From IMG/VR virus record IMGVR_UViG_3300012931_000017, positions 33,415-97,414 of that record: a stretch of DNA of 64,000 bases; one strand, written 5' to 3'. Under the pieces are notes generated by a model. That model did not search any database, was not told where the DNA came from, and saw only the letters and a program-made list of their open reading frames with translations. The stretch comes from a virus. Both the position numbers and the translations under genes were made by a program. Positions 1 through 64,000 of the stretch are shown piece by piece; positions within the stretch are counted from its first letter, which is position 1, and every line of letters begins with the position of its first letter.

Positions 1-3000
1 TGTCTGAATGATAAGTTATTACCAAAGAAAGAACTATCAAAATTATATGTTGAATCTGAAGTTAATCTTACAAAACATACTTCATTTACAGCCCAAGCTG
101 TTGCAGTTATACCGGAATCAATTATGTTATTATATAAAAATCCGTGATAATTATCATAATTTGTAGTGGTATAAGTTTCATCGGTGTGTCCTTTATAAAA
201 TTGTGTAGGTGAACTATAACAATTTATTAAAGTATTATTATACATAATTATTTTATAAAAACAATAACTATCGTGGGTAACAGTTGCCGTTATACCAATA
301 GAACAACTATCTAATATATTATTATGTACCTGAGAGAAGTCAGTCTCACAAACTATACCTTCAATATATCCTTTTAAAATATTATTATAAATTTTACTCC
401 CGAAATCTTTAAAATAATCATTAGGATAAGCCAATAAAGAATCACCACCTCTATAATATTGAGCTCCCTTTTCTTTTATGCCAACATAAGAACCACCCAT
501 AAAATAGTTATCATGGATTTTTAAATTTTGTCTCTGGTTTGCATTGTAAGTAAATCCTGAAACAACTGTTGTAGCATATCTATAATCCGAAAACACATTT
601 ATGTCGGGGCAGTTTCCATTAGCATTAGGATCAGATTGGAGACCCCCATTATTTTTAAAAGCACAATAAGCTATTTCAGCATTAGTCCAGTGATATCCTC
701 TAATACCTCCACTATTTTCACTTCCTGCTGATACAGTTGGGTAATTATCGTGTATGTAACAATTAGTAATTTTAAAAGGCCCTTTATTTATTTGGATTCC
801 GGCAGCATAAGCTCCAGCAGCATAAAAAGTATTTCCCGGGGTTCTTGCATTTTTTATTTCTAAAGAATCGATCCACCAGTATGCAATTCTATGTGATGCA
901 ACATCATAGTTACTATTAGAATCTCCTAATACTACGGTTGTTTGTAGTTGTCCATCTAATATAGCCCATTCCCCAGGATATGATTTAACTTTACTATAGT
1001 GTCCTATTACCCAACTTGTACCGTTCTTGGTTCCATCTATGGTTTGATGTCCATAATAAGTTCCACCTCTAACGAAAATAGTATTACCAACAGTTATATC
1101 TTTAAAAGCCGAAGTAATACTTGGGTATCCTTTATCAGTTCCACCCGTACTTAATCTTGTAGTAGGGTCATAGGTAGCTGTATATGCTGATAATACCGAA
1201 TCAACATAAACGGTATCAACAGAAAGAATAGTATCATAAGTAAAAGCTATAGTGTCTGAAATCCAACCAGAAGGAGATACTATAACATTTACAGAACCAG
1301 AAGCATGTATTGGCGTTACAATTCTTATTCTTTTTATATTCTGTGATACAATGATCGGAGAAGTTCCTCCAAAAGAAACATTATTACCAGTTGAATCAAA
1401 TGATCCTATTATATCAACAGTATCCCCTCCACTTACTGATCCAGCATTAGGAACTATGTAATTTATTTTTACTGTATCAGCATTAGAAATTGTTGTTGCA
1501 GTCAACCAAGTAGTGGTATCTGCAACACTTGTAACTCCATTAGAAAGACCATTTGACATAACCCTATAATAATATGTTGTACCAGAATTTAGTCCTGATG
1601 CTGTATACGTAGCAGACTGTCCAGCAACAATAGTATCATCTGAAGCTATAGTAAAAGTACCGGCCGTATCTGTAGCTATCTGAACACGAACTCTAGCGGT
1701 ATCTCCAGTCCACCAAGTATTTTTAACCCAGAAACTATCAGCGTAAAATTTATTATCATGGTGGAAATTAACTGCAAGCGAACAAGGGAAACTAAATGAA
1801 TTCGTGGTTGTGGTTGCTGCAGATGTATTGGATAAATATTTATGGGAACCAAATTCGAAATCAATTTCTGGATGTCGTGCCAGCTGTCTGCGATTAATAA
1901 AAGGGGCTACCACAGTGTCAATAACTAATTTTTTTGCATCGTTAGTTTTTATAATTTTATTTGTGTCAGTTATGAGTGAAAAATTTGCAGTGGTGCTCCA
2001 AGTTACACAATTGTAGGCACTGTCATTATATCCCATGTTACCAATATTAGACGTTGCTGAATTTAGCATTAACCACCCGGAAATGCTATTATCATGGTGC
2101 ATCCAGTTGCTATCAATTGACAATGCGTTAAATCCACTTGGTACAAATCCTGTAGTATTGTTTTTAAATTTATATTGATATATACTATCATATACATTCG
2201 ATGCATGACCGTAGGCCATTACCATTGAACTGCTATTAATCCAAGAGTTTGCGAAAAAACAATTTGACATTTCTGAATAAATCTGACCGTCAATTGTAAT
2301 ATTATGAGGTGTACTATCAAACGTACACCTCGTTATTTTAACATTTTTTATTGATGCTGATAAATTTTCATCTGAAGAGAAAAATTCGTTTGCCACAGTG
2401 CTACCACTGGCATTAATTGCACAGTTTTCAATTGTTATTGAGTCGCCGCGTATACTATTTTCTGCTGCACGAGAATGAAATATAGTGTTTTTAATGGTTG
2501 TACCGGGTCCAGAACCTACTGCCGAGGTATCTAAAAACAGGCATGTGTCAAGTGTATACCCAGATGCGTAAGAACTCGTAGTCCCTAAGATGTTACAGTT
2601 TTTAAATACACATTTAATAAACTCAAAGCCTCGATTAGATGAACCAAAATACGCAATACCTCTACGGTATCCAGTAGATGTATATGCACCTCTGGCAACT
2701 ATACAATTTTTTAACTTGTGTCCTTTGTAACTGCTGCTACTATAAACTAAATATCTATACGTCGTAGGGGTAACAGTACTATCATGCGATAAATAGAAGC
2801 CCTCAACTCGCATCGTGTCAGCAACGGCCTCAATTAAATTATTATCCCCAGCAAACAAAGAGTCTCTGCCAGTTGATGCAGAGCGCAGTAAAACTTTTTT
2901 ACAGCTGATCTTGGTTGTAATAGCTATTTTGTGAGGGCCATTGACCACTGAGATAGTGTCACCTGCAACCGCTGCAGTCATTGCCGCAGCGATAGTCGTG

Positions 3001-3090
3001 TACTGTCCACCTCCGAGAGGATCGACAGTTAAATTAGTTCCAAAACTAAAACTAACTAAAAATAATAAACTTAAAAATAAATTTCTCATG
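1..3090 (-). CDS. Large secreted-looking right-handed beta-helix (pectin-lyase-fold) protein with an FN3-like domain; partial, C-terminus lies beyond the window start. Candidate tail fiber or polysaccharide depolymerase.
   Basis: I translated the minus strand by hand from the ATG at 3088-3090 (GGAG RBS 8 nt upstream, in-frame TGA/TAA just upstream). It reads MRNLFLSLLFLVSFSFGTN... (signal-peptide-like), then 'YTTIAAAMTAAVAGDTISVVNG', the classic N-terminal motif of parallel beta-helix proteins. Many NxxT/S-rich beta-helix-like repeats follow, and a 'GTTYYYRVMSNG' FN3-like strand further in. The ORF track lists no complete minus-strand ORF here, so the frame stays open to position 1. Confidence 0.55.
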
Positions 3091-3101
3091 AGACTCCTTT
3101 A

Positions 3102-3686
3102 TCAAACTTTATAATCAAAATGTTCATTTTTCCAACTCTTAACTATTAAATCCCAACAATGTTTATATTGCAAAAACATTTCTTCGGTATGATTAACATT
3201 AACAATTTCATAATAAAAATTATTATATTCAGGTCTAATAATATCACCAACTTTAGGTTTATAATCATTAATATTTATTGGATATTGACCAGTTCCTCCA
3301 ACAATTTTATTAAAGTGCATTTTATTTATATAAACGTGAAAGGTATCAATTCCTTCTAAACCAAAATTAGAAACTAAAACATCTTCTCTTGGTAGCTCAT
3401 AATAAGACATAACGTTAAAAGCCGAAACTATGGCTCTATCATTATCTTCTCCCCAAATTTTATTATAGGTTGTATCAAAAGTAACTACAAAATAATCAAT
3501 TTTGTTACCATAGATATTATAAGCTTCCATTTGAAGAACTGAATATAATTCTCGTTCATTATCATAAGAACTATCTTTTCTAAAAAAAGAAGTTGGCATA
3601 TAATTATAAGTTTCATAATCAGGAAGAGAATTTGAAACTTCAACAATAAATGGTAAAATTTCAATATTAATATCAAGAACTTCCAT
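3102..3686 (-). CDS. hypothetical protein (194 aa), in an operon with the beta-helix protein
   Basis: ORF track; tight spacing to neighbours on the same strand; no motif recognised. Confidence 0.4.
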   Translation of the reverse strand: MEVLDINIEILPFIVEVSNSLPDYETYNYMPTSFFRKDSSYDNERELYSVLQMEAYNIYGNKIDYFVVTFDTTYNKIWGEDNDRAIVSAFNVMSYYELPREDVLVSNFGLEGIDTFHVYINKMHFNKIVGGTGQYPININDYKPKVGDIIRPEYNNFYYEIVNVNHTEEMFLQYKHCWDLIVKSWKNEHFDYKV

Positions 3687-3697
3687 TTATATAACCT

Positions 3698-4132
3698 TTA
3701 AGAAATTAGATTTAATATTCCTAAACTATTCCACTGAAGAGTGAAATCTCCATTAGTTGAACTTTGAACTCCACTAAAACTTAAATAACAAACTAATGGA
3801 CTATCATTAGCATTAGTTACTAACCTATAAATAACACAACCATCAGAACTTATTGTAGAATTAGACCAAGTTACATCCAAACAATCCCAAATAGCTGTTG
3901 AGCCATTTAACGAAATATCATTAGCTGTTAAAGCAATTCCATTTGCTGTATAACCAGTTCCACTAGTTTCATAAATTTGAGCTGCACTAAAACTAATCAT
4001 ACTTTCAAATGCACTTGTAGCAATAGCACTGGTTCCATTTAAAAGAGAAACATAGAATGTATTCGAGTCCATATCTATATTTCCTTGAAACAAAAGTTTT
4101 TTATAATTTTTCATAACTACTGAGCTAGACAT
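3698..4132 (-). CDS. hypothetical protein (144 aa), Ser/Thr/Asn-rich
   Basis: ORF track; operon context. Confidence 0.4.
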   Translation of the reverse strand: MSSSVVMKNYKKLLFQGNIDMDSNTFYVSLLNGTSAIATSAFESMISFSAAQIYETSGTGYTANGIALTANDISLNGSTAIWDCLDVTWSNSTISSDGCVIYRLVTNANDSPLVCYLSFSGVQSSTNGDFTLQWNSLGILNLIS

Positions 4133-4143
4133 AAGTTCCTCCG

Positions 4144-4500
4144 TTATAATAATCCAGCATGTTTACAATCACTGGATACTGATCTACTAAACATAACATC
4201 ATTAATAGTTTGTTCTTCACCTTTATTATTTATAGAAATAGTTTCATTTACTTTAACAAGTCTTCCTAAATTAGAATGATAAGGTTTTATATTATCAGAA
4301 ACTCCTTCTAATATATTTTTAGCTATATTAATATCCGAAACTACTTCTTTTGACTTTTTAATAACAAGTTTAGGTGGTTCAACTATATTAATTATTTTAT
4401 TTTCTTGTAATTCTGGTTTTTTAAGTGATAAAGAAACTTTATCTTCTTCTAATTTTTTATTAATATAGTCTAAAAAATTTGCCATAATAACTCCATTCAC
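4144..4500 (-). CDS. hypothetical protein (118 aa)
   Basis: ORF track; 4-nt overlap with the upstream gene (translational coupling). Confidence 0.35.
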   Translation of the reverse strand: MNGVIMANFLDYINKKLEEDKVSLSLKKPELQENKIINIVEPPKLVIKKSKEVVSDINIAKNILEGVSDNIKPYHSNLGRLVKVNETISINNKGEEQTINDVMFSRSVSSDCKHAGLL

Positions 4501-5333
4501 ACTAATTTATCAAATTCTGAAACATCAGAATTAAATTCACACTCTATTATTTTTATTTGACTTTCTATTTCTAGTTTTATTTTCTTAACTTCTCTATAGA
4601 CATCTTCGATTATTACACTAAATTCAGATTGTAACTGATCTATTTGATTTAGAACTTGATCTTGAGTAACTACTATACCACTAGACTTTGGATAATTATT
4701 TATAATAGTTTGTTTTATTAGAGCAGTAATTTTCTTTGATCTATTTTGAATATATATAATAAAATCGGATTCTGTTATATTATGAAAACCATTTTCTATA
4801 AATGATCTTTTGAATTCTAATTTAATAATCTTCTCTACAATTTCAAAAAGAAAAAACCAATAATATAACTTTTTTTGAGAAATCTCTTTATCATTTGAAA
4901 AATTTTCAATAATTTCATCAATTTTATAAATAAAGGTTTGGTCATCTTTAAATCTTTCTTTTAAATGAATCAAAAAAATATAAATTTCATCTGAATCTTT
5001 AGTATTCTTAAACTTATCAGCAAAATCTGAAATGAATATTAATATGAGTTCTACTAGTTTTTGTTCTGCATAATCCATTTGTTTCTGAATAATACTTTTA
5101 TAAAGTTTATCCCTATTAGCTTCCATTAGTTTCTTTTTTGAGTCTATTATTTTATAGTATTCAATAACTGAAAATCTATTTTTCTTCTTAAAAATACTCC
5201 AAAAGTTATTATTTTTTATAAACTGAAATATAGTAAAAAATATTCCAATTATAACTATTAACAGTATTCCTTGTGTTCCACTAAGTCCTAATGATTTTAA
5301 CCACTGCACAATTAATCCCAAAATCTCAGCCAT
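4497..5333 (-). CDS. hypothetical membrane-anchored coiled-coil protein (278 aa)
   Basis: N-terminal hydrophobic segment 'GILLIVIIGIFFTIF' followed by long K/E-rich helical sequence. Confidence 0.4.
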   Translation of the reverse strand: MAEILGLIVQWLKSLGLSGTQGILLIVIIGIFFTIFQFIKNNNFWSIFKKKNRFSVIEYYKIIDSKKKLMEANRDKLYKSIIQKQMDYAEQKLVELILIFISDFADKFKNTKDSDEIYIFLIHLKERFKDDQTFIYKIDEIIENFSNDKEISQKKLYYWFFLFEIVEKIIKLEFKRSFIENGFHNITESDFIIYIQNRSKKITALIKQTIINNYPKSSGIVVTQDQVLNQIDQLQSEFSVIIEDVYREVKKIKLEIESQIKIIECEFNSDVSEFDKLV

Positions 5334-5354
5334 TTTTTAATAATCCCCCAAATT

Positions 5355-6866
5355 CTAAGTTGCATTTTCCTGTAGTTCTATATCTGTAATTTGTAGATTA
5401 TGATAATCAAAACCCTGTTTATCATAATATTTTAGTCTTTCTTCAAAATGATCAAACAAATAATTATTTTTTAATCTTCCAGTTCTTAATTTAACTCGTA
5501 AATCATCAACTACATCCCATAAAATCATTTGATCTTTAGACTCATGAGTGCGTAATCCTCGACCAATTGACTGAAGAACCTTTATTTTTGATTTGTATGA
5601 TGAAAAGAACACTACGTTATGTATTTTTTTTATGTTAATTCCGACAGCCATAGTTTGATAAGTTCCAACTAATATCATATTATCTTCTATTTCCATTAGT
5701 TTTCTTAATTCTTCTCTTTTAGTTGCACTTATTTCACCATAAATAACACAAACTTTATACTTATCATCTAAATTATCAATTAAATATTGTTCAATTAGCT
5801 TTAAGTGTTCTATATGTTTGCAAAGAATGAGGGTATTTTCTTTATCATTTATATTACTGAATATGAAGTTTAATATTTTATATCTACCTTTATGACTCTC
5901 TACTAAACGTTCTTCTTCAGGATAAGATCTATTTTTGTATTCATTAATAATTCCTATCGGATATTTATAGAGCAAATTAGCAATGGTTATTTTTGCTAAT
6001 ACACCTTTATCTATTAGTTCCCCTGAAGTAAGTTCAAATATTTTAGGGCCTAAATAACCATAGATGGTAAACATATCAATATCATCATCAGGTAATGTTC
6101 CGGTAAAACCAAATTTATAATAAGCATTTGAACATTTAATCATAATGCTTTTTAAAGATTTTGAATCTAAACTTAACCCATGACACTCATCCATTAAAAC
6201 TGCATTAAATTGAGAAAAAAAATCTTCACCTTTAGTATAAATTGACTGCCAAGTTGAGACTAATATTTTTTTACCAGTTATTTTTTTGCCAGAATATAAA
6301 ATATCAACAAAATCAACAACTTCTTTCCATCCATATTCAGAAAAATCGGAGAACATTTGTTCAACTAGTGATATATTTGGTACAACTAATAAAATATTTC
6401 CTTCAACTTGTTCAATTAGAAACCTAATAATAGAATAAATTATTAGTGATTTTCCGGAACCTGTAGGAGATTCCACAACTCCACGTTTATTATAAAGGGA
6501 ATTTTTTATAGCTTCTATTTGATAATCTCTTGGTTTCAAATCACCAATAAAAATAGAATCGAAGAATATTTGTAAATTATCATCGGTTATTTCTTCATCA
6601 AAGAATTGGGAAATATCAAAGTCAAATTTAAATGGGTAGTTTTTTTCAGTTAAATAATTTACTAATTTTCCAAGTAAACCAATAGGCAGAAGGTGGGTTT
6701 TTATATCAAAAAAAGAGATTCTTCCATCCCAAATTCTAGCTTTAAATCTTGGATGAAATTTATAATTCTTAGCATAGCAACTAAAAATATCTCTAATTTC
6801 ATAAGCATATTCTTTTTCACAATCAACACAAACATAAACTTCATTAATTTTTTCAATATTTATCAC
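5355..6866 (-). CDS. uvsW: UvsW-like SF2 DNA helicase (GTG start)
   Basis: N-terminal 'FHPRFKARIWDGRISFFD' mirrors T4 UvsW 'FNPRFRYGNWDGRIRLLD'. Walker A 'SPTGSGKS', DEAD-box variant 'VLMDECH', 'TGT', and 'QSIGRGLR' motif VI. RBS AGGAGAG upstream of GTG at 6866. Confidence 0.85.
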   Translation of the reverse strand: MINIEKINEVYVCVDCEKEYAYEIRDIFSCYAKNYKFHPRFKARIWDGRISFFDIKTHLLPIGLLGKLVNYLTEKNYPFKFDFDISQFFDEEITDDNLQIFFDSIFIGDLKPRDYQIEAIKNSLYNKRGVVESPTGSGKSLIIYSIIRFLIEQVEGNILLVVPNISLVEQMFSDFSEYGWKEVVDFVDILYSGKKITGKKILVSTWQSIYTKGEDFFSQFNAVLMDECHGLSLDSKSLKSIMIKCSNAYYKFGFTGTLPDDDIDMFTIYGYLGPKIFELTSGELIDKGVLAKITIANLLYKYPIGIINEYKNRSYPEEERLVESHKGRYKILNFIFSNINDKENTLILCKHIEHLKLIEQYLIDNLDDKYKVCVIYGEISATKREELRKLMEIEDNMILVGTYQTMAVGINIKKIHNVVFFSSYKSKIKVLQSIGRGLRTHESKDQMILWDVVDDLRVKLRTGRLKNNYLFDHFEERLKYYDKQGFDYHNLQITDIELQENAT

Positions 6867-6943
6867 AAATAAACTCTCCTGAGTTAGTTTAAACTAAAAA
6901 CCTCAAGATTATTTATCTTATGATAACTTTTTATTCAACTAAT

Positions 6944-7074
6944 TCTTCAACTAATTTAAACCTCTGCAAATCAATGAAACTATCTTAGGCATAGACAAGT
7001 ATACCTTTTCTATTTTTCGCGGATTTGAACTGGTTATTATTAGTTTAAATAGGTTTTAAATATAGATTTGAAAT
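6944..7074. repeat. left arm of a ~130-bp inverted repeat (partner at 8357..8488, about 90% identical)
   Basis: The reverse complement of 6944-7074 aligns base for base to 8357-8488 with a few substitutions. It contains a tRNA T-arm-like 'GGTTCAAATCCGCG' on the complementary strand. Confidence 0.8.
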
Positions 7075-7089
7075 TATATTTGTGGATAA

Positions 7090-7479
7090 TCAAATTGGTG
7101 TCATAGAATCAAGAACTTTTTTAGTATTAAAAACCATAACTATGCCTTTGGAAGATTTCATTGAAATTCTATCACCAGAATCAATAATACCAACTATAGT
7201 CCAGACTTCATTAAATTTTTTGCTTTTAAACTGTTTACCGATAACTATATCAGGATTAGTTTTCGATTTTTTTAAAGTTTGTGCTGGTTCAGCTTGAGGA
7301 GTATCTTCTTTACTTTTCTGGTTTATTGCAGCTAATATCTTTTGTTTTACTTCATCAGTTGGATTATGAGCTTTAAGATAACTTTGTAAATCATCTTTAG
7401 AAGTTTTATTAATCCAAGCATCAGTTGAATCATCTTCGTTTAATTTATAGTTTTGATTATAATCTAAAAAACTTAACAT
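7090..7479 (-). CDS. hypothetical protein (129 aa), in the uvsY.-1 position
   Basis: ORF track; lies immediately downstream of uvsY on the same strand, as uvsY.-1 does in T4. Confidence 0.4.
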   Translation of the reverse strand: MLSFLDYNQNYKLNEDDSTDAWINKTSKDDLQSYLKAHNPTDEVKQKILAAINQKSKEDTPQAEPAQTLKKSKTNPDIVIGKQFKSKKFNEVWTIVGIIDSGDRISMKSSKGIVMVFNTKKVLDSMTPI

Positions 7480-7488
7480 TTGTTTCTC

Positions 7489-7929
7489 CTAAATTCCACC
7501 AATATAAAATTTATCAACCTCTAATTTATTTTTTAAAGACCAATGAAAATCTTTTATATTTATAAGTTGTTGAGCTAAAAACTCAACTTGTCTTCTTTGA
7601 TTCTCTACAACCCTATATTTATTGAGATAATCTTTATTTCCTTCGATATAAGTTGTAATTTCACCTTTAGAATCTAAACTATATTCAAATTCTAAACCAT
7701 CTCCTCTCTTTGGGAATTTATATTTGTGATAAAGTGTTGAGAAAGTTTCTTTTAACATAATTTCAAAATTTATTAGTTTATTCTTTTCAGTATCTAAAAG
7801 ATTTGAGGTTTCTTGTATTAAACCAGGAATCTTATTTAATTTAGTTTGTATATTGAGTTTAGAGGAATCATCTATAACCAATTCCTTCTCGTAATATTCT
7901 TTTAGTTGATCAAAATCTTCATCCTTCAT
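7489..7929 (-). CDS. uvsY: UvsY recombination mediator
   Basis: 'KFPKRGDGLEFEYSLD' matches the T4 UvsY 'YSGRGDGDEFSMD' core. Size 146 aa; adjacent to uvsW as in T4. Confidence 0.7.
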   Translation of the reverse strand: MKDEDFDQLKEYYEKELVIDDSSKLNIQTKLNKIPGLIQETSNLLDTEKNKLINFEIMLKETFSTLYHKYKFPKRGDGLEFEYSLDSKGEITTYIEGNKDYLNKYRVVENQRRQVEFLAQQLINIKDFHWSLKNKLEVDKFYIGGI

Positions 7930-7949
7930 TTATTCACCTTCTTAGAGTT

Positions 7950-7985
7950 TACTTTTAAAATAACATTTTAAAATATAATTGTCAA
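7950..7985 (-). promoter_or_regulatory. copy of the conserved early-promoter element, minus-strand orientation, driving uvsY
   Basis: The reverse complement reads TTGACAATTATATTTTAAAATGTTATTTTAAAAG, about 25 nt upstream of the uvsY start. Confidence 0.6.
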
Positions 7986-8356
7986 ATCATCTTCTAATTT
8001 TTAATCTTCATTGGCACTCTACTATATGTATTCAGATCTTAGATCTTTTCATATAATCCTAAAGGATTATATGTTGCTTAAAGTCTTACACCAAATATTA
8101 GTTAAATTAGTCTTAAAACATCTTATTAGTCTTTATAGTCTTAATAGTTAAATTTATAATCAAAAGACGTAGTCTTTTGTCTTATAGCTTTAGCTATAAG
8201 ATAATTTAATAACCTTTAATTTCTTTATTATAGTATATCATTCAAGAAATCGATAAAAATGCCCGAATTTGGTAAATAATACTTATTCTTTGGGTAATAA
8301 CTAAAATACACTAATTTGGTGATAATTTTATAAGAATATGAGTAGATTTTATTTTA

Positions 8357-8488
8357 CATTTCAAATCTATCTTTAAAACCTATTTAAACTAATAATAACC
8401 AGTTTAAATCAGTGAAAAATAGAAAAGGTATACTCGTCTATGCCTAAAATCGTTTCATTGATTTGTAGAGGTTTAAATTAGTTGAAGA
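8357..8488. repeat. right arm of the ~130-bp inverted repeat
   Basis: See 6944..7074. Confidence 0.8.
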
Positions 8489-8499
8489 TAAAACATCTA

Positions 8500-8604
8500 C
8501 AAATAGGTTTAAATCTTAGGTTCTTGTTCCTAGCGGAACAAGAAGGACTAAAGTCCGCGTTCTAAGGACTAATCTTTGTAGATAATAACTAAATAGTTTT
8601 AAGT
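8500..8604. repeat. repeat unit A1 (57-bp block plus 36-bp block) containing the perfect palindrome TTCTTGTTCC-TAGC-GGAACAAGAA at 8521-8544
   Basis: Near-identical copy at 8919-9022. Confidence 0.85.
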
Positions 8605-8653
8605 TTAATTAGTGGTTTGTGTTTAATTAGTTTATTAGATGAAGATTTTTTAA

Positions 8654-8839
8654 TTTTTACCAAAGAGGATCAAAAATTGAACGGCGCTTTATTTTACGTT
8701 AGTAAAATAAATAATAAGATAATCTTAATACACTTAATAATATTAATAATACTAATAATTATAAGTTTTATTATGAAAAATATCTGCTAAATCTTTTCTA
8801 ATTAATATAATATTTTAAAATATAATTGTCAAGTGGCAT
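8654..8839. repeat. repeat unit B1 (~186 bp) ending in a minus-strand copy of the conserved promoter (TTGACA complement at 8826-8831)
   Basis: About 90% identical copy at 9268-9449. Confidence 0.85.
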
Positions 8840-8918
8840 AATTTACCTTATTTTTATCAAAAATTTGAATCAAATAAGATAACAAAATAGTTCCTAAAAC
8901 CTATCTGGTTATAATATC

Positions 8919-9022
8919 CAAATAGGTTTAAATCTTAGGTTCTTGTTCCTAGCGGAACAAGAAGGACTAAAGTCCAAGCTATATAACTAATCTTTGTAGA
9001 TAATAACCAAATAGTTTTAAGT
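8919..9022. repeat. repeat unit A2 with the same perfect 10-bp-arm palindrome at 8940-8963
   Basis: See 8500..8604. Confidence 0.85.
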
Positions 9023-9267
9023 CCTACCTGATGTAATTAGTTTTATTAACCAAAACTTAGAAAATTTTAAATCCACCATATTATTAGTTTAACTTCAACC
9101 AAAGAAGATTTTACAGGTTCTGGTTCTTAAAGTAACCTTAAGGACTAAAGTCTAATTAAGTTTAGATTTTTGGTTAAATTAATTTTGAATATTTTTGAAG
9201 ATAATAACCAAATAATTTTTTGTTCAGAAAAACGAATTTTTTAATTCTAATTTTTAACGATGTTTTC

Positions 9268-9449
9268 AATTTTTATCAAAAAGGATGGAAATTCAGGATG
9301 GCTCTTTATTTTACGTAGTAAAATAAACAATAAGATAATCTTAATATTACTTTAAAGATTATAATATTATTATTATTTTTTTATGAAAAATACCTTATAA
9401 ATCTTTTCTAATTAATATAATATTTTAAAATATAATTGTCAAGTGGCAT
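9268..9449. repeat. repeat unit B2 ending in a minus-strand promoter copy (TTGACA complement at 9436-9441)
   Basis: See 8654..8839. Confidence 0.85.
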
Positions 9450-9531
9450 TTTATTGAACTAAAAATGCTTAATTTTACTTTACTTTAGGTAATTCGTTTT
9501 GTAAAGTAAACTGATGTTAAAATATGGTGAT

Positions 9532-9566
9532 TTGACAATTATATTTTAAAATGATATCTTATAATA
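9532..9566 (+). promoter_or_regulatory. conserved early-promoter element upstream of gp46
   Basis: TTGACAATTATATTTTAAAATGATATCTTATAAT. It is divergent from the minus-strand copy at 9436-9441. Confidence 0.6.
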
Positions 9567-9592
9567 AACAAGAGAATAATAAAGGAGACCAA

Positions 9593-11353
9593 ATGTTTGT
9601 AGAATTTATAGAACTAAAATATAAGAATTTCATCTCATTTGGAAGTCAATTAACAACTATATCCTTTGAAAAAGGGCTAAATTTAATAACAGGAAAGAAT
9701 GGTGGAGGAAAATCTGGTGGTTTACTTGATCCACTATCATTTTGCTTATTTGGAAAACCATATAGAAACATAAAAATTAGAGATTTGATCAATAGAGTTA
9801 ATAAGAAGAAACTATACACTGAATGTACTTTTAAGGTTAATGAAGATACTTTTACCATAATTAGAACTCAATTACCAGATTCTATTCAAATAATCAAGAA
9901 TGGTAGTGAATATAATTTAGAATCAGCAAAGAAGATAATTCAGGTTGAAATTAATAGAATTTTAGGAATTGACTATAATATGTTTCGCCAGATTATAGCT
10001 TTGGCTATAAACTTTAATAAATCATTTCTTGAGATGGATTCTGGTGAAAAGCGTGAAATAATAGAAAGTATAACCAATGTTAAAGTTTTAGCTGAAATGC
10101 TAAAACTTGTAAAAATAGATGTAAATAGTTTAAAAACTCAAGTTGACATTAACTTTAATACTATCAAAATTCTGGAGGAAAATCTTTTTTCAACTGATAA
10201 ACGAGTTAAAGAATTAACTTATGCCAAAGATAATTTTGAAAAAAATAAAACGGAAGATCTAGAAAAAATAGATTTAAGATTAAAAGACTACTCAAATGAA
10301 AAAAACGTTTATTTAAAACAATTAGCTGAAATTGAATTAAAAAAAGAAGATATTAAGAGTTTAGAAACACAATCTAAAGAAATAAATAAACAACTTGATA
10401 TTTTAACTAAAAAACTAAATGTTGATAAGTATAAGATTGAAGAGTCAGAAAAAAGTATTGAATTTTTAAATAAAAATGATATTTGTCCTATTTGTAATTT
10501 AAATTTAACCAAAGATCATAAATTTGAAGAAAAAAATAAACTTAATACTATTATTAGTTCTTGTAAAGAACATATAAAAAATAATCAGCAGGAATATAAT
10601 GATCTTAAAACCTCTCTAAACTCATTTAAACAGAGAATAATAGCTCAAACGGATATTAATCATAGATTATCATCAATTAATGATAAGATAACTTTTATAA
10701 ACAATGAAATAAAGAATAATGAAGTTAGAAGAATTGAAATTGTCAATAGAATATTTGATTTTGATTTAGAATCATTAAAAAATGAATTTGAACAAAAAAC
10801 TGATAATTATATTGACCTATTTAAGAAAAATGAACAAAATAGTCATGACTTACATAATTTTGAGGTTACTACTTCAATTTTATCAGATAATGGAATTAAA
10901 GCCTATTTCTTTAGAAAAATCATGCCTATTTTAAATAATAAAATAAACGAATACCTTAAAAAATTTGATATGTTGATTAAAATCGAAATTAATGAATTTT
11001 TAGAAGATAAAATATATAGTTTGGATATATCAGGTAATGAAATATCTTATTTTAGTCACTCAGAAGGTGAGAAAAAACGTATTGATATTTCAATTCTATT
11101 AGCTTTTATAGATATAACCAAATTAGTCTGTAATTGGGATTGTTCTCTTCTAATTTTAGATGAAATTCTCGATTCAAAGGTTGATGAGGATGGTTTAGAA
11201 ATAATGATTTCTTCACTGAAGAATTTGATAACTAATAATAAAAGTTTATGTGCTTATATTATATCACACAGACTACATGAATCTGATGCTTTTGATAGAC
11301 AATTTAGAGTATCTAAAGCTAGTGGCTTTTCAAGAATAGAACAATTATACTAA
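9593..11353 (+). CDS. gp46: gp46-like recombination nuclease subunit (Rad50/SbcC family ATPase)
   Basis: 'KYKNFISFGSQ...ITGKNGGGKSG...FCLFGKPYR' matches the T4 gp46 N-terminus, with a long coiled-coil middle. I moved the start to the ATG at 9593 (RBS AAAGGAG), which matches the T4 gp46 start. The track ORF begins 14 codons earlier at 9551. Confidence 0.85.
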   Translation: MFVEFIELKYKNFISFGSQLTTISFEKGLNLITGKNGGGKSGGLLDPLSFCLFGKPYRNIKIRDLINRVNKKKLYTECTFKVNEDTFTIIRTQLPDSIQIIKNGSEYNLESAKKIIQVEINRILGIDYNMFRQIIALAINFNKSFLEMDSGEKREIIESITNVKVLAEMLKLVKIDVNSLKTQVDINFNTIKILEENLFSTDKRVKELTYAKDNFEKNKTEDLEKIDLRLKDYSNEKNVYLKQLAEIELKKEDIKSLETQSKEINKQLDILTKKLNVDKYKIEESEKSIEFLNKNDICPICNLNLTKDHKFEEKNKLNTIISSCKEHIKNNQQEYNDLKTSLNSFKQRIIAQTDINHRLSSINDKITFINNEIKNNEVRRIEIVNRIFDFDLESLKNEFEQKTDNYIDLFKKNEQNSHDLHNFEVTTSILSDNGIKAYFFRKIMPILNNKINEYLKKFDMLIKIEINEFLEDKIYSLDISGNEISYFSHSEGEKKRIDISILLAFIDITKLVCNWDCSLLILDEILDSKVDEDGLEIMISSLKNLITNNKSLCAYIISHRLHESDAFDRQFRVSKASGFSRIEQLY

Positions 11354-11364
11354 AAGGACTAATT

Positions 11365-11745
11365 ATGGCTAAAATTTATGTTAAAAATAGTGAGTTTCTT
11401 GAACTTTTAAGAAAATTTGAAGAAACTAAAGATAGAAAAATATATGAAAAGCTAGGAAAGATTTTCATGTTAATTGCTCAGAATTTTTTAAATAAACCTT
11501 GGTTTATTAATTATACTGATGATAGAAAAGATGAAATGATTAGTGATGCTTATTATTGTATGATAAAGTATCGAGAAAATTTTGATCTTTCAAAAAATAA
11601 CCCATTTGCTTATTTTACAATGATAGCTCATAATGCTTTTCTTCAAAATATTAAAAAATATAAACTAAGACAAGAAAAATATATTAGTTTAGATTTAACC
11701 GAAACTTTAGATTATAGTCAGTCAACAATTATGATGGGTGAATAA
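11365..11745 (+). CDS. gp55: gp55-like late-transcription sigma factor
   Basis: 126 aa; 'IFMLIAQNFLNKPWFINYTDDRKDEMISDAYYCMIKYRENFDLSKNNPFAYFTMIAHNAFLQNIKKYK' parallels T4 gp55 ('[69 protein letters not shown]'). Confidence 0.7.
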   Translation: MAKIYVKNSEFLELLRKFEETKDRKIYEKLGKIFMLIAQNFLNKPWFINYTDDRKDEMISDAYYCMIKYRENFDLSKNNPFAYFTMIAHNAFLQNIKKYKLRQEKYISLDLTETLDYSQSTIMMGE

Positions 11746-12789
11746 ATGAAGATAGTTTTAATTAGTGATATTCATTTTGGAATAAAAAAGTCAGACAAAA
11801 TATTCTTAGAGAATCAACTTAATTTTTTTAAAAATGAACTTATTCCTTATATGCAAAATAATAATTTAACTACTATGGCTATTCTCGGAGATTTATTTGA
11901 TACCAGAAATAGTTTAAATTCTTATATGAAAAGTGAAGTTTATAAGTTATTTGAATATATAAATGATCAAAAAATTAAAGTTTATATATTTCCCGGAAAT
12001 CATGATATATACTTTAGAAATACTATAAATGTTCACTCATTAGATTTTCTTAAGAAATTTGAAAACGTAACCGTAATTGAAGATATAGAGCTTAGAACTA
12101 TCGAAAATAGACAAATATTATTCGTTCCATGGAGAGTTGATTATAATGACTTTAAACGAAGAGTAGCTAATAAAAACTTTCATTGTGATATTTGTCTTGG
12201 CCATTTTGATATTATAGGATTTCCTTACAATAATCATCAAATTTGTGAAGATGGAATCGAAACTAATATATTATTAAATAACTATTCTTTAACATTTTCT
12301 GGTCATTTTCATAAAAGAAATGTTTATAAACTTGGTAATGAAGAAGTAATAATGATTGGTTCCCCATTTCAACAAAATCGTGGTGATAAAAATGATGAAC
12401 GAGGATTTTGTGTTCTAAATTTAGAAGATTTAAAATATGAATTTATTAATTCTAAAGAAACTATCAAATTTATTGAATTACATTATCCCGAAGAAATACA
12501 GGAAGAATTAATAAAAGGTAATGTAGTTGATGTAAAAGTTAATTATGATGGTAATAAAATAGATGAAAAATTTCAAGATTATATAAAACTAATTGAAAAA
12601 TTTAATCCAGCTTATCCACCAAATATCTTTATAAATAATACACTTTTTGATAATGTTGATGATAATAATTATGAGATTAAGAGTTTATCAGAATTAATAA
12701 ACGAATTTATTGAAAATTTAAAAATAGAAAATAAACGAGAAATTAAAGAAATAATTGCAGATCTTTATACAAGAGTGAAAGGTGAATAA
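11746..12789 (+). CDS. gp47: gp47-like recombination nuclease subunit (Mre11/SbcD phosphoesterase)
   Basis: N-terminal 'MKIVLISDIHFG', 'GDLFD' and 'GNHD' calcineurin-like phosphoesterase motifs; adjacent to gp46. Confidence 0.85.
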   Translation: MKIVLISDIHFGIKKSDKIFLENQLNFFKNELIPYMQNNNLTTMAILGDLFDTRNSLNSYMKSEVYKLFEYINDQKIKVYIFPGNHDIYFRNTINVHSLDFLKKFENVTVIEDIELRTIENRQILFVPWRVDYNDFKRRVANKNFHCDICLGHFDIIGFPYNNHQICEDGIETNILLNNYSLTFSGHFHKRNVYKLGNEEVIMIGSPFQQNRGDKNDERGFCVLNLEDLKYEFINSKETIKFIELHYPEEIQEELIKGNVVDVKVNYDGNKIDEKFQDYIKLIEKFNPAYPPNIFINNTLFDNVDDNNYEIKSLSELINEFIENLKIENKREIKEIIADLYTRVKGE

Positions 12790-13982
12790 TGAAATTACCA
12801 ACTAGTGATATAAAAACATTTGAATATCAACTTAATAACCCTAATAAAGTTGTTAATAGTTCAATTAATGTTGAACAAAAAATTAAAAGGATGAATAAAA
12901 ATATAGTTATAGCCCATCCCTCTGATGCTACAGGCTGTGGTCATATACGTTGTTTATTTCCATTTAATTATTTAAACTCTCAATTCGGAAATGATGGATC
13001 TTTAGTTCCTTTTATTTCGCCACATTTTATATATCAGACTGATATTTTAATGAAAACTAGATCTATTTACTTTCAAAGAACCATGAGTATTCATCAATAT
13101 GAACATGTTTTGAAATATAAAGAAGCACAAAAGAAATATGGTTTTAAGATGGTTTATGATTTAGATGACTTCATTTGGGATGGTAAAAATCCTGGTGAGT
13201 GTATTCCTGATTATAACTTATCTTGTACTAAAATTGGTTTGGATGTAAAAGAAAATTCTTTAAAAATTATGAGACTAATGGATACTATTTGTGTAAGTAC
13301 TCAATTTTTAAAAGACTATTTGCAAAATGTAAAAGGTTTAACTAATAATATTGAGGTTGTTCAAAATACGGTTTCTAAATTTTTCTGGTTTGGTAATGGT
13401 AAAAGACCTCCTATTAAAAAAACTATTGAGAAACCTAAAGTGGTTTATACTGGTTCTCCATCTCATTATTGTAATATAAGAAGATTAAAAGGTGATTGGA
13501 ATAATGCTTTTCTTGATTGGACTATTAAAAATGTTAAAGATAATAAAATTGATTTATTAGTTCTTGGAGGTTTACCTTGGTTTTTTGAAACAATTAAAAA
13601 TAAAATAAAAGTTATAAATTGGGTTAATAGTTATCAATATCATTTACCAATTTTAAGATTTAAACCAGATTTTAGTTTATCTCCATTGGTTCCTAATTAT
13701 TTTAATTATTCTAAATCTAATCTGAAGACATTAGAAAGTTCTGCTGTTGGTGCTATTGCTATTGGTAATTCCTTTGATAATTCTATGCCTAGTCCTTATG
13801 ATGATAATATAGTTAAAATAAAAGAAAGTGTTAGTGTTGAACAGTTAGATGAAATATTTAACAAGTATAAAGAACCAGATCTATTCAATTCTACCATTGA
13901 AAATCAATATAAAATGTTGGATGGAGGTGGTTATTGGACAGAATCTCCAAAATATATTGATAAATTAAATTCAATTTTATAA
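12789..13982 (+). CDS. hypothetical protein (397 aa), possible GT-B-fold glycosyltransferase in the position T4 a-gt occupies after gene 47
   Basis: Weak 'ESSAVGAIAIG' resemblance to the GT4 E..G motif; synteny only. Confidence 0.25.
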   Translation: MKLPTSDIKTFEYQLNNPNKVVNSSINVEQKIKRMNKNIVIAHPSDATGCGHIRCLFPFNYLNSQFGNDGSLVPFISPHFIYQTDILMKTRSIYFQRTMSIHQYEHVLKYKEAQKKYGFKMVYDLDDFIWDGKNPGECIPDYNLSCTKIGLDVKENSLKIMRLMDTICVSTQFLKDYLQNVKGLTNNIEVVQNTVSKFFWFGNGKRPPIKKTIEKPKVVYTGSPSHYCNIRRLKGDWNNAFLDWTIKNVKDNKIDLLVLGGLPWFFETIKNKIKVINWVNSYQYHLPILRFKPDFSLSPLVPNYFNYSKSNLKTLESSAVGAIAIGNSFDNSMPSPYDDNIVKIKESVSVEQLDEIFNKYKEPDLFNSTIENQYKMLDGGGYWTESPKYIDKLNSIL

Positions 13983-13987
13983 ATTTG

Positions 13988-14020
13988 TTGACAATTATAT
14001 TTTAAAATTTAATATTATCA
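13988..14020 (+). promoter_or_regulatory. conserved early-promoter element
   Basis: TTGACAATTATATTTTAAAATTTAATATTAT. Confidence 0.6.
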
Positions 14021-14052
14021 GAAAATTAAACAAAACGAGGTAAGTAAAAACA

Positions 14053-14520
14053 ATGAATTATATTGAAGCACCTAATTATAATTACAATAAAAATCAAAAG
14101 TCTTTATTTTTAGCAGGTTCAATTACTGATTGTCCTGATTGTCCTAATTGGCAACAAGAAGTTATTAATAAACTAAGACCTTTGGACATTAATATCTTCA
14201 ATCCAAGAAGAGCTAATTTCCCAATTAAAGATCCTAATGCAGCATTAGAACAAATAAAGTGGGAATTTAATATGCTTAGAAATGCTGATATAATTTCTTT
14301 TTGGTTTAGCAAAGAAACTCTAGGCCCTATAGTTCTTTATGAATTAGGTGCACATTCAATGACTAATAAACCAATAATAATTGGAATAGATCCTGATTAT
14401 AAAAGAAAACAAGATGTAGTTATTCAGACATTATTAATTAGACCAGAAATTCAAATAACATTTAATTTTGACACATTCATCAATAATATCGAATTTTATA
14501 TAGGAAATAATTTAAAATGA
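14053..14520 (+). CDS. nucleoside 2-deoxyribosyltransferase-fold protein (NDT/Rcl-like)
   Basis: 'LFLAGSI' N-terminal motif and C-terminal 'GPIVLYELGAH...KPIIIG', which resembles the NDT catalytic-Glu region. Confidence 0.45.
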   Translation: MNYIEAPNYNYNKNQKSLFLAGSITDCPDCPNWQQEVINKLRPLDINIFNPRRANFPIKDPNAALEQIKWEFNMLRNADIISFWFSKETLGPIVLYELGAHSMTNKPIIIGIDPDYKRKQDVVIQTLLIRPEIQITFNFDTFINNIEFYIGNNLK

Positions 14521-14903
14521 GTAAAAAAGTGTTTCTTGGAGGGACTTGTAATAATTCTACTTGGAGAGATAAATTAATTCCAAAACTTAAAATATCTTAT
14601 TTTAACCCAGTTGTAAAAGATTGGACTACACAATGTCAAAAAGAAGAGATTAAACAAAGAGAAACTTGTGATTATTGTCTCTATGTTATTTCAAAAGAAA
14701 TGACTGGAGTTTATTCTATAGCTGAAGTTGCTGATGATTCAAATAAAAGACCTAATAAAACTATTTTTTGTTATTTAGTTGATGGATTTTCTTCTGCACA
14801 ATTAAAATCATTAGAAATGGTTGGTCAAATGGTTAAAAATAATGGTGGTACATTTTTGTACTCTTTGGATGATGTAGCTAATTATTTAAACTCTAATAAT
14901 TGA
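14517..14903 (+). CDS. second NDT/Rcl-fold paralogue, translationally coupled to the first
   Basis: 'VFLGGTC...' and 'GVYSIAEVA'; ATGA overlap with the upstream gene. Confidence 0.4.
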   Translation: MSKKVFLGGTCNNSTWRDKLIPKLKISYFNPVVKDWTTQCQKEEIKQRETCDYCLYVISKEMTGVYSIAEVADDSNKRPNKTIFCYLVDGFSSAQLKSLEMVGQMVKNNGGTFLYSLDDVANYLNSNN

Positions 14904-14916
14904 AGGAATCAGAATA

Positions 14917-15321
14917 ATGAACTCAAATTTACATCTTTTTAAACTTGGAATTTTATCTCAATTAGAATTAATGTCTGAATCTTGTAATGAAAATTACGAT
15001 TATTATAATTGGTTAGAAAATAAAAGAACTATAAAACTTCAACTTCCAAGACAGTGTGGATCTACTACATTAGCTATAGAACTTCAAAAAGAATTACCTA
15101 AATCTGTGATTTTTACATTTAGTCCCTATATTGCGTGTCAATTAAAACGATTAAACATTCCAGTTATTGATACCAGTAATTTATATAGAGAAATCTGCGG
15201 TTGTAATTTTGAAACTTTTATTTATGATTGTCCTAAACTTTTTAAACCCGAATTTTTTAAAAATATTGAAGAATTTCAGTTCAACGTAAATTTAAAAATC
15301 ATACAACTCGGTCAAATTTAA
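14917..15321 (+). CDS. hypothetical protein (134 aa)
   Basis: ORF track only. Confidence 0.3.
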   Translation: MNSNLHLFKLGILSQLELMSESCNENYDYYNWLENKRTIKLQLPRQCGSTTLAIELQKELPKSVIFTFSPYIACQLKRLNIPVIDTSNLYREICGCNFETFIYDCPKLFKPEFFKNIEEFQFNVNLKIIQLGQI

Positions 15322-15340
15322 TTCAAGAAAGTAAAAAAAA

Positions 15341-16237
15341 ATGAATCCTTCAGATTTGAAACCTAAGTCAAATGTCTTAAGTATAAGTCATTTTGATTTT
15401 GATGGTGTTAGCTGTGCTATAGCTTTAGCGGGATATTTTAAAAATTTGAAATGTAAAAGCTGTACATTTTCAAATATAGATGGAATGTTGAAAAAAACTA
15501 ATTTTGATGATTATGATGCTGTATTCCTTACTGATTGTCATCCTAAAGATGAACATTTGATGAATATTTCTGATAAGTTAATAGTTCTTGATCATCATCC
15601 ATTTGTAGATGAGATAACTAGAGAAAATGTATATTCTATAACCGATAATTGTGCTGCAATATTAACTAAAAATTGGTTAGAAGCTACTTATAATATTAGT
15701 ATATCACATTTAGATACATTTTTGAAATATACTGATGATTATGACCGATGGATTCATCAATATAAGAAGAGTAAAATGATAGAATGTCTATTCTGGAGAT
15801 ATGGGTACTATAATTTTAAAGATAGATTTATAACAGGTTCTACGCAGTTTAATCAAGACGAAATAACCTATATTAGACAACAAATGGCTGACTTCAATAA
15901 AATATATAATGAACTAGAACTTTTTGAATTTGAATCTATAAATGCTTGTTTAACTTCAACTAATAAATTTATTAACGATATATCTGACAAAATGCTATAT
16001 TATGATAATTATCAACTAACTGTAGTAAGAAATTCAAAATCTGGTCATACTTCTGTTAGAACTAGAAAAGATAATAATATTAATATTGGTGAAATACTTA
16101 AAGATTTGGATATTGGTGGAGGCCACCCAAAGGCAGGAGGTTTGGCTGTTGATCACAAAGAACTCGAAACTCTTATAATTGATTTAAACAAATTGGAAAA
16201 ATATCTTTATGATAATTTTAAAGAAATCCGAAAATAA
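15341..16237 (+). CDS. DHH-family phosphoesterase (NrnA/RecJ-like)
   Basis: 'HFDFDGVSCA' (DHH motif I-like), 'VFLTDCHP', 'LIVLDHHPF' (DHH motif III), C-terminal 'GGGHPKAGG' (DHHA1 GGGH motif). Confidence 0.55.
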   Translation: MNPSDLKPKSNVLSISHFDFDGVSCAIALAGYFKNLKCKSCTFSNIDGMLKKTNFDDYDAVFLTDCHPKDEHLMNISDKLIVLDHHPFVDEITRENVYSITDNCAAILTKNWLEATYNISISHLDTFLKYTDDYDRWIHQYKKSKMIECLFWRYGYYNFKDRFITGSTQFNQDEITYIRQQMADFNKIYNELELFEFESINACLTSTNKFINDISDKMLYYDNYQLTVVRNSKSGHTSVRTRKDNNINIGEILKDLDIGGGHPKAGGLAVDHKELETLIIDLNKLEKYLYDNFKEIRK

Positions 16238-16242
16238 TTGAT

Positions 16243-16275
16243 TTGACAATTATACTTTAAAATTAGATTTTAAAT
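16243..16275 (+). promoter_or_regulatory. conserved early-promoter element upstream of the DNA polymerase
   Basis: TTGACAATTATACTTTAAAATTAGATTTTAAAT. Confidence 0.6.
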
Positions 16276-16294
16276 CATAAAGAAAGGCAAAAAG

Positions 16295-18838
16295 ATGTTT
16301 AAAAGATTAAATGTAAACCAATATAGTGGTAAGGTAGATCTTTGGGAAAGTATTGAAGGAAGAACTTATCATAGAGAATTAGAACCAGATTTTACTTATT
16401 ATATTCCTGATAAGAGTGGTAGTTCAGATATAAAAGATATTTATGGTAATCCCGTTATAAAGAAAACTGCTAAGTCGTTCAATGAAATAAAAGAATTCAA
16501 AAAAACTGGTGTTAAATGTTGTGAAACTGATATTTCACCAACTACTAAATTTCTTCAGTCTTATTATAAAGATCAAGATTTAAAAGTTGATATGAATAAT
16601 ATTAATATTTGCACTTTGGATATTGAAATAAGCAGCTTGGAATTTCCCGATCCACAATACGCAAAATATCCGATAGATTTAGTTACGATGCACTTTTCTC
16701 AAAGTAATAGAACTGTAACATTAGGTTTAAAAGAATATACGGGTTCATCATCAGTAGTTAAGGAATATTATTGGATACCTGATGAGAAAAAACTTATTGA
16801 AACAATGATTGATATTTTTAGAAAAGAAAAGGTTGATATAATAACGGGTTGGTATGTAGAAACTTTTGATTGTCATTATATAGTTAATAGAAGTAATATT
16901 CTTCACATTGAATCAAATTTTTCTCCTCTTAATAAAGTATCAATAAGGGAAAAAGAAGTAGCTGGACAAACTACATTTTCTGTTAAATTTGATGGAATAA
17001 CCATTCTTGATTATATGGAACTATACAAAAAATATACCTTTGAATCTCAAGAAACCTATACATTACAAGCTATAAGTAAATTAGAAATTGGTGAAGGAAA
17101 GAATGATTATGAAGGTGTAATAAATGACTTATCGGATAGAGATTGGAATGGCTATGTAGAATATAATGTTCAGGATGTTTTATTAGTTACAAAACTAGAA
17201 CGTGGTAATCCTGATGCAAAAGAAACCAAATATAGGTCTGGTCTTAAATTTATTGAATTGGCTATAACAATGGCTTATGAAGCTAGAATTTCTTTTGATG
17301 ATATATTTTCACAAATGGCTGTTCTTACTGGTTATATTTTAAGATATTTGCATTCAGAAAATTTGGTTTTACCTGATAAAGTATATAAAGTGAAGGATAA
17401 GTTACCTGGTGCTTATGTATTTGCAAAAACTGGTAAATTTAAAAATGTAATTTCTTTTGATGTAGAATCTATGTATCCTAGTTTAATTAGATCATTTAAT
17501 ATTGGTCCTGATACTATTATTGTAGATCCTACTGAAGAAGAAAAGAAAATATGTTATTCGACACCTTTATCTGAATATAAAACCTGGGATATGGCTGATG
17601 GTTCATCTATTCATATTGGTGGAATTTATTATAGAAAAGATAAAATTAGTGTATTGAATAAGATAGTTTCTAAGATATTTTTAGAAAGAAAAGAATTTAA
17701 AAATCAAAAAAATAAAGCAAAGAAAGAAGGAAGATCTGATTTAGTTGAATATTATGATAAACAACAAATGATTCGTAAGATTTTGATTAATAGTATGTAT
17801 GGTGTATTAGGTAATGAACATTTTCATTTATTTAATTTAAATTGTGCTACAACTATTACTTTAGGTGCTCAACATTTAATTAAATACTTATCTCAAACTA
17901 CCAATGATTATTTTAAAAATTATTTCTATTTAGATACTAATTATTTTCCAATTACAGATGAAAGTAATAAACTACAAGAGGATTTGATTAGTTTAATAGA
18001 TACAGACTCAAATTTCTTTTGTTTTGATGAACTTATTAATAAACTTAATTTAAAATTTAATGATAATTTTGAGATGATGGATTGGATAAATAAATTAGAT
18101 AAAACTGTAATTAAACCATTATTTGATGATATATTGAAGTTATATTTTGATAATTATGGTGCTGAAGGTAAGATAAATTTTAAACGTGATAAAACCATAA
18201 CTGATATGTTAATATTAGCTAAGAAAGCTTATATAATGAGAGTTATAGATATTGAAGGTGAAACGTTTAATGAATATAAATTAAAAATAACAGGAACTGA
18301 ACTTAAAAAGAAATCTACTCCAAAATTTTGTAGAGATAATTTATTAAAGTTAGTTGATAAGATGTTTGATGTTGATAAAGATATTATAATTAAAGAAATT
18401 TCTAATTTTAAGAAAATCTTCAAATCTGTTAATATTAATGAAATTTCTTCATTAAAGGGAGCTAAAGAGTATTCTAAATATGCTAAAGATATTGGCTATT
18501 ATATTAAAAATGGTTTAGATTACACAAAAGGTTGTCCTATGCAGGTTAGAGCTGCACAAAATTATAATTATACTATTGCTAAATATAAACTAAAACTTAT
18601 ACCTATTGGAAATGGTGCAAAAGTTAGATTTATACCAATTAAGAATAATAACTACCTAAAAGATGATATTATTGGTTGGATAGGTTCATATCCTGAAGAA
18701 TTTAAAGAAATATTCAAGATTGATTATGATCTACAGTTTGAAAAGACTTTTCTTGCAACTATACAAAATATATTTAATATAGTTAATTGGGGAGAAATAA
18801 ATTTAATGAAAAGTAAAATGGACAAATTTTTACTTTAA
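16295..18838 (+). CDS. gp43: family-B DNA polymerase (T4 gp43-like)
   Basis: Exo motifs 'CTLDIEI' and 'YNVQDV'; pol motif A 'DVESMYPSL'; motif C 'LIDTDSNFF'; 'KILINSMYG'. Confidence 0.9.
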   Translation: MFKRLNVNQYSGKVDLWESIEGRTYHRELEPDFTYYIPDKSGSSDIKDIYGNPVIKKTAKSFNEIKEFKKTGVKCCETDISPTTKFLQSYYKDQDLKVDMNNINICTLDIEISSLEFPDPQYAKYPIDLVTMHFSQSNRTVTLGLKEYTGSSSVVKEYYWIPDEKKLIETMIDIFRKEKVDIITGWYVETFDCHYIVNRSNILHIESNFSPLNKVSIREKEVAGQTTFSVKFDGITILDYMELYKKYTFESQETYTLQAISKLEIGEGKNDYEGVINDLSDRDWNGYVEYNVQDVLLVTKLERGNPDAKETKYRSGLKFIELAITMAYEARISFDDIFSQMAVLTGYILRYLHSENLVLPDKVYKVKDKLPGAYVFAKTGKFKNVISFDVESMYPSLIRSFNIGPDTIIVDPTEEEKKICYSTPLSEYKTWDMADGSSIHIGGIYYRKDKISVLNKIVSKIFLERKEFKNQKNKAKKEGRSDLVEYYDKQQMIRKILINSMYGVLGNEHFHLFNLNCATTITLGAQHLIKYLSQTTNDYFKNYFYLDTNYFPITDESNKLQEDLISLIDTDSNFFCFDELINKLNLKFNDNFEMMDWINKLDKTVIKPLFDDILKLYFDNYGAEGKINFKRDKTITDMLILAKKAYIMRVIDIEGETFNEYKLKITGTELKKKSTPKFCRDNLLKLVDKMFDVDKDIIIKEISNFKKIFKSVNINEISSLKGAKEYSKYAKDIGYYIKNGLDYTKGCPMQVRAAQNYNYTIAKYKLKLIPIGNGAKVRFIPIKNNNYLKDDIIGWIGSYPEEFKEIFKIDYDLQFEKTFLATIQNIFNIVNWGEINLMKSKMDKFLL

Positions 18839-18850
18839 GGAGAATTTTTA

Positions 18851-19930
18851 ATGGCTAAAAGTACAACTACAGATTCAGGTAAAAAATTAGTAGATTTATT
18901 AATGAAAAATTCAAAGTCTAAGTTTACTTCAAGGATTGATAAATCGAACTATTTTAATGAAGAAAAGGAATTAGTAACTACTGATATTTTGTTATTAAAT
19001 ACAGCTCTGTCTGGATCATTAGATGGTGGATTAGGTAATGGCGTAACAGCAATTGCTGGTGAATCTAAAAGATTTAAAACTATGTATGGTTTATATATGG
19101 TTAGTGCTTTCCTTAAAAAATATAAAGAAGGTATTTGTATATTTTATGATACAGAAGGTGGAGCTAGTAGAGACTATTTTGAATCGTTTGGTATAGACTT
19201 ATCTAGAGTTATTTGGGTTCCTATATCTACAGTAGAAGAATTAAAAACTGAAGTAGTTAATCAGTTAGAATCACTCAAGCAAATTGATGATCCAACTAAC
19301 AAAGTTATTATTTTTATTGATTCTGTTGGAAATTTAGCTTCATTGAAGGAAACTGAAGATGCATTAGAAGGTTCTAATAAAGCTGATATGACTAGAGCTA
19401 AACAATTAAAAAGTTTTTATAGAATTGTTACACTTCCAACTAAATTACTTAATATTCCTATGGTTGTTATAAATCATGTTTATAAAACTATGGCGTTTAT
19501 ATCAGAAGATGTAATGTCTGGAGGAACTGGAGGAACATTAGCTGCCGATACTATTATATTCATTAACAAAAGACAGATTAAAGATTCTGAAAAAGATCTT
19601 GAAGGTTTTACTTTTGAATTAAAGATTAATAAATCGAGATTTGTTAGAGAAGGTTCTAAATTTCCTATTAATGTTTATTTTAATGAAGGTATAGCCAAAT
19701 ATAGTGGTTTAGATGAATTAGCTGAAGATCTTGGTGTAATAACTACTGGTAAAAATGGAAAAAGTAAAACTTTAATATTCGATAAAATGGAAATTCCTGA
19801 AAAAGAAAATGATAGAAATGAGGAATTTTGGAGTTTTGTTGTTGATAATTCGGATTTGAATGAAAGAATAAAAAATAAATATAAGATTTGTTCTCCAAAA
19901 ATAGAAAGCGATACAGTTACTGATGAATGA
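18851..19930 (+). CDS. uvsX: UvsX RecA-like recombinase
   Basis: Runs of near-identity to T4 UvsX: 'IFIDSVGNLASLKETEDALEG...DMTRAK', 'NHVYKTMAF...MSGGTGG', 'ADTIIFINKRQIKD'. Confidence 0.9.
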   Translation: MAKSTTTDSGKKLVDLLMKNSKSKFTSRIDKSNYFNEEKELVTTDILLLNTALSGSLDGGLGNGVTAIAGESKRFKTMYGLYMVSAFLKKYKEGICIFYDTEGGASRDYFESFGIDLSRVIWVPISTVEELKTEVVNQLESLKQIDDPTNKVIIFIDSVGNLASLKETEDALEGSNKADMTRAKQLKSFYRIVTLPTKLLNIPMVVINHVYKTMAFISEDVMSGGTGGTLAADTIIFINKRQIKDSEKDLEGFTFELKINKSRFVREGSKFPINVYFNEGIAKYSGLDELAEDLGVITTGKNGKSKTLIFDKMEIPEKENDRNEEFWSFVVDNSDLNERIKNKYKICSPKIESDTVTDE

Positions 19931-21326
19931 ATCAATAGTTTCTCCGTTATTTTTTGAAAAAATATTATTACGCTATATTTTTACAGATTTAGAGGTAAGA
20001 GATAAAATCTTACCTTTTATAGTTGAAGATATATTTGATGATTTTTCAGTTAAAGAAAATATAAGAACTATTATTAAGTTTGTTGATGAACATTCAAAGT
20101 TTCCTACAATTCCTGAAATGAAAATGGAAATAAAAAATAAGGAAGCTAATGATGTTCTAGTTGAGAGTTTAGATATTGATACTTCTGAATATGATCGTAG
20201 TTATATCTTAAATAAGATCGAAGATTTTTTTAAGCGTAAGATGATTCTTAATGATTTAACTGATGCTGCAACTAAATTAAAAGAAGATGATTTAGGTATT
20301 CTTAATGATACACCAGATAAATTAAGAGAGAAATTAGCTTTTACTTTTAATAATGATATTGGTTTAAATGTTTTTTCTGAAACAGGCAGAGATAAATTTT
20401 TTAATTTTCTTCATAATAAAGATAAAACCATTTCTACTGGTATTAGTTATTTAGATAAGATTATATCTGGAGGTTTTCACGAGAAATCATTATCTTTGAT
20501 CATGTCTGAATCAAATTTAGGTAAAAGTTTAATAATGTGTTCATTAGCAACTACTTCATTATTAAATAATAAAAATGTTCTATATATTACCTTAGAAATG
20601 TCAGAAGAGAAGATAACTGAAAGAATATTAGCTAATTCTTTTGATTTAGATATTAATCAGCTACAGTATTTAACCAAAGATGCTTTTAATACTAAATTTG
20701 ATACATTAGCTTCAAAAATTGATAAAAAGCTTATTATTAAAGAATATGCTCCAAGATCTTTGAATGCAAGTAGAATAAGAAACTTATTAAAAGAATTAAA
20801 AATTAAACAACAATTTGTTCCAGATATAGTCTTTGTAGATTATATGGGATTAATGGTTCCAATAAACTCAAAAAATATTGAAAATACTTATGGAGAACAA
20901 AAAAGAGTTTCTGAAGAATTACGTGCTATTGCTGTCGAAGAAACTTTAACTTTAGTTTCGGCTGTACAAACTAATAGAGGAGGTTTTTCTAATTCAACTT
21001 TAGATTTAACTGATATTTCTGATTCTATAGGAACTGTAGCAACGGCTGATCTTATTATTGGAGTTATGCAGTCGGATGAATATAGAGCTGCTGGTAAATA
21101 TAGGTGGATAATTTTAAAGAATAGATATGGTTTGAATAAAATTCCTATGAATATTTGTGTTGATTATCCGAAGATGAGGATTTTTGGTGATGAATCAGAA
21201 GAAAATAATTCTGAATTGAAGACTGTATCTATAGTTGATGATGCTGCTGTTGATATTCTAAAAAGTGTAAAAACTGAAAAGAAGAAGAAATTATCGGACT
21301 TAACTGGAGGTGGCATTGAAATGTGA
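19923..21326 (+). CDS. gp41: DnaB-family replicative helicase (T4 gp41-like)
   Basis: 'ISYLDKIISGGFHEKSLSLIMSESNLGKSL' (Walker A), 'VFVDYMGLM' (Walker B) and 'AVQTNRGG' motifs of gp41/DnaB. Confidence 0.85.
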   Translation: MNESIVSPLFFEKILLRYIFTDLEVRDKILPFIVEDIFDDFSVKENIRTIIKFVDEHSKFPTIPEMKMEIKNKEANDVLVESLDIDTSEYDRSYILNKIEDFFKRKMILNDLTDAATKLKEDDLGILNDTPDKLREKLAFTFNNDIGLNVFSETGRDKFFNFLHNKDKTISTGISYLDKIISGGFHEKSLSLIMSESNLGKSLIMCSLATTSLLNNKNVLYITLEMSEEKITERILANSFDLDINQLQYLTKDAFNTKFDTLASKIDKKLIIKEYAPRSLNASRIRNLLKELKIKQQFVPDIVFVDYMGLMVPINSKNIENTYGEQKRVSEELRAIAVEETLTLVSAVQTNRGGFSNSTLDLTDISDSIGTVATADLIIGVMQSDEYRAAGKYRWIILKNRYGLNKIPMNICVDYPKMRIFGDESEENNSELKTVSIVDDAAVDILKSVKTEKKKKLSDLTGGGIEM

Positions 21327-21334
21327 GTTATCTA

Positions 21335-21368
21335 TTGACAATTATACTTTAAAATTTAATATTATATC
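21335..21368 (+). promoter_or_regulatory. conserved early-promoter element
   Basis: TTGACAATTATACTTTAAAATTTAATATTATATC. Confidence 0.6.
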
Positions 21369-21389
21369 ATAAAGAAAGGAAATCATTTT

Positions 21390-21782
21390 ATGTCAGAGAA
21401 ATCTACAGTTAGCAGTAATCAACAATCATTTATTAATTTAAGTGAAATGGTTGAACATGAATTTTGTGACCAGATAGATGAAGAAGATTTTTTTGAATTA
21501 GTTGATACATTTAATATAGATTTTTCTGATTTCTTAAAAAAGAAAACCTGTATAAATATGGAGAATGTTAAACGATTTAATCAATTTATCTTAAAATGTA
21601 AAACTAAACTAGGTATTAATATATATGAGTCATTAATCTTTATAGAGAAAAATTTTGTTTCGTTTTCAAAACTTATAAATTTATTAACTGATGAAAATAA
21701 GCAAATATTAACAAGAGAGATGGCTGATAAGTATAGAATTAAGATAAAGAGAAGTGCATTAAGTGAGTTTCTTATTTATTAG
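21390..21782 (+). CDS. hypothetical protein (130 aa)
   Basis: ORF track only. Confidence 0.3.
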   Translation: MSEKSTVSSNQQSFINLSEMVEHEFCDQIDEEDFFELVDTFNIDFSDFLKKKTCINMENVKRFNQFILKCKTKLGINIYESLIFIEKNFVSFSKLINLLTDENKQILTREMADKYRIKIKRSALSEFLIY

Positions 21783-21794
21783 AAAGGCTTAATC

Positions 21795-22355
21795 GTGGGA
21801 TCTAGTTCTTTAAAAGTATTTTCTATTTATCAAAATACAAAGAGATTTATAACTAGTAAACGTGATGTAAATATATTTAAAACTCAACCAGTAGTTTGGT
21901 ATAATAAATCTCCTGAATATATAATTAGACATTGTAAAAGAATATATAATGAGTTAGAAAACTCAAATTTTAATTATGATGATTTGGCTATATATTTTCT
22001 TCATAGTTATATCTTTAATGATAAAATTGTGATGGGAGATGTAAGAGATAAAAGTATAAATACAGTAAAGAATTTATATACAATTGATAGGTTAGAAGAA
22101 GACCAAAAGTTTATTTTATCTATCAATGAAAAACTTAGAATGGAGTTAAAAGATTATTTTGAAATTAATACGTCAGGAGGAAATCTTATTTATGATGAGT
22201 TGATAATGAAAGATCGTTTAAGTCCTTATTTTTATATAGAATATGAAAATATAGTTGAATTGAATAATAAAAATGAAGAAAAAATCGAATTAAAACTGTT
22301 TAAAAAAATTATTAAAAAAATTAAAGAAGTGAAAAAGGAGGCCAAATATGGCTAA
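21795..22355 (+). CDS. hypothetical protein (186 aa) in the position of T4 gp59 (helicase loader) immediately upstream of gene 32
   Basis: Synteny only; no convincing sequence match recalled. Confidence 0.25.
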   Translation: MGSSSLKVFSIYQNTKRFITSKRDVNIFKTQPVVWYNKSPEYIIRHCKRIYNELENSNFNYDDLAIYFLHSYIFNDKIVMGDVRDKSINTVKNLYTIDRLEEDQKFILSINEKLRMELKDYFEINTSGGNLIYDELIMKDRLSPYFYIEYENIVELNNKNEEKIELKLFKKIIKKIKEVKKEAKYG

Positions 22356-23187
22356 GAAGTTTTCGATGGATTGGAATAAAATTAATGAAAAAATCAAAGA
22401 ATCAGAATCAAAAGGAAGCTTTGAGAAAGATCAAAGAATCTATACACTAAAAGCTAAAGATGATGGTTCTGCTAGTGCTATTATCAGATTCATCCCTCAG
22501 AATGATCTAAGTAAGGTTCCATTTGTTAAATTGTACAATCATGGATTTAAGAATGGTGGACAGTGGTTTATTAATAACTGTCCTACTACAATTAATAAAC
22601 CTTGTCCGGTTTGCAAAGCTAATTCCGATCTTTGGGATTCTGATCCTGAAACTGTCAGATCGAGGTCTAGAAAGACTAGTTATTATACAAATATTCTTAT
22701 TATCAAAGATCCTCAAAAACCTGAAAATGAAGGTAAGGTTTTTATATATAGATTTGGTAAGAAAATATTTGATAAAATTATGAATGCTTGGCATCCACCT
22801 GAAGGTAGTGTTGATGATCCTATTGAAGTTTTTGATTATTATGCTGGTTCTAATTTTAAATTGATTATGAAATCAACAAAAAATGGGCCTAATTATGATG
22901 ATTCTAAATTTGTTGAAACTATTACTGAAGTTGGTGATGATGATACAATTGAAAAAATTCATAGTCAGACATATAATATTGATGAATTTATTTCTGCTGA
23001 TAAATTTAAAACTTATGAAGAATTAGAAAATAGATTTAATGAAGTTGTTGGTCTTAAATCAACCATTGAATCTAAATCTCCCGAAATTTCTAATTCACCT
23101 GATCCAACCGAAGATAAGGTTGAACTTAAATTAGATGAAAGTAGAGAATCATTTCTTTCTAAGTTGAAGAAAAAAGCTAAAGAATAA
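22348..23187 (+). CDS. gp32: gp32 single-stranded DNA-binding protein
   Basis: 'ASAIIRFIPQ', zinc site 'CPTTINKPCPVCK', acidic C-terminus; strong resemblance to T4 gp32. Confidence 0.85.
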   Translation: MAKKFSMDWNKINEKIKESESKGSFEKDQRIYTLKAKDDGSASAIIRFIPQNDLSKVPFVKLYNHGFKNGGQWFINNCPTTINKPCPVCKANSDLWDSDPETVRSRSRKTSYYTNILIIKDPQKPENEGKVFIYRFGKKIFDKIMNAWHPPEGSVDDPIEVFDYYAGSNFKLIMKSTKNGPNYDDSKFVETITEVGDDDTIEKIHSQTYNIDEFISADKFKTYEELENRFNEVVGLKSTIESKSPEISNSPDPTEDKVELKLDESRESFLSKLKKKAKE

Positions 23188-23193
23188 AGAAAG

Positions 23194-23222
23194 GATGGAC
23201 TGATATTAATTATCAGTCCATT
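23194..23222 (+). terminator. rho-independent terminator after gene 32
   Basis: Perfect hairpin GGACTGATA-TTAAT-TATCAGTCC followed by ATTTTAATTT. Confidence 0.7.
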
Positions 23223-23229
23223 TTAATTT

Positions 23230-24264
23230 ATGATACTGTACAATTCAATTCTCGAAAGACATTTGAAAATAGTTCTCGGATCATTTTTAAATGTTAATAC
23301 TACAAATAAAAAAGTAATGAATTTTAGATGCAATATTTGTGGTGATACCGATATTAATAAGCATAAGAAAAGTGCTTATATCTTAAAAAGATTTAATAAA
23401 AAATTAGGTTATGATACTTGGCAGTTTTATTGTCATAGAGGTTCTTGTGGTTCATCTATGTTAGCTGAATATTGGTTGGAACGCTATTATCCAACCAATT
23501 ATAGATCATTTAGAAAAGATTTATTATTCTCTAATAATTTAGAAACTAAAAAAGAATTAGAATTTTTAGAATTAGAGTCAAAAAAACAAGAACTAATTGA
23601 TAAAGAACAAAAGAAAATAGAAGAATTAGAAGATATAAGTTTCTTCATTCCAATACATAATCATAATCGTTTATGTGATCTTGCAAGGAACTATTGTAAA
23701 ACTCGTTTAATTGATGAACAAATCTGGTCTAAATGGTACGTTGCTGTAGATGGTAAATATAAAAATAGGATGATTATACCATTCTATAATGAGTTTAATG
23801 AGGTTTATTACTGGCAAGGTAGATCTCTATTTAATTATATGTCACCAAAATATTTAAATAGAGTTGATAATAGAGATGAAGCTATTTATAATTATAGTTT
23901 TATTGATAAATCAAAACCAGTAATACTTCTTGAAGGCATTATAGATTCATTATTTGTTAAAAATTCTATTTCAGTTTTGGGTACAAATATAACCGAAGAA
24001 TGTGCTAAAAAGATAAATCTATTAGATAAATATTACTTATTTGATAATGATGAACCCGGATTTAAAAAGTCTTTAGATTATTTAATCAAAGGTTGTAACA
24101 TTTTTTTATGGAAGCCTTTCCTTAAAGATATGAAATGTTTTTCTAAAGTTAAAGATATTAATGATTTGGTTATTAAAGATACTAATTATATAAAAATGTT
24201 AAATTTTGAAAATCTTCAGAAATATTTTACAAATAATATTTTTGATAAAATTTATTTGAAATGA
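23230..24264 (+). CDS. gp61: DNA primase (T4 gp61-like); true start may be the ATG at 23317
   Basis: Zinc ribbon 'FRCNICGDTD...YCHRGSCG' parallels T4 gp61 'FRCPVCGDS...HCYNCNY', followed by a TOPRIM-like region. The first ATG abuts the terminator and has no RBS. Confidence 0.75.
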   Translation: MILYNSILERHLKIVLGSFLNVNTTNKKVMNFRCNICGDTDINKHKKSAYILKRFNKKLGYDTWQFYCHRGSCGSSMLAEYWLERYYPTNYRSFRKDLLFSNNLETKKELEFLELESKKQELIDKEQKKIEELEDISFFIPIHNHNRLCDLARNYCKTRLIDEQIWSKWYVAVDGKYKNRMIIPFYNEFNEVYYWQGRSLFNYMSPKYLNRVDNRDEAIYNYSFIDKSKPVILLEGIIDSLFVKNSISVLGTNITEECAKKINLLDKYYLFDNDEPGFKKSLDYLIKGCNIFLWKPFLKDMKCFSKVKDINDLVIKDTNYIKMLNFENLQKYFTNNIFDKIYLK

Positions 24265-25022
24265 GGTTAAAAATGAACTTTGATTCTGGTTATGCTGGTT
24301 ATAAAACATTTCCGGTTTGTGATAATAAATCCGAGGAATGTAAATTTAGATATATAAATTATTGTCATCTAAGTTTTGTATGTACGAATGGAAAACTTAA
24401 ATTGACTGATCATGATTATATTCCATCATCGTGTATTTTAAAATTTGAATATGACAATAAAATTATATTTAATAGAGAAGAATTAGAAATAACCGACCAA
24501 GATTATAGTAATCTACATAAATTTATTAATAAAAATGATAATATTAATAAGTTTAATAATGCTAGCTATCAACCATTAGATTTATTAGAAGATCATTTAG
24601 ATGAATTAGAATTTGATTTTGTAATTATTAATAACCCGTTGTTATCTATTAGTTGTAATAAAGACATTAAAACTTTAGTTTGTAAATCTGTTAAATTTGA
24701 TTCATTTAGTGCTATGAATGATAAATTTAGAGGAAAATTAGTTTTTATTCATAATTGTGAAAAGAATCATGAAGAAATTCCAGAAAAAACTCTTTATAAA
24801 ATTACTACAAATACTTGTAGTGTTATAATTGATAATATGGCTTCATACTTTAATGATGTTAAAAATTATAAAATTGGTGATACTATACAAATAGAAAGAA
24901 ATAATTCAAAAACTGATTCGCTTGAAATAAAATATGATATAATAACTAATATAGAAACTAAAATTATTCCAAAACATGAGAAGGATTTTATAATTTGTCG
25001 ATATTTAATAATTGGAGAATAA
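24261..25022 (+). CDS. hypothetical protein (253 aa)
   Basis: ORF track; ATGA coupling. Confidence 0.3.
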   Translation: MRLKMNFDSGYAGYKTFPVCDNKSEECKFRYINYCHLSFVCTNGKLKLTDHDYIPSSCILKFEYDNKIIFNREELEITDQDYSNLHKFINKNDNINKFNNASYQPLDLLEDHLDELEFDFVIINNPLLSISCNKDIKTLVCKSVKFDSFSAMNDKFRGKLVFIHNCEKNHEEIPEKTLYKITTNTCSVIIDNMASYFNDVKNYKIGDTIQIERNNSKTDSLEIKYDIITNIETKIIPKHEKDFIICRYLIIGE

Positions 25023-25695
25023 GATGAATATAGTCGGGATTGATAATTCGGTTAATTCCCCCGGTGTAGTTTGGTTTACATTAGATACTGAAATGAATAT
25101 AATCAAAAAGAATTATTTAGGTTTCACTTCGGTTAAGAAAAATGAAACTAAAAATATAATTTTTTATAAAAAGAAAGATTTTTTAGATCCTATTCATCAA
25201 TATATTTGGAATAGAGATCAAATTTTTGGAAGAATTGTTGAAGATATTGGTTGTAAACCAGATTATTTGGCAATGGAGGATTATGCGTATGCTGCACTTG
25301 GGAAGGTATTCAACATTGCAGAAAGCACTTCAGCACTAAAGGTTAGATTTTATGAACAAAGAATTCCTATTAGACTATATGATCCGTGTTCAATTAAACT
25401 TTTTTCTACAGGATTTGGAAACTCAGATAAAGAAAGAATGAAACAAAGTTATAATTTGTTACCTGAAAATGAAAAATTAAGTGGAATAATTAATGAAGAT
25501 ATAATTGATGCTTATTTTATAACCAATCTACTTTATTTAGAACTTAAAATTAGACGAGGTTTGATAAGATTATCAGATTTAGATGAAAGTAAGATAAAGG
25601 TTTTTAATAGAACTTCAAAATCGCACCCCGAAAACTTATTAGTTCAAAATTTTATAGCTTATAAAGAAAGTGAAAAATATGTTAAGATCAACTAA
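25012..25695 (+). CDS. RuvC-like Holliday-junction resolvase
   Basis: 'NIVGIDNSVNSPG' (RuvC 'ILGIDPGSR'), 'LAMEDYAY' (RuvC 'FAIEQVF'), 'EDIIDAYFIT' (RuvC 'DAADALAIA'). Confidence 0.5.
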   Translation: MENKMNIVGIDNSVNSPGVVWFTLDTEMNIIKKNYLGFTSVKKNETKNIIFYKKKDFLDPIHQYIWNRDQIFGRIVEDIGCKPDYLAMEDYAYAALGKVFNIAESTSALKVRFYEQRIPIRLYDPCSIKLFSTGFGNSDKERMKQSYNLLPENEKLSGIINEDIIDAYFITNLLYLELKIRRGLIRLSDLDESKIKVFNRTSKSHPENLLVQNFIAYKESEKYVKIN

Positions 25696-26572
25696 ACTTA
25701 ATAGTTTTCTAAAAATAGAAGACTCTAATAAGGTTTTGATTATTGATTTGAATAATTTGGCTTATAGAGTCTTACATATTGCTCATTCTAGTGCACCTGA
25801 TGATATAGAATTTAATTATTGGAAATATCTAATGATTAATTCAATTTTTACATCACTAAAGATTTTTGATCCAACTAAAGTTATTATAGCAATAGATCAT
25901 CCTAATAGTTGGAGAAAGTCAGTATATTCTGAATATAAAGCTAATAGAAAGGAAAATAGAAAAGCTTCAGCTATAGATTTTGATCAATTTTATAAAGTTC
26001 TTGATGCTTTCTTAATAAGTTTTAAAGAAGTATTTTCAAATTTTTATGTTTTAAAGGTTGATAGATGTGAAGCTGATGATATAATAGCTATAGTAGCTAA
26101 AGAATTATTTAGTGGTATGACTAAGATTATAGTTTCCATGGACTCTGATTTACATCAATTATTACAATATAAAGGTGTTAAAGTTTACAATCCTATTGAG
26201 AAGAAGTTTATAGAAAGTTTAAATCCTAAGTATATGTTAGAGATTAAGATATTAACTGGAGATAAAACCGATAATATTAAAGCTATAAGACCAAGATTAG
26301 GTAAAGGTACAGCAAAGAAAATCATGGATAATGGTTTAGATATTTTCCTTCAAAATGAAGAAAATAAGAGTCTTTATACGAGAAATAAACAACTTATTGA
26401 CTTAGATTTTATCCCTTTAGAACTAATAAATAATATCAAAAATGAAATAAATTCCTATCAAATTTCAAAGTTAAATGAAATGAAATTATTTAATTGGTTA
26501 ATGAAGAATAAAATACAGAAATTTGCTGAGGAACTTACACTATATACTCAATTTTTAAGAAGAATTTGTTAA
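25670..26572 (+). CDS. rnh: RNase H / flap endonuclease (T4 rnh-like 5'-3' exonuclease)
   Basis: 'VLIIDLNNLAYR', 'IIAIDH', 'EADDIIA', 'SMDSDLHQL', 'ILTGDKTDNI' of the FEN/T4 RNase H family. Confidence 0.8.
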   Translation: MKNMLRSTKLNSFLKIEDSNKVLIIDLNNLAYRVLHIAHSSAPDDIEFNYWKYLMINSIFTSLKIFDPTKVIIAIDHPNSWRKSVYSEYKANRKENRKASAIDFDQFYKVLDAFLISFKEVFSNFYVLKVDRCEADDIIAIVAKELFSGMTKIIVSMDSDLHQLLQYKGVKVYNPIEKKFIESLNPKYMLEIKILTGDKTDNIKAIRPRLGKGTAKKIMDNGLDIFLQNEENKSLYTRNKQLIDLDFIPLELINNIKNEINSYQISKLNEMKLFNWLMKNKIQKFAEELTLYTQFLRRIC

Positions 26573-26573
26573 T

Positions 26574-27038
26574 ATGGGTGAGTGGAAACAGAATTTTTAT
26601 GATATAATTAATAAGGAAAAATATATTGGTTTAAAAACACCTTATTATAGATCTAGTTGGGAACAGAGATTTATGTACTTATTAGATTCTAATAATAGTG
26701 TAACAAAATGGTCTTCTGAATCAATAAAAATTCCTTATACTTTGGATGGTAAAACTCATACTTATATTCCTGATTTTTATTTTGAAGCTGTAACGAGAGA
26801 AGGAAAAGTTGATAGATTTATAGTTGAAATAAAACCTTATAATCAAGGGCCAACACAAGGAGAACATGGAATTTATGTTCCTAAACCTCCAAAAAATAAT
26901 AATTCAAAAGCTTTAAAACGATATTATGTAGAACTTAAAACTTATAAAAAGAATGCACAAAAGTGGTTAGCTGCAAAACTATATTGTGAAAAAATTGGAA
27001 TTAAGTTTAAAGTTCTCACAAAAACCGATATTTTTTAA
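26574..27038 (+). CDS. putative PD-(D/E)xK-fold nuclease
   Basis: 'IPDFYFE...RFIVEIKP' D...E-x-K arrangement. Confidence 0.35.
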   Translation: MGEWKQNFYDIINKEKYIGLKTPYYRSSWEQRFMYLLDSNNSVTKWSSESIKIPYTLDGKTHTYIPDFYFEAVTREGKVDRFIVEIKPYNQGPTQGEHGIYVPKPPKNNNSKALKRYYVELKTYKKNAQKWLAAKLYCEKIGIKFKVLTKTDIF

Positions 27039-27059
27039 AAATTAAACGAGGTTATTTTT

Positions 27060-27251
27060 ATGATAATTGATGGTTGGGGACCAACTCAATCTTTCTTAAG
27101 AAATGTTCAAACTATGAATATTGAACAAATTAAAAGTTCCATTGAATATTTGGAAATGTTATTGAATAGTGAAAAGTTCTCTTATGATCCAAAAATGATT
27201 ATTAAACGATTAGCTGATTTAAAAGAACAAGTTGAGTTTTTAACTACATGA
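27060..27251 (+). CDS. hypothetical small protein (63 aa)
   Basis: ORF track. Confidence 0.25.
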   Translation: MIIDGWGPTQSFLRNVQTMNIEQIKSSIEYLEMLLNSEKFSYDPKMIIKRLADLKEQVEFLTT

Positions 27252-27760
27252 ATATAATATTTCCTTTAAAAACTACATTTATAGATTATCCTGATAATGA
27301 AAGTGAAGCTATATTAATATTTTTTATGGGTTGTGACAATAATTGTTCTGGTTGTCATAATATAAATTTTAAAAATTATAATTATAAAAATGCTAAGGTT
27401 TTCTCACCAACTGATTTAAAACTAGAAATTGATAAATTATCAAAAAGAATTAATTCTAATAAAGTAGTTTTAACTGGTGGAGATCCTTTATCTAAGTTTA
27501 ATATAAATGAAATAAAACAATTGACAATTATATTAAAAAATTATAATTTAATGATATATACAGGACATGATATTGAATATGTAAAGAGAAATGAAATTAA
27601 AAATTTTGCATTTATAAAATGTGGTATTTTTGATATTAATCAAAAGCAAATATCAGAAAAAAATGATATTTTTTTTAAACTTGCATCTAAGAATCAACAA
27701 TTATACGATGCAGATTATAACTTAATAAGTAATACTGGTGTTTATTATTTTAACAATTAA
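27248..27760 (+). CDS. nrdG: anaerobic ribonucleotide reductase activating protein (radical SAM)
   Basis: 'FFMGCDNNCSGCHN' CxxxCxxC cluster; immediately upstream of nrdD. Confidence 0.75.
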   Translation: MNIIFPLKTTFIDYPDNESEAILIFFMGCDNNCSGCHNINFKNYNYKNAKVFSPTDLKLEIDKLSKRINSNKVVLTGGDPLSKFNINEIKQLTIILKNYNLMIYTGHDIEYVKRNEIKNFAFIKCGIFDINQKQISEKNDIFFKLASKNQQLYDADYNLISNTGVYYFNN

Positions 27761-27774
27761 TGGAGATTTAAGAA

Positions 27775-29253
27775 ATGTTTGATAATGATGATAATATTAC
27801 TACTTATAGAACCCTCAAAAATATGAGGAATGCTTTAAAACAATCATTAAAAACTAAATATAACATAGAAGATGATGATAAAATAGACCAAATATTATCA
27901 ATTCATGGAATTACCAAAGACAGATTTGATTTTATAAAAACTATTGAATCTACTATAATGGATAAATTAAATGATGTTTCTATTGATGCAAATTCAAATA
28001 AAAATGAAAAAACTATTGAAGCTATAACACAAGAAGCTATTGCTCCAGTTAAAAAAGCTATTGGTTATGATTTTTTGTATAGACAAATGAAAATACTCTA
28101 TGGAAAAGAAGAAGCTAAAAGACTTACTGGTGAAATGTACGATTTAAGTTTAGGACTATCAGATAGCACTAACATTATGAAGTGTTATTGTTGGGCTCTT
28201 GATGCTTCAAAGTTAGTAACTATAGGAAGAGAATTTGGGCAGCTTTGGTCAAAACCATCAAAACGAGTTTCTAGCTATATTTCAGCTCTTTGTGAAACTA
28301 TTCATCAAATGAGTAGCCATTTAGCTGGTGCAATAGCCATCGGTACTTTTTTTCTTGATGTTGCTCATCTGTCTTTATTTAAAGAACAGTTTGATTTAAG
28401 GGAACTAAAAACTAATTCTGAATTTAGAAAAAAATTAGAAAATGAATTTCAGCAATTTATACATTCGGTTAATCATTTAAGTAGAAATGGTAGTGAAAGC
28501 CCGTTTACAAATATTAGTGTATTCGATAGAATAAAACTAAAATCTCTTATTAATGACATGAGTTGGTATTTTCCTTTTGAAGAACTTCCTATCAATCATC
28601 CAAAAGAATTAGAAACGGAAGAACAACAAAAAGAATTCTATATTAACTATATTATAGATTATGTAATGGAAATTCAAAATATATTTCTTGACTTCTTTGA
28701 TAAAGGTGATGTAAGTAAAGATGGTTTACCATATAGATTCCCTCTAGTTACGGTTAATATTTCAAAGAAAAAATGGGGAGACAAAGAAATAATTGAGGAT
28801 TTGGATTTTCTTAAGTCTATATGTAAAAGGGAAATTTATCGTTATAATATTTTTACTAGTGAAGGAACTAAAATTTCAAGCTGTTGTTTTTCTGGAAATG
28901 AGATAATAAAAATCAAAACAAAAGACGGTGAGTCTATATATAGTTCATTAAAAAATTTTGTTGAACTATATTCCGAAGATTTAGAATTTGAACAAAAAAT
29001 TCCTGACGAATATTATATTGATTCGTTGAATAATGAAAATAAAATAGAAAGTACCAAAATACTTGGTGTATTAAAAAAGAAAAATAATACAGGAAAATTA
29101 ATATCTATAACAAGTAATGGAAGAAATATTAAAATTACACCGGATCATATTTTAAAAGTTTTAGATAAAACAACTAAAAAAGAAAAAGAAATTACTGCAT
29201 TAGAATTGAAAAATAATTTTAATAACTATTTGATTCCATTAAATTTAAAATAA
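27775..29253 (+). CDS. nrdD: anaerobic ribonucleoside-triphosphate reductase NrdD, N-terminal extein (27775-28884) fused in frame to the N-terminal half of an intein (28885-29250), ending at a stop codon
   Basis: NrdD-like N-extein. Intein block A 'CFSGNEIIKIKTKDG' starts at the second Cys of 'SSCC', block B is 'ITPDHIL', and a TAA stop follows 'IPLNLK'. Confidence 0.8.
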   Translation: MFDNDDNITTYRTLKNMRNALKQSLKTKYNIEDDDKIDQILSIHGITKDRFDFIKTIESTIMDKLNDVSIDANSNKNEKTIEAITQEAIAPVKKAIGYDFLYRQMKILYGKEEAKRLTGEMYDLSLGLSDSTNIMKCYCWALDASKLVTIGREFGQLWSKPSKRVSSYISALCETIHQMSSHLAGAIAIGTFFLDVAHLSLFKEQFDLRELKTNSEFRKKLENEFQQFIHSVNHLSRNGSESPFTNISVFDRIKLKSLINDMSWYFPFEELPINHPKELETEEQQKEFYINYIIDYVMEIQNIFLDFFDKGDVSKDGLPYRFPLVTVNISKKKWGDKEIIEDLDFLKSICKREIYRYNIFTSEGTKISSCCFSGNEIIKIKTKDGESIYSSLKNFVELYSEDLEFEQKIPDEYYIDSLNNENKIESTKILGVLKKKNNTGKLISITSNGRNIKITPDHILKVLDKTTKKEKEITALELKNNFNNYLIPLNLK

Positions 29254-29261
29254 TTGCTTCC

Positions 29262-29310
29262 TGTTGTTTTTAGTTAAAGTATAAATATTGATAATACTTT
29301 AAACAACAGG
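29262..29310 (+). promoter_or_regulatory. stem-loop between the Int-N stop and the endonuclease-gene RBS
   Basis: CCTGTTGTTT...AAACAACAGG 10-bp inverted repeat, followed by AGGAGATAATTATG. Confidence 0.5.
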
Positions 29311-29318
29311 AGATAATT

Positions 29319-30503
29319 ATGATTGAGTGTCCATATTGTAAAAACCTTTACTCTAATATAAAAACCCATATATTTTATAAACATGGTAAAAGTTATGAAG
29401 ATTTTAAACGGGAATTTCCTAATTTTGGAAAGACTCAAGAAACTGTTTCTTATTGGGACGGCATTTATTATAAATGTGAATTTTGTAAAAATGTTGGAAA
29501 AACTAAACGCAAATCAATGTTATTAAATCATTATAAAAAATATCATTATAATGAATTAAACGAAAGTCAAAAAATAGAGGTTGATAAATATGTTGAATCT
29601 AAAAACAAATTGGATCTAAATGAATTAATAACCTGTCCAATTTGTGAAAGAAAAGTAAGAATGTTTAAACAACATATTGAGAGAGGTCATTGTTTAAATT
29701 GGAATAAATTTTGTGAAGATTATAATTTTGATAAAAATTTAAAATGTATTATTACTAAAAATCACAAAAATCAATTGTCCATTAATAAGAAACTATTTTA
29801 TCAATCTGAAATTGGATTAGATCAAAGAAAACATTTATCAAAAAAATTTTCAGGAAATGGTAATTTTGCAAAACTAAAATATGTTAGAGAAAAAATTTCA
29901 AAATCAATGTTGAGTAATAATAGAACAAATCAACAATTAGGTAGTTTTGGTTTAATAGTTAATTTCATTTATAATAACCAAGAATATTTTTGTAGAAGTT
30001 TTGTTGAATTTAGAATTTTATTTGCTTTACTTGAAAATAATATTCCGTTTGAATATGAAAAAAATAGATTTTTATATGAATTAGATAGTGGTTTAAAACG
30101 GATTTATATTAGTGATTTGAAAATAAACGACCATATATATGAAATCAAAGCATTTTCTGGAGTTAATATAGAGGAAGGAAAATTTAAGGGTTTTGATGTT
30201 TACAATAAAAATATAAGAATCATTATAGAGAAATCTGGTTTTTCTTTTAAAATAGTAAATTATTCTATGCTTATGGATGAACTAAATTTAGAAAAAAATC
30301 CTGATTTTTATTATGCAAATAAAATAAAAGAAATGTTAGAAAAAAATGAAATTAAAAAATTGCAATTTCTGGTTTTTTCACGAAGTAAATTGAAAAGCAA
30401 TTTTTTTAAAAAATACAACATAGATATAGAAAAATATGCTTGTGTTAATTATAAAGAATTTATAAAAGAAAATGGAGATAAAATAAATGATAACTTGGTG
30501 TGA
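29319..30503 (+). CDS. free-standing homing-endonuclease-like protein: three C2H2-like zinc fingers plus a C-terminal PD-(D/E)xK/Vsr-like nuclease domain
   Basis: 'CPYC...HIFYKH', 'CEFC...HYKKYH', 'CPIC...HIERGHC' fingers; C-terminal 'ISDLKINDHIYEIKAF'. Confidence 0.55.
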   Translation: MIECPYCKNLYSNIKTHIFYKHGKSYEDFKREFPNFGKTQETVSYWDGIYYKCEFCKNVGKTKRKSMLLNHYKKYHYNELNESQKIEVDKYVESKNKLDLNELITCPICERKVRMFKQHIERGHCLNWNKFCEDYNFDKNLKCIITKNHKNQLSINKKLFYQSEIGLDQRKHLSKKFSGNGNFAKLKYVREKISKSMLSNNRTNQQLGSFGLIVNFIYNNQEYFCRSFVEFRILFALLENNIPFEYEKNRFLYELDSGLKRIYISDLKINDHIYEIKAFSGVNIEEGKFKGFDVYNKNIRIIIEKSGFSFKIVNYSMLMDELNLEKNPDFYYANKIKEMLEKNEIKKLQFLVFSRSKLKSNFFKKYNIDIEKYACVNYKEFIKENGDKINDNLV

Positions 30504-31512
30504 AATCGAAAAGGTTGAAGAACTTGAAGATAATAACTATGTCTATGATATAGAACTTGAAAATAATCATTATTTTCCTTCTAATGGAATTGTTAGTCAT
30601 AATTGTAGACTAGTTTCGCAGCCAGAAATGTTAAAATTAGCTTCTCAAGTAAATTCGTTTGGTGGAGGTGGTTCTATTTCTTTAGGTAGTCATAGAGTAT
30701 GTACTATAAATTTTAATAGAATTGCATTAGAATGTAAGGATTATGATGATTATTTTAAAATTTTGGAAAATAGACTAGAAGATTCAACCAAAATTTTAGT
30801 TTCTCATAAAGAGCTTATAAAAAATCTAACTAAACAAGGTTTACAAATGTTTATTTCTAATGGTTGGATAAACATGAACAGAATGTTTTCTACTTTTGGT
30901 TTAATAGGTATTTATGAAGCTTGTCAATATATGAATGAAAAATTCGGTTCTTATGATGATTTAGAAAAAGATATATTAGTTTTTGTTAATAAAAAGGTTG
31001 AAGAATTATCCGTAAAATATAACATTAGTGGAAATATTGAGCAAATTCCTGCTGAAAGTTTTGCTATTAGATTGTGTAATGCTGATAAAATTCTTTTTGG
31101 TGAGGATAAAGTAAATTATAAAATTTATGCAAACCAGTTTATACCACTTTGGAATGACGCTACTATTTGGGAAAAAATGGAAGCCGATGGTAGACTTAAT
31201 AAACTTATTACAGGGGGCTCTCTTGTCCATTGTCAAATTGGAGAACGAGTTACATCAAAACAAGCAGAAAAAATAATTAGATACGCCGTTCAAAGTGGGT
31301 GTGAACATTTTGCTCTTAACTCTGTATGGTCTCAATGTGAGCACAATCACGCTTCTTTTGGGAAAGTACTAATTTGTCCTATATGTGGTGGAAAAATAGT
31401 AGATTATTTAACTAGAGTTGTAGGATTCTTTACTCCAGTTTCTTCTTGGACTAAAATTAGAAGAGAGTGGGAATTTGAAAATAGAAAATTTAATAATTTA
31501 GATCAAATATAA
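30487..31512 (+). CDS. nrdD: Int-C (39 aa) fused to the NrdD C-terminal extein (glycyl-radical domain)
   Basis: Int-C blocks F/G '...NGIVSHN' then 'CRLVSQPEM...'; C-terminal zinc site 'CEHNHASFGKVLICPICGG' and glycyl-radical-like 'TRVVGFFTP'. Confidence 0.8.
   Translation: MITWCEIEKVEELEDNNYVYDIELENNHYFPSNGIVSHNCRLVSQPEMLKLASQVNSFGGGGSISLGSHRVCTINFNRIALECKDYDDYFKILENRLEDSTKILVSHKELIKNLTKQGLQMFISNGWINMNRMFSTFGLIGIYEACQYMNEKFGSYDDLEKDILVFVNKKVEELSVKYNISGNIEQIPAESFAIRLCNADKILFGEDKVNYKIYANQFIPLWNDATIWEKMEADGRLNKLITGGSLVHCQIGERVTSKQAEKIIRYAVQSGCEHFALNSVWSQCEHNHASFGKVLICPICGGKIVDYLTRVVGFFTPVSSWTKIRREWEFENRKFNNLDQI
31399..31492 (+). repeat. 94-bp direct repeat, copy 1 (nrdD 3' end)
   Basis: Identical to 32469-32562. 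Confidence 0.9.
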
Positions 31513-31616
31513 ATACACATAAGGATATAGAGGACAGTGATTGATCGTCATTTTCTTCCACTAAAGAATTACTTTATATCCTCTTACTTTTATAAACCTG
31601 TAGTGGAGGTGTCGTT

Positions 31617-32585
31617 ATGTGTATTCCTAATTCAATTTATGTAAGTGTAAAACCCGAAACATTAATTTTAGATCTTAGGATTAAAAGACATAAAGTAAAA
31701 ATGGTTTATTTTATTGTATATAAAACTACTAATTTAATAAATCATAAGATTTATGTTGGAATTCATTTACAATTAAATAATTTAGATTTTGATGGTTATT
31801 TGGGTTCTGGTAAACTTATAAAGCTTTCTATAAAGAAATATGGAAAAGAAAATTTTAAAAGAGAAATTATTGAAGTTTGTAAATCTTGGAATGAACTAGA
31901 AGAAAGAGAAGTTTATTGGATTGAATATTTTCACACTTATATTAAAAAATATCCTAATGACAAAGGGATGAATTGTAGCATTGGAGGTACAAGTGGGTTA
32001 AGTGGATGCAAAAATAAACATTGGAGTAAAGGTAGAACTAAGAATGATTGTGAATCTTTAATGAGAATGGCAGAATCAAGAAAAGGTTTAAATAATCCAG
32101 TACATAAAATACCAAAAGAAAAAATGAAATTAATAAATGAAAAAAGATCAAAAATTATGATTGGGATATTAAAAGGTAGAAAAGTTCCTTGGATTGATAA
32201 ATCTGCTAAAACATTAAAATTACGATACAAAAATGAACCAGAATTAAAAGAATATTGTAAAACTTTTAAATATATTATTAAAATTATATTTAAAAATGAA
32301 TCTAAAGTAGAATATGGTTTCTGTTTAGAAGATATTTCTAAGAAATATAATGTAAGTTTGGGTGCCATTTATTCTATAACCCGTAAAAGAAGAAAAAATA
32401 TTTGGGTTGATGATTTAACCTTTGAAATTATACATACTTTTGTTCCAGTTGTTAAATTAGAAAAAGTTGTAGATTATTTAACTAGAGTTGTAGGATTCTT
32501 TACTCCAGTTTCTTCTTGGACTAAAATTAGAAGAGAGTGGGAATTTGAAAATAGAAAATTTACAAAAATACCTGAAGTTCAATAA
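31617..32585 (+). CDS. GIY-YIG homing endonuclease whose 3' end is a duplicated copy of the nrdD 3' end
   Basis: 'VYFIVYKTTNLINHKIYVGIH...YLGSG' GIY-YIG motif. The last 31 codons '...VDYLTRVVGFFTPVSSWTKIRREWEFENRKF' are identical to the NrdD C-terminus. Confidence 0.8.
   Translation: MCIPNSIYVSVKPETLILDLRIKRHKVKMVYFIVYKTTNLINHKIYVGIHLQLNNLDFDGYLGSGKLIKLSIKKYGKENFKREIIEVCKSWNELEEREVYWIEYFHTYIKKYPNDKGMNCSIGGTSGLSGCKNKHWSKGRTKNDCESLMRMAESRKGLNNPVHKIPKEKMKLINEKRSKIMIGILKGRKVPWIDKSAKTLKLRYKNEPELKEYCKTFKYIIKIIFKNESKVEYGFCLEDISKKYNVSLGAIYSITRKRRKNIWVDDLTFEIIHTFVPVVKLEKVVDYLTRVVGFFTPVSSWTKIRREWEFENRKFTKIPEVQ
32469..32562 (+). repeat. 94-bp direct repeat, copy 2
   Basis: See 31399..31492. Confidence 0.9.
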
Positions 32586-32847
32586 AGAAATAATAAAAAT
32601 GATAACTAAAAAATCTTGGTTTGAATTTAGAAACACCGGACTATTATTAATAATTAATCAAATTCTGCATATTTTTGGTTGGGCGATTGTAATTGATACA
32701 GATGATGAAGGAAATCTTATAGATTGTTATCCTGCAAGAGTTAAATTTAGAGGTTTTTCTGAGGATTCTGTTTCAGCTGCCTATATAAAACTTAGTAAAT
32801 TTATGAAAGATAATGTAGATTCTTTAGTTGATGAAGCAAATTCTTAA
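32545..32847 (+). CDS. hypothetical protein (100 aa)
   Basis: ORF track; overlaps the 3' end of the GIY-YIG ORF. Confidence 0.25.
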   Translation: MKIENLQKYLKFNKEIIKMITKKSWFEFRNTGLLLIINQILHIFGWAIVIDTDDEGNLIDCYPARVKFRGFSEDSVSAAYIKLSKFMKDNVDSLVDEANS

Positions 32848-32856
32848 TAATTTTTA

Positions 32857-32890
32857 TTGACAATTATACTTTAAAATTTAATATTAATAT
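32857..32890 (+). promoter_or_regulatory. conserved early-promoter element upstream of queE, followed by a short hairpin (ATCCAGAGAAGAAATTCTTTGGAT)
   Basis: TTGACAATTATACTTTAAAATTTAATATTAATAT. Confidence 0.6.
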
Positions 32891-32953
32891 CCAGAGAAGA
32901 AATTCTTTGGATATTTTTATTTTGTAAAACTTAAAAATTGGACTAATTAAAAA

Positions 32954-33625
32954 ATGAAAATAATTGAAAAATACGCCGGTTTTCAAGGCGAAGGAAAATA
33001 TCAAGGTAGAAACTCATTGATTCTAAGATTTCCTAATTGCCTTTGTTCGTGTAAATTTTGTGATTCGAAATATTCTTGGTTAAGTCCTAAAATTTTAGAT
33101 ATTCCGGATGAAGAGATATTTAAAGATATAGAAAAATCTGATAATATTATGTTTACTGGTGGAGAACCCTTAATTCCAGAAAATTATGAAGAAATAGAAA
33201 AAATTATAGTTAAGTTTCAAAAACTTAAAACTTATGAAATAGAAACTAATGGAACCATAAATCTTAAAGATAATGCATTAATTTCTTATTTTAAAGAAAA
33301 TATTACATTTAATATTTCACCAAAAAATAATATTGACCAAATTAATATAGATTCTAAAACAGAACCGATTTTATTAAATAATATTAAGTCATATAATTAT
33401 ATTGTGAAATATTTATTTGATTCTTATGAAGATTTGGTTTTTATAACAGAGCAACAAAAAATTTATGATATTCCAAGAAATTTAATTTATGCTCAACCAA
33501 AAGGAACTAATTCAAAAGTATTGAAAGATTTAATAACTAAATACTATGATATAATTATTAGTAAGGGTTGGAATATTTCTTACAGAAGTCATATATTCTT
33601 GTTTGAAAATGATAGAGGATTTTAA
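32954..33625 (+). CDS. queE: 7-carboxy-7-deazaguanine synthase QueE (radical SAM)
   Basis: 'FQGEGKYQGRNSLILRFPNCLCSCKFCDS' radical-SAM cluster in the QueE arrangement; 'FTGGEPL'. Confidence 0.7.
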   Translation: MKIIEKYAGFQGEGKYQGRNSLILRFPNCLCSCKFCDSKYSWLSPKILDIPDEEIFKDIEKSDNIMFTGGEPLIPENYEEIEKIIVKFQKLKTYEIETNGTINLKDNALISYFKENITFNISPKNNIDQINIDSKTEPILLNNIKSYNYIVKYLFDSYEDLVFITEQQKIYDIPRNLIYAQPKGTNSKVLKDLITKYYDIIISKGWNISYRSHIFLFENDRGF

Positions 33626-33673
33626 TAGTACAATAACAAAGATATTTAAAACTGAAACTAATTTTAAGGAGAT

Positions 33674-34045
33674 ATGATGATTCTAAAACTTTACACAGAA
33701 ACTGTAATTGATATTGCTCATTATTTGAGCGGGTATGCTGGAAATTGTAGTAATACTCATGGCCATTCGGAAAAAATATGTATTTGGGTTGAAGGTGATA
33801 GTAGATGGAAAAATGATGTAGGAATTCTTTTTGATTTTGCTTCTGTTAAAAAAATTAAAGAAAAATATGATCACAGAATGCTTAATGAAATTGAACCTTT
33901 TGATAAAATTAATCCAACTGCAGAAAATATTTCTGAAGTAATTTATAATGATTTAAAAAATGAAAGACCCGAATTAAAATTTAAAGTTAGAGTTTATGAA
34001 ACATATGTTGGTAAAGAAACTTATTGTGAACTCGGTGATTTTTAA
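33674..34045 (+). CDS. queD: 6-carboxy-5,6,7,8-tetrahydropterin synthase QueD
   Basis: 'CSNTHGHSE' Cx3HGH zinc/catalytic motif of the PTPS/QueD family; about 120 aa. Confidence 0.8.
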   Translation: MMILKLYTETVIDIAHYLSGYAGNCSNTHGHSEKICIWVEGDSRWKNDVGILFDFASVKKIKEKYDHRMLNEIEPFDKINPTAENISEVIYNDLKNERPELKFKVRVYETYVGKETYCELGDF

Positions 34046-34178
34046 ATTGATTCCATTGATTAAACTAAGATGTAAAGAAACTGTTAAGAAGTTACCTAAA
34101 GTTATTCCACCAAAGAAAGGGAAACAAAAACCCTTTCAAAGAAGAAAGCGAGTTGATTTAGATGAAAACCAACAATAA
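33996..34178 (+). CDS. possible small basic protein (60 aa, K/R-rich); may be spurious
   Basis: ORF track; overlaps the queD 3' end in another frame; 'KKLPKVIPPKKGKQKPFQRRKR'. Confidence 0.15.
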   Translation: MKHMLVKKLIVNSVIFKLIPLIKLRCKETVKKLPKVIPPKKGKQKPFQRRKRVDLDENQQ

Positions 34179-34632
34179 TTCTTATATTATGACTTGGGAC
34201 GATTTAATTAAACGAGTTCAATATCTTCAGGATGATATTTATACTTATTTAGGAGAGTTTAATAGACTAAAAATATATGGTGTTCCGAGAGGTGGTCTTA
34301 TGTTAGCTTCAGTATTTACAACTCTTGGTTGGAATGAATTAGTATTTGATCCTAATAAAGCCGATATAATTATTGATGATATTATTGATAGTGGTGCAAC
34401 TAAAAAATATTATACCGAAAAGTATAATAAACCATTCTTTGCTCTTATTGATAAACAAAATAATGAAGAACATAAAGAACTTGGATGGTTAGTTTTTCCG
34501 TGGGAATCCTCAAAACCAGATACTCTAAATGATAATTTACTTCGTGTTCTTCAGTTTTATAATTTACCTGATAGTTATTTACCTGCATTAAATGATAATA
34601 TTGAATTGTTTATTAAAAATTTAGATTATTAA
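34162..34632 (+). CDS. small type-I phosphoribosyltransferase-domain protein
   Basis: PRPP-binding motif 'ADIIIDDIIDSGAT'; 'GVPRGG'. Confidence 0.55.
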   Translation: MKTNNNSYIMTWDDLIKRVQYLQDDIYTYLGEFNRLKIYGVPRGGLMLASVFTTLGWNELVFDPNKADIIIDDIIDSGATKKYYTEKYNKPFFALIDKQNNEEHKELGWLVFPWESSKPDTLNDNLLRVLQFYNLPDSYLPALNDNIELFIKNLDY

Positions 34633-34641
34633 TGATTTTTA

Positions 34642-34675
34642 TTGACAATTATACTTTAAAATTTAATATTTAATT
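34642..34675 (+). promoter_or_regulatory. conserved early-promoter element upstream of folE
   Basis: TTGACAATTATACTTTAAAATTTAATATTTAATT. Confidence 0.6.
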
Positions 34676-34697
34676 AAACATTTATGAAAGGATCATT

Positions 34698-35396
34698 TTG
34701 GAAACATTAGTTAAAGTTTGTGCTAAATGTGGAACTTATGAAGACTTAACCGAATTTGATAATATAGTTATTTGTAAGTCATGTCTTAAAAAGTATTCTC
34801 TGAAAAATAATATTCGTAAGTTTACAGGCATTCCAGAAATAGAACGTGCCGGAGAATTAATATTAGAAGGTCTTAAAAATACTTTTGGTTTGGATATAAC
34901 CGATCCTAATTTCAAAGATACTCCTAAACGTATGGCTAGAGCTTATTATGAAATCTTTGAAGGAATAAATTCCAAAGAAGAAATTGATGATATATTATCT
35001 ACTAGTTTTCCTTCACAATATAATGCAATGGTGGTTGCTAAAGATATACATTGTTTTTCAACCTGTCCTCATCATATATTACCAGTTGAATATAAAGTTA
35101 ATTTGGGTTATATTCCTTCAGAACAAGTTTTAGGAATATCTAAATTATCAAGATTGGTTGAATTATTAGCTAAACAACCTAAATTACAAGAAGATTTTAC
35201 TAATGATATAGTTAATATTCTTGAATCTAATATTAAACCTAATGGTGTTATTTGTCAAGTTAGAGGAAGACATTTGTGTATGGCTATGAGAGGTGCTAAA
35301 CAACCTAATTCTTGGACTCTTACAAGTACAATTACTGGAGCATTTAATAGATTAGAAACTCGAAATGAATTTCAAATGTTGATAACGGGTGAATAA
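34698..35396 (+). CDS. folE: GTP cyclohydrolase I
   Basis: 'KDTPKRMARAY', 'CPHHILP', 'GISKLSRLV', 'GRHLCMAMRG' - all four signature blocks of FolE. Confidence 0.9.
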   Translation: METLVKVCAKCGTYEDLTEFDNIVICKSCLKKYSLKNNIRKFTGIPEIERAGELILEGLKNTFGLDITDPNFKDTPKRMARAYYEIFEGINSKEEIDDILSTSFPSQYNAMVVAKDIHCFSTCPHHILPVEYKVNLGYIPSEQVLGISKLSRLVELLAKQPKLQEDFTNDIVNILESNIKPNGVICQVRGRHLCMAMRGAKQPNSWTLTSTITGAFNRLETRNEFQMLITGE

Positions 35397-36730
35397 TGAT
35401 TGATATAAATGAATACTTTAAAAAGGTTAATTATTATATAGCAACCTCCGATGAAATGATCGGAATTGATGCTAATTATGATTATTTGAACGATAATTTT
35501 TCTCACGAAAATAAACAAGAACGAGTTAACGTAACCTATTATGATTTGATTGATGACAAATATATGGATGGAGTTTTAACATCCAAAGCATTAGTTACTG
35601 GTAGACAAGTAGAAACTTATACTTCATTAGGAGGACTAAGGAAATACTTTAATATTCCAAAAAGTTATTATTTGATGGGTGATTGTGGAGCACCTACATA
35701 CTTTAACGAAGATAATCCACCATTTACGATTAGTGATCTTTTAGATTTTTATGAAAATCTTGATTTAGATTTTGGTATAACATTAGATCATATTGTTGAT
35801 ATGGTTGATATGACTAACAGAATTAAACCAACAAAAACTCATATTTATCGAAGAGAACTTTCTTGTAAAAATGCAATTGAAATGCTAAAATTAGTTAAAG
35901 AAAGAAAATCGAAAATATATTTATTAGGTTCTGTACAAGGTTGGAGTCCCGAATCTTATAAGCAATCATTAATTGAGTTAGGTGAAGCAGGATTTAAATA
36001 TTGTGCTATTGGTGGATTAACTATGACAGGTAATACTGATATAGTATCACAAATTCTTAGTTATTTAACACCAACAGCTAAGAAATATGGAATTAAATTA
36101 CATTTACTTGGGTTTGGTAGATTAGCTCTATTATCATCATTTTTAAAATATGATATATTGAGTTCTATTGATAATTCTACACCATTATTAAATGCCAGTA
36201 ATGCACCAACATCGGCTTATTTCTTTAATTTAAAAAATAAGTTTTATAAATATGACACTATTTATCTTCCAATTTTTAGTAAAGGAGCTCCTTCCTTGAA
36301 TAAGAAGATAAAGAATCTTTATGAAAATGATTATAGTGATATTATTGTTGAGTTAGATGAATTTTCCCATAATATAGTTAAACAATTAAGAGAATTTGAT
36401 GAATTAGAAAACTCAAAAGAAATAAAAAATAAAGAATTATTTAATTCAATATTAAGAAATATACAAAAGTTTGAGTTAATGCATCGTAAATATTCTGGAA
36501 CTAATCATGATGGAATGAATACTTATTTAAACGAAATTAAATTAGTATTAAATAGCAAATGTTGGAAAAACTGTAGTTGTCCTCTTTGTAAAACTTATGG
36601 TATTAATATGGTTACTTTTAGATCTCAAATGAGAAATAAATTGAGAGGTATTCATAATTTAAAACATTATTACGATTATTTTTGTTGTGAGTTAAATAAA
36701 AATAATAAAATGAACAAATTTTTACTTTAG
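35396..36730 (+). CDS. dpdA: tRNA-guanine-transglycosylase-family protein, probable DNA 7-deazaguanine transglycosylase DpdA
   Basis: 'LGSVQGW...CAIGGLTM' (TGT 'GIVQGG...AIGGLSVGE'), 'LHLLGFG...DSSTP', zinc site 'CSCPLC'. Lies inside the queCDE/folE cluster, as dpdA does in phage 7-deazaguanine systems. Confidence 0.7.
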   Translation: MIDINEYFKKVNYYIATSDEMIGIDANYDYLNDNFSHENKQERVNVTYYDLIDDKYMDGVLTSKALVTGRQVETYTSLGGLRKYFNIPKSYYLMGDCGAPTYFNEDNPPFTISDLLDFYENLDLDFGITLDHIVDMVDMTNRIKPTKTHIYRRELSCKNAIEMLKLVKERKSKIYLLGSVQGWSPESYKQSLIELGEAGFKYCAIGGLTMTGNTDIVSQILSYLTPTAKKYGIKLHLLGFGRLALLSSFLKYDILSSIDNSTPLLNASNAPTSAYFFNLKNKFYKYDTIYLPIFSKGAPSLNKKIKNLYENDYSDIIVELDEFSHNIVKQLREFDELENSKEIKNKELFNSILRNIQKFELMHRKYSGTNHDGMNTYLNEIKLVLNSKCWKNCSCPLCKTYGINMVTFRSQMRNKLRGIHNLKHYYDYFCCELNKNNKMNKFLL

Positions 36731-36739
36731 ATTGATTTT

Positions 36740-36958
36740 ATGGATGAAATGAATAATATAACAAAACAGATTAATGATAATGTTATTGGAGAACTCTATA
36801 ATAGATATACTATAATATTAAATGAACACCTTCCAGAAAAAACTTTGTGTGTTAGTTCAGATATTTTTAACACTTTTAAAAAAGATAAAAAGTTTGAGGA
36901 AAATATAACTAAAATGAAAAGAATTATAGAAGAAATGGACGATGATAAAAATGTATAA
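36740..36958 (+). CDS. hypothetical small protein (72 aa)
   Basis: ORF track. Confidence 0.2.
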   Translation: MDEMNNITKQINDNVIGELYNRYTIILNEHLPEKTLCVSSDIFNTFKKDKKFEENITKMKRIIEEMDDDKNV

Positions 36959-37382
36959 TCATATTTCTGTAGATTTTGATGGAACTCTATTTGTTAATGG
37001 TGAAATTGATAAAGAACTTGTTGATAAACTTAATAAACAATATAATGGTAAGGTTTTTATATTTACCAGTCGGAGTTGGGGAGATTATTTTTTAATTAAG
37101 AATCTTATAACTGAAGCTAAATTAAAGTTTGAAGGAATAGTTTGTGGTAAGTTAATTGCAGGTAAATATCTTGATGATAGAAATATTAGTATTGATGAGT
37201 TTAAAGATTCATCCAATAAAATATCTAATAACAATGAAGAAATATCACGAAATTATCTTATTTGCTTCACTTGTCATTTAGCAAAAACATCTCCGTATGA
37301 TGATGGTAAATTTTGTGCATTTATTATAGATAAACACGATTGGTCTGAACTACCACCTAATTGCCCAAGAAGTAGGTGGTAG
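36942..37382 (+). CDS. HAD-superfamily phosphatase-like protein with a C-terminal Cys/His cluster
   Basis: 'ISVDFDGTLF' DxDGT motif I, 'IFTSR' motif II-like; C-terminal 'CFTCH...CAF...CPRS'. Confidence 0.45.
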   Translation: MIKMYNHISVDFDGTLFVNGEIDKELVDKLNKQYNGKVFIFTSRSWGDYFLIKNLITEAKLKFEGIVCGKLIAGKYLDDRNISIDEFKDSSNKISNNNEEISRNYLICFTCHLAKTSPYDDGKFCAFIIDKHDWSELPPNCPRSRW

Positions 37383-37400
37383 AAGAAAGTAGATAACTAA

Positions 37401-37595
37401 ATGAATAATGAAACTAAACTTAAAAGACTGAATGATAAAATGGATATTCTAAGAAGACAAATATCTGATTTAGAATATACTATTAAACAAGAAAAACAAG
37501 CTAAATGTACTAATCATGATTTTGAATATTTCTGTAGTTCTCATAATGATAGTGTTTATAGATGCATTAAATGTGGTTTAATGGAGGAAAGATGA
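37401..37595 (+). CDS. hypothetical small zinc-ribbon protein (64 aa)
   Basis: 'CTNHDFEYFCSSH...CIKCG'. Confidence 0.2.
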   Translation: MNNETKLKRLNDKMDILRRQISDLEYTIKQEKQAKCTNHDFEYFCSSHNDSVYRCIKCGLMEER

Positions 37596-38449
37596 GCTAT
37601 TCAACTATTACATTCACTCGTGGTGATAAAGATTTAATTCCTACATTTATAACTATATCAATGCAAGATTATAAACCAAAAGAAAGTATTTTGGTAATTG
37701 ATAGTAGATGGATACATGGCAACTATACTTTATATCATCAAATATCATTGATTGAAAATATTTTAGTTCCATTAAATATTAAATTTTCTGTTTATATTAG
37801 TGGAAAATTACATAATAATTTTGCTAAGGTAAAGAATTTTGGTTATTCAAAAGTAGAAACCTCTCATGTATTATATGTTGAAGATGATTGTTTAATTCCT
37901 GCAAACTATGCAAACAATTTGTTTTGTTTGATGATAAGAAATTATTATTATGGTTCATCGGGTGGTATTCAATTACTTATAGAAGATTCTGATGATATTC
38001 AAGAAAAACCAATTTTTGATAAAATTGAATTACCAGAAGAAAAATATTACCAAAGACTCAAAGTCGAAAATGGTAAACTAGAATATGATTCTATTAAACA
38101 TCAATGCTACCTATATAAACATAGTTCATCGGAAAAAGGTAGAACAATACCATGTCATGCATTATTGCATACTTATATGTTAAATATGGAGGTTTTACGA
38201 GAGGTTGGAATGTGGGATGAGAATGCTCCTGAACATGGATCACTAATCTTTGAAGAAATGGATGTAATGTTTAGAATGCACTTAAAAGGATATATAAACT
38301 GGATTCATACAGATTTGATTATGTATCATTATAGGAAATCAAATAGAAGAACTGAAAATGATAAAATATCCCAAAGAGAAGCTTTAAGAGAAGAAAGAAA
38401 ATTATATTTTGGTCAGAAATACATTAGAGAGGGTTTAATAAATGGGTAA
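37571..38449 (+). CDS. hypothetical protein (292 aa) inside the deazaguanine cluster; possible glycosyltransferase or oxygenase fold
   Basis: 'YVEDDCLIP' DxD-like; no firm assignment. Confidence 0.3.
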   Translation: MWFNGGKMSYSTITFTRGDKDLIPTFITISMQDYKPKESILVIDSRWIHGNYTLYHQISLIENILVPLNIKFSVYISGKLHNNFAKVKNFGYSKVETSHVLYVEDDCLIPANYANNLFCLMIRNYYYGSSGGIQLLIEDSDDIQEKPIFDKIELPEEKYYQRLKVENGKLEYDSIKHQCYLYKHSSSEKGRTIPCHALLHTYMLNMEVLREVGMWDENAPEHGSLIFEEMDVMFRMHLKGYINWIHTDLIMYHYRKSNRRTENDKISQREALREERKLYFGQKYIREGLING

Positions 38450-39008
38450 TGAAATATACGAATATAAAAATAATGAAGATTTTAGTGTAACAACTAAAAC
38501 TAGAATTCATGAATTTCTTGGAATTATGAATAAAATTATAAAATTTAAATCTGGATTACATACAATAGCTGATGTTTGTTGTGGAAATAAGTTTATTGGT
38601 AATGCTATACAATCTTATGTACCAACTAGGACTTGTGATTTTTATGATTATTATCCTATTGATTCCACTATATCTAAAATTGATTTGAATTTTAAAGTTG
38701 AATCTAAGATAAAATATGATTTGGTTATATTTAGTCATTCTTTAGAACATTTTGAAGATTCAGGAATGGTTTTAAATTCATTAAAAACTTTTCTTAATGC
38801 TTCTGGACAATTGATTATTGTAGTTCCTAATTGTGAATATAATATAAAAGCTAGAGATCCTAATCTTGGTCATTTTAAATTTTTTGATTTTAATAGCTTA
38901 AAAGAAGAAGTTAATAAAGTTTTTACCATTGATTTTATTGCTGAAAATAATCAAGATGTTGGTTTTGAAGAACTTTGGATAGTTTGTTCTAATAAATTGA
39001 AAAGGTAA
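38442..39008 (+). CDS. class I SAM-dependent methyltransferase
   Basis: Motif I 'IADVCCGNKFIG'; 'DLVIFSHSLEHFED'. Confidence 0.55.
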   Translation: MGNEIYEYKNNEDFSVTTKTRIHEFLGIMNKIIKFKSGLHTIADVCCGNKFIGNAIQSYVPTRTCDFYDYYPIDSTISKIDLNFKVESKIKYDLVIFSHSLEHFEDSGMVLNSLKTFLNASGQLIIVVPNCEYNIKARDPNLGHFKFFDFNSLKEEVNKVFTIDFIAENNQDVGFEELWIVCSNKLKR

Positions 39009-39012
39009 GTTT

Positions 39013-39903
39013 ATGAATACTCAAAAGGAAGTTAAATATTCTGATTTAGTGAAAAATAAATTTCCTGAATTATTTGCACCTTATATAGATGGAGTTTCAT
39101 TTGAAATGAATAAGCATATTTTGATTTTATATTCTGGTGGATTAGACTCAAAAATATTAGAACGTTATGCACAAGTAACTAATCCAAATGCAAAAATAAC
39201 TAAAGTTTGGTTTGATATTGGACAAGAATATAATGAAAAAGAACGCGCTTGTCTTGATTCATCTGTTGAAATTAGAAAAATAGACTATCTTAGAGATGTG
39301 AAAGGAGTTTCTAAAGATGGTAATGTTTGTGGTTCTATTATGATTCCTGGTCGAAATGCTGTATTAGCTATGTTAGGAGCTTCAATATATCTTCCTGATG
39401 AAATTTGGATGGGTGCTGTAAAAGGCGAAGATAACTCTGGAGCTACTGATAAAAATAGAGAATTTGTTAGATTGTTTAATGATTGTATTGGTTATGTACT
39501 TTCACCTTACAAAAAAGTAACTCTTAGATTTCCTTTTGTTGAAACTTTTAAAGGAAAATCAGAAATTGTTTCATGGGCTTTACGTAATGGATTAAGTAAG
39601 GAAGAATTGATGGCTACTTCATCTTGTTTATCGGGTGAAGCTGGTAATTGTGGAACCTGTATTGTTTGTGTTAGAAGGTGGGGTATTTTTTATAGTTTGG
39701 GTTTTGAAGAGAAGTATAATAATAACTTATTTTCTGATAAGAATGCTATAGATTATTTGATTAATGTATTAATTGATGATGGTTCTCATTATGATGAATA
39801 TAGAAAAAGAGAGGTAATTCCTGCACTAAAAAAGAAATTTAATGTTAATAATGAAGATGAATTACTTAAAATTTTAAATGATTTAAAAGAGAGGTGTAAA
39901 TGA
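39013..39903 (+). CDS. queC: 7-cyano-7-deazaguanine synthase QueC (PP-loop ATPase)
   Basis: PP-loop 'LYSGGLDS'; C-terminal zinc cluster 'CLSGEAGNCGTCIVC'. Confidence 0.8.
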   Translation: MNTQKEVKYSDLVKNKFPELFAPYIDGVSFEMNKHILILYSGGLDSKILERYAQVTNPNAKITKVWFDIGQEYNEKERACLDSSVEIRKIDYLRDVKGVSKDGNVCGSIMIPGRNAVLAMLGASIYLPDEIWMGAVKGEDNSGATDKNREFVRLFNDCIGYVLSPYKKVTLRFPFVETFKGKSEIVSWALRNGLSKEELMATSSCLSGEAGNCGTCIVCVRRWGIFYSLGFEEKYNNNLFSDKNAIDYLINVLIDDGSHYDEYRKREVIPALKKKFNVNNEDELLKILNDLKERCK

Positions 39904-40331
39904 TTACAATTAATGTGAAGAAACTTAGTGATACAGCTCAACTTCCAGAATATAAGTCTGAGAATGCTATTGGAGCTGATATTTGTTCAAATGAAAAGCT
40001 TATAATTAAAGCAGGTAAATTTAGTTTAGTAAAAACTGGATTGGCTATAGATCTTCCACAAACTCATGAAGCTCAAGTTAGATCAAGAAGTGGTTTAGCA
40101 GCAAAGAATGGTGTATTTGTACTTAATTCACCCGGAACTATAGACCCTGATTATGTTGGTGAAGTTGGTGTAATATTAGCTAATTTTGGTGATAAAGATT
40201 TTGAAATTAATATTGGTGATAGAATTGCTCAATTAGTTATTTCCGAAAAACCATTAGTTCACTTCAAATTGGTTAAGGAAATTAAAAATACAGATAGAGG
40301 AACGAACGGATTTGGTTCAACAGGAAAATAA
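39900..40331 (+). CDS. dut: dUTPase (trimeric dUTP pyrophosphatase)
   Basis: 'AIGADICS', 'RSRSGLA', 'GTIDPDYVGEVGVIL', C-terminal 'RGTNGFGSTG'. Confidence 0.8.
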   Translation: MITINVKKLSDTAQLPEYKSENAIGADICSNEKLIIKAGKFSLVKTGLAIDLPQTHEAQVRSRSGLAAKNGVFVLNSPGTIDPDYVGEVGVILANFGDKDFEINIGDRIAQLVISEKPLVHFKLVKEIKNTDRGTNGFGSTGK

Positions 40332-40336
40332 TTTTA

Positions 40337-40370
40337 TTGACAATTATACTTTAAAATTTAATATTATAAT
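40337..40370 (+). promoter_or_regulatory. conserved early-promoter element upstream of the sliding-clamp gene
   Basis: TTGACAATTATACTTTAAAATTTAATATTATAAT. Confidence 0.6.
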
Positions 40371-40405
40371 AAACGAAAAGATATTTTTAATGAATAGGAG
40401 CTTTA

Positions 40406-41113
40406 ATGAGTAAAGAGTTAAATTATAAGATTGAAACCTTAAATTTGCTTAATCAGTTATCTTCAATCAGTACTGGTATTATTATTAAGAAGAGTGATGA
40501 TGGTAAATCTATAGTTATAAATCGTAAAAATCCATCTGAAAGTATTTCATACTTTTTTGAAGCTGATATTAATGATTTTTGCTTTGAAGGTGAAGAATTA
40601 TCAATTTATAATTATCCAGAATTTTATCAACTACTTTCGGTTTTCAAGAATCCAAAGATTGTTCAGAATATTAATAAACTTGAGATTTCTAATAATAATT
40701 CCAAAATTAAGTATGTATTAACTGATTCTGAAATTATGTCTCCTGGTCCTAAAGGTTTCAATATGCAAGAGGAACCTAATTGTGTCTTTGAATTAAGTGA
40801 AGATGAATTAAAGAATTTTTGTAAAATGATAGGTTTAGTAAGTTCAGAAAGTGCTAATTTGTTAGTTAATAATGATAAATTAGTTATTACTTTGAAGAAT
40901 GAAACTCATGAAAATACATTTGAAAAGAATTTTTCGGTTATTAAATCTGATGGTGAAGATGTAGATTTTAATATTCCTTCTGAAATTTTTTCAGTTATTC
41001 CTACTGGTAACTATACAGTAAGTATTTGGGGTGCTGGTGTAGTTATATTTGAATACAAATCTAATATTGCTTCACTTAAAATAATGACCGCAGAACTAGA
41101 AGATAGGAGCTAA
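40406..41113 (+). CDS. gp45: sliding clamp (T4 gp45-like)
   Basis: N-terminal 'TLNLLNQLSSISTGIIIKKS' parallels T4 gp45 'TALLKNFATINSGIMLKSG'; size and position next to gp44. Confidence 0.7.
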   Translation: MSKELNYKIETLNLLNQLSSISTGIIIKKSDDGKSIVINRKNPSESISYFFEADINDFCFEGEELSIYNYPEFYQLLSVFKNPKIVQNINKLEISNNNSKIKYVLTDSEIMSPGPKGFNMQEEPNCVFELSEDELKNFCKMIGLVSSESANLLVNNDKLVITLKNETHENTFEKNFSVIKSDGEDVDFNIPSEIFSVIPTGNYTVSIWGAGVVIFEYKSNIASLKIMTAELEDRS

Positions 41114-41117
41114 ATAA

Positions 41118-41735
41118 ATGTCAGAAGATATTATTGATGGAGAGTTTGAAGATCAAGTTATATCATCTGAAGAAGAAGAGTCTGACTCTTCTTCTAATTT
41201 TGATACTTCAGAATTTAGTGAAGAATATGCTAAAGTTAATGCTAAAGAAGAATTGGTTGATATTGAGTCTGGTAATGTAATTGATAAAGAAAAACTTACC
41301 ACTCTTGATTATATTAAAGCTATTTCTAAGAAAATGGGAATAGAATTGGTTGATCCAGATCCTAGTTGCAAATTTTGTTTAGGTAGAGGTCATACTAATT
41401 TTATAGAAAAACCTAAATCTTCAGAAGATTTAATACCAAAGAATAGAGCTGAAAGAAGAAGATTAGAAAAAGAAAATCTTAAAAATAATAAAGAAGCTAC
41501 TAAGGAGTTAAATGTACCGATTCCTTGTAAGTGTATTTATAAAAATAAAGAAGATTTTAATGCTGAGAATAAGATGCCAAGACTAACAAATAGGTCACAA
41601 AGGCGTAAATTAGAATCAGCTTCTAAAAAACAAAGTGATAAAATTATTGATCGTTATAGAAAAACGTTAAAAAATAAAGGTCAAGAAGAATTTAAAGAAA
41701 AGGTTAAAGAAGAAGATGGCAACTCCCGATATTAA
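41118..41735 (+). CDS. hypothetical acidic/basic protein (205 aa)
   Basis: Very acidic N-terminus, CxxC plus basic C-terminus. Confidence 0.3.
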   Translation: MSEDIIDGEFEDQVISSEEEESDSSSNFDTSEFSEEYAKVNAKEELVDIESGNVIDKEKLTTLDYIKAISKKMGIELVDPDPSCKFCLGRGHTNFIEKPKSSEDLIPKNRAERRRLEKENLKNNKEATKELNVPIPCKCIYKNKEDFNAENKMPRLTNRSQRRKLESASKKQSDKIIDRYRKTLKNKGQEEFKEKVKEEDGNSRY

Positions 41736-42678
41736 AAAACAATTAAGTAATTATCTTTGGGTTGAAAAATATAGACCTACTACTATAATTGGTGATGGTT
41801 TTGATATTATTCTTCCTAATTCATATAAGACTTATTTTTCTAATCTTATTAAAGAAGGACAAATTCCTAATCTTATTCTACACTCAGTTTCGCCTGGCGT
41901 TGGCAAAACTTCTCTGGCTAAGGCTCTTTGTTATGATTTAGGCTGTGATTTTAGATATATAAATATCTCTGCCAATGGTGGAATTGATACTTTGAGAAAT
42001 GATATTCAAAAATATGCATCAATGAAATCATTAAATGGTAAGCCTAAAATTGTTATAATGGACGAAGCTGAAGGTGCTGGCAATTCACTAAACTTAGCTT
42101 TGCGTGCTGCACTGGAAGAATTTAAGAATAGTTGTAGATTTATTTTCACTTGTAATAATATTTCAAAGATTATAGAACCTATTAAATCCCGATGTGCAGT
42201 TTTCGATTTTAATATGTCGGATCCTAATATTTTAAAAGAAGTAAAACCTAAAGTAGTTGATCGGCTTACTTCAATTTTAGAGTTTGAAGAGATTTCTTAT
42301 AAATTAGAAACTGTAGAAACTATGGTTGATACTTTCTTTCCCGATATAAGAAAAATGATTGGTTTATGTCAAAAGTATTCAAGTATGACTAAATCAATTG
42401 ATGAAAATATATTTAGATGTGAAAGTATAGATGAAGAGTTTTATTCTTATGTTCTTGAGAAAAAATTTGGAAAAGCTAGAAAATATCTAATTGATAAGAA
42501 TTATAATTATTCAGAATTATATAGGGAATTGTTTGATAATGTAGTTCCGAGATTAGATACTTCAAAACAAGGACCTGCTATTCTTGTAATTGGTGAATTT
42601 ATGTATAAGCATTCTACTGTAATTGATCCAGAAATCAATGCAGCGTGTTGTTTATTAGAATTAATGTCAAATATTTAA
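41716..42678 (+). CDS. gp44: clamp-loader large subunit (T4 gp44-like AAA+ ATPase)
   Basis: 'WVEKYRP', Walker A 'SPGVGKTSLAKAL', 'IVIMDEAE', 'SRC' sensor; close to T4 gp44. Confidence 0.85.
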   Translation: MATPDIKKQLSNYLWVEKYRPTTIIGDGFDIILPNSYKTYFSNLIKEGQIPNLILHSVSPGVGKTSLAKALCYDLGCDFRYINISANGGIDTLRNDIQKYASMKSLNGKPKIVIMDEAEGAGNSLNLALRAALEEFKNSCRFIFTCNNISKIIEPIKSRCAVFDFNMSDPNILKEVKPKVVDRLTSILEFEEISYKLETVETMVDTFFPDIRKMIGLCQKYSSMTKSIDENIFRCESIDEEFYSYVLEKKFGKARKYLIDKNYNYSELYRELFDNVVPRLDTSKQGPAILVIGEFMYKHSTVIDPEINAACCLLELMSNI

Positions 42679-42681
42679 AAG

Positions 42682-42996
42682 GTGGTAAAAATGATTGATC
42701 TTCCTGAAGGTTCAAGTAAAAAATTAAACTTTACTTGGTTGTTAAAAGAGTTTAGAAGTAATACATTAAATAAAACTCTTGATTCTATTAAGAAACGTGA
42801 AGTAGCTGATATGATGTTAGATCTTGAGTTTAATATGACTCAATTAAGCGAAAAACGTTTTCAGGGTTCTTTAAGTGAAGGAAAGTATAGTGTAATGATT
42901 AAAGAATTAGCTCAGATTAAAGATATTTTCACAAATAATCTATCTCAGAGAGTTAATGAAGATTCTGATGAAGGAGTTTCAAGCCATGCTTACTGA
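42682..42996 (+). CDS. hypothetical protein in the gp62 (clamp-loader small subunit) position
   Basis: Synteny only. Confidence 0.25.
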   Translation: MVKMIDLPEGSSKKLNFTWLLKEFRSNTLNKTLDSIKKREVADMMLDLEFNMTQLSEKRFQGSLSEGKYSVMIKELAQIKDIFTNNLSQRVNEDSDEGVSSHAY

Positions 42997-43237
42997 TGAT
43001 CTATTTACTAGATTTAAAGATGGAACCTTAGATAAATTCTTATCTATTACTATTGATAAAACCTTACTTAATAATTATTATGTTGAACTAGACGGATTTA
43101 TTGCTGACTATAAGCAGAAATTGTTTACTAAACCTAATAATAGTAGTGGTATTAATTTAGCTATTAATAATCTTACCTTAGTTAGAGATAAGGTTTATAA
43201 TAGAATAAAAGAACTAGGTAAAAATGTTCGTTGGTAA
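42956..43237 (+). CDS. hypothetical protein (93 aa); +1-frame continuation of the previous ORF
   Basis: Overlaps the previous ORF by 41 nt; the two together total about 190 aa. Confidence 0.2.
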   Translation: MKILMKEFQAMLTDDLFTRFKDGTLDKFLSITIDKTLLNNYYVELDGFIADYKQKLFTKPNNSSGINLAINNLTLVRDKVYNRIKELGKNVRW

Positions 43238-43263
43238 GTTAATTAAACAGAAAGTTTATATTT

Positions 43264-43710
43264 ATGGAAAAAGAATTTATTTTTGATACTGATTTGGATA
43301 TTATGGTTAGAAAAGTTATAGTTGATAATAAATTAGATTTAAATGGTGTAAAAATTAAATCGGTTTTAGTAGCACCTTATATTTCAAAAACTGTAGCCGG
43401 AAAGTGTATAAAACCAAACTCAGAGTTAAAGTTTTTTTGTGAGTCTGATTACTTGCTAGAGTTTTCTAATGATCTTTGGGAAAAACTTAAAGAAGAAACT
43501 AAAGAAATTTTAGTTCTTCATGAATTAAAGCATATTTTGGTTACTACTGATGCTAAAGGGGAAACTAAATTTAAAATTGCCGATCATGATGTTAAAGATT
43601 TTTACTCTATTATTTCAAAACATGGTATAAGTTGGTTGGATGAAATTAAAACTGTGTCTGCTTCAATTTATGATCTTCAGAATGGCAAACAAGATAAAAT
43701 TAAAATATAA
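43264..43710 (+). CDS. putative HExxH zinc metallopeptidase-like protein
   Basis: 'VLHELKHIL'. Confidence 0.35.
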   Translation: MEKEFIFDTDLDIMVRKVIVDNKLDLNGVKIKSVLVAPYISKTVAGKCIKPNSELKFFCESDYLLEFSNDLWEKLKEETKEILVLHELKHILVTTDAKGETKFKIADHDVKDFYSIISKHGISWLDEIKTVSASIYDLQNGKQDKIKI

Positions 43711-43732
43711 AAATTAAAGAAAGAATATAAAA

Positions 43733-44521
43733 ATGAAAATACTAAAGAATGCTGGTGAATTTGAAGTTTTATCAAAGACTGAAGATATTATATCATCTAT
43801 AGCTAATGCTGCTAGAACTTGTTATCAATCACAAGATAAGTCAACTCCAGAGAATGATATTAAACTTGTAAAGAATTTAATTACAAGAGGTCATGGAGCT
43901 ATGATTGAATTTGCTGATATAACTATAAAGTTTAAAAATGTTTCACGTGGATTAACTCATGAACTAGTTAGACATAGAGTTGCTAGTTTTGCACAAAAAA
44001 GTACCCGTTACGTTGATGAAGAAGAGTTTGAATTGGTATTTCCACCAAATTTAGACAAAGATCGTTTAATAATTGATGGTTTAGATTTAACTATTGAAGA
44101 TATTTGTAATCAAAATGAATTGGTTTATAGAAATCTTAGAGTTCTAGGTTATAAACCAGAAGACGCTAGACAATTCTTATATACAGCAGAAACAGCCGAA
44201 ATAGTTATGAAAGTTAATTTGAGAGAATTGCGTCATATTTTTACTATGCGATGTGATTATTTTGCTCATTGGGAAATAAGAACTATAATGTTAGATCTAT
44301 TAAAATGGTGTAAAGAAAATATACCTGTTATATTTGATGATTTTAAATTTTTGAAGTTAAATAATATTGATTATGCTAGACCAATTCTTTCATCATTTAA
44401 TATGTCTGATAAGTTTAAAGATTATGTTAATTCTGATAGTAGTTTAGAAGAGTTTATAAATAAACTACCAAAAGACATAACCGATAAATTATATCAAGAA
44501 TTAAAAATAAGGAATACTTAA
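43733..44521 (+). CDS. thyX: flavin-dependent thymidylate synthase ThyX
   Basis: 'RHRVASFAQKSTRY' ThyX signature. Confidence 0.85.
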   Translation: MKILKNAGEFEVLSKTEDIISSIANAARTCYQSQDKSTPENDIKLVKNLITRGHGAMIEFADITIKFKNVSRGLTHELVRHRVASFAQKSTRYVDEEEFELVFPPNLDKDRLIIDGLDLTIEDICNQNELVYRNLRVLGYKPEDARQFLYTAETAEIVMKVNLRELRHIFTMRCDYFAHWEIRTIMLDLLKWCKENIPVIFDDFKFLKLNNIDYARPILSSFNMSDKFKDYVNSDSSLEEFINKLPKDITDKLYQELKIRNT

Positions 44522-45249
44522 TGATTAAGTTTATTATTAGAAGAAAACATCCTGAAGAATATGCTAATTATTTGGAATTAAGTTTAAAGAAGTTAAAATT
44601 AGCTGATACTTGTGATGTTCATGTTTTGCCAGAAGAAGAAACGTTTGGTTATTCTCATTCTTGGAATAGAGGAATTGATGCTTATATTAATAATAAACTT
44701 AATGATGATGATATAGTTTGTTTTTGTCATGAGGATGTGTTAATATTAGACCCAAATTTTTCTCAAAAGTTAGAAATGATCTTTAAATTAAAGCCAGAAG
44801 TTGGATTAGTTGGTGTTACTGGTTCATCAAAATTACCAGAACATGGAAGATGGTTTGATGAAAATTTTGAAGATTTAGTTGGACAGTGGGCTACAAATAT
44901 GGACAATAAAACGATTATAATGGGTCGAAATCGTATAGGTTACTTCGATGATGTTTTGGTATGTCATAAGTTTTTTATTGCAGTTAGAGCCAGTTTATTA
45001 AAGGAAGGGCTACGGTTTGATCAGTGTTTTACCTTTGATCTTTATAATTTAGATTTTTGTCTACAAGTTCTTGAAAGAGGATTTAAGGTAGCTGTAGCTG
45101 ATATATTATTGTTACATAAATCGCAAAGAGAAGAAGAGTCTAATTTAGATCTATTTAATAGTAAATATATAGAACGTGGTTATAAAATACCACTAACTAT
45201 AGATCAATTTAAAAAAGATCAATTAATAGGAGTTGACATTTCATTATGA
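44521..45249 (+). CDS. hypothetical protein (242 aa), possible glycosyltransferase-like
   Basis: Weak; 'CFCHEDVLILD'. Confidence 0.25.
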   Translation: MIKFIIRRKHPEEYANYLELSLKKLKLADTCDVHVLPEEETFGYSHSWNRGIDAYINNKLNDDDIVCFCHEDVLILDPNFSQKLEMIFKLKPEVGLVGVTGSSKLPEHGRWFDENFEDLVGQWATNMDNKTIIMGRNRIGYFDDVLVCHKFFIAVRASLLKEGLRFDQCFTFDLYNLDFCLQVLERGFKVAVADILLLHKSQREEESNLDLFNSKYIERGYKIPLTIDQFKKDQLIGVDISL

Positions 45250-45674
45250 ACTATTATATTCCAAAGTATTTTAAAATTGAAGAATTAGTAGATCCTGTAA
45301 TGTTGAAACGTTTTGGTTCTTATAATTTATTTAAAAATGCTCTTGATTCCAGAATTCTATTTGAAATAGATAATATTAGAACTTTCTTTAATAAACCAAT
45401 AACTATTAATAATTGGAATATAGGTGGAGAATTTAGTTTACGAGGATTACGACCTTTTGATTGTAAAGAAGGTGGACTACTATCTGCTCATAAATTTGGA
45501 AAAGCTTTAGATTTTGATGTAAAAGGTTTAACTGCCGAAGAGGTTAGACAAGCTATTATTAAAAATTCTTCTAAATTTATTAATATTTCAAGAATGGAAG
45601 ATAATGTTTCCTGGGTTCATATAGATTGTGTGAATATCAATAAAACTAATGGAATTGAGTTATTTACTGCTTAA
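45246..45674 (+). CDS. peptidase M15 (zinc D-Ala-D-Ala / L-Ala-D-Glu peptidase fold), candidate endolysin
   Basis: 'SAHKFGKALDFD' (SxHxxGxAxD) and downstream 'WVHID'. Confidence 0.55.
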   Translation: MNYYIPKYFKIEELVDPVMLKRFGSYNLFKNALDSRILFEIDNIRTFFNKPITINNWNIGGEFSLRGLRPFDCKEGGLLSAHKFGKALDFDVKGLTAEEVRQAIIKNSSKFINISRMEDNVSWVHIDCVNINKTNGIELFTA

Positions 45675-45737
45675 TGAAGAGTAAATTAATAAAGTCTTTT
45701 TTGATACAGTTTTTAATGACATAAAGAAAGTAGTAAA

Positions 45738-46184
45738 ATGAAAAAGATAGAATCCCAAGAATTGGTTTCTAAACCAATTAATTTATTTAAACATTTAGAA
45801 AATTTAACTTTTAATAAGGTAGAGTTCGATCCGTTAGATGATAATCAAACTAAAGAATATGAACCTTATATGATTAATCGTTATGTTTCTATGTGTGAGT
45901 TTTATATTCCTTTGGTTAATGCTATTAATAAATATGATATTTCTAAAGAAACTCATTATAGATTTCTATTAGCTTCATTACCCAAAAGAAAACAATTCTT
46001 TAAGTATATGTCTAGAGCTAAAGATTTATTAAAAGATGAGAAAAATAAGATTTCTAAATATTTTGAGTGTGGAACTAGAGATCTTGAGGAATATCTAAAT
46101 ATATTAACCGAAGAACAAATTAATAATATTGTACGTAAATTTGATGGAGGTAAGGAAAATGGCAGACCAAATTCTAAAAAATAG
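45738..46184 (+). CDS. hypothetical protein (148 aa)
   Basis: ORF track. Confidence 0.3.
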   Translation: MKKIESQELVSKPINLFKHLENLTFNKVEFDPLDDNQTKEYEPYMINRYVSMCEFYIPLVNAINKYDISKETHYRFLLASLPKRKQFFKYMSRAKDLLKDEKNKISKYFECGTRDLEEYLNILTEEQINNIVRKFDGGKENGRPNSKK

Positions 46185-46344
46185 AGTAAGGTGTAATAAA
46201 TGTGGAGAAGTTCTATATTCAAAAGATCCTATTAAAAATATAACTTGTGAATGTGGTAATGTTACAATAAGTGGTGGGCAGTCTTTCTTAATTAGAGAAG
46301 GTTCTGATTTTGAGGAATTAACTGAATTTCTATTTAATGACTGA
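46129..46344 (+). CDS. small zinc-ribbon protein
   Basis: 'CNKCGE...CECGN'. Confidence 0.3.
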   Translation: MYVNLMEVRKMADQILKNRVRCNKCGEVLYSKDPIKNITCECGNVTISGGQSFLIREGSDFEELTEFLFND

Positions 46345-46353
46345 AAGGTTCTT

Positions 46354-47010
46354 ATGAAAAAGTTAATTATTTTAGTTTCTGGTAAAATGAAATCGGGTAA
46401 AAATACTTTTGCTGAGATTATGCAAAAAGAATTAATTAGTTCTAATATTGCGGTTGAAACTGATTATTTTGCAAAAGATTTAAAAAATGGTTGTAAAGAA
46501 GATTTCCAAATGTTGAAATATAACTTAAATAATTATGTGAATAATTTTCTAAAGTTATTAACAGATAAAAATCTTTTGAATGAAGATTTAAAAAATGAAC
46601 TAAATAAATTAAGAATAGAAGATGATAATTGGTTTGAAGATAAAACCTTTATTACCAGAGCTATTTTACAGTGTTATGGAACCGAAATATTTAAAAACCG
46701 AGTTAAGGAAACTTATTGGGTTGATAAAGTAAGAGAAAGATGTGAATTAAGTAAGTCTAATATAATTATTATAACCGATCTAAGATTTCCTGATGAAATA
46801 GAATATATGTATTCTGATAGTTATGATCTGATTACCGTAAGACTAGAAAGAAATGTAAATAAAAGTAATAAAAATCCTCATATATCAGAAACATCTCTTG
46901 ACAATTATACTGCGTGGAATTATATTATAGATAATAAAAGAAATTCAGTAAAATCGTTTGAAAAACAAGTTTCTATTGTTACTAAAGATATTTTATCAAT
47001 TTTTTCTTGA
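46354..47010 (+). CDS. deoxynucleoside-monophosphate kinase (T4 gp1-like)
   Basis: P-loop 'ILVSGKMKSGKNTFAE' resembling T4 gp1 'IFLSGVKRSGKDTTAD'; 'DLRFPDE'. Confidence 0.55.
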   Translation: MKKLIILVSGKMKSGKNTFAEIMQKELISSNIAVETDYFAKDLKNGCKEDFQMLKYNLNNYVNNFLKLLTDKNLLNEDLKNELNKLRIEDDNWFEDKTFITRAILQCYGTEIFKNRVKETYWVDKVRERCELSKSNIIIITDLRFPDEIEYMYSDSYDLITVRLERNVNKSNKNPHISETSLDNYTAWNYIIDNKRNSVKSFEKQVSIVTKDILSIFS

Positions 47011-47040
47011 CAATTATATTTTCAAATGTTATTTTATTAT
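47007..47040 (+). promoter_or_regulatory. variant promoter element (TTGACAATTATATTTTCAAATGTTATTTTATTATAAAT), early-like box plus late-like TATAAAT
   Basis: Shared variant with 49309..49345. Confidence 0.5.
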
Positions 47041-47064
47041 AAATTAATGGAGAAAGAATAAGAA

Positions 47065-47331
47065 ATGCCTATATTTGATTATAAATGTGAAAAATGTGGA
47101 TTTACCGATGAATATATTAAATCTATTAGTGTACCAAAAGATATGCAACCACCAGAAACCTGCCCTAAATGTGGTGGTAAAATGGATAAAATTGATAGTT
47201 TTGGTAAACTAGGATTTGATTTGCGTGGTGCCGGATTTTATACAAATGATTATGGAAAACATGCTTGGCAAAAAAATCTTTCTGTCGCTCAACAAGCAGC
47301 AGTTTTAACTGGAGATAAAAATCCTTATTAA
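47065..47331 (+). CDS. FmdB-family zinc-ribbon protein
   Basis: 'YKCEKCG...CPKCGG'. Confidence 0.5.
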   Translation: MPIFDYKCEKCGFTDEYIKSISVPKDMQPPETCPKCGGKMDKIDSFGKLGFDLRGAGFYTNDYGKHAWQKNLSVAQQAAVLTGDKNPY

Positions 47332-47478
47332 TTATGAAAGAGAACATGAATAATTTTGATGATAAGCTAAGTAGACGATTACAATGGTCTAAAAAGAAAG
47401 GTTCTAAATCATTTAAACAAAATAGTCAGTTTAAAGTTAAAGAACCCTATAAACGAAACAAATCTATTTCTTATTCTG

Positions 47479-48768
47479 ATGAACAATAATCTAAAGAATG
47501 GTTTATTTATGAACAATAATGAAGCATGTGTAGTTACTCTTAAAAATATATCTTCTATTGAAGGTGCTGACAAAATTAAACAAGCTGATGTATATCTTAA
47601 AGATATAAAACTTACTCAGGTTGTTGTTGGTGTAGAAACTAAAGAAGATACTAAAGTAGTTTATTTTGATTCTAATATTTGTATTAATGAATGTTTGACT
47701 CAAGATTTTCCAGATCTTGCAAAATATTTGGGTAAACATAATCGAGTTAAAACTATTAAACTTAAAGGCATTATTTCTAATGGTCTTTGTGTAGATTTAG
47801 ATAAATTTTACAAATACTTTAAAAATGAAAAAGAAGCTAAGTCCACTTTGGTTGAAGGTTATTCTTTCTCAAAAATTAGAGAACAAGATATTTGCAAAAA
47901 ATATATTGTTATGGTTAATGAACCTTCAAAATCTAAAAAGACTAAAGGTAAAGGTAAAATTAGTTCGCGAATGATTCCGGGTATATTTGCCTTTCATTGT
48001 GATACAAATCAGCTTCTTAGAAATATTCATAAGATAAATCCTGATGATATAATCTCAATTTCGGCAAAATTTCATGGCTCCAGCTCGATTGTATCTAATT
48101 GTTTGGTAAAAAAGAAACTTAACTTTAAAGAAAGAATTGCTAAGAAACTTGGAGTTAAAGTAGTTGAAACTGAATATGATTATATTTACGCTTCAAGAAG
48201 AGTTATTAAAAATAAGGAATTCCCAAATTCTAAGTCTTTTTATTCCGAAGATATTTGGGCTAAGTCTGGTAGAGAAAACTTTGAAGGTAAACTTAATAAA
48301 GGTGAAACAGTTTATTATGAAATTGTAGGTTTTCTAGAAAATGGAAAATATATTCAGAAACAATATGATTATGGTTGTACTTCACCAAATTATAAGATTG
48401 TAGTTTATAGAATTACATCAACTAATATTGATGGTGTAGTAACTGAATATAGTTGGTCCTCTATGAAAGAAAGATGTAAAGAACTTAATGTTCCAATGGT
48501 AAAAGAATATTACTACGGGAAAGCTAAAGATCTTTATCCTAATATTTCAATAGAAAATCATTGGCAAATTAATTTTGTTGAACAACTCAAAAAAGATTTT
48601 CTTGAGAAGAAGAGTGCTGATTGTATTAATGACGTTCCTGATGAAGGTATTGTTATTAGAAGAGAGTCTATTTCTATTGATGTTTATAAGTTGAAATCTG
48701 AACTTTTTATTCTAAGAGAATCTAAGTTGAAAGATGATGAAGTTGAAGATATTGAAGATTTGAACTAA
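47479..48768 (+). CDS. RNA ligase (Rnl2-like nucleotidyltransferase)
   Basis: Motif I 'SAKFHGSS' (T4 Rnl2 'KIHGTN'), 'VYYEIVGF', motif IV-like 'EGIVIRRE'. Confidence 0.55.
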   Translation: MNNNLKNGLFMNNNEACVVTLKNISSIEGADKIKQADVYLKDIKLTQVVVGVETKEDTKVVYFDSNICINECLTQDFPDLAKYLGKHNRVKTIKLKGIISNGLCVDLDKFYKYFKNEKEAKSTLVEGYSFSKIREQDICKKYIVMVNEPSKSKKTKGKGKISSRMIPGIFAFHCDTNQLLRNIHKINPDDIISISAKFHGSSSIVSNCLVKKKLNFKERIAKKLGVKVVETEYDYIYASRRVIKNKEFPNSKSFYSEDIWAKSGRENFEGKLNKGETVYYEIVGFLENGKYIQKQYDYGCTSPNYKIVVYRITSTNIDGVVTEYSWSSMKERCKELNVPMVKEYYYGKAKDLYPNISIENHWQINFVEQLKKDFLEKKSADCINDVPDEGIVIRRESISIDVYKLKSELFILRESKLKDDEVEDIEDLN

Positions 48769-48774
48769 TTATAA

Positions 48775-48800
48775 ATAGAATTATAAAATATAATTGTCAA
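48775..48800 (-). promoter_or_regulatory. reverse-oriented copy of the promoter element just downstream of the RNA-ligase stop
   Basis: The reverse complement reads CTTGACAATTATATTTTATAATTC. Confidence 0.35.
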
Positions 48801-48866
48801 GAATTATGTTTTTAAACCGTTAGATCTTAATGACTAACACAAAACTCACAAAAGGAGGAACCCAAT

Positions 48867-49289
48867 ATGGGCGAAAGATTTTTTTATGCACAAGATGTTT
48901 TTGATATTTTAACACGTAATATTCATGATGGTTTTTATTCATCTATTTTTAAGTCGGATTATAAACCAGATTATCCTTATGATCTTTATAAACAAGATAA
49001 TGACATTTATATTGAACTTCCTGTAATTGGAATCAATAAAGATGATATTAAAATTAAGGTTGAAAAGGATGTTTTGAGGATTTCCTGTAATAAAGATAAT
49101 GAAAAGATCACTAATCGTGATTATTATGTAAAAAGGATAACTAGAAAAAACTTTGATATTCCTTTTAAAATTGATGGCGATTTTGATATTAATTCAATAG
49201 ATGCAACTGTAGATAAAGGTTTACTAAGAATTAAAATACCTGCTTCTATTGAGTCTAAATCAAATTATTTCGATGTAAAAATAAAATAG
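48867..49289 (+). CDS. small heat-shock protein (Hsp20/alpha-crystallin)
   Basis: 'LPVIGINKDDIKIKVEKDVLRISC...GLLRIKIP' ACD pattern; RBS AAAGGAGG. Confidence 0.65.
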   Translation: MGERFFYAQDVFDILTRNIHDGFYSSIFKSDYKPDYPYDLYKQDNDIYIELPVIGINKDDIKIKVEKDVLRISCNKDNEKITNRDYYVKRITRKNFDIPFKIDGDFDINSIDATVDKGLLRIKIPASIESKSNYFDVKIK

Positions 49290-49308
49290 AATTTTTTAAT
49301 AATTTTTC

Positions 49309-49345
49309 TTGACAATTATATTTCAAAATATTATTTTATTATAAA
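49309..49345 (+). promoter_or_regulatory. variant promoter (early-like box plus TATAAATA late-like box) upstream of the tRNA cluster
   Basis: TTGACAATTATATTTCAAAATATTATTTTATTATAAATA. Confidence 0.5.
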
Positions 49346-49443
49346 TACAAAATCTTTGCTCGTGTCGAATAATGATTAGTTCAACTGATTTTCAGTCAGT
49401 TAATTGGAGTTTGATTCTCCACACGAGTATTTTTAATTTATTT

Positions 49444-49527
49444 GGGTGATTCGCATAGTGGTCAAGTGCTCCTGACTGTAGATCAGGCGGCGAAAGCCTT
49501 TCGGTGGTTCAAATCCATCATCACCCA
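49444..49527 (+). tRNA. tRNA-Tyr (GTA), class II with long variable arm
   Basis: Hand-folded. Acceptor GGGTGAT/ATCACCC, D-stem GCAT/GTGC, anticodon stem CCTGA/TCAGG with loop CTGTAGA, 15-nt variable arm, T-arm GGTGG-TTCAAAT-CCATC. Confidence 0.8.
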
Positions 49528-49539
49528 TTTTTATTTTAA

Positions 49540-49603
49540 TGACTTGTATTTCAATTGGTAGAACCCAGAGATGTAGTTGTAGGTTCAAATCCTTCCAAGT
49601 CAG
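49540..49603 (+). pseudogene. degenerate tRNA-like element (64 nt): acceptor, D-arm and T-arm present, anticodon arm truncated
   Basis: Acceptor TGACTTG/CAAGTCA, D-arm TTTC-AATTGGTA-GAAC, T-arm GTAGG-TTCAAAT-CCTTC, but only about 13 nt where the anticodon arm plus variable region (about 22 nt) should be. Confidence 0.45.
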
Positions 49604-49612
49604 TTTTCTTAT

Positions 49613-49685
49613 TGCAGGGTTGAGAAAGGGATTCTCACAAGCCTCATAAGCTTGGATATGAAGTTTCAAATCCTTCCTCTGCAAG
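49613..49685 (+). tRNA. tRNA-Met/fMet/Ile2 (CAT)
   Basis: Acceptor TGCAGGG/CTCTGCA, D-arm GAGA-AAGGGAT-TCTC, anticodon arm CAAGC-CTCATAA-GCTTG, T-arm GAAGT-TTCAAAT-CCTTC (one mismatch). Confidence 0.7.
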
Positions 49686-49699
49686 TTTTTATTTTTACT

Positions 49700-49734
49700 T
49701 TCCTCTTGACAAACACCTTTCCAACAATTATATT
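49700..49734 (+). repeat. 35-bp direct repeat, copy 1 (TTCCTCTTGACAAACACCTTTCCAACAATTATATT)
   Basis: Identical copy at 50323-50357; flanks the HNH gene. Confidence 0.9.
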
Positions 49735-49771
49735 TTATTATTACTTCAAATAAAGAAGGATTAAATATAAA

Positions 49772-50368
49772 ATGTATCATATTATTTTGAATGAGTCGAG
49801 TCAAGCTTTATCTAATTCTCTTACTTGGGTTGATAGATTATCCGAAGATGTAAAAATCTTTGTTAGAGGTAAAGGACATTCGGCAGAATCTTTCAAAGAT
49901 AAAATTATAAACTGTGGATTCAAAACTAAATTGAAAGTTATAAATGTTCATCCTTATTTTAAAAATAAAAGATTTTCGATTGAAGATTTCGTTTATATTT
50001 TATCCTCAAATGAAGTAATTTACCAATTTGAAAAAAATAACAAAAAATATTCGGTTAATTTAGAATCTGATAGATATAAGAATTTTATGACTAATGGATT
50101 TTCTTGTAAATATTGTGGTTTTCAAGGAACTCATTTTTGGGCAGAATCTAATGTTCTAAATGATAGTAAGCTTCATTTTAATCTTTATGGATTAACAAAA
50201 AATAATAACGAAATGATGTTGACCAAAGATCATATTATTCCTAAATCTGCTGGTGGTTTGGATGTAGTTGAAAATTTTCAAGTTCTTTGTGAACATTGTA
50301 ATAGTAGCAAAGGTTCTATGATTCCTCTTGACAAACACCTTTCCAACAATTATATTAATAATAATTAA
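49772..50368 (+). CDS. HNH homing endonuclease
   Basis: 'CKYCGFQG...HIIPKSAGGLDVVENFQVLCEHCNSSKG' HNH motif. The C-terminal 12 codons read through the second repeat copy. Confidence 0.75.
   Translation: MYHIILNESSQALSNSLTWVDRLSEDVKIFVRGKGHSAESFKDKIINCGFKTKLKVINVHPYFKNKRFSIEDFVYILSSNEVIYQFEKNNKKYSVNLESDRYKNFMTNGFSCKYCGFQGTHFWAESNVLNDSKLHFNLYGLTKNNNEMMLTKDHIIPKSAGGLDVVENFQVLCEHCNSSKGSMIPLDKHLSNNYINNN
50323..50357 (+). repeat. 35-bp direct repeat, copy 2
   Basis: See 49700..49734. Confidence 0.9.
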
Positions 50369-50381
50369 AGAAAGAAAAGAT

Positions 50382-51242
50382 ATGCTTCAAACTAAAGATG
50401 AACAAATAATAAAATCTGGAATTGGTATAATTGTTGGTAGATTTCAGGTTTCTAGTTTACATCCTGGTCATGTAGATCTTATAGATTCGGTAAGATTTAG
50501 ACATAATAAAGTTATTATAGTTTTAGGATCTTCTCCTCTGAAAGCAACCAAAAATAATCCGTTAGACTACACTTCAAGAAAATCAATGATAAATGAGAAA
50601 TATCCTGATATTTTAGTTTTGAATATCAAAGATAATGAATCTGATATAATTTGGTCTAAAAATTTAGATGAACTAATTACAGACTTCATTCCTCCTGAAT
50701 GTAATGTAGTAATTTATGGAAGTAGAGACTGTTTTGCTAAATTTTATTTTGGTAAGTTTCCTGTTAAAGAGTTAATTCCTGAACAGATTAATTCAGGTAC
50801 AGAACTAAGAATAAAAGATTCCTTCAACACTAAAGATTCAGAAGATTTTCGCTGTGGAGTTATATGGACTACACAAAATCAATCAATTACTAATAATGTC
50901 AAAATTTTAGCTATTATTAAAAAAGATGATTGCATATTGACATTTAATGATGATAATCGTAGTTTTATTAACTGCGATTTAGATTTTACCATAAGTTCTA
51001 ATATTTTTGAAAATTCAATAAAAGCTTTTGCAATAAGACATAATATTAATGTTGGTGAAATAACTTATTCAACTACTATTATTAATGATGATTGGATGCT
51101 TAGAAAAGAACCTAATAAAAATATATTGGTAGTTTTTACTTGTAAATATCTTGATGGAAATATTGATAAAGAACTTAATTGGACTACTATAGATGAATTA
51201 AACGATTGTAATAAACTCTTTTTGAAAGGTTATTTAAAATGA
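50382..51242 (+). CDS. natV: nicotinamide-nucleotide adenylyltransferase-like (NatV-type) with a C-terminal Nudix-like domain
   Basis: 'IGIIVGRFQVSSLHPGH' (H/T)xGH nucleotidyltransferase motif. I placed the start at the ATG at 50382 (after the repeat). It sits upstream of nadV, as in KVP40-type phages. Confidence 0.55.
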   Translation: MLQTKDEQIIKSGIGIIVGRFQVSSLHPGHVDLIDSVRFRHNKVIIVLGSSPLKATKNNPLDYTSRKSMINEKYPDILVLNIKDNESDIIWSKNLDELITDFIPPECNVVIYGSRDCFAKFYFGKFPVKELIPEQINSGTELRIKDSFNTKDSEDFRCGVIWTTQNQSITNNVKILAIIKKDDCILTFNDDNRSFINCDLDFTISSNIFENSIKAFAIRHNINVGEITYSTTIINDDWMLRKEPNKNILVVFTCKYLDGNIDKELNWTTIDELNDCNKLFLKGYLK

Positions 51243-52624
51243 ATAACATTGTTGGATTAACTGATAGTTATAAGATTGGTCATCATAACATGTATCCAGA
51301 AGGAACTCAAAAAGTGTATTCTTATTTTGAAGCTAGAAATGGTGCAAAATATGATGAAACTACATTTTTTGGATTGCAATATTTACTTAAAAAATATTTT
51401 TGTGGTAAAGTTGTAACTAAAGAGAAGATTGATGAAATTGAAGAATTTTCTAAATTTCATTTTAATAATGATCAAATCTTTAAAAGAGAACGTTGGGATT
51501 ATATTCTCAATGAACATGATGGTTATTTACCATTAAAAATTAAAGCAATTCCTGAAGGTTTATCTATTCCAATTAATAATGTTATGATGACGGTAGAAAA
51601 TACAGATAATAAGTGTCATTGGTTGACTAATCATTGTGAAACTATTCTAACCCATGTTTGGTACGGAAGTAATGTCGCAACTATTAGTAGATTTACCAAA
51701 AAATTGTTTATAGAATATCTTGAAAGAACTAGTGATTTTGGTAAAGATTTCCCTGGTTTAAATTTTATGTTGCATGATTTTGGATTTAGAGGGGTTAGTA
51801 GTTCTGAAAGTGCTGCGATGGGAGGTTCTGGTCATTTGATTAATTTTTATGGAACCGATACAATTATTGCTCCATTTATGATTAAAAATTATTATAATAA
51901 TGGTAAATTTCCAAATGCGTTTTCTGTTCCGGCTACAGAACATTCTATTATGACTTCATTAGGTAAAAATGGAGAAATTGAAGTTATTAAAAACTTAATT
52001 GAAAAATATAATACTGGAATTTTATCTGTAGTTTCTGATAGTTATGATATTTTTAATTGTGTTGAGAATATCTATGGAAAAGAACTAAAAGATTCTATTC
52101 TCAATAGAAATGGTAAATTTGTTGTAAGACCTGATAGTGGTGATCCTGTCAAAACCATCGAAACATTACTTAATATTTTATGGAATAAGTTTGGTGGAAC
52201 AATTAATACCAAAGGTTATAAAGTTCTAAATCCTAAAGTTGGTTTGATTTGGGGTGATGGAATTAACTATGATGGAATATCTTCAGTTTTACACAATATG
52301 GAATTGAATAAATTCTCTGTTGAAAATATAGTTTTTGGTATGGGCGGAGGATTATTGCAAAAACATAATAGAGACACTCAAAGATTTGCATTCAAGTCTT
52401 CTAGTCAGTTTAGAAATAATGTCTGGCAAGATATTTTCAAAGATCCTATTGATTCTACCAAAGTTTCTAAAAAAGGTAGACTAAAATTGATTAAAGAAAA
52501 TAATCAATTTAAAACGGTTCATATTGATGATTCTGGTGATGATATTATGAATGTAGTCTTTGAAAATGGTATTATAAAAAATGAAATTGATTGGTCGTCT
52601 ATTGTTAATAATTCGGCTATTTAA
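51239..52624 (+). CDS. nadV: nicotinamide phosphoribosyltransferase (NAMPT/NadV)
   Basis: 'LTDSYKIGHH', 'GFRGVSS', 'GTDT', 'GDGI' blocks of the NAMPT family; 461 aa. Confidence 0.85.
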   Translation: MNNIVGLTDSYKIGHHNMYPEGTQKVYSYFEARNGAKYDETTFFGLQYLLKKYFCGKVVTKEKIDEIEEFSKFHFNNDQIFKRERWDYILNEHDGYLPLKIKAIPEGLSIPINNVMMTVENTDNKCHWLTNHCETILTHVWYGSNVATISRFTKKLFIEYLERTSDFGKDFPGLNFMLHDFGFRGVSSSESAAMGGSGHLINFYGTDTIIAPFMIKNYYNNGKFPNAFSVPATEHSIMTSLGKNGEIEVIKNLIEKYNTGILSVVSDSYDIFNCVENIYGKELKDSILNRNGKFVVRPDSGDPVKTIETLLNILWNKFGGTINTKGYKVLNPKVGLIWGDGINYDGISSVLHNMELNKFSVENIVFGMGGGLLQKHNRDTQRFAFKSSSQFRNNVWQDIFKDPIDSTKVSKKGRLKLIKENNQFKTVHIDDSGDDIMNVVFENGIIKNEIDWSSIVNNSAI

Positions 52625-52644
52625 TTAAACGGAAAGATTTTAAA

Positions 52645-52971
52645 ATGTCTAATTCTAAAGATGATTTAAGTAAATTAATGACTCCTTGTGAAGTTTTCTT
52701 TGATAGTATTGAACTAGAAGAGTTGAATAATTTTATTAAACTCTTTCTTAATTATAAAGATTTAGACCTATTATCAAAAGAACGAGTTGACAATAGAATT
52801 AAATTCCAACAGGCTTTCGATTATCATCCACAAACACCTTATTGGACTCATTCTTTAGAAGAAATAACCGATGCATTATTATTAGTTTCAACTAAAAAGT
52901 TAAGTTTATTAGTTGAACAAAAGATGCATAAAACTCTCAATAAACTAAACAAATCTTTGAATAAAATTTGA
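52645..52971 (+). CDS. hypothetical protein (108 aa)
   Basis: ORF track. Confidence 0.3.
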   Translation: MSNSKDDLSKLMTPCEVFFDSIELEELNNFIKLFLNYKDLDLLSKERVDNRIKFQQAFDYHPQTPYWTHSLEEITDALLLVSTKKLSLLVEQKMHKTLNKLNKSLNKI

Positions 52972-53011
52972 AGTAGTAATGATTAAGAAAAGAAATTAAT
53001 ATAAATTTGTT

Positions 53012-53359
53012 ATGCTAATAGAAAGGTTTAAATTAAAAATGTCTGATAATAAAATATATTGCAAGAATTGTAAATATTACAAGTTTATTAAATCTGAAAC
53101 TATTGTATCACCCAATTTTGTTGATCCTACTCCTCCAACAAATATACCAACCTGTGTTGGTGATTACCATTATTATTGGGGTTCATCTATGTGCACTCAT
53201 GATATTTGTTTTGTAAAAATAACAGAAGAAAAACCAGAAAAATCATACGTACACGTAGAAAGAATAAATGGTCAAGGCCAACTTAATTGGAATAATTCTT
53301 GCAAATTATATAAACCTAATTGGTTTACTATTTTAAAAGATTGGTTTAATAAACTATGA
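53012..53359 (+). CDS. hypothetical Cys-rich protein (115 aa)
   Basis: 'CKNCKYY...CVGD...CTHDIC'. Confidence 0.3.
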   Translation: MLIERFKLKMSDNKIYCKNCKYYKFIKSETIVSPNFVDPTPPTNIPTCVGDYHYYWGSSMCTHDICFVKITEEKPEKSYVHVERINGQGQLNWNNSCKLYKPNWFTILKDWFNKL

Positions 53360-54315
53360 TTTACACTAATTTATTGGCTGAAAAAAGATTTGAATCTCAC
53401 GAACAATGGATTAAAGATAACTTGCTATTTGAAGCTATTATGGGTTCTAATGCTTATGGTTGTAATACGGCAGAATCTGATATTGATATAGTTGCTATAG
53501 TTATGCCGAAAGATGAAGTAATAAATCCTCAAAAATATGGTTATATTAGTGGATTTGAAACAGTTCCTAATTTTGAATCTAAAGAAGTAAAAGGTGAAGG
53601 AAAAAAACTAGTTCTTGATAATGGAAAAGATATTGAAGGTGAATTTGTTAGTTTAATTAGATTTTTCTTTTTAGCGGGAATTAAAGGTTCTCCAAATTTG
53701 ATAGAAACTCTTTTTGTTCGAGATAATTTAATCACTTTTAATTCTAAAATTGGCGGAATGTTAAGAGATAATAGAAAAAAGTTTCTTAGTCTCAGGACAT
53801 TTAATTCTATGAAGGGTTATACTTGGAATCAAATAGAAAGAATTAGACGTGGAGTTTTATCAGGGAAAACTGATAATTCAAAAAGGCAAGCTATGTTTGA
53901 TAAAACGGGATTTGATTGCAAAATGGCTGGCCATTGCCTTAGATTATTGGATAATCTAAACCAACTACTTGATTATGGAAACATAGATCTTATGAATAAT
54001 AAAGAAGAAGTAAAAAACATGAGAAATGGAACCTGGGGAGATTTTAATAAATTTGTAACTATAACTACTGAAAGATTAGAAGCTATAGAAAGAAAAGCCT
54101 TAACTCAAAATGCTTTAAGTATATCACCACAAAGTGGATCATTAAAGATTCTTCTTCGAGATTGCATTGAAGAATTTTATGGTAGTGATAGCAATGCACA
54201 AAAGTTTCAGACTGAATATGTTTCTGCTAAAATGGTTTATGAAAAATTGGATGAAATTAGCTCTTTGCTTGGTAAAACTCAAACCTTTATCAATTTAAAC
54301 TCAAGAAGAGGCTAA
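53356..54315 (+). CDS. Pol-beta-superfamily nucleotidyltransferase (cGAS/DncV-like or PAP/OAS-like) with a helical C-terminal domain
   Basis: 'AIMGSNAYGCNTAESDIDIVAIV' GS-x10-DxD motif; about 200-aa helical domain downstream. Confidence 0.5.
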   Translation: MIYTNLLAEKRFESHEQWIKDNLLFEAIMGSNAYGCNTAESDIDIVAIVMPKDEVINPQKYGYISGFETVPNFESKEVKGEGKKLVLDNGKDIEGEFVSLIRFFFLAGIKGSPNLIETLFVRDNLITFNSKIGGMLRDNRKKFLSLRTFNSMKGYTWNQIERIRRGVLSGKTDNSKRQAMFDKTGFDCKMAGHCLRLLDNLNQLLDYGNIDLMNNKEEVKNMRNGTWGDFNKFVTITTERLEAIERKALTQNALSISPQSGSLKILLRDCIEEFYGSDSNAQKFQTEYVSAKMVYEKLDEISSLLGKTQTFINLNSRRG

Positions 54316-54387
54316 AATTTTAGAACTAATTTGATTTTGATAAATAATTAGATGGTTTAGAATTAAAAACTTAATAAGGTTGTACAA

Positions 54388-54642
54388 ATGCAACTAATAA
54401 CAAGTGCTGGTTCATTTTCTTTAAATAAGTTTATGAAATGTCAAGTTGCAAAAATAGTTAAAGATGAAGATGATTCTGATGATTATTCCGATGATTTTGT
54501 ATTCAATTGGATAAACAAAAATAGTTCAGAGTTTAGACAAAAATGGAATAAATCATTATGCAAATCTTGTAAATATAGTGATGAGTGTGGTTGGTCAGTA
54601 GTACAAAATTGTATCAAATATAAAGAAGAGGAATTTCTTTGA
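54388..54642 (+). CDS. hypothetical small Cys-rich protein (84 aa)
   Basis: 'CKSCKYSDECGW'. Confidence 0.25.
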   Translation: MQLITSAGSFSLNKFMKCQVAKIVKDEDDSDDYSDDFVFNWINKNSSEFRQKWNKSLCKSCKYSDECGWSVVQNCIKYKEEEFL

Positions 54643-55550
54643 AACGAGTTATAATTCATTCTGGAGGTGGAGTTAAAGGTTATTTAACTCTTCAAACTCT
54701 TGTAAAAATAGAAGCGATGAATGGTCCATTATATAGATATTATGATTTAGGTGTAGCTAGTTCTGTGGGAGCTATTATTTTGGCAATATTAGCAACTGGA
54801 AAACTTTCAGCTAAACAACTTAATGAAATATTTCCCGAAATGATAACAAAGATCTTTAAAAAGGTTCCTTTCTATAAAACCTTATTTATTAAACCAATAT
54901 ATGATAGACAAAACTTTATTGATGTTTGGAATAGTTTAATCGGTAAAGATTTTAAAATGAAAGATTGTAAGTTTAAATTAATAATTTCTGCTGTTAATTT
55001 AATGACTCAAAGAAATCATTTCTTTAAGTCTTGGGAAGATAAAGATGGTGAAGAGAACTTATTAGATGTAGTTCTAAGATCATTTGCTGCTCCTTTGTAC
55101 TTTGGAAAATTAATTGATGTAAAAAATAATGCTATTTGGTTAGATGGAGGTGTTGGAAACTCGAATCTTCCTTTAGATACTGCATCTATAGAAGCTATAG
55201 ATCTTTTAAAATGGCATGATTTTTATCTTCAATTTGATGCTTTTGGATGTGGATTTTCTAATAATGATATTTCTTTCAAAGAAGCCTCAAAGTTTCAAAA
55301 TTTAAAGCAAATTTTAAGTTATCTTGATTTTAATGATGGTGGATTGGCTAGAGCCCAGTCTAGACATGAACAAGTTATGAAAATGAAAATAAAAGCCGAA
55401 AATAATAATTATATTGGTTTTGATTATTATGATATTGAAATTCCTACAAAAATTAATAAATTAGATGGTGTAAAATTTCTAGAAGATTATAAGCATTATG
55501 GTGAGTTAATGTTTAACCAACCATTAATTAGAATTAAACCAAGAAAGTAA
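54639..55550 (+). CDS. patatin-like phospholipase
   Basis: Oxyanion 'HSGGGVKGY', nucleophile 'GVASSVGA' (AxSxG), catalytic 'DGG' in 'WLDGGVGN'. Confidence 0.75.
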   Translation: MKRVIIHSGGGVKGYLTLQTLVKIEAMNGPLYRYYDLGVASSVGAIILAILATGKLSAKQLNEIFPEMITKIFKKVPFYKTLFIKPIYDRQNFIDVWNSLIGKDFKMKDCKFKLIISAVNLMTQRNHFFKSWEDKDGEENLLDVVLRSFAAPLYFGKLIDVKNNAIWLDGGVGNSNLPLDTASIEAIDLLKWHDFYLQFDAFGCGFSNNDISFKEASKFQNLKQILSYLDFNDGGLARAQSRHEQVMKMKIKAENNNYIGFDYYDIEIPTKINKLDGVKFLEDYKHYGELMFNQPLIRIKPRK

Positions 55551-55558
55551 TAATTCTC

Positions 55559-55900
55559 ATGTTAATAAATAGAGTTGTAAAAATTAGAGATGTTAAAAGT
55601 ATAAAATGTAAATTTCCTGGTTGTGATAAAACAATTGAAACAAATGGTTATGCTGCTAAATTCTGCAAAGAACATAAAAAAGTTAAATACAGAGAAATTA
55701 AAGAAAAGGTAGTTGATAATAATAATCAAGTAATAGAACATAATTATAAAATAACTACAAAAATGATGATTAAATGCCAATTAGAAGGTTGTAATAATGA
55801 GTTTGAAATAACTATCTCTCCAAGAACCTTTATCTTTCCAAAATTCTGCGAAAATCATAGATCCGAATATAAAAGAAAAATGTTTAATAAAAATTGTTGA
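55559..55900 (+). CDS. tandem zinc-ribbon protein (113 aa)
   Basis: Two repeats of C-x4-C-x13-C-x2-H ('CKFPGCDK...FCKEH', 'CQLEGCNN...FCENH'). Confidence 0.3.
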   Translation: MLINRVVKIRDVKSIKCKFPGCDKTIETNGYAAKFCKEHKKVKYREIKEKVVDNNNQVIEHNYKITTKMMIKCQLEGCNNEFEITISPRTFIFPKFCENHRSEYKRKMFNKNC

Positions 55901-55930
55901 CAATTATATTGTAATTTATTATTTTAAAGT
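55897..55930 (+). promoter_or_regulatory. conserved early-type promoter element upstream of the MVP-like gene
   Basis: TTGACAATTATATTGTAATTTATTATTTTAAAG; no TATAAATA late box. Confidence 0.55.
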
Positions 55931-55972
55931 AGTAAAGAATAATTATTATTACTAAACGAAAGGTTTCTATTT

Positions 55973-58510
55973 ATGGCTGATGTTAGAGAAAATGATTTGG
56001 TTTTAGCTCAGAATGAATACGCTTTTGTTAGGAATACCAATGATGGAACTATTATAACCCATGTTGGCCCTACCAAAGCTACTCTTACTGGAACAGATCA
56101 ACCAATGAAGTTTGATGAAAAGACTTCACAATTTGTATGTTGTTCAACTAAAGAATGCATAAAACAAATGATTTATGCTGATGAGCGTTCTTATGTAGTT
56201 CTTCAAAATCCTTATTATAAGAATATTGGAGATCAATTAACAGTTTCATTTCCGGCAGGAAATACTTCCAATACACCCGTTAAATTGGAACAAGGTAAAT
56301 CAATTAATATTCAAGGCCCATGTTCATTTCCTTTGTGGCCTGGTCAGGTTGCTAAAACTATTCCTGGTCATCAATTAAGAACAAACCAGTACCTTTTGGT
56401 TCAAGTAGTTAATGCTGAAGAAGCAAAAAAGAATTGGGAAAAATCAACAATTGAAACTGTTGAAACAAAGAAGAATGAAGCAAAGAGTAAAACACAAACA
56501 GAATTTAAGTTTGTTACTGGTAGATTGAATATTATTAGAGGAAACGAAATTTCTTTTTATATTCCACCAACTGGAGTTGAAGTTGTTTATGATCATGAAT
56601 CAAATTCATATCAAAGAGATGCTTTAACTCTCGAAACTCTATTTTATTGTATTTTGAAAGATGAATCGGGTGATAAAGAATATGTAAAAGGCCCTGCTGT
56701 GGTGTTTCCAAAACCAACACAAACTTTTGTAACTACAGGTAAATCTTCAGAAAATAAGAAATTTAAGTCTTTAGAGCTTAACAAAGACATGGGTGTTTAT
56801 ATTAAAGTTATCTGTTCTTATGAAGATCCAAATGGTCATGAGTTTGTTAATGTTGAAGGAAAGAAAGTTGTTGGATATGAAGCAGGAGAAGAGTTATTCA
56901 TAACTGGCGAACAACAAAAGATTTATTTTCCAAGACCCGAACATGCTATTATTAAGTATGATAATCAGGTTATACATTATGCTATTGTTATTCCTGAAGG
57001 TGAAGCCCGTTATGTTCTTAATAGAACTACAGGAACCATTGATACAATTAAAGGCCCTATAATGTATCTTCCTGATCCTAGATTCACAACTATTGTTAAA
57101 AGAGTTCTTGATACTAAAACAGCGGAACTTTGGTTTCCGGGAAATACTGAAGTTCGTGATCATAATTTAGCCGCAGCTAATGAGAATAAAAATGAATTGG
57201 GGTTTATTGAAACAGATCGTTCAGCAAAAGCAACTAGAAATTCTGTTGCTGGAGATTATTCAATGTCTACACTTAAATTCTTTGATTCTCCAAATGGTGG
57301 TTTAGAAGATTTTGCTCTTCTTCAAGATGCAATGTCAAGAAAATCAACATTTACACCTCCAAGATCTATTAAGATTAATACCAAATATGATGGTGCGGTA
57401 TTAATTAATGTGTGGCCTGGTTATGCTATTCAATTAGTTTCTCGTTCTGGTCAAAGATCTGTTATTTGTGGTCCAAAAGCTGTAATACTTGATTATAATC
57501 AGACTTTAGAAGTTCTTACTATTTCTGCGGGAAATCCTAAAGGAAGTAAAGCTCCTGTTCAAACTACTTATTTGAATATCAAAAATAATAAAGTAAGTGA
57601 TATAATTGATGCGGAAACTAAAGATCTAGTTCCTGTAAAATTATCCGTTTCTTATAAGGTTAATTTTGAAGATAAAGATTGTGATAAATGGTTTAACATT
57701 CAAGACTATACTAAATTCCTTACTGAGCATTTGAGAAGTGTAATTAGAAATTCAGTTAAGAAATTTGGAATTGAAGAGTTTTATGCTAAATCTATTGATA
57801 TTATTCGCGACACTATTCTTGGTGAAAAAGTAAAAGATAAAGAAAGAACTGGTAAATATTTCTCTGAAAATGGAATGAGAGTTTATGATATTGAAATTTT
57901 GAATGTTTCAATTAATAATCCAGAAATTTCTAAACTTCTTATTAATGCTCAACACCATGCGGTTGAATGTACTTTAACAGTAACTCGTGAAGAAGCTGAT
58001 CTATTTGTAGTTAAACGTCTTGAAACTGTTAAACAGAATAAATTGGATATTATTGAGCAAACCAAAGATAAAATGTTAGCTATTGAACTTAAGAATTTCG
58101 AGAATTCAAAAACTGTCGAAAAAATTAAAGCAGAAATAGAAGAATCGAAGGTTGAGTTTAAAGATAAACTTGCTCAAATAGAGTTTGAAAGAAATAAATT
58201 ACAAGATTCTCAAGAAATATTTAAGATCGGTGAGAAAACTAAAATTGCTACTGAAGCACATGAAAAGAGAATGGCTGCTATTAGTGAAAAATTGATTGCG
58301 GCTATTAATAATCTTGGTGATAAACAGTTGGCTATGGCGTTTGCTGAAAATCTTCCTAAAGCAACTGGAACTAATGGTTATCTATTTGGTACTGGTGGTA
58401 ATGAAGGTTTGCTAAAATTAATTACTGGTAATGAGTTGCTTGAAAGTAAAATCAAACAACATGTTGGTAAAACTATTACCCGTGATGGTGAAGGTCTTAT
58501 CAACGAATAA
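55973..58510 (+). CDS. major vault protein (MVP) homologue, full length (845 aa)
   Basis: The N-terminal repeats match MVP repeat 1-2: 'NEYAFVRNTNDGTIITHVGPTKATLTGTDQPMKF' against human '[33 protein letters not shown]', and 'FPLWPGQV' against 'FPLYPGEV'. More repeats follow ('EELFITGEQQKIYFPRPE' against 'EWLFEGPGTYIPRKE'), then a shoulder-like region and a 130-aa coiled coil (cap-helix) in the same order and at the same length as the 861-893-aa eukaryotic MVP. Confidence 0.65.
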   Translation: MADVRENDLVLAQNEYAFVRNTNDGTIITHVGPTKATLTGTDQPMKFDEKTSQFVCCSTKECIKQMIYADERSYVVLQNPYYKNIGDQLTVSFPAGNTSNTPVKLEQGKSINIQGPCSFPLWPGQVAKTIPGHQLRTNQYLLVQVVNAEEAKKNWEKSTIETVETKKNEAKSKTQTEFKFVTGRLNIIRGNEISFYIPPTGVEVVYDHESNSYQRDALTLETLFYCILKDESGDKEYVKGPAVVFPKPTQTFVTTGKSSENKKFKSLELNKDMGVYIKVICSYEDPNGHEFVNVEGKKVVGYEAGEELFITGEQQKIYFPRPEHAIIKYDNQVIHYAIVIPEGEARYVLNRTTGTIDTIKGPIMYLPDPRFTTIVKRVLDTKTAELWFPGNTEVRDHNLAAANENKNELGFIETDRSAKATRNSVAGDYSMSTLKFFDSPNGGLEDFALLQDAMSRKSTFTPPRSIKINTKYDGAVLINVWPGYAIQLVSRSGQRSVICGPKAVILDYNQTLEVLTISAGNPKGSKAPVQTTYLNIKNNKVSDIIDAETKDLVPVKLSVSYKVNFEDKDCDKWFNIQDYTKFLTEHLRSVIRNSVKKFGIEEFYAKSIDIIRDTILGEKVKDKERTGKYFSENGMRVYDIEILNVSINNPEISKLLINAQHHAVECTLTVTREEADLFVVKRLETVKQNKLDIIEQTKDKMLAIELKNFENSKTVEKIKAEIEESKVEFKDKLAQIEFERNKLQDSQEIFKIGEKTKIATEAHEKRMAAISEKLIAAINNLGDKQLAMAFAENLPKATGTNGYLFGTGGNEGLLKLITGNELLESKIKQHVGKTITRDGEGLINE

Positions 58511-58554
58511 TAAACCGAAGTAATTAATGACTTCTGTTTGTACTTTGTGTAAAA

Positions 58555-64000: not shown

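Follow-up and report, generated by a model that had tools for sequence, protein, structure and literature searches.

A DpdA-type 7-deazaguanine DNA-modification cluster with putative base-decorating enzymes in an uncultured T4-like phage

An uncultured T4-like phage of roughly 25% GC carries a DNA-hypermodification module (positions 32854-40364 of the window, i.e., the 64-kb stretch of a 97.8-kb contig that was analysed; Table 1) in which a complete set of genes for 7-deazaguanine synthesis and DNA transglycosylation is combined with accessory genes, four of them for conserved enzymes that would act as helpers. The core family assignments and an intact DpdA bear out the initial annotation, which had recognized a DpdA-type 7-deazaguanine DNA-modification cluster; every gene that it named was recovered at the position given, on the + strand. 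With moderate confidence, we favour a reading in which post-replicative base exchange is accompanied by probable guanine salvage and yields an uncharacterised methylated and/or glycosylated derivative, a chemistry predicted from the gene complement.

Table 1. Features of the modification cluster (window coordinates).
Feature	Position	Strand	Evidence or remark
Promoter-like 31-nt motif before queE	32854..32884	+	Exact copy; sigma-70-type hexamers TTGACA, 16 nt, TAATAT from scan
13-bp hairpin then U-run, queE leader	32886..32915	+	Terminator-like in scan; RNA fold -16.8 kcal/mol, z = -4.2
queE, radical-SAM 7-carboxy-7-deazaguanine synthase	32954..33625	+	Radical_SAM PF04055 3.3e-8 (Pfam); phrog_2076 QueE-like 1.2e-30
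queD, 6-carboxytetrahydropterin synthase	33674..34045	+	PTPS PF01242 4e-25
PRT1, minimal XGPRT/Gpt-like phosphoribosyltransferase-fold protein, 156 aa	34162..34632	+	PRPP loop IIIDDIIDSGAT, profile, fold
Promoter-like 31-nt motif before folE	34639..34669	+	Exact copy
folE, GTP cyclohydrolase I	34698..35396	+	PF01227 5.9e-53; NF006826 180.7 bits vs cut-off 162
dpdA, bacterial-type DNA-guanine transglycosylase	35396..36730	+	NF041059 DpdA equivalog 254 bits vs cut-off 200; PADLOC DpdA 7e-73
orf72	36740..36958	+	ORF between dpdA and HAD-like gene
HAD-like small phosphatase, core about 90 aa, Cys/His tail	36942..37382	+	Motifs, phrog_1238; probable start 36951
orf64, small Cys/His-containing ORF	37401..37595	+	C...H...CxxC pattern read in sequence
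Divergent GT-A/GT2 glycosyltransferase, 292 aa	37571..38449	+	Family profile vs PDB; probable start 37592
Class-I SAM methyltransferase, very small phage-only family	38442..39008	+	Methyltransf_23 PF13489 3.6e-9
queC-like ATP-dependent ligase	39013..39903	+	PF06508 53.4 bits vs 22
dut, trimeric dUTPase, final gene of unit	39900..40331	+	PF00692 8.3e-31
Promoter-like 31-nt motif opening next unit (sliding clamp); 3' limit of cluster	40334..40364	+	Exact copy

The cluster comprises two tightly packed + strand transcription units, queE-queD-PRT1 and folE-dpdA-orf72-HAD-orf64-GT-MT-queC-dut, both bracketed by a promoter-like motif (TTATTGACAATTATACTTTAAAATTTAATAT, 31 nt) recovered in a motif scan. 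Its six exact copies in the window are all intergenic and on the + strand, with none expected by chance, and within the cluster region it occurs only at 32854, 34639 and 40334. The first two are the 'early promoter copies' proposed earlier, while the third begins the next unit, the ORF downstream of it being 58% identical to the clamp of a related contig lineage (L002). This copy also marks the 3' boundary behind dut, in keeping with the proposal that a dUTPase closes the cluster; dut orthologues follow queC in L002, L006, L008 and L014, and the position is syntenic in all relatives. The hairpin in the queE leader matched no Rfam family. From folE to dut, consecutive genes overlap or are separated by at most 18 nt, and motif and terminator scans of this unit found neither an internal copy of the promoter motif nor a terminator; hence, the extra genes belong to the cluster. 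Their recurrence next to dpdA and queC, in closer and more distant T4-like phages alike, reinforces this point, which the initial annotation had left conditional. That a single phage promoter motif, present in two copies, drives the whole gene set is well supported. The arrangement queE-queD-PRT1-folE-dpdA-(HAD-like and variable genes)-queC-dut is shared by five related T4-like contig lineages, among which the accessory set varies: one subclade has the methyltransferase with or without the glycosyltransferase, and the other a second phosphoribosyltransferase (PRT2).

There is good support for a pathway in which FolE, QueD and QueE would convert GTP to 7-carboxy-7-deazaguanine, with a divergent QueC-family ligase then acting on the carboxylate. 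The top NCBIfam matches of QueE are QueE models, although they fall under their equivalog cut-offs; the protein has the CxxxCxxC cluster motif and is 45% identical to its L002 orthologue. QueD scores 81.8 bits against TIGR03367 (cut-off 89.25), and its CxxxHGH signature (CSNTHGH), a criterion separating QueD from DpdL (PMC10516641), identifies it as the former. The folE gene starts with TTG, preceded by AAAGGA, and its product has a roughly 55-aa N-terminal extension with a CxxC...CxxC pattern. The QueC-like protein, whose true start may lie at 39106, reaches 51 bits against TIGR00364 (cut-off 150) and belongs to a 'long' subfamily, whose C-terminus is extended by roughly 65 aa. Its family profile retrieves QueC from PDB (2PG3/3BL5, E = 8e-10), the SGGLDS, PGRN and C...CGxCxxC motifs are invariant, and it is 46-48% identical to QueC of Stenotrophomonas Menderavirus. 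No QueF, Gat-QueC, DpdL, DpdM or DpdN was found among the cluster ORFs. The absence of the first two agrees with the initial annotation, and the comparison with DpdL, DpdM and DpdN that it had suggested came out negative: in addition to the QueD signature, the methyltransferase has, as had been called, a class-I Rossmann fold. DpdM, by contrast, belongs to DUF3109 (PMC10516641), and an identification of the methyltransferase as DpdM was accordingly rejected.

Whether the TGT-like protein acts on DNA or tRNA is answered by its affinities: in contrast to its score against the DpdA equivalog, it attains 26 bits against the tRNA TGT model (cut-off 307). The protein is full-length, and its sole relative in PDB is the Salmonella DpdA (7UI4, E = 4e-42). 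Residues D96, D131, D259, C393, C395, C398 and H420, which include a CSCPLC...H zinc site, fall on the catalytic and Zn positions in the alignment, and no member of the clade deviates at the positions equivalent to Asp95, Asp130, Asp256 and the Zn ligands. These features argue for DNA base exchange rather than tRNA modification. DpdA would thus replace guanine already present in the phage DNA by a 7-deazaguanine base after replication, a step that we regard as well supported. Bacterial DpdA requires the ATPase DpdB (PMC10164549). No DGQQR motif was found in any frame of the window, which covers 64 kb of the 97.8-kb contig, nor any PADLOC match to DpdB among the cluster ORFs; on this search, the phage DpdA would work alone or with some other partner.

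PRT1 falls below the cut-offs of the Pfam and NCBIfam phosphoribosyltransferase models. Nevertheless, its family profile aligns end-to-end with XPRT/XGPRT as the top PDB matches (E = 1e-7), with deletions of about 21 and 9 residues, and its AF2 model (pLDDT 92) ranks E. coli XGPRT first in Foldseek, the best 50 matches listed being purine phosphoribosyltransferases except for one ppGpp-bound hypothetical protein. The positions of XGPRT Asp92, Lys115 and Trp134, which make guanine-type contacts, are retained. Among its homologues, 44 of 97 are PRT::FolE fusions with the PRT domain at the FolE N-terminus, and all 34 matches in cultured phages fall within genes that carry a GTP cyclohydrolase annotation. 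Such fusions occur in the QueE/Gat-QueC/QueD/FolE cluster of Nipunavirus and in cultured Queuovirinae with ordinary DpdA and Gat-QueC clusters. The stand-alone PRT1 proteins retain at their end a copy of the FolE N-terminal helix, the C-terminal DNLLRVLQFYNL aligning with EDNFIRILQYLGED of the fusions. We therefore see PRT1 as a general partner of FolE. This stripped-down Gpt-like protein would most likely convert the guanine expelled by DpdA, with PRPP, to GMP. Guanine would then no longer compete with the deazaguanine for the DpdA-DNA intermediate, and the GTP drawn on by FolE would be replenished. Such guanine salvage is, on sequence grounds, probable.

PRT1 could instead be a ligand-binding domain, i.e., a non-enzymatic regulator of FolE that senses PRPP, GMP or guanine, like the PRT-fold regulators PurR and PyrR, and tunes GTP consumption. 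The loss of the flexible catalytic loop of XGPRT, the shortened core (about 95-115 aa), the sub-threshold scores and the constant fusion or adjacency to FolE, on whose oligomer the retained helix could dock, are compatible with this proposal. However, 40 diverse sequences show no variation at any of the PRPP/PPi-binding residues (P42, G44, G45, D72, D73, D76, G78 and T80) or in the FPWE hood motif, and XGPRT is itself a very small enzyme. As catalysis accounts for these observations at least as well as binding, we consider a purely regulatory role unlikely.

The initial annotation took the extra phosphoribosyltransferase, phosphatase and methyltransferase to suggest either a further-decorated base or a nucleotide-level bypass of base exchange. 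In the latter scheme, PRT1 would phosphoribosylate a 7-deazaguanine base, followed by reduction and phosphorylation to a dNTP for incorporation by the polymerase, with DpdA being secondary. There are precedents: TubE is a proven CDG-PRPP phosphoribosyltransferase, ToyH has been proposed to act likewise on preQ0 (PMC6112128), and the presence of the ADG nucleoside has been reported for cells under infection by the Campylobacter phage CP220 (PMC10516641). Moreover, genes for an anaerobic NTP reductase and a T4-type dNMP kinase lie near the cluster, and PRT2 of L002, L008 and L017, which has lost the equivalents of Asp92 and Lys115, would fit a substrate lacking N7. Against this, BLAST detected no PRT2 in the window, leaving PRT1 with its guanine-type residues, and the predominance of PRT1 relatives as FolE domains, even in Queuovirinae-type clusters, deprives it of value as evidence for such a bypass. 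Further, DpdA is intact and kept in every relative, the conserved neighbour is a phosphatase rather than a kinase, and alongside PRT1 the cluster encodes no kinase, GMP-reductase-like enzyme or dGTP-removing enzyme. A nucleotide-level route is thus very unlikely, at least as argued from PRT1.

In the favoured scheme of base exchange by DpdA, the methyltransferase, the glycosyltransferase and the HAD-like phosphatase, which are conserved within the dpdA-queC interval, would modify the deazaguanine, or a group attached to it by QueC. The methyltransferase family has three members in 5.8 billion proteins, each separated by zero to one gene from queC and none bacterial; the L017 copy adjoins a different, DpdA2-like transglycosylase. 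Its AF2 model (pLDDT 76) has small-molecule methyltransferases (NodS, Plu4895, DnrK and BioC) as the top structural neighbours listed. The 292-aa protein, initially annotated as unknown, proves to be a GT2 glycosyltransferase: although it has just seven matches among 1.84 billion representatives, its family profile retrieves GT2 enzymes from PDB (E = 8e-9 to 1e-4), distant family members pass PF00535, and an ArN...YVEDD motif can be read in the sequence. It is documented only in this cluster and probably on one other contig. To our knowledge, preQ0 has no obvious group in the major groove to which a sugar could be attached. The HAD-like protein displays four motifs (DFDGT, FTSR, CGK and LDDR), invariant in four homologues, and matches phrog_1238 (1.9e-13); HAD-IIB gives only 0.0031, and no Pfam HAD model matched. 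The four motifs and the PHROG match underlie the HAD call. The Cys/His tail noted earlier is not conserved; the 87-aa homologue of L014 and L006 lacks it. Homologues with 64-69% identity occur in L001 and L006/L014, in or beside the dpdA-queC interval. Two HAD types exist among the relatives; neither reaches a curated HAD threshold, and homology between them is not demonstrable. The role of this protein is the least clear step of the proposed scheme. Of the two tiny ORFs described as zinc ribbons, orf64 has a Cys/His pattern, with no significant family match, but orf72 lacks one and was found neither in Pfam, PHROGs or PADLOC searches nor in the relatives.

These accessory genes might alternatively be unrelated cargo gathered at a variable spot of an ordinary dPreQ0 or dADG phage. 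The dpdA-queC interval indeed varies among relatives, holding homing endonucleases in L002 and lacking GT2 in L006/L014; another glycosyltransferase (PF13712) is encoded 4 kb downstream, outside the cluster; and both the HAD-like protein and the methyltransferase are without known function. We nevertheless find this explanation rather doubtful, given that the methyltransferase family, otherwise absent from 5.8 billion proteins, stays within one gene of queC across three lineages whose transglycosylases belong to two different families, and given the placement of a HAD-like gene right after dpdA or before queC in all lineages examined, including cultured Menderavirus, and the translational packing of the extra genes in the folE-dut unit.

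Alternatively, the accessory enzymes might make a free huimycin- or toyocamycin-like 7-deazapurine during infection, leaving DNA undecorated. Actinomycete 7-deazapurine clusters contain functional analogues of all of them (ToyH/TubE for the PRT, ToyI for HAD, HuiC for the methyltransferase and HuiG for the glycosyltransferase), and the methyltransferase resembles natural-product enzymes in fold. However, lack of dpdA is the defining feature of the actinomycete clusters, whereas here the gene is part of the operon; none of the analogues is a homologue, HuiG being PF13439 (GT-B) as opposed to GT-A/GT2; the searches turned up no bacterial relative for the methyltransferase; and no transporter or regulator is present. 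We hold this scenario to be highly improbable.

Thus, the further-decorated 7-deazaguanine raised in the initial annotation is plausible, because a methyltransferase family known only from such clusters shares an operon with a GT2 enzyme, the derivative itself being our projection from these genes. There are precedents for methylated, glycosylated and amidated deazapurines in HuiC, which O-methylates preQ0, HuiG, which glycosylates it, and RoyL, a QueC homologue that makes a CDG amide (bioRxiv 10.64898/2026.04.15.718813). By this reasoning, the virion DNA of this phage would contain not plain dPreQ0 but a hitherto undescribed methylated and/or glycosylated derivative.

The core of the cluster is a 7-deazaguanine system of a known kind. 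FolE, QueD, QueE and QueC are all encoded together in it, every gene named in the initial annotation is an open reading frame where that annotation had placed it, and the family assignments made there for the core genes hold. FolE matches PF01227 (5.9e-53) and passes the NCBIfam FolE cut-off; QueE passes Pfam Radical_SAM and matches the QueE-like PHROG (1e-30); the dUTPase is recognized at 8e-31; and QueD matches PTPS (4e-25), passes its Pfam cut-off and has CxxxHGH, the motif by which QueD is told apart from the decarboxylase DpdL (PMC10516641). QueC is a divergent family member with a conserved extra C-terminal domain: it keeps the SGGxDS, PGRN and Zn-Cys motifs and passes PF06508, scores 51 bits against the TIGR00364 cut-off of 150, and has no PDB match as a single sequence, whereas a family profile retrieves the QueC structures 2PG3 and 3BL5 (8e-10). 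Its product could be preQ0 (the nitrile), ADG or another amide; the QueC homologue RoyL couples CDG to another amine (bioRxiv 10.64898/2026.04.15.718813). The FolE of the window has an N-terminal CxxC...CxxC extension of ~55 aa, and in the relative contig L002 the FolE ORF is fused to an HNH domain instead.

The early-promoter copies reported in the initial annotation are likewise real. They represent a 31-nt motif, comprising TTGACA, a 16-nt spacer and TAATAT, which recurs six times in the window with zero to two mismatches (none expected by chance), always on the same strand and between genes, and is probably a phage early or middle promoter consensus. Three of the copies bound two units, one comprising queE, queD and the gene of the phosphoribosyltransferase-like protein PRT1, and the other running from folE through dut. 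Within the latter, adjacent genes overlap or lie at most 18 nt apart, and a sequence scan of its interior found neither another copy of the motif nor a terminator-like site, so that co-transcription of the additional genes with folE, dpdA and queC is the straightforward reading. Immediately 3' of the copy before queE lies a 13-bp hairpin with a U-run (fold z = -4.2), without a match to any Rfam family, that could be an attenuator or a 5' stabilizer; the copy before folE has no such hairpin. A search of the queE leader and the rest of the cluster found neither a preQ1-type riboswitch nor any other Rfam element.

Coordinates of the features discussed, in the window or in the relative contig or record named
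Feature	Source	Positions	Strand	Remark
Cluster	window	32854-40364	+	
31-nt motif, copy 1	window	13985	+	
31-nt motif, copy 2	window	21332	+	
31-nt motif, copy 3	window	32854	+	bounds queE-queD-PRT1
31-nt motif, copy 4	window	34639	+	between PRT1 and folE
31-nt motif, copy 5	window	40334	+	bounds folE-dut
31-nt motif, copy 6	window	63327	+	
Hairpin and U-run	window	32886-32915		
PRT1	window	34162-34632	+	156 aa
FolE N-terminal extension	window	34698-34860	+	
DpdA	window	35396-36730	+	444 aa
HAD-like protein	window	36942-37382	+	
GT2	window	37571-38449	+	292 aa
MT	window	38442-39008	+	
PRT2	L002	11860-12309		
PRT2	L008	4486-4962		
PRT2	L017	8968-9441		
FolE-HNH ORF	L002	9037-9999		
Second radical-SAM gene	L002	13814-14647		277 aa
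myo-Inositol-1-phosphate synthase and HAD-like gene	L019 (vB_SmaM_Ps15)	84315-86050		
nrdD	window	27775-31512	+	in three pieces
nrdD piece 1	window	27775-29253	+	
nrdD piece 2	window	29319-30503	+	394 aa
nrdD piece 3	window	30487-31512	+	
GIY-YIG ORF	window	31617-32585		
101-nt direct repeat	window	31392-31492; 32462-32562		98% identical
tRNA genes (five)	window	49357-49685; 62516-63304		

The transglycosylase groups with DpdA, and specifically with its bacterial subfamily, rather than with the tRNA-modifying Tgt. It scores 254 bits against the cut-off of 200 of the NCBIfam DpdA equivalog NF041059 over residues 12-427, as opposed to 26 bits against the cut-off of 306.75 of the tRNA Tgt model TIGR00430, and PADLOC also calls it DpdA (7.3e-73). 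Its only relative of solved structure is the DNA-guanine transglycosylase of Salmonella Montevideo (7UI4, E = 4e-42), in which Asp95 serves as acid/base, Asp256 as nucleophile and Asp130 in base binding, alongside a zinc site (PMC10164549). In the alignment these three residues correspond to D96, D259 and D131, and the zinc site to C393/C395/C398/H420 (Cys3His); all seven are invariant in the six-member clade of closest homologues, while Phe99 and His181 of 7UI4 are replaced by Pro and Gln. The NF041059 score, the 7UI4 match and the invariant residues together settle the main question on which the initial annotation had let its proposal turn, namely whether this is a tRNA-type enzyme. The Salmonella protein is among its closest known counterparts, sharing full-length homology, the catalytic Asp pair and the CxCxxC...H zinc site; the phage enzyme differs in being only ~27% identical and in coming from a lytic T4-like phage, where it lies beside the phage's own preQ0 genes. 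A further difference concerns its partners. Bacterial DpdA requires the ParB-like ATPase DpdB with its DGQQR motif (PMC10164549), but the motif DG[QN][QH]R is lacking from all six reading frames of the 64-kb window, which belongs to a metagenomic contig of 97.8 kb (ENA ERZ27227667), PADLOC found no DpdB, DpdC or other Dpd match beyond DpdA and QueC among ten cluster ORFs, and DpdD-K were likewise not found in the cluster ORFs or window. The absence of a DpdB signature from the window is a real difference from the bacterial system. Such a bacterial-type DpdA in a T4-like phage, with DpdB not found in the window, is new. We consider it highly probable that this DpdA exchanges bases in DNA for a 7-deazaguanine that the phage itself makes.

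No relative of the window at the DNA level, near or detectable by BLAST, occurs among 50,697 phage records; a single BLAST match to its DpdA was found in phage records, in an unannotated uncultured fecal phage, and a search of IMG/VR gave no relative of the enzyme. Protein and contig searches brought up syntenic T4-like contigs in five lineages, with DpdA identities to the window of 60% (L006 and L014-16), 53% (the P0004 contig and L001), 42% (L002 and L003) and 42% (L008). The gene order queE-queD-PRT1-folE-dpdA ... queC-dut, followed by the clamp genes, is common to all five. The content of the interval between dpdA and queC varies with lineage in a non-random manner: a small HAD-like gene lies within or directly beside it in every lineage; the closer subclade has the class-I SAM methyltransferase MT, directly 3' of dpdA in L006 and L014 and 5' of queC in the window; and the other subclade has an added second PRT-like gene. 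On the 88.7-kb P0004 contig, a 277-aa gene is probably the counterpart of the window's GT2, the 292-aa protein of the cluster, and a 189-aa Methyltransf_23 gene that of MT. L017 and L018 represent a more distant T4-like phage with a different, DpdA2-like transglycosylase followed by HAD-PRT2-MT-queC, its MT also being 5' of queC. Accessory genes around the cluster vary from phage to phage; in L002 a second radical-SAM gene separates queC from dut, and a sulfotransferase-like gene lies 3' of the clamp.

The window as a whole has a GC content of ~25%, a GC skew that is positive from ~8 kb on, and T4-type replication genes on the + strand (RNase H, NrdG, NrdD, sliding clamp, clamp loader, ThyX and dNMP kinase). 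Its nrdD, encoding the anaerobic ribonucleotide reductase, is broken into three pieces: the first encodes the N-terminal part of NrdD with ~120 extra residues; the second is a free-standing ORF without a Pfam match; and the third opens with the C-terminal splicing block of an intein, '...GIVSHN|C' (PF14890, aa 2-39), and continues into the C-terminal part of NrdD. The arrangement resembles a split intein whose halves are separated by a gene of endonuclease size, and the L002 orthologue is a single uninterrupted 677-aa gene. A direct repeat flanks the adjacent GIY-YIG homing-endonuclease ORF and adds to the end of that ORF an in-frame copy of the last 31 codons of nrdD, presumably its glycyl-radical region. 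The five tRNA genes are Glu-TTC, Tyr-GTA, Met-CAT, Gln-TTG and Gly-TCC; queuosine normally occupies position 34 of tRNA Tyr-GTA.

The evidence departs most from the initial annotation over PRT1, which had been read there as an enzyme of base decoration or of a nucleotide-level route and which emerges here as a probable FolE partner. The protein falls below the HMM thresholds of PF00156 (14 bits against 26.3) and of the XPRT equivalog NF006613 (26.9 bits against 138). In a profile search of the PDB its family matches XPRT/XGPRT (Gpt) over the full length (E = 1e-7), and the listed Foldseek matches of its AF2 model (pLDDT 92) are 6-oxopurine and related purine phosphoribosyltransferases except for one hypothetical protein, with E. 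coli XGPRT at the top (25% identity). The PRPP and PPi loops are canonical (IIIDDIIDSGAT and VPRGG), and P42, G44, G45, D72, D73, D76, G78 and T80 are invariant in 40 sequences; the flexible catalytic loop II between the PPi and PRPP loops, ~21 residues in XGPRT, is absent from the whole phage family. In 6-oxopurine phosphoribosyltransferases an Asp contacts N7 and a Lys contacts O6, and from what is known of XGPRT and HGPRT we take Asp92, Lys115 and Trp134 of XGPRT to be purine-contact residues. D76, K97 and W109 of PRT1 align with them, and with these positions kept PRT1 looks like a binder of guanine or xanthine rather than of a 7-deazapurine.

What stands out about PRT1 is its relatives. 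Among 97 PRT1 homologues, 44 are the N-terminal domain of FolE proteins of ~270 aa, and all 34 matches in cultured phages (Pseudomonas Nipunavirus and siphophages of Vibrio, Stenotrophomonas, Xanthomonas, Variovorax and Sphingomonas) fall within genes whose sole annotation is GTP cyclohydrolase I. In the Nipunavirus Quinobequin-P09 the PRT::FolE fusion sits within a classical QueE/Gat-QueC/QueD/FolE cluster. The stand-alone versions, including that of the window, end in an "(E)DNxxR(I/L)LQ" helix, the one that opens the FolE domain of the fusion proteins, and their gene is immediately 5' of folE in all four loci of the clade. Two small DnaJ-like CxxCxGxG ORFs lie between PRT1 and folE in L006. 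The phage iggy, with its measured, motif-specific dPreQ0, is not among the 34 PRT-positive records, and a tie of the fusion to it was dropped. A functional coupling of PRT1 to FolE is thus likely. PRT1 would turn the guanine released by DpdA into GMP, which would remove a competing base and regenerate the substrate of FolE; we give guanine salvage as its specific role a little less than an even chance, and we take seriously the alternative of a role in regulation alone. Three central papers on phage deazaguanines are silent on any phosphoribosyltransferase, and the PRT::FolE module is widespread and, as far as we have found, undescribed, its split form in the window being new.

The initial annotation had also considered a nucleotide-level route that bypasses base exchange. 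The intact DpdA and the guanine-type residues kept in PRT1 speak against it, and we regard it as very improbable in this phage; for a toyocamycin- or tubercidin-type route in particular, there is no GMP-reductase or adenylosuccinate enzyme among the cluster ORFs, and dpdA is present. PRT2, the second PRT-like protein of L002, L008 and L017, has no counterpart in the window and may be a true 7-deazapurine phosphoribosyltransferase: it has Ala and Gly at the positions of XGPRT Asp92 and Lys115, both of which PRT1 keeps, and may form a ToyH/ToyI-like pair with the HAD-like protein. PRT2 always lies 3' of a HAD-like gene, and that of L008 passes PF00156. None of PRT2, the HAD-like protein and MT has a usable match in cultured phages.

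Three further proteins of the folE-dut unit could bear on decoration of the base. The 292-aa protein, which the initial annotation had left without a function, is a predicted GT-A glycosyltransferase. Its start is probably at 37592, giving 285 aa, and its family has seven detectable members among 1.84 billion representatives. Alone it matches PF13632 weakly (0.015), and it has YVEDD, a DxD-type motif; the family profile retrieves GT2 structures (chondroitin synthase, TarS-type and SpsA) at ~1e-8 (best 8e-9) from an alignment that includes one unrelated L017 sequence, and the conclusion also rests on the distant members P0213, P0215, P0216 and P0217, which pass PF00535 on their own. Profile comparison shows no relationship of GT2 to the 300-aa protein 3' of queC in L017, which had been a candidate counterpart. 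MT is of class I (PF13489, 3.6e-9), with a Rossmann-type AF2 model (pLDDT 76) that, among the top-ranked matches listed, is most like small-molecule and natural-product methyltransferases; its family has three members in 5.8 billion proteins, each at most one gene from queC. MT and GT2 represent two very small, new enzyme families that appear tied to such clusters. As for the HAD phosphatase with a Cys/His tail proposed initially, the motifs DxDxT, T/S, K and DD are all present and invariant in a core of only ~90 aa, and the protein matches phrog_1238 (1.9e-13), but the tail is not conserved among homologues. It reaches 17.6 bits against 41.8 for TIGR01484, has no Pfam HAD match and a best PDB match of E = 0.086; profile searches against the PDB with both types of HAD-like protein gave nothing significant, and homology between the two is not demonstrable. 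The predicted assignment stands at the level of the motifs and the PHROG match, and the recurrence of a HAD-like gene in such clusters is new. We lean slightly towards MT, GT2 and the HAD-like protein acting on the deazaguanine pathway. The further-decorated 7-deazaguanine of the initial annotation is plausible with MT and GT2 in the operon, and a putative new base in DNA arising from the three activities is somewhat less likely than not.

Comparisons with known systems sharpen these points. The clusters of Queuovirinae (9g, CAjan, and the Nipunavirus phages NP1 and Quinobequin-P09) similarly combine FolE, QueD, QueE and QueC with a DpdA and post-replicative exchange. However, they use DpdA1 rather than the bacterial type, and the Nipunavirus cluster examined has no annotated methyltransferase, glycosyltransferase or HAD gene. 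The PRT-like module is shared by Nipunavirus, Vibrio VpKK5 and related phages, but is fused to FolE there, whereas in the window the PRT1 gene stands alone, ending in a stop codon of its own and separated from folE by a promoter. The Stenotrophomonas Menderavirus phages (vB_SmaM_Ps15, Mendera, Moby and IME-SM1) are likewise T4-like, with a 'long' QueC of the same subfamily (46-48% identical), a small HAD-like gene adjoining queC and an adjacent transglycosylase, though this is of the DpdA2-like phrog_10773 type, PRT1 was not seen in the cluster, and a myo-inositol-1-phosphate synthase takes the place of MT and GT2. In Ps15 the synthase and the HAD-like gene lie between folE and queC, the latter gene being annotated as 'phosphoribosyltransferase' in GenBank and 'polynucleotide kinase' in RefSeq; the pair hints at another unexplored deazaguanine decoration, the Ps15 paper containing no nucleoside analysis of the phage DNA (PMC9025141). 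The theme of in-cluster enzymes diversifying a 7-deazaguanine is also that of DpdM, DpdN and DpdL, with mdPreQ1, fdPreQ1 and dDG (PMC10516641), a comparison suggested initially that yields no counterpart: the single PTPS-family gene of the window keeps the QueD Cys and is not DpdL; the cluster has no formyltransferase; and MT is unrelated to DpdM, which has the DUF3109/YkgJ fold with a CxxxCxxCC metal site and acts on dPreQ1 made from the preQ1 that QueF supplies (PMC10516641), there being no QueF in the cluster. Finally, actinomycete clusters for toyocamycin, tubercidin, huimycin and roseomycin also join a preQ0/CDG core to a phosphoribosyltransferase, HAD phosphatase, SAM methyltransferase, glycosyltransferase or QueC-like amide ligase, but they lack dpdA and make free metabolites with tailoring enzymes of other families, and searches found no relationship in sequence between these and the phage proteins.

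Phage DNA is known to contain eight 7-deazaguanine derivatives; to our knowledge, every addition to this list has brought novel enzymology together with novel resistance to restriction and Cas nucleases. The chance of new DNA chemistry here is moderate. In its fullest form, the proposal is that the phage DNA carries a hitherto unseen 7-deazaguanine, bearing a methyl and/or sugar group, made by a phage-only small-molecule methyltransferase together with GT2, a HAD phosphatase and a QueC variant, with a minimal Gpt-like FolE partner closing a loop from guanine through GMP and GTP to deazaguanine that would make high-level replacement affordable; as a whole this is unlikely. If true, it would provide the first glycosylated 7-deazapurine in DNA; if the additional genes are unrelated neighbours, the region would be that of just another dPreQ0/dADG phage. 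The MT and GT2 families, found almost exclusively in such clusters, may provide new DNA chemistry and tools for making modified DNA, and a bacterial-type phage DpdA with no DpdB in the window bears on why the bacterial enzyme needs ATP. More generally, dozens of phage lineages have a Gpt-like module joined to FolE or next to it, which suggests that what becomes of the expelled guanine is important for base exchange; if the proposal is true, the PRT::FolE loop would be a common component, so far overlooked, of deazaguanine systems in many phages.

Follow-up and report, generated by a model that had tools for sequence, protein, structure and literature searches.

An RlaP-family nucleotidyltransferase and a CapV-like patatin lipase as probably separate functions of a T4-like phage accessory island

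Several described systems are close to the pair of genes analyzed here. RlaP nucleotidyltransferases act on RNA: PfRlaP and PaRlaP add one or two NMP to 3'-OH ends, need a free 3'-OH, are inactive on DNA and protein, and RlaP is needed to restore damaged tRNA (PMC12776372). RlaP and RNA ligases are also co-distributed in jumbo phages (PMC7824862). Another system is the type II CBASS operon with the gene order capV-dncV-cap2, e.g., on Acinetobacter pittii pApiA45Pc, in which the start of the DncV-like CD-NTase gene overlaps the stop of capV and is followed by the E2/UBC gene cap2. The patatin-type lipase AbCapV binds 3'3'-cGAMP through the essential contacts F147, K149, D159, E207, and R279; without R279, neither cGAMP binding nor the formation of filaments is possible, and the R279A exchange abolishes activity (PMC12480259).

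Here, we analyzed a stretch of 64,000 nucleotides of viral DNA (the window) in which a nucleotidyltransferase (NTase) gene and a patatin gene lie close together on the same strand. The window has a GC content of ~26% and was initially annotated as T4-like, which is borne out by its core replication and recombination genes (UvsW, gp46/47, gp43, UvsX, gp41, gp32, gp61, RNase H, and gp44/62). The three ORFs of the initial annotation are all found in the ORF listing, at 53356-54315, 54388-54642, and 54639-55550. The features that matter for the following are:

47479..48768, + strand: putative RNA ligase, PHA02142 OB domain plus RNA_ligase domain, both sub-threshold
53012..53359, + strand: Cys-rich ORF, 115 aa, no family matches
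53356..54315, + strand: RlaP-family (PF10127) NTase, 319 aa, ATG start
54388..54642, + strand: small Cys-rich protein, 84 aa, 5 Cys, no Pfam family
54639..55550, + strand: CapV-like patatin acyl hydrolase/phospholipase, 303 aa, TTG start
55559..55900, + strand: zinc-finger-like protein, 113 aa, two C-x4-C...C-x-H units
59708..60421, + strand: Thg1-like 3'-5' nucleotidyltransferase (tRNA 5'-end repair), Pfam Thg1

The stop of the 115-aa ORF and the start of the NTase gene share 4 nt, and no terminator-like sites were seen on the + strand between 52500 and 56100; a sigma-70 promoter scan is uninformative at the 26% GC of this sequence. The 115-aa Cys-rich ORF has no match in Pfam, PADLOC, PHROGs, or NCBIfam and no homolog in any fetched related locus. 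In a megablast search of 50,697 deposited phages, the 8.6-kb region had no match. This part of the window probably belongs to an accessory island of a T4-like phage, with two separate functions that are probably co-transcribed. Our main reading, to which we assign a probability of roughly 70%, is that these are two independent accessory functions, namely RNA repair by RlaP and a membrane lipase of the CapV lineage that would operate without CapV-style control by cGAMP.

On the evidence of its sequence, the NTase is an RlaP-family RNA 3'-end nucleotidyltransferase and belongs to the same family as T4 NrdC.11. The Pol-beta NTase signature (G-S, D-x-D, and a third carboxylate) is complete: the GS-x10-DIDI motif pointed out in the initial annotation is present as G30-S31-x10-D42-I-D44-I, and G30, S31, D42, D44, and E117 are invariant in an alignment of 26 sequences. 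The long helical C-domain noticed at the same time is seen in an AF2 model (pLDDT 89.6) as an all-helical C-terminal half that follows an N-terminal alpha/beta NTase core. It has 71 homologs, 65 of which carry PF10127. On rescan, 25 of the 26 aligned relatives, which are 45-60% identical, matched Pfam RlaP (best 3e-23), and the window NTase itself scored just under the cutoff of 23 (19.2 bits, E 1e-3). Its match to phrog_388 has an E value of 3e-37. Profile-profile alignment (hhalign) with T4 NrdC.11 extends over both domains (231 columns, probability 98%, E 1.4e-13), and NrdC.11 in turn scores 46.6 bits against the RlaP model. Homologs occur in 358 deposited phages, where they are annotated as nucleotidyltransferase or NrdC-like; no RlaP entry was found among PDB sequences by either the profile search with the NTase family or the single-sequence search.

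The window NTase shares with PfRlaP/PaRlaP and T4 NrdC.11 the Pol-beta core with GS...DxD, the third carboxylate, and the helical C-terminal domain. It is carried by a large phage, here with a putative RNA ligase and Thg1 in the same window. It differs in falling into a distinct metagenomic subclade, which has a C-terminal helical extension of ~50 residues with a conserved TEYVS motif that is absent from distant RlaP members, and in which the nearest constant neighbour is the patatin and not an RNA ligase. By analogy with the characterized RlaP enzymes, the NTase is predicted to add one or two nucleotides onto RNA 3'-OH ends. It would be a routine component of the phage RNA-repair toolkit.

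The initial annotation had proposed that NTase and patatin form a minimal CBASS module of the DncV/CapV type. This reading fails because the NTase is an RlaP and not a CD-NTase. No PADLOC CD-NTase model matched it, and hhalign of the NTase family against bona fide DncV detected no similarity (probability 0.2%, E 0.3). Nor does its predicted structure point to the bilobed, cGAS-like CD-NTase fold with a spine helix: the fold neighbours are HalB, LinB, and ANT, while cGAS, CdnC, and CdnE appeared at noise level only. Hailong HalB (PDB 9DBH) and the minimal NTases KNTase, ANT, and LinB are 8-15% identical to the NTase, with TM scores of at most 0.47 and no family-level sequence match, and the likeness is one of general class and not of common function. 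Sequence-model searches found no cyclase among the other ORFs of the window. The same was true of the surroundings of patatin relatives at all loci examined, where neither a CD-NTase nor Cap2 ever adjoined a phage patatin. As in type II CBASS, a CapV-type lipase is encoded near an NTase gene on the same strand; unlike in a CBASS operon, the NTase is an RlaP, is encoded upstream of the lipase, and lies at a variable distance from it. Every patatin context examined was phage backbone and not a bacterial or archaeal defence system. The idea of CBASS in a lytic phage can be dropped.

A different fate befell the alternative offered in the initial annotation, i.e., a template-independent RNA or tRNA nucleotidyltransferase that works with an RNA ligase and a Thg1-like enzyme. 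It is supported and fits both what is published on RlaP biochemistry (PMC12776372) and the occurrence of RlaP in large phages (PMC7824862). The partners of the NTase would be the RNA ligase of the phage at 47479 and the Thg1-like enzyme at 59708. The latter had been recognized correctly (Pfam Thg1 1.4e-33, Thg1C 5.9e-7). The call of an RNA ligase at 47479 also holds, on weak matches to RNA_ligase (7.4e-5) and to the PHA02142 OB domain (2.7e-3) that are both under Pfam thresholds; the same two-domain architecture recurs near the patatin/RlaP pair of another locus (L005). This ligase is likely an RNA-repair partner of the NTase. It is located 4.6 kb upstream of the NTase gene, Thg1 is located 5.4 kb downstream, and the vicinity includes five tRNA genes. 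Among ten NTase loci of the close clade, an RNA ligase was present within 10 kb in none and Thg1 in three. A ligase was nearby in 6 of 40 distant RlaP loci, and several related loci have Thg1 within 10 kb of the block.

The patatin carries the three signatures that had been attributed to it, as G9-G-G-V-K-G14, A40-S-S42-V-G44, and D169-G-G; at the first position of the nucleophile elbow, which is A-S-S-V-G in the window, most relatives have G. Single-sequence search returned 90 homologs and a profile search at least 223, counted as cluster representatives, and the N-termini of homologs agree with the TTG start. Given their many metagenomic homologs and invariant catalytic residues, NTase and patatin are not chance ORFs. 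The patatin scores 47.5 bits (E 3e-12) against Pfam Patatin (PF01734; cutoff 27.7) and matches the PADLOC CBASS phospholipase models at 1.4e-30 and 4e-28. Its best NCBIfam match is CBASS_lipase NF041079, at 91.9 bits far under the cutoff of 200. CapV from the PDB was found by the patatin profile at 1e-32, Foldseek aligned the patatin to AbCapV (8zr9) with an E value of 9e-22 and a TM score of 0.78, and hhalign with ApCapV gave a probability of 99.7%. The likeness to a CBASS effector seen in the initial annotation is real, as CapV-type lipases account for all of the best matches in sequence and structure. With respect to context and ligand site, however, the patatin is an orphan without a cyclase and lacks one essential cGAMP-binding arginine.

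Like CapV (AbCapV, PDB 8ZR9/9JEH; NF041079), the phage patatin is a single-domain protein of similar size, and the two align collinearly as far as the C-terminus with 23-26% identity; it is ~60 residues shorter and has a reduced lid region (W98/L101). Plant patatin Pat17 (PDB 1OXW/4PK9) has the same fold (TM 0.75-0.77) and the same dyad at 17% identity. The catalytic machinery of the family is intact: K13 (K or R in 21 of 25 members), S42, and D169 (each 25/25) correspond to R21, S58, and D192 of AbCapV, and the equivalents of the CapV acyl-pocket residues P175, F178, and V262 are kept. As the family retains its Ser-Asp dyad and oxyanion loop and an acyl pocket whose hydrophobic core is preserved, we predict that the enzyme is active, most likely as a phospholipase A or acyl hydrolase on host membrane lipids. 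Its clade would be a phage-borne offshoot of the lineage that also gave rise to the CBASS effector CapV, and its most likely role, we infer, would be membrane disruption or remodelling during infection, e.g., as an aid to lysis or in lipid scavenging.

Four of the five cGAMP contacts of AbCapV are found in the patatin, with F128 (22 F and 3 Y among 25 relatives), K130 (25/25), D136 (20 D, 2 E), and E185 (19 E, 4 Q) in the places of F147, K149, D159, and E207. The full set is not present: R279 corresponds to A253, a position occupied by 13 A, 10 S, and 2 C among the 25 relatives with no conserved basic residue nearby, although this mapping is less certain than that of the other contacts owing to low identity in that region of the alignment. 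The autoinhibitory E300-R21 lock and the filament interface are also missing, with K in place of E300 in 19 of 25 and in place of N299 in 15 of 25 members, L, V, T, or I in place of Y251, and the E304 column deleted in all 25. CapV-type activation of the patatin by 3'3'-cGAMP is improbable because the R279 contact, the E300-R21 lock, and the filament-interface residues are lost and a cyclase partner is lacking.

The retention of four out of five contacts makes a nucleotide site of altered specificity possible. The conserved FFKSW motif was considered as evidence of cGAMP gating, and its weight is tempered by the plant control, in which the motif reads IFTK and the position of D159 is also acidic. 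Pat17 has no known nucleotide regulation and, like the phage patatin, no equivalent of R279; its residue in place of E207 is V, and FFK is replaced by IFTK, so that the phage family is nearer to CapV in both respects. As the plant patatin covers the rest, only the equivalents of K149 and E207 are specific to CapV and the phage family.

This ligand site, together with the close kinship to CBASS lipases in sequence and structure, could be taken to mean that the orphan lipase senses or intercepts cyclic dinucleotides of the host CBASS, either as a counter-defence decoy that would compete with the CapV filaments of the host or poison them, or by hijacking the host alarm for faster lysis. Such a role would suit a family that is almost wholly phage-borne and that resides, in the window and on related contigs, in islands with counter-defence functions (NAD salvage, RNA repair, PTH2), and it would make use of the retained equivalents of F147, K149, D159, and E207. 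However, A, S, or C replaces R279 in 25 of 25 members, conservation does not extend to N299, E300, E304, and Y251 of the interface, and the invariant catalytic dyad speaks against a pure sponge. We regard interception of host signals as unlikely and favour a lipase that is controlled by other means, more likely by the timing of its expression or by the two Cys/Zn proteins encoded on either side of it, of which one would be translationally coupled.

The genomic linkage of the two genes could be seen as an argument against independent functions. Within its own clade, the NTase has the patatin as its most frequent neighbour (in 6 of 10 unbiased loci anchored on the NTase and, at a distance of 11-12 kb, in two more), and the gap between both genes is ~300-850 nt in at least ten loci. 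The window's other neighbours, NAMPT, NMNAT, and an MVP-like gene, are not conserved in loci of the NTase clade. Proximity of RlaP and patatin in varied order is also seen on divergent jumbo-phage contigs, namely L005 (437 kb), where the genes are adjacent and reversed, L013, L015, and the P0073 contig. Outside the clade, one of ~40 distant RlaP phage loci has a patatin within 10 kb, a patatin of this family is absent from all 358 GenBank phages with RlaP, and at least 12 divergent patatin loci have no RlaP within 10 kb. The pairing is a feature of one phage clade, in which the two genes are 0.3 to 12 kb apart and unrelated genes are inserted; each gene is also found alone, which departs from the strict adjacency of synthase and effector in a CBASS operon. 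T4 nrdC.10, which adjoins nrdC.11, was considered as a hidden patatin (hhalign probability 0.14%) and instead encodes an AAA/STAND-like ATPase.

One could nevertheless imagine a CBASS-like pair with a non-canonical synthase, in which a nucleotide or short-oligonucleotide signal made by the RlaP-type NTase gates the CapV-like lipase as a lysis timer or superinfection-exclusion weapon. The clade-specific proximity, often ~0.3-0.8 kb, the reversed adjacency in L005, and the four retained cGAMP contacts are compatible with such a pair, as is the presence among the nearest folds of HalB, a defence NTase that makes an oligodeoxyadenylate signal. We deem a signalling pair very unlikely. Even less probable, to a degree that verges on the negligible, is a patatin-fold esterase within RNA repair, which would strip acyl, aminoacyl, or peptidyl groups off tRNA 3' ends and so prepare them for RlaP, which requires a free 3'-OH, and for the ligase. 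The patatin does repeatedly occur near RlaP, RNA ligase (L005, L103), PTH2 (P0073 contig), and Thg1. Yet the residues of the hydrophobic acyl-chain pocket of CapV are kept, fold and length fit lipid hydrolases, and many patatin loci have no RNA-repair gene nearby. We know of no patatin that acts on RNA esters.

The patatin family is almost entirely phage-borne. Across 185,579 species genomes, it was detected on four MAG contigs only, at least two of which carry the same phage flanking genes, and Chitinivibrio alkaliphilus (P0209) is the one isolate genome with a member; the genome and metagenome scans used a narrower alignment (A3) and therefore sample chiefly the core clade. With tblastn against deposited phages, the patatin retrieved only Wolbachia WO patatins at ~26% identity, and we found no description of a phage CapV-like lipase family in the searchable literature. 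The nearest relatives of this family are the commonest suicide effector of CBASS, and the occurrence in phages of effector homologs that are catalytically intact but have neither a synthase nor the full set of key ligand contacts, one of which is lost, poses a testable question: are they enzymes for lysis or lipid scavenging that are descended from or ancestral to CapV, or do they serve as counter-defence against cyclic-nucleotide immunity? Either answer bears on the exchange between defence effectors and viral genes.

The patatin is bracketed by two small proteins for which Pfam, PHROGs, NCBIfam, and PADLOC gave no assignment. Between NTase and patatin, the 84-aa Cys-rich ORF of the initial annotation is real and ends in a C-x2-C-x5-C-x8-C motif; its TGA stop overlaps the TTG start of the patatin (TTGA). 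It is encoded directly upstream of the patatin throughout the core clade, a position kept in ~30 loci, and may, we infer, regulate the lipase or act as its partner. The 113-aa protein, encoded 8 nt downstream of the patatin, is the most constant downstream neighbour of the latter, including in the distant member L178, and has a weak match to Zf_WRKY19 and no significant Pfam family. It is tempting to combine these proteins with the ligand site into a model of CapV-derived phage lipases whose rewired cyclic-dinucleotide pocket is gated by a host CBASS signal or by the product of an RlaP-type NTase, with the Cys/Zn mini-proteins as inhibitor or adaptor. This model is unlikely; if true, the lipase would be a virus-encoded nucleotide-gated membrane weapon, or a counter-defence, built of defence-system parts.

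The 84-aa ORF, patatin, and zinc-finger gene do not form an obligate cassette. ORF clustering shows that other genes, absent from the window, are nearly as frequent nearby, and at one locus (L019) the patatin is exchanged. Because of this arrangement and the clustering result, we advance a cassette only tentatively, although two conserved mini-proteins that bracket the lipase and, in one locus, a different hydrolase may define a small regulatory unit. Locus L019 retains the NTase gene along with the two small genes, and an amidohydrolase of the Amidohydro_2 family occupies the slot of the patatin.

The initial annotation proposed that a nucleotidyltransferase (NTase) and a patatin-like phospholipase form a minimal CBASS module in a T4-like phage or, alternatively, that the NTase belongs to a tRNA-repair kit. 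The ORF listing places the two genes, and the small ORF between them, exactly where that annotation had put them:

53356-54315, + strand, NTase, 319 aa
54388-54642, + strand, small Cys-rich ORF, 84 aa
54639-55550, + strand, patatin, 303 aa, TTG start

The proposed active-site signature of the NTase (G30-S31-x10-D42-I-D44-I) and the three signatures of the patatin (G9GGVKG14, A40-S-S42-V-G44, and D169GG) are readable in the translations. The genes are tightly packed: the NTase start is overlapped by a 115-aa ORF on its upstream side, the TGA of the small ORF overlaps the TTG of the patatin (TTGA), and 8 nt separate the patatin end from the start of a 113-aa Zn-finger ORF; no terminator-like site was found on the + strand between 52.5 and 56.1 kb of the window. 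The window, with about 26% GC, is indeed from a T4-like phage and encodes UvsW, gp46/47, gp43, UvsX, gp41, gp32, gp61, RNase H, and gp44/62. It also encodes a putative RNA ligase, Thg1, and five tRNAs, i.e., a cluster for Glu, Tyr, and Met (49357-49685), followed by an HNH endonuclease gene (49772-50368), and single genes for Gln and Gly at 62516 and 63231. A small heat-shock protein of the Hsp20 family is encoded at 48867-49289. No close relative of the window was found among deposited phages.

The NTase is an RlaP (PF10127) and not a CD-NTase; within the RlaP family it is a new but ordinary member. Its own Pfam RlaP match is below threshold (19.2 bits vs a cutoff of 23); PF10127 is carried by 65 of the 71 homologs from a single-sequence search, and a Pfam rescan recovered RlaP in 25 of 26 aligned relatives. 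Catalytic residues are invariant across the aligned homologs. The family profile matched T4 NrdC.11, itself an RlaP (PMC12776372; also recovered here), with 98% probability over both domains, and the PHROGs match was phrog_388 'nucleotidyltransferase' (3e-37). Homologs occur in 358 deposited phages, mycobacteriophages, Bacillus phages, and jumbo phages among them. The CD-NTase assignment failed by HMM, with no match to PADLOC CD-NTase models and an hhalign probability of 0.2% to a genuine DncV from a capV-dncV-cap2 operon. It also failed by structure prediction: fold neighbours of the confident AF2 model (pLDDT 89.6) were 3c18, HalB, LinB, KNTase/ANT, and MNT/HEPN proteins, with cGAS, CdnC, and CdnE at noise level only. 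No cyclase-like protein was found among the other window ORFs. In two relatives the RlaP gene is interrupted by mobile elements: one encodes a 756-aa protein in which a LAGLIDADG domain probably marks an intein (contig L013, 4858-7125), and the other matches in two pieces about 0.7 kb apart (contig L030, 9980-11853).

The patatin, in turn, is CapV-like but an orphan. Single-sequence search found 90 homologs, whose alignment shows invariant catalytic residues, and profile search at least 223; CBASS lipases were the top matches in every library searched. PADLOC effector models matched at 1.4e-30, and NCBIfam CBASS_lipase scored 91.9 bits, well under its equivalog cutoff of 200. AbCapV was recovered by PDB sequence search (2e-16; 1e-32 with the family profile) and by Foldseek with the AF2 model (pLDDT 89.5; E 9e-22, TM 0.78, 24-25% identity), followed by other CBASS lipases and CapE, and then plant patatin (17% identity); hhalign with Acinetobacter pittii CapV gave 99.7% probability. 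The lipase is a new, phage-restricted form of CapV-like enzyme. Searches of the literature turned up no account of such a family, and the phage patatins they returned were only putative auxiliary genes or from Wolbachia WO.

We mapped CapV residues on an alignment of 25 phage-family patatins with CapVs recovered in full length from four annotated CBASS operons, and with plant Pat17 as a control without nucleotide gating; AbCapV numbering was validated on ApCapV (87% identity), which has the same residue at 14 of 17 marker positions when offset by +10. Equivalents of R21, S58, and D192 are kept (K/R in 21/25, S in 25/25, and D in 25/25), and the acyl-pocket core positions P175, F178, L195, and V262 are still hydrophobic. 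Mutation of any of five cGAMP contacts of AbCapV, F147, K149, D159, E207, and R279, abolishes activity (PMC12480259). Conserved equivalents of the first four exist in the phage family, those of K149 and E207 being absent from plant patatin, and it is conceivable, though unlikely, that the lipase senses or intercepts cyclic dinucleotides of the host. All 25 phage patatins, however, have A, S, or C at the R279 position, E300, which locks R21 in the inactive state of CapV, is K in 19 of 25, and the filament-interface activation residues Y251, N299, and E304 are non-conserved or deleted. Because catalytic and acyl-pocket residues are kept while these are not, canonical cGAMP gating looks lost or rewired; catalysis is under selection. 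As a phage-encoded orphan that retains part of the ligand pocket, this CapV-like lipase makes a good lead for experiments.

Nearly all members of the patatin family are carried by phages. When 185,579 species were scanned, with one genome for each, four MAG contigs were returned, at least two with the same phage flanking genes. All readable contexts are phage backbone, and no cyclase was found in them; one further member lies in an isolate genome. Across 76 de-duplicated patatin loci, the neighbours that stay constant are the small Cys-rich ORF, immediately upstream of the patatin, and the Zn-finger ORF, immediately downstream, the latter kept even in a distant member (L178); no Pfam family was found for either. 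In a 138-kb related phage contig (L019, 15329-17180) these mini-genes bracket a 363-aa Amidohydro_2 enzyme in place of a patatin, and some 4.4 kb upstream there is an RlaP NTase; the position between the mini-genes may be a site where hydrolase cargo is exchanged. In seven loci (L026, L025, L022, L008, L115, L121, and L145), the best match to the Zn-finger profile is some 1.3 kb downstream of the patatin, beside or replacing the adjacent copy, which suggests a second, paralogous gene.

At least 10 loci have an RlaP gene 0.3-0.85 kb upstream of the patatin, arranged as in the window; others have it at 1.4-9 kb, and in two contigs the distance is 11-12 kb. In the CBASS operons used for comparison, by contrast, capV, dncV, and cap2 overlap by codons. 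Most of the divergent patatins have no RlaP nearby, the exceptions being L005 (adjacent, reversed order), L013, L015, and the contig of P0073. ORF clustering of 26 well-flanked loci ranked NTase (11), Zn-finger (10), and small ORF (8) highest, with two genes not in the window also reaching 8. Several divergent phage contigs carry an AAA_5 (MoxR/CobS-like) ATPase and a DUF2201 (VWA-associated) protein directly upstream of the patatin (e.g., L003 6416-9500 and L103 2035-4504); their ORF clusters take in 6-7 of the 26 loci, and both genes are absent from the window. In an NTase-anchored sample, unbiased with respect to patatin, 6 of 10 close-clade RlaP loci had a patatin within 10 kb, vs 1 of 40 distant ones. 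We read this linkage as a neighbourhood conserved in one phage lineage plus a shared accessory island, not as an obligate synthase-effector pair. With an RlaP, no cyclase found in the window or in the contexts read, and a non-obligate linkage, the minimal CBASS proposal is refuted; that an RlaP-made signal gates the lipase, which the close-clade proximity might invite, is improbable.

Two independent functions, RNA repair and lipase, are the most likely explanation (probability roughly 0.7). Characterised RlaP extends the 3'-OH end of RNA by one or two NMPs, with a preference for damaged tRNA, and over-trimmed tRNA depends on it to regain aminoacylation (PMC12776372); across jumbo phages, its distribution tracks RNA ligases (PMC7824862). 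By homology, the window NTase would act on RNA and, with the phage RNA ligase and Thg1 as partners, repair tRNA 3' ends that host anticodon nucleases have cut and trimmed. An RNA ligase was near the NTase in 0 of 10 close-clade vs 6 of 40 distant loci. That the lipase is an esterase working on acylated tRNA ends within such repair is the least probable alternative. Under two independent functions, the patatin would be an active acyl hydrolase on host membrane lipids, controlled by expression timing or the bracketing mini-proteins and not by cGAMP, and might serve membrane disruption or lipid turnover.

Further genes of the window, all on the + strand, are:

27775-32585, intein-split NrdD (anaerobic ribonucleotide reductase) and homing endonuclease
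32954-39903, 7-deazaguanine (queuosine-precursor) gene set, with genes at
32954, radical-SAM protein
34698, GTP cyclohydrolase I
35396, TGT/DpdA-like protein
38442, methyltransferase
39013, QueC-like protein
50328-52624, NMN adenylyltransferase-like gene (304 aa) and, right after it, NAMPT (461 aa)
55973-58510, Major Vault Protein (MVP) homolog, 845 aa

The MVP homolog, unusual for a T4-like phage, is full-length relative to the eukaryotic protein (MVP_shoulder 7.8e-28, Vault_3, and Band_7/SPFH in Pfam; PDB MVP 4hl8, E 4.8e-12, residues 480-772). Homologs in deposited phages were confined to three uncultured 'huge phage' genomes (LR756500/1/3, 462-735 kb), matching at 41% identity across 97% of the length, and its position beside the patatin is not conserved in related loci. 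The NMN adenylyltransferase-like gene and NAMPT (NAPRTase 1.7e-48 and NAMPT_N) form a phage NAD+ salvage pair of the type believed to work against NAD-depleting defences; in related patatin contigs, NAPRTase and NAD synthase are nearby instead. The 7-deazaguanine set suggests modified guanine in the phage DNA. Intein_splicing matches lie at the end of 27775-29253 and the start of 30487-31512, flanking an unannotated 394-aa ORF, and a GIY-YIG SegE-like homing endonuclease follows NrdD at 31617.
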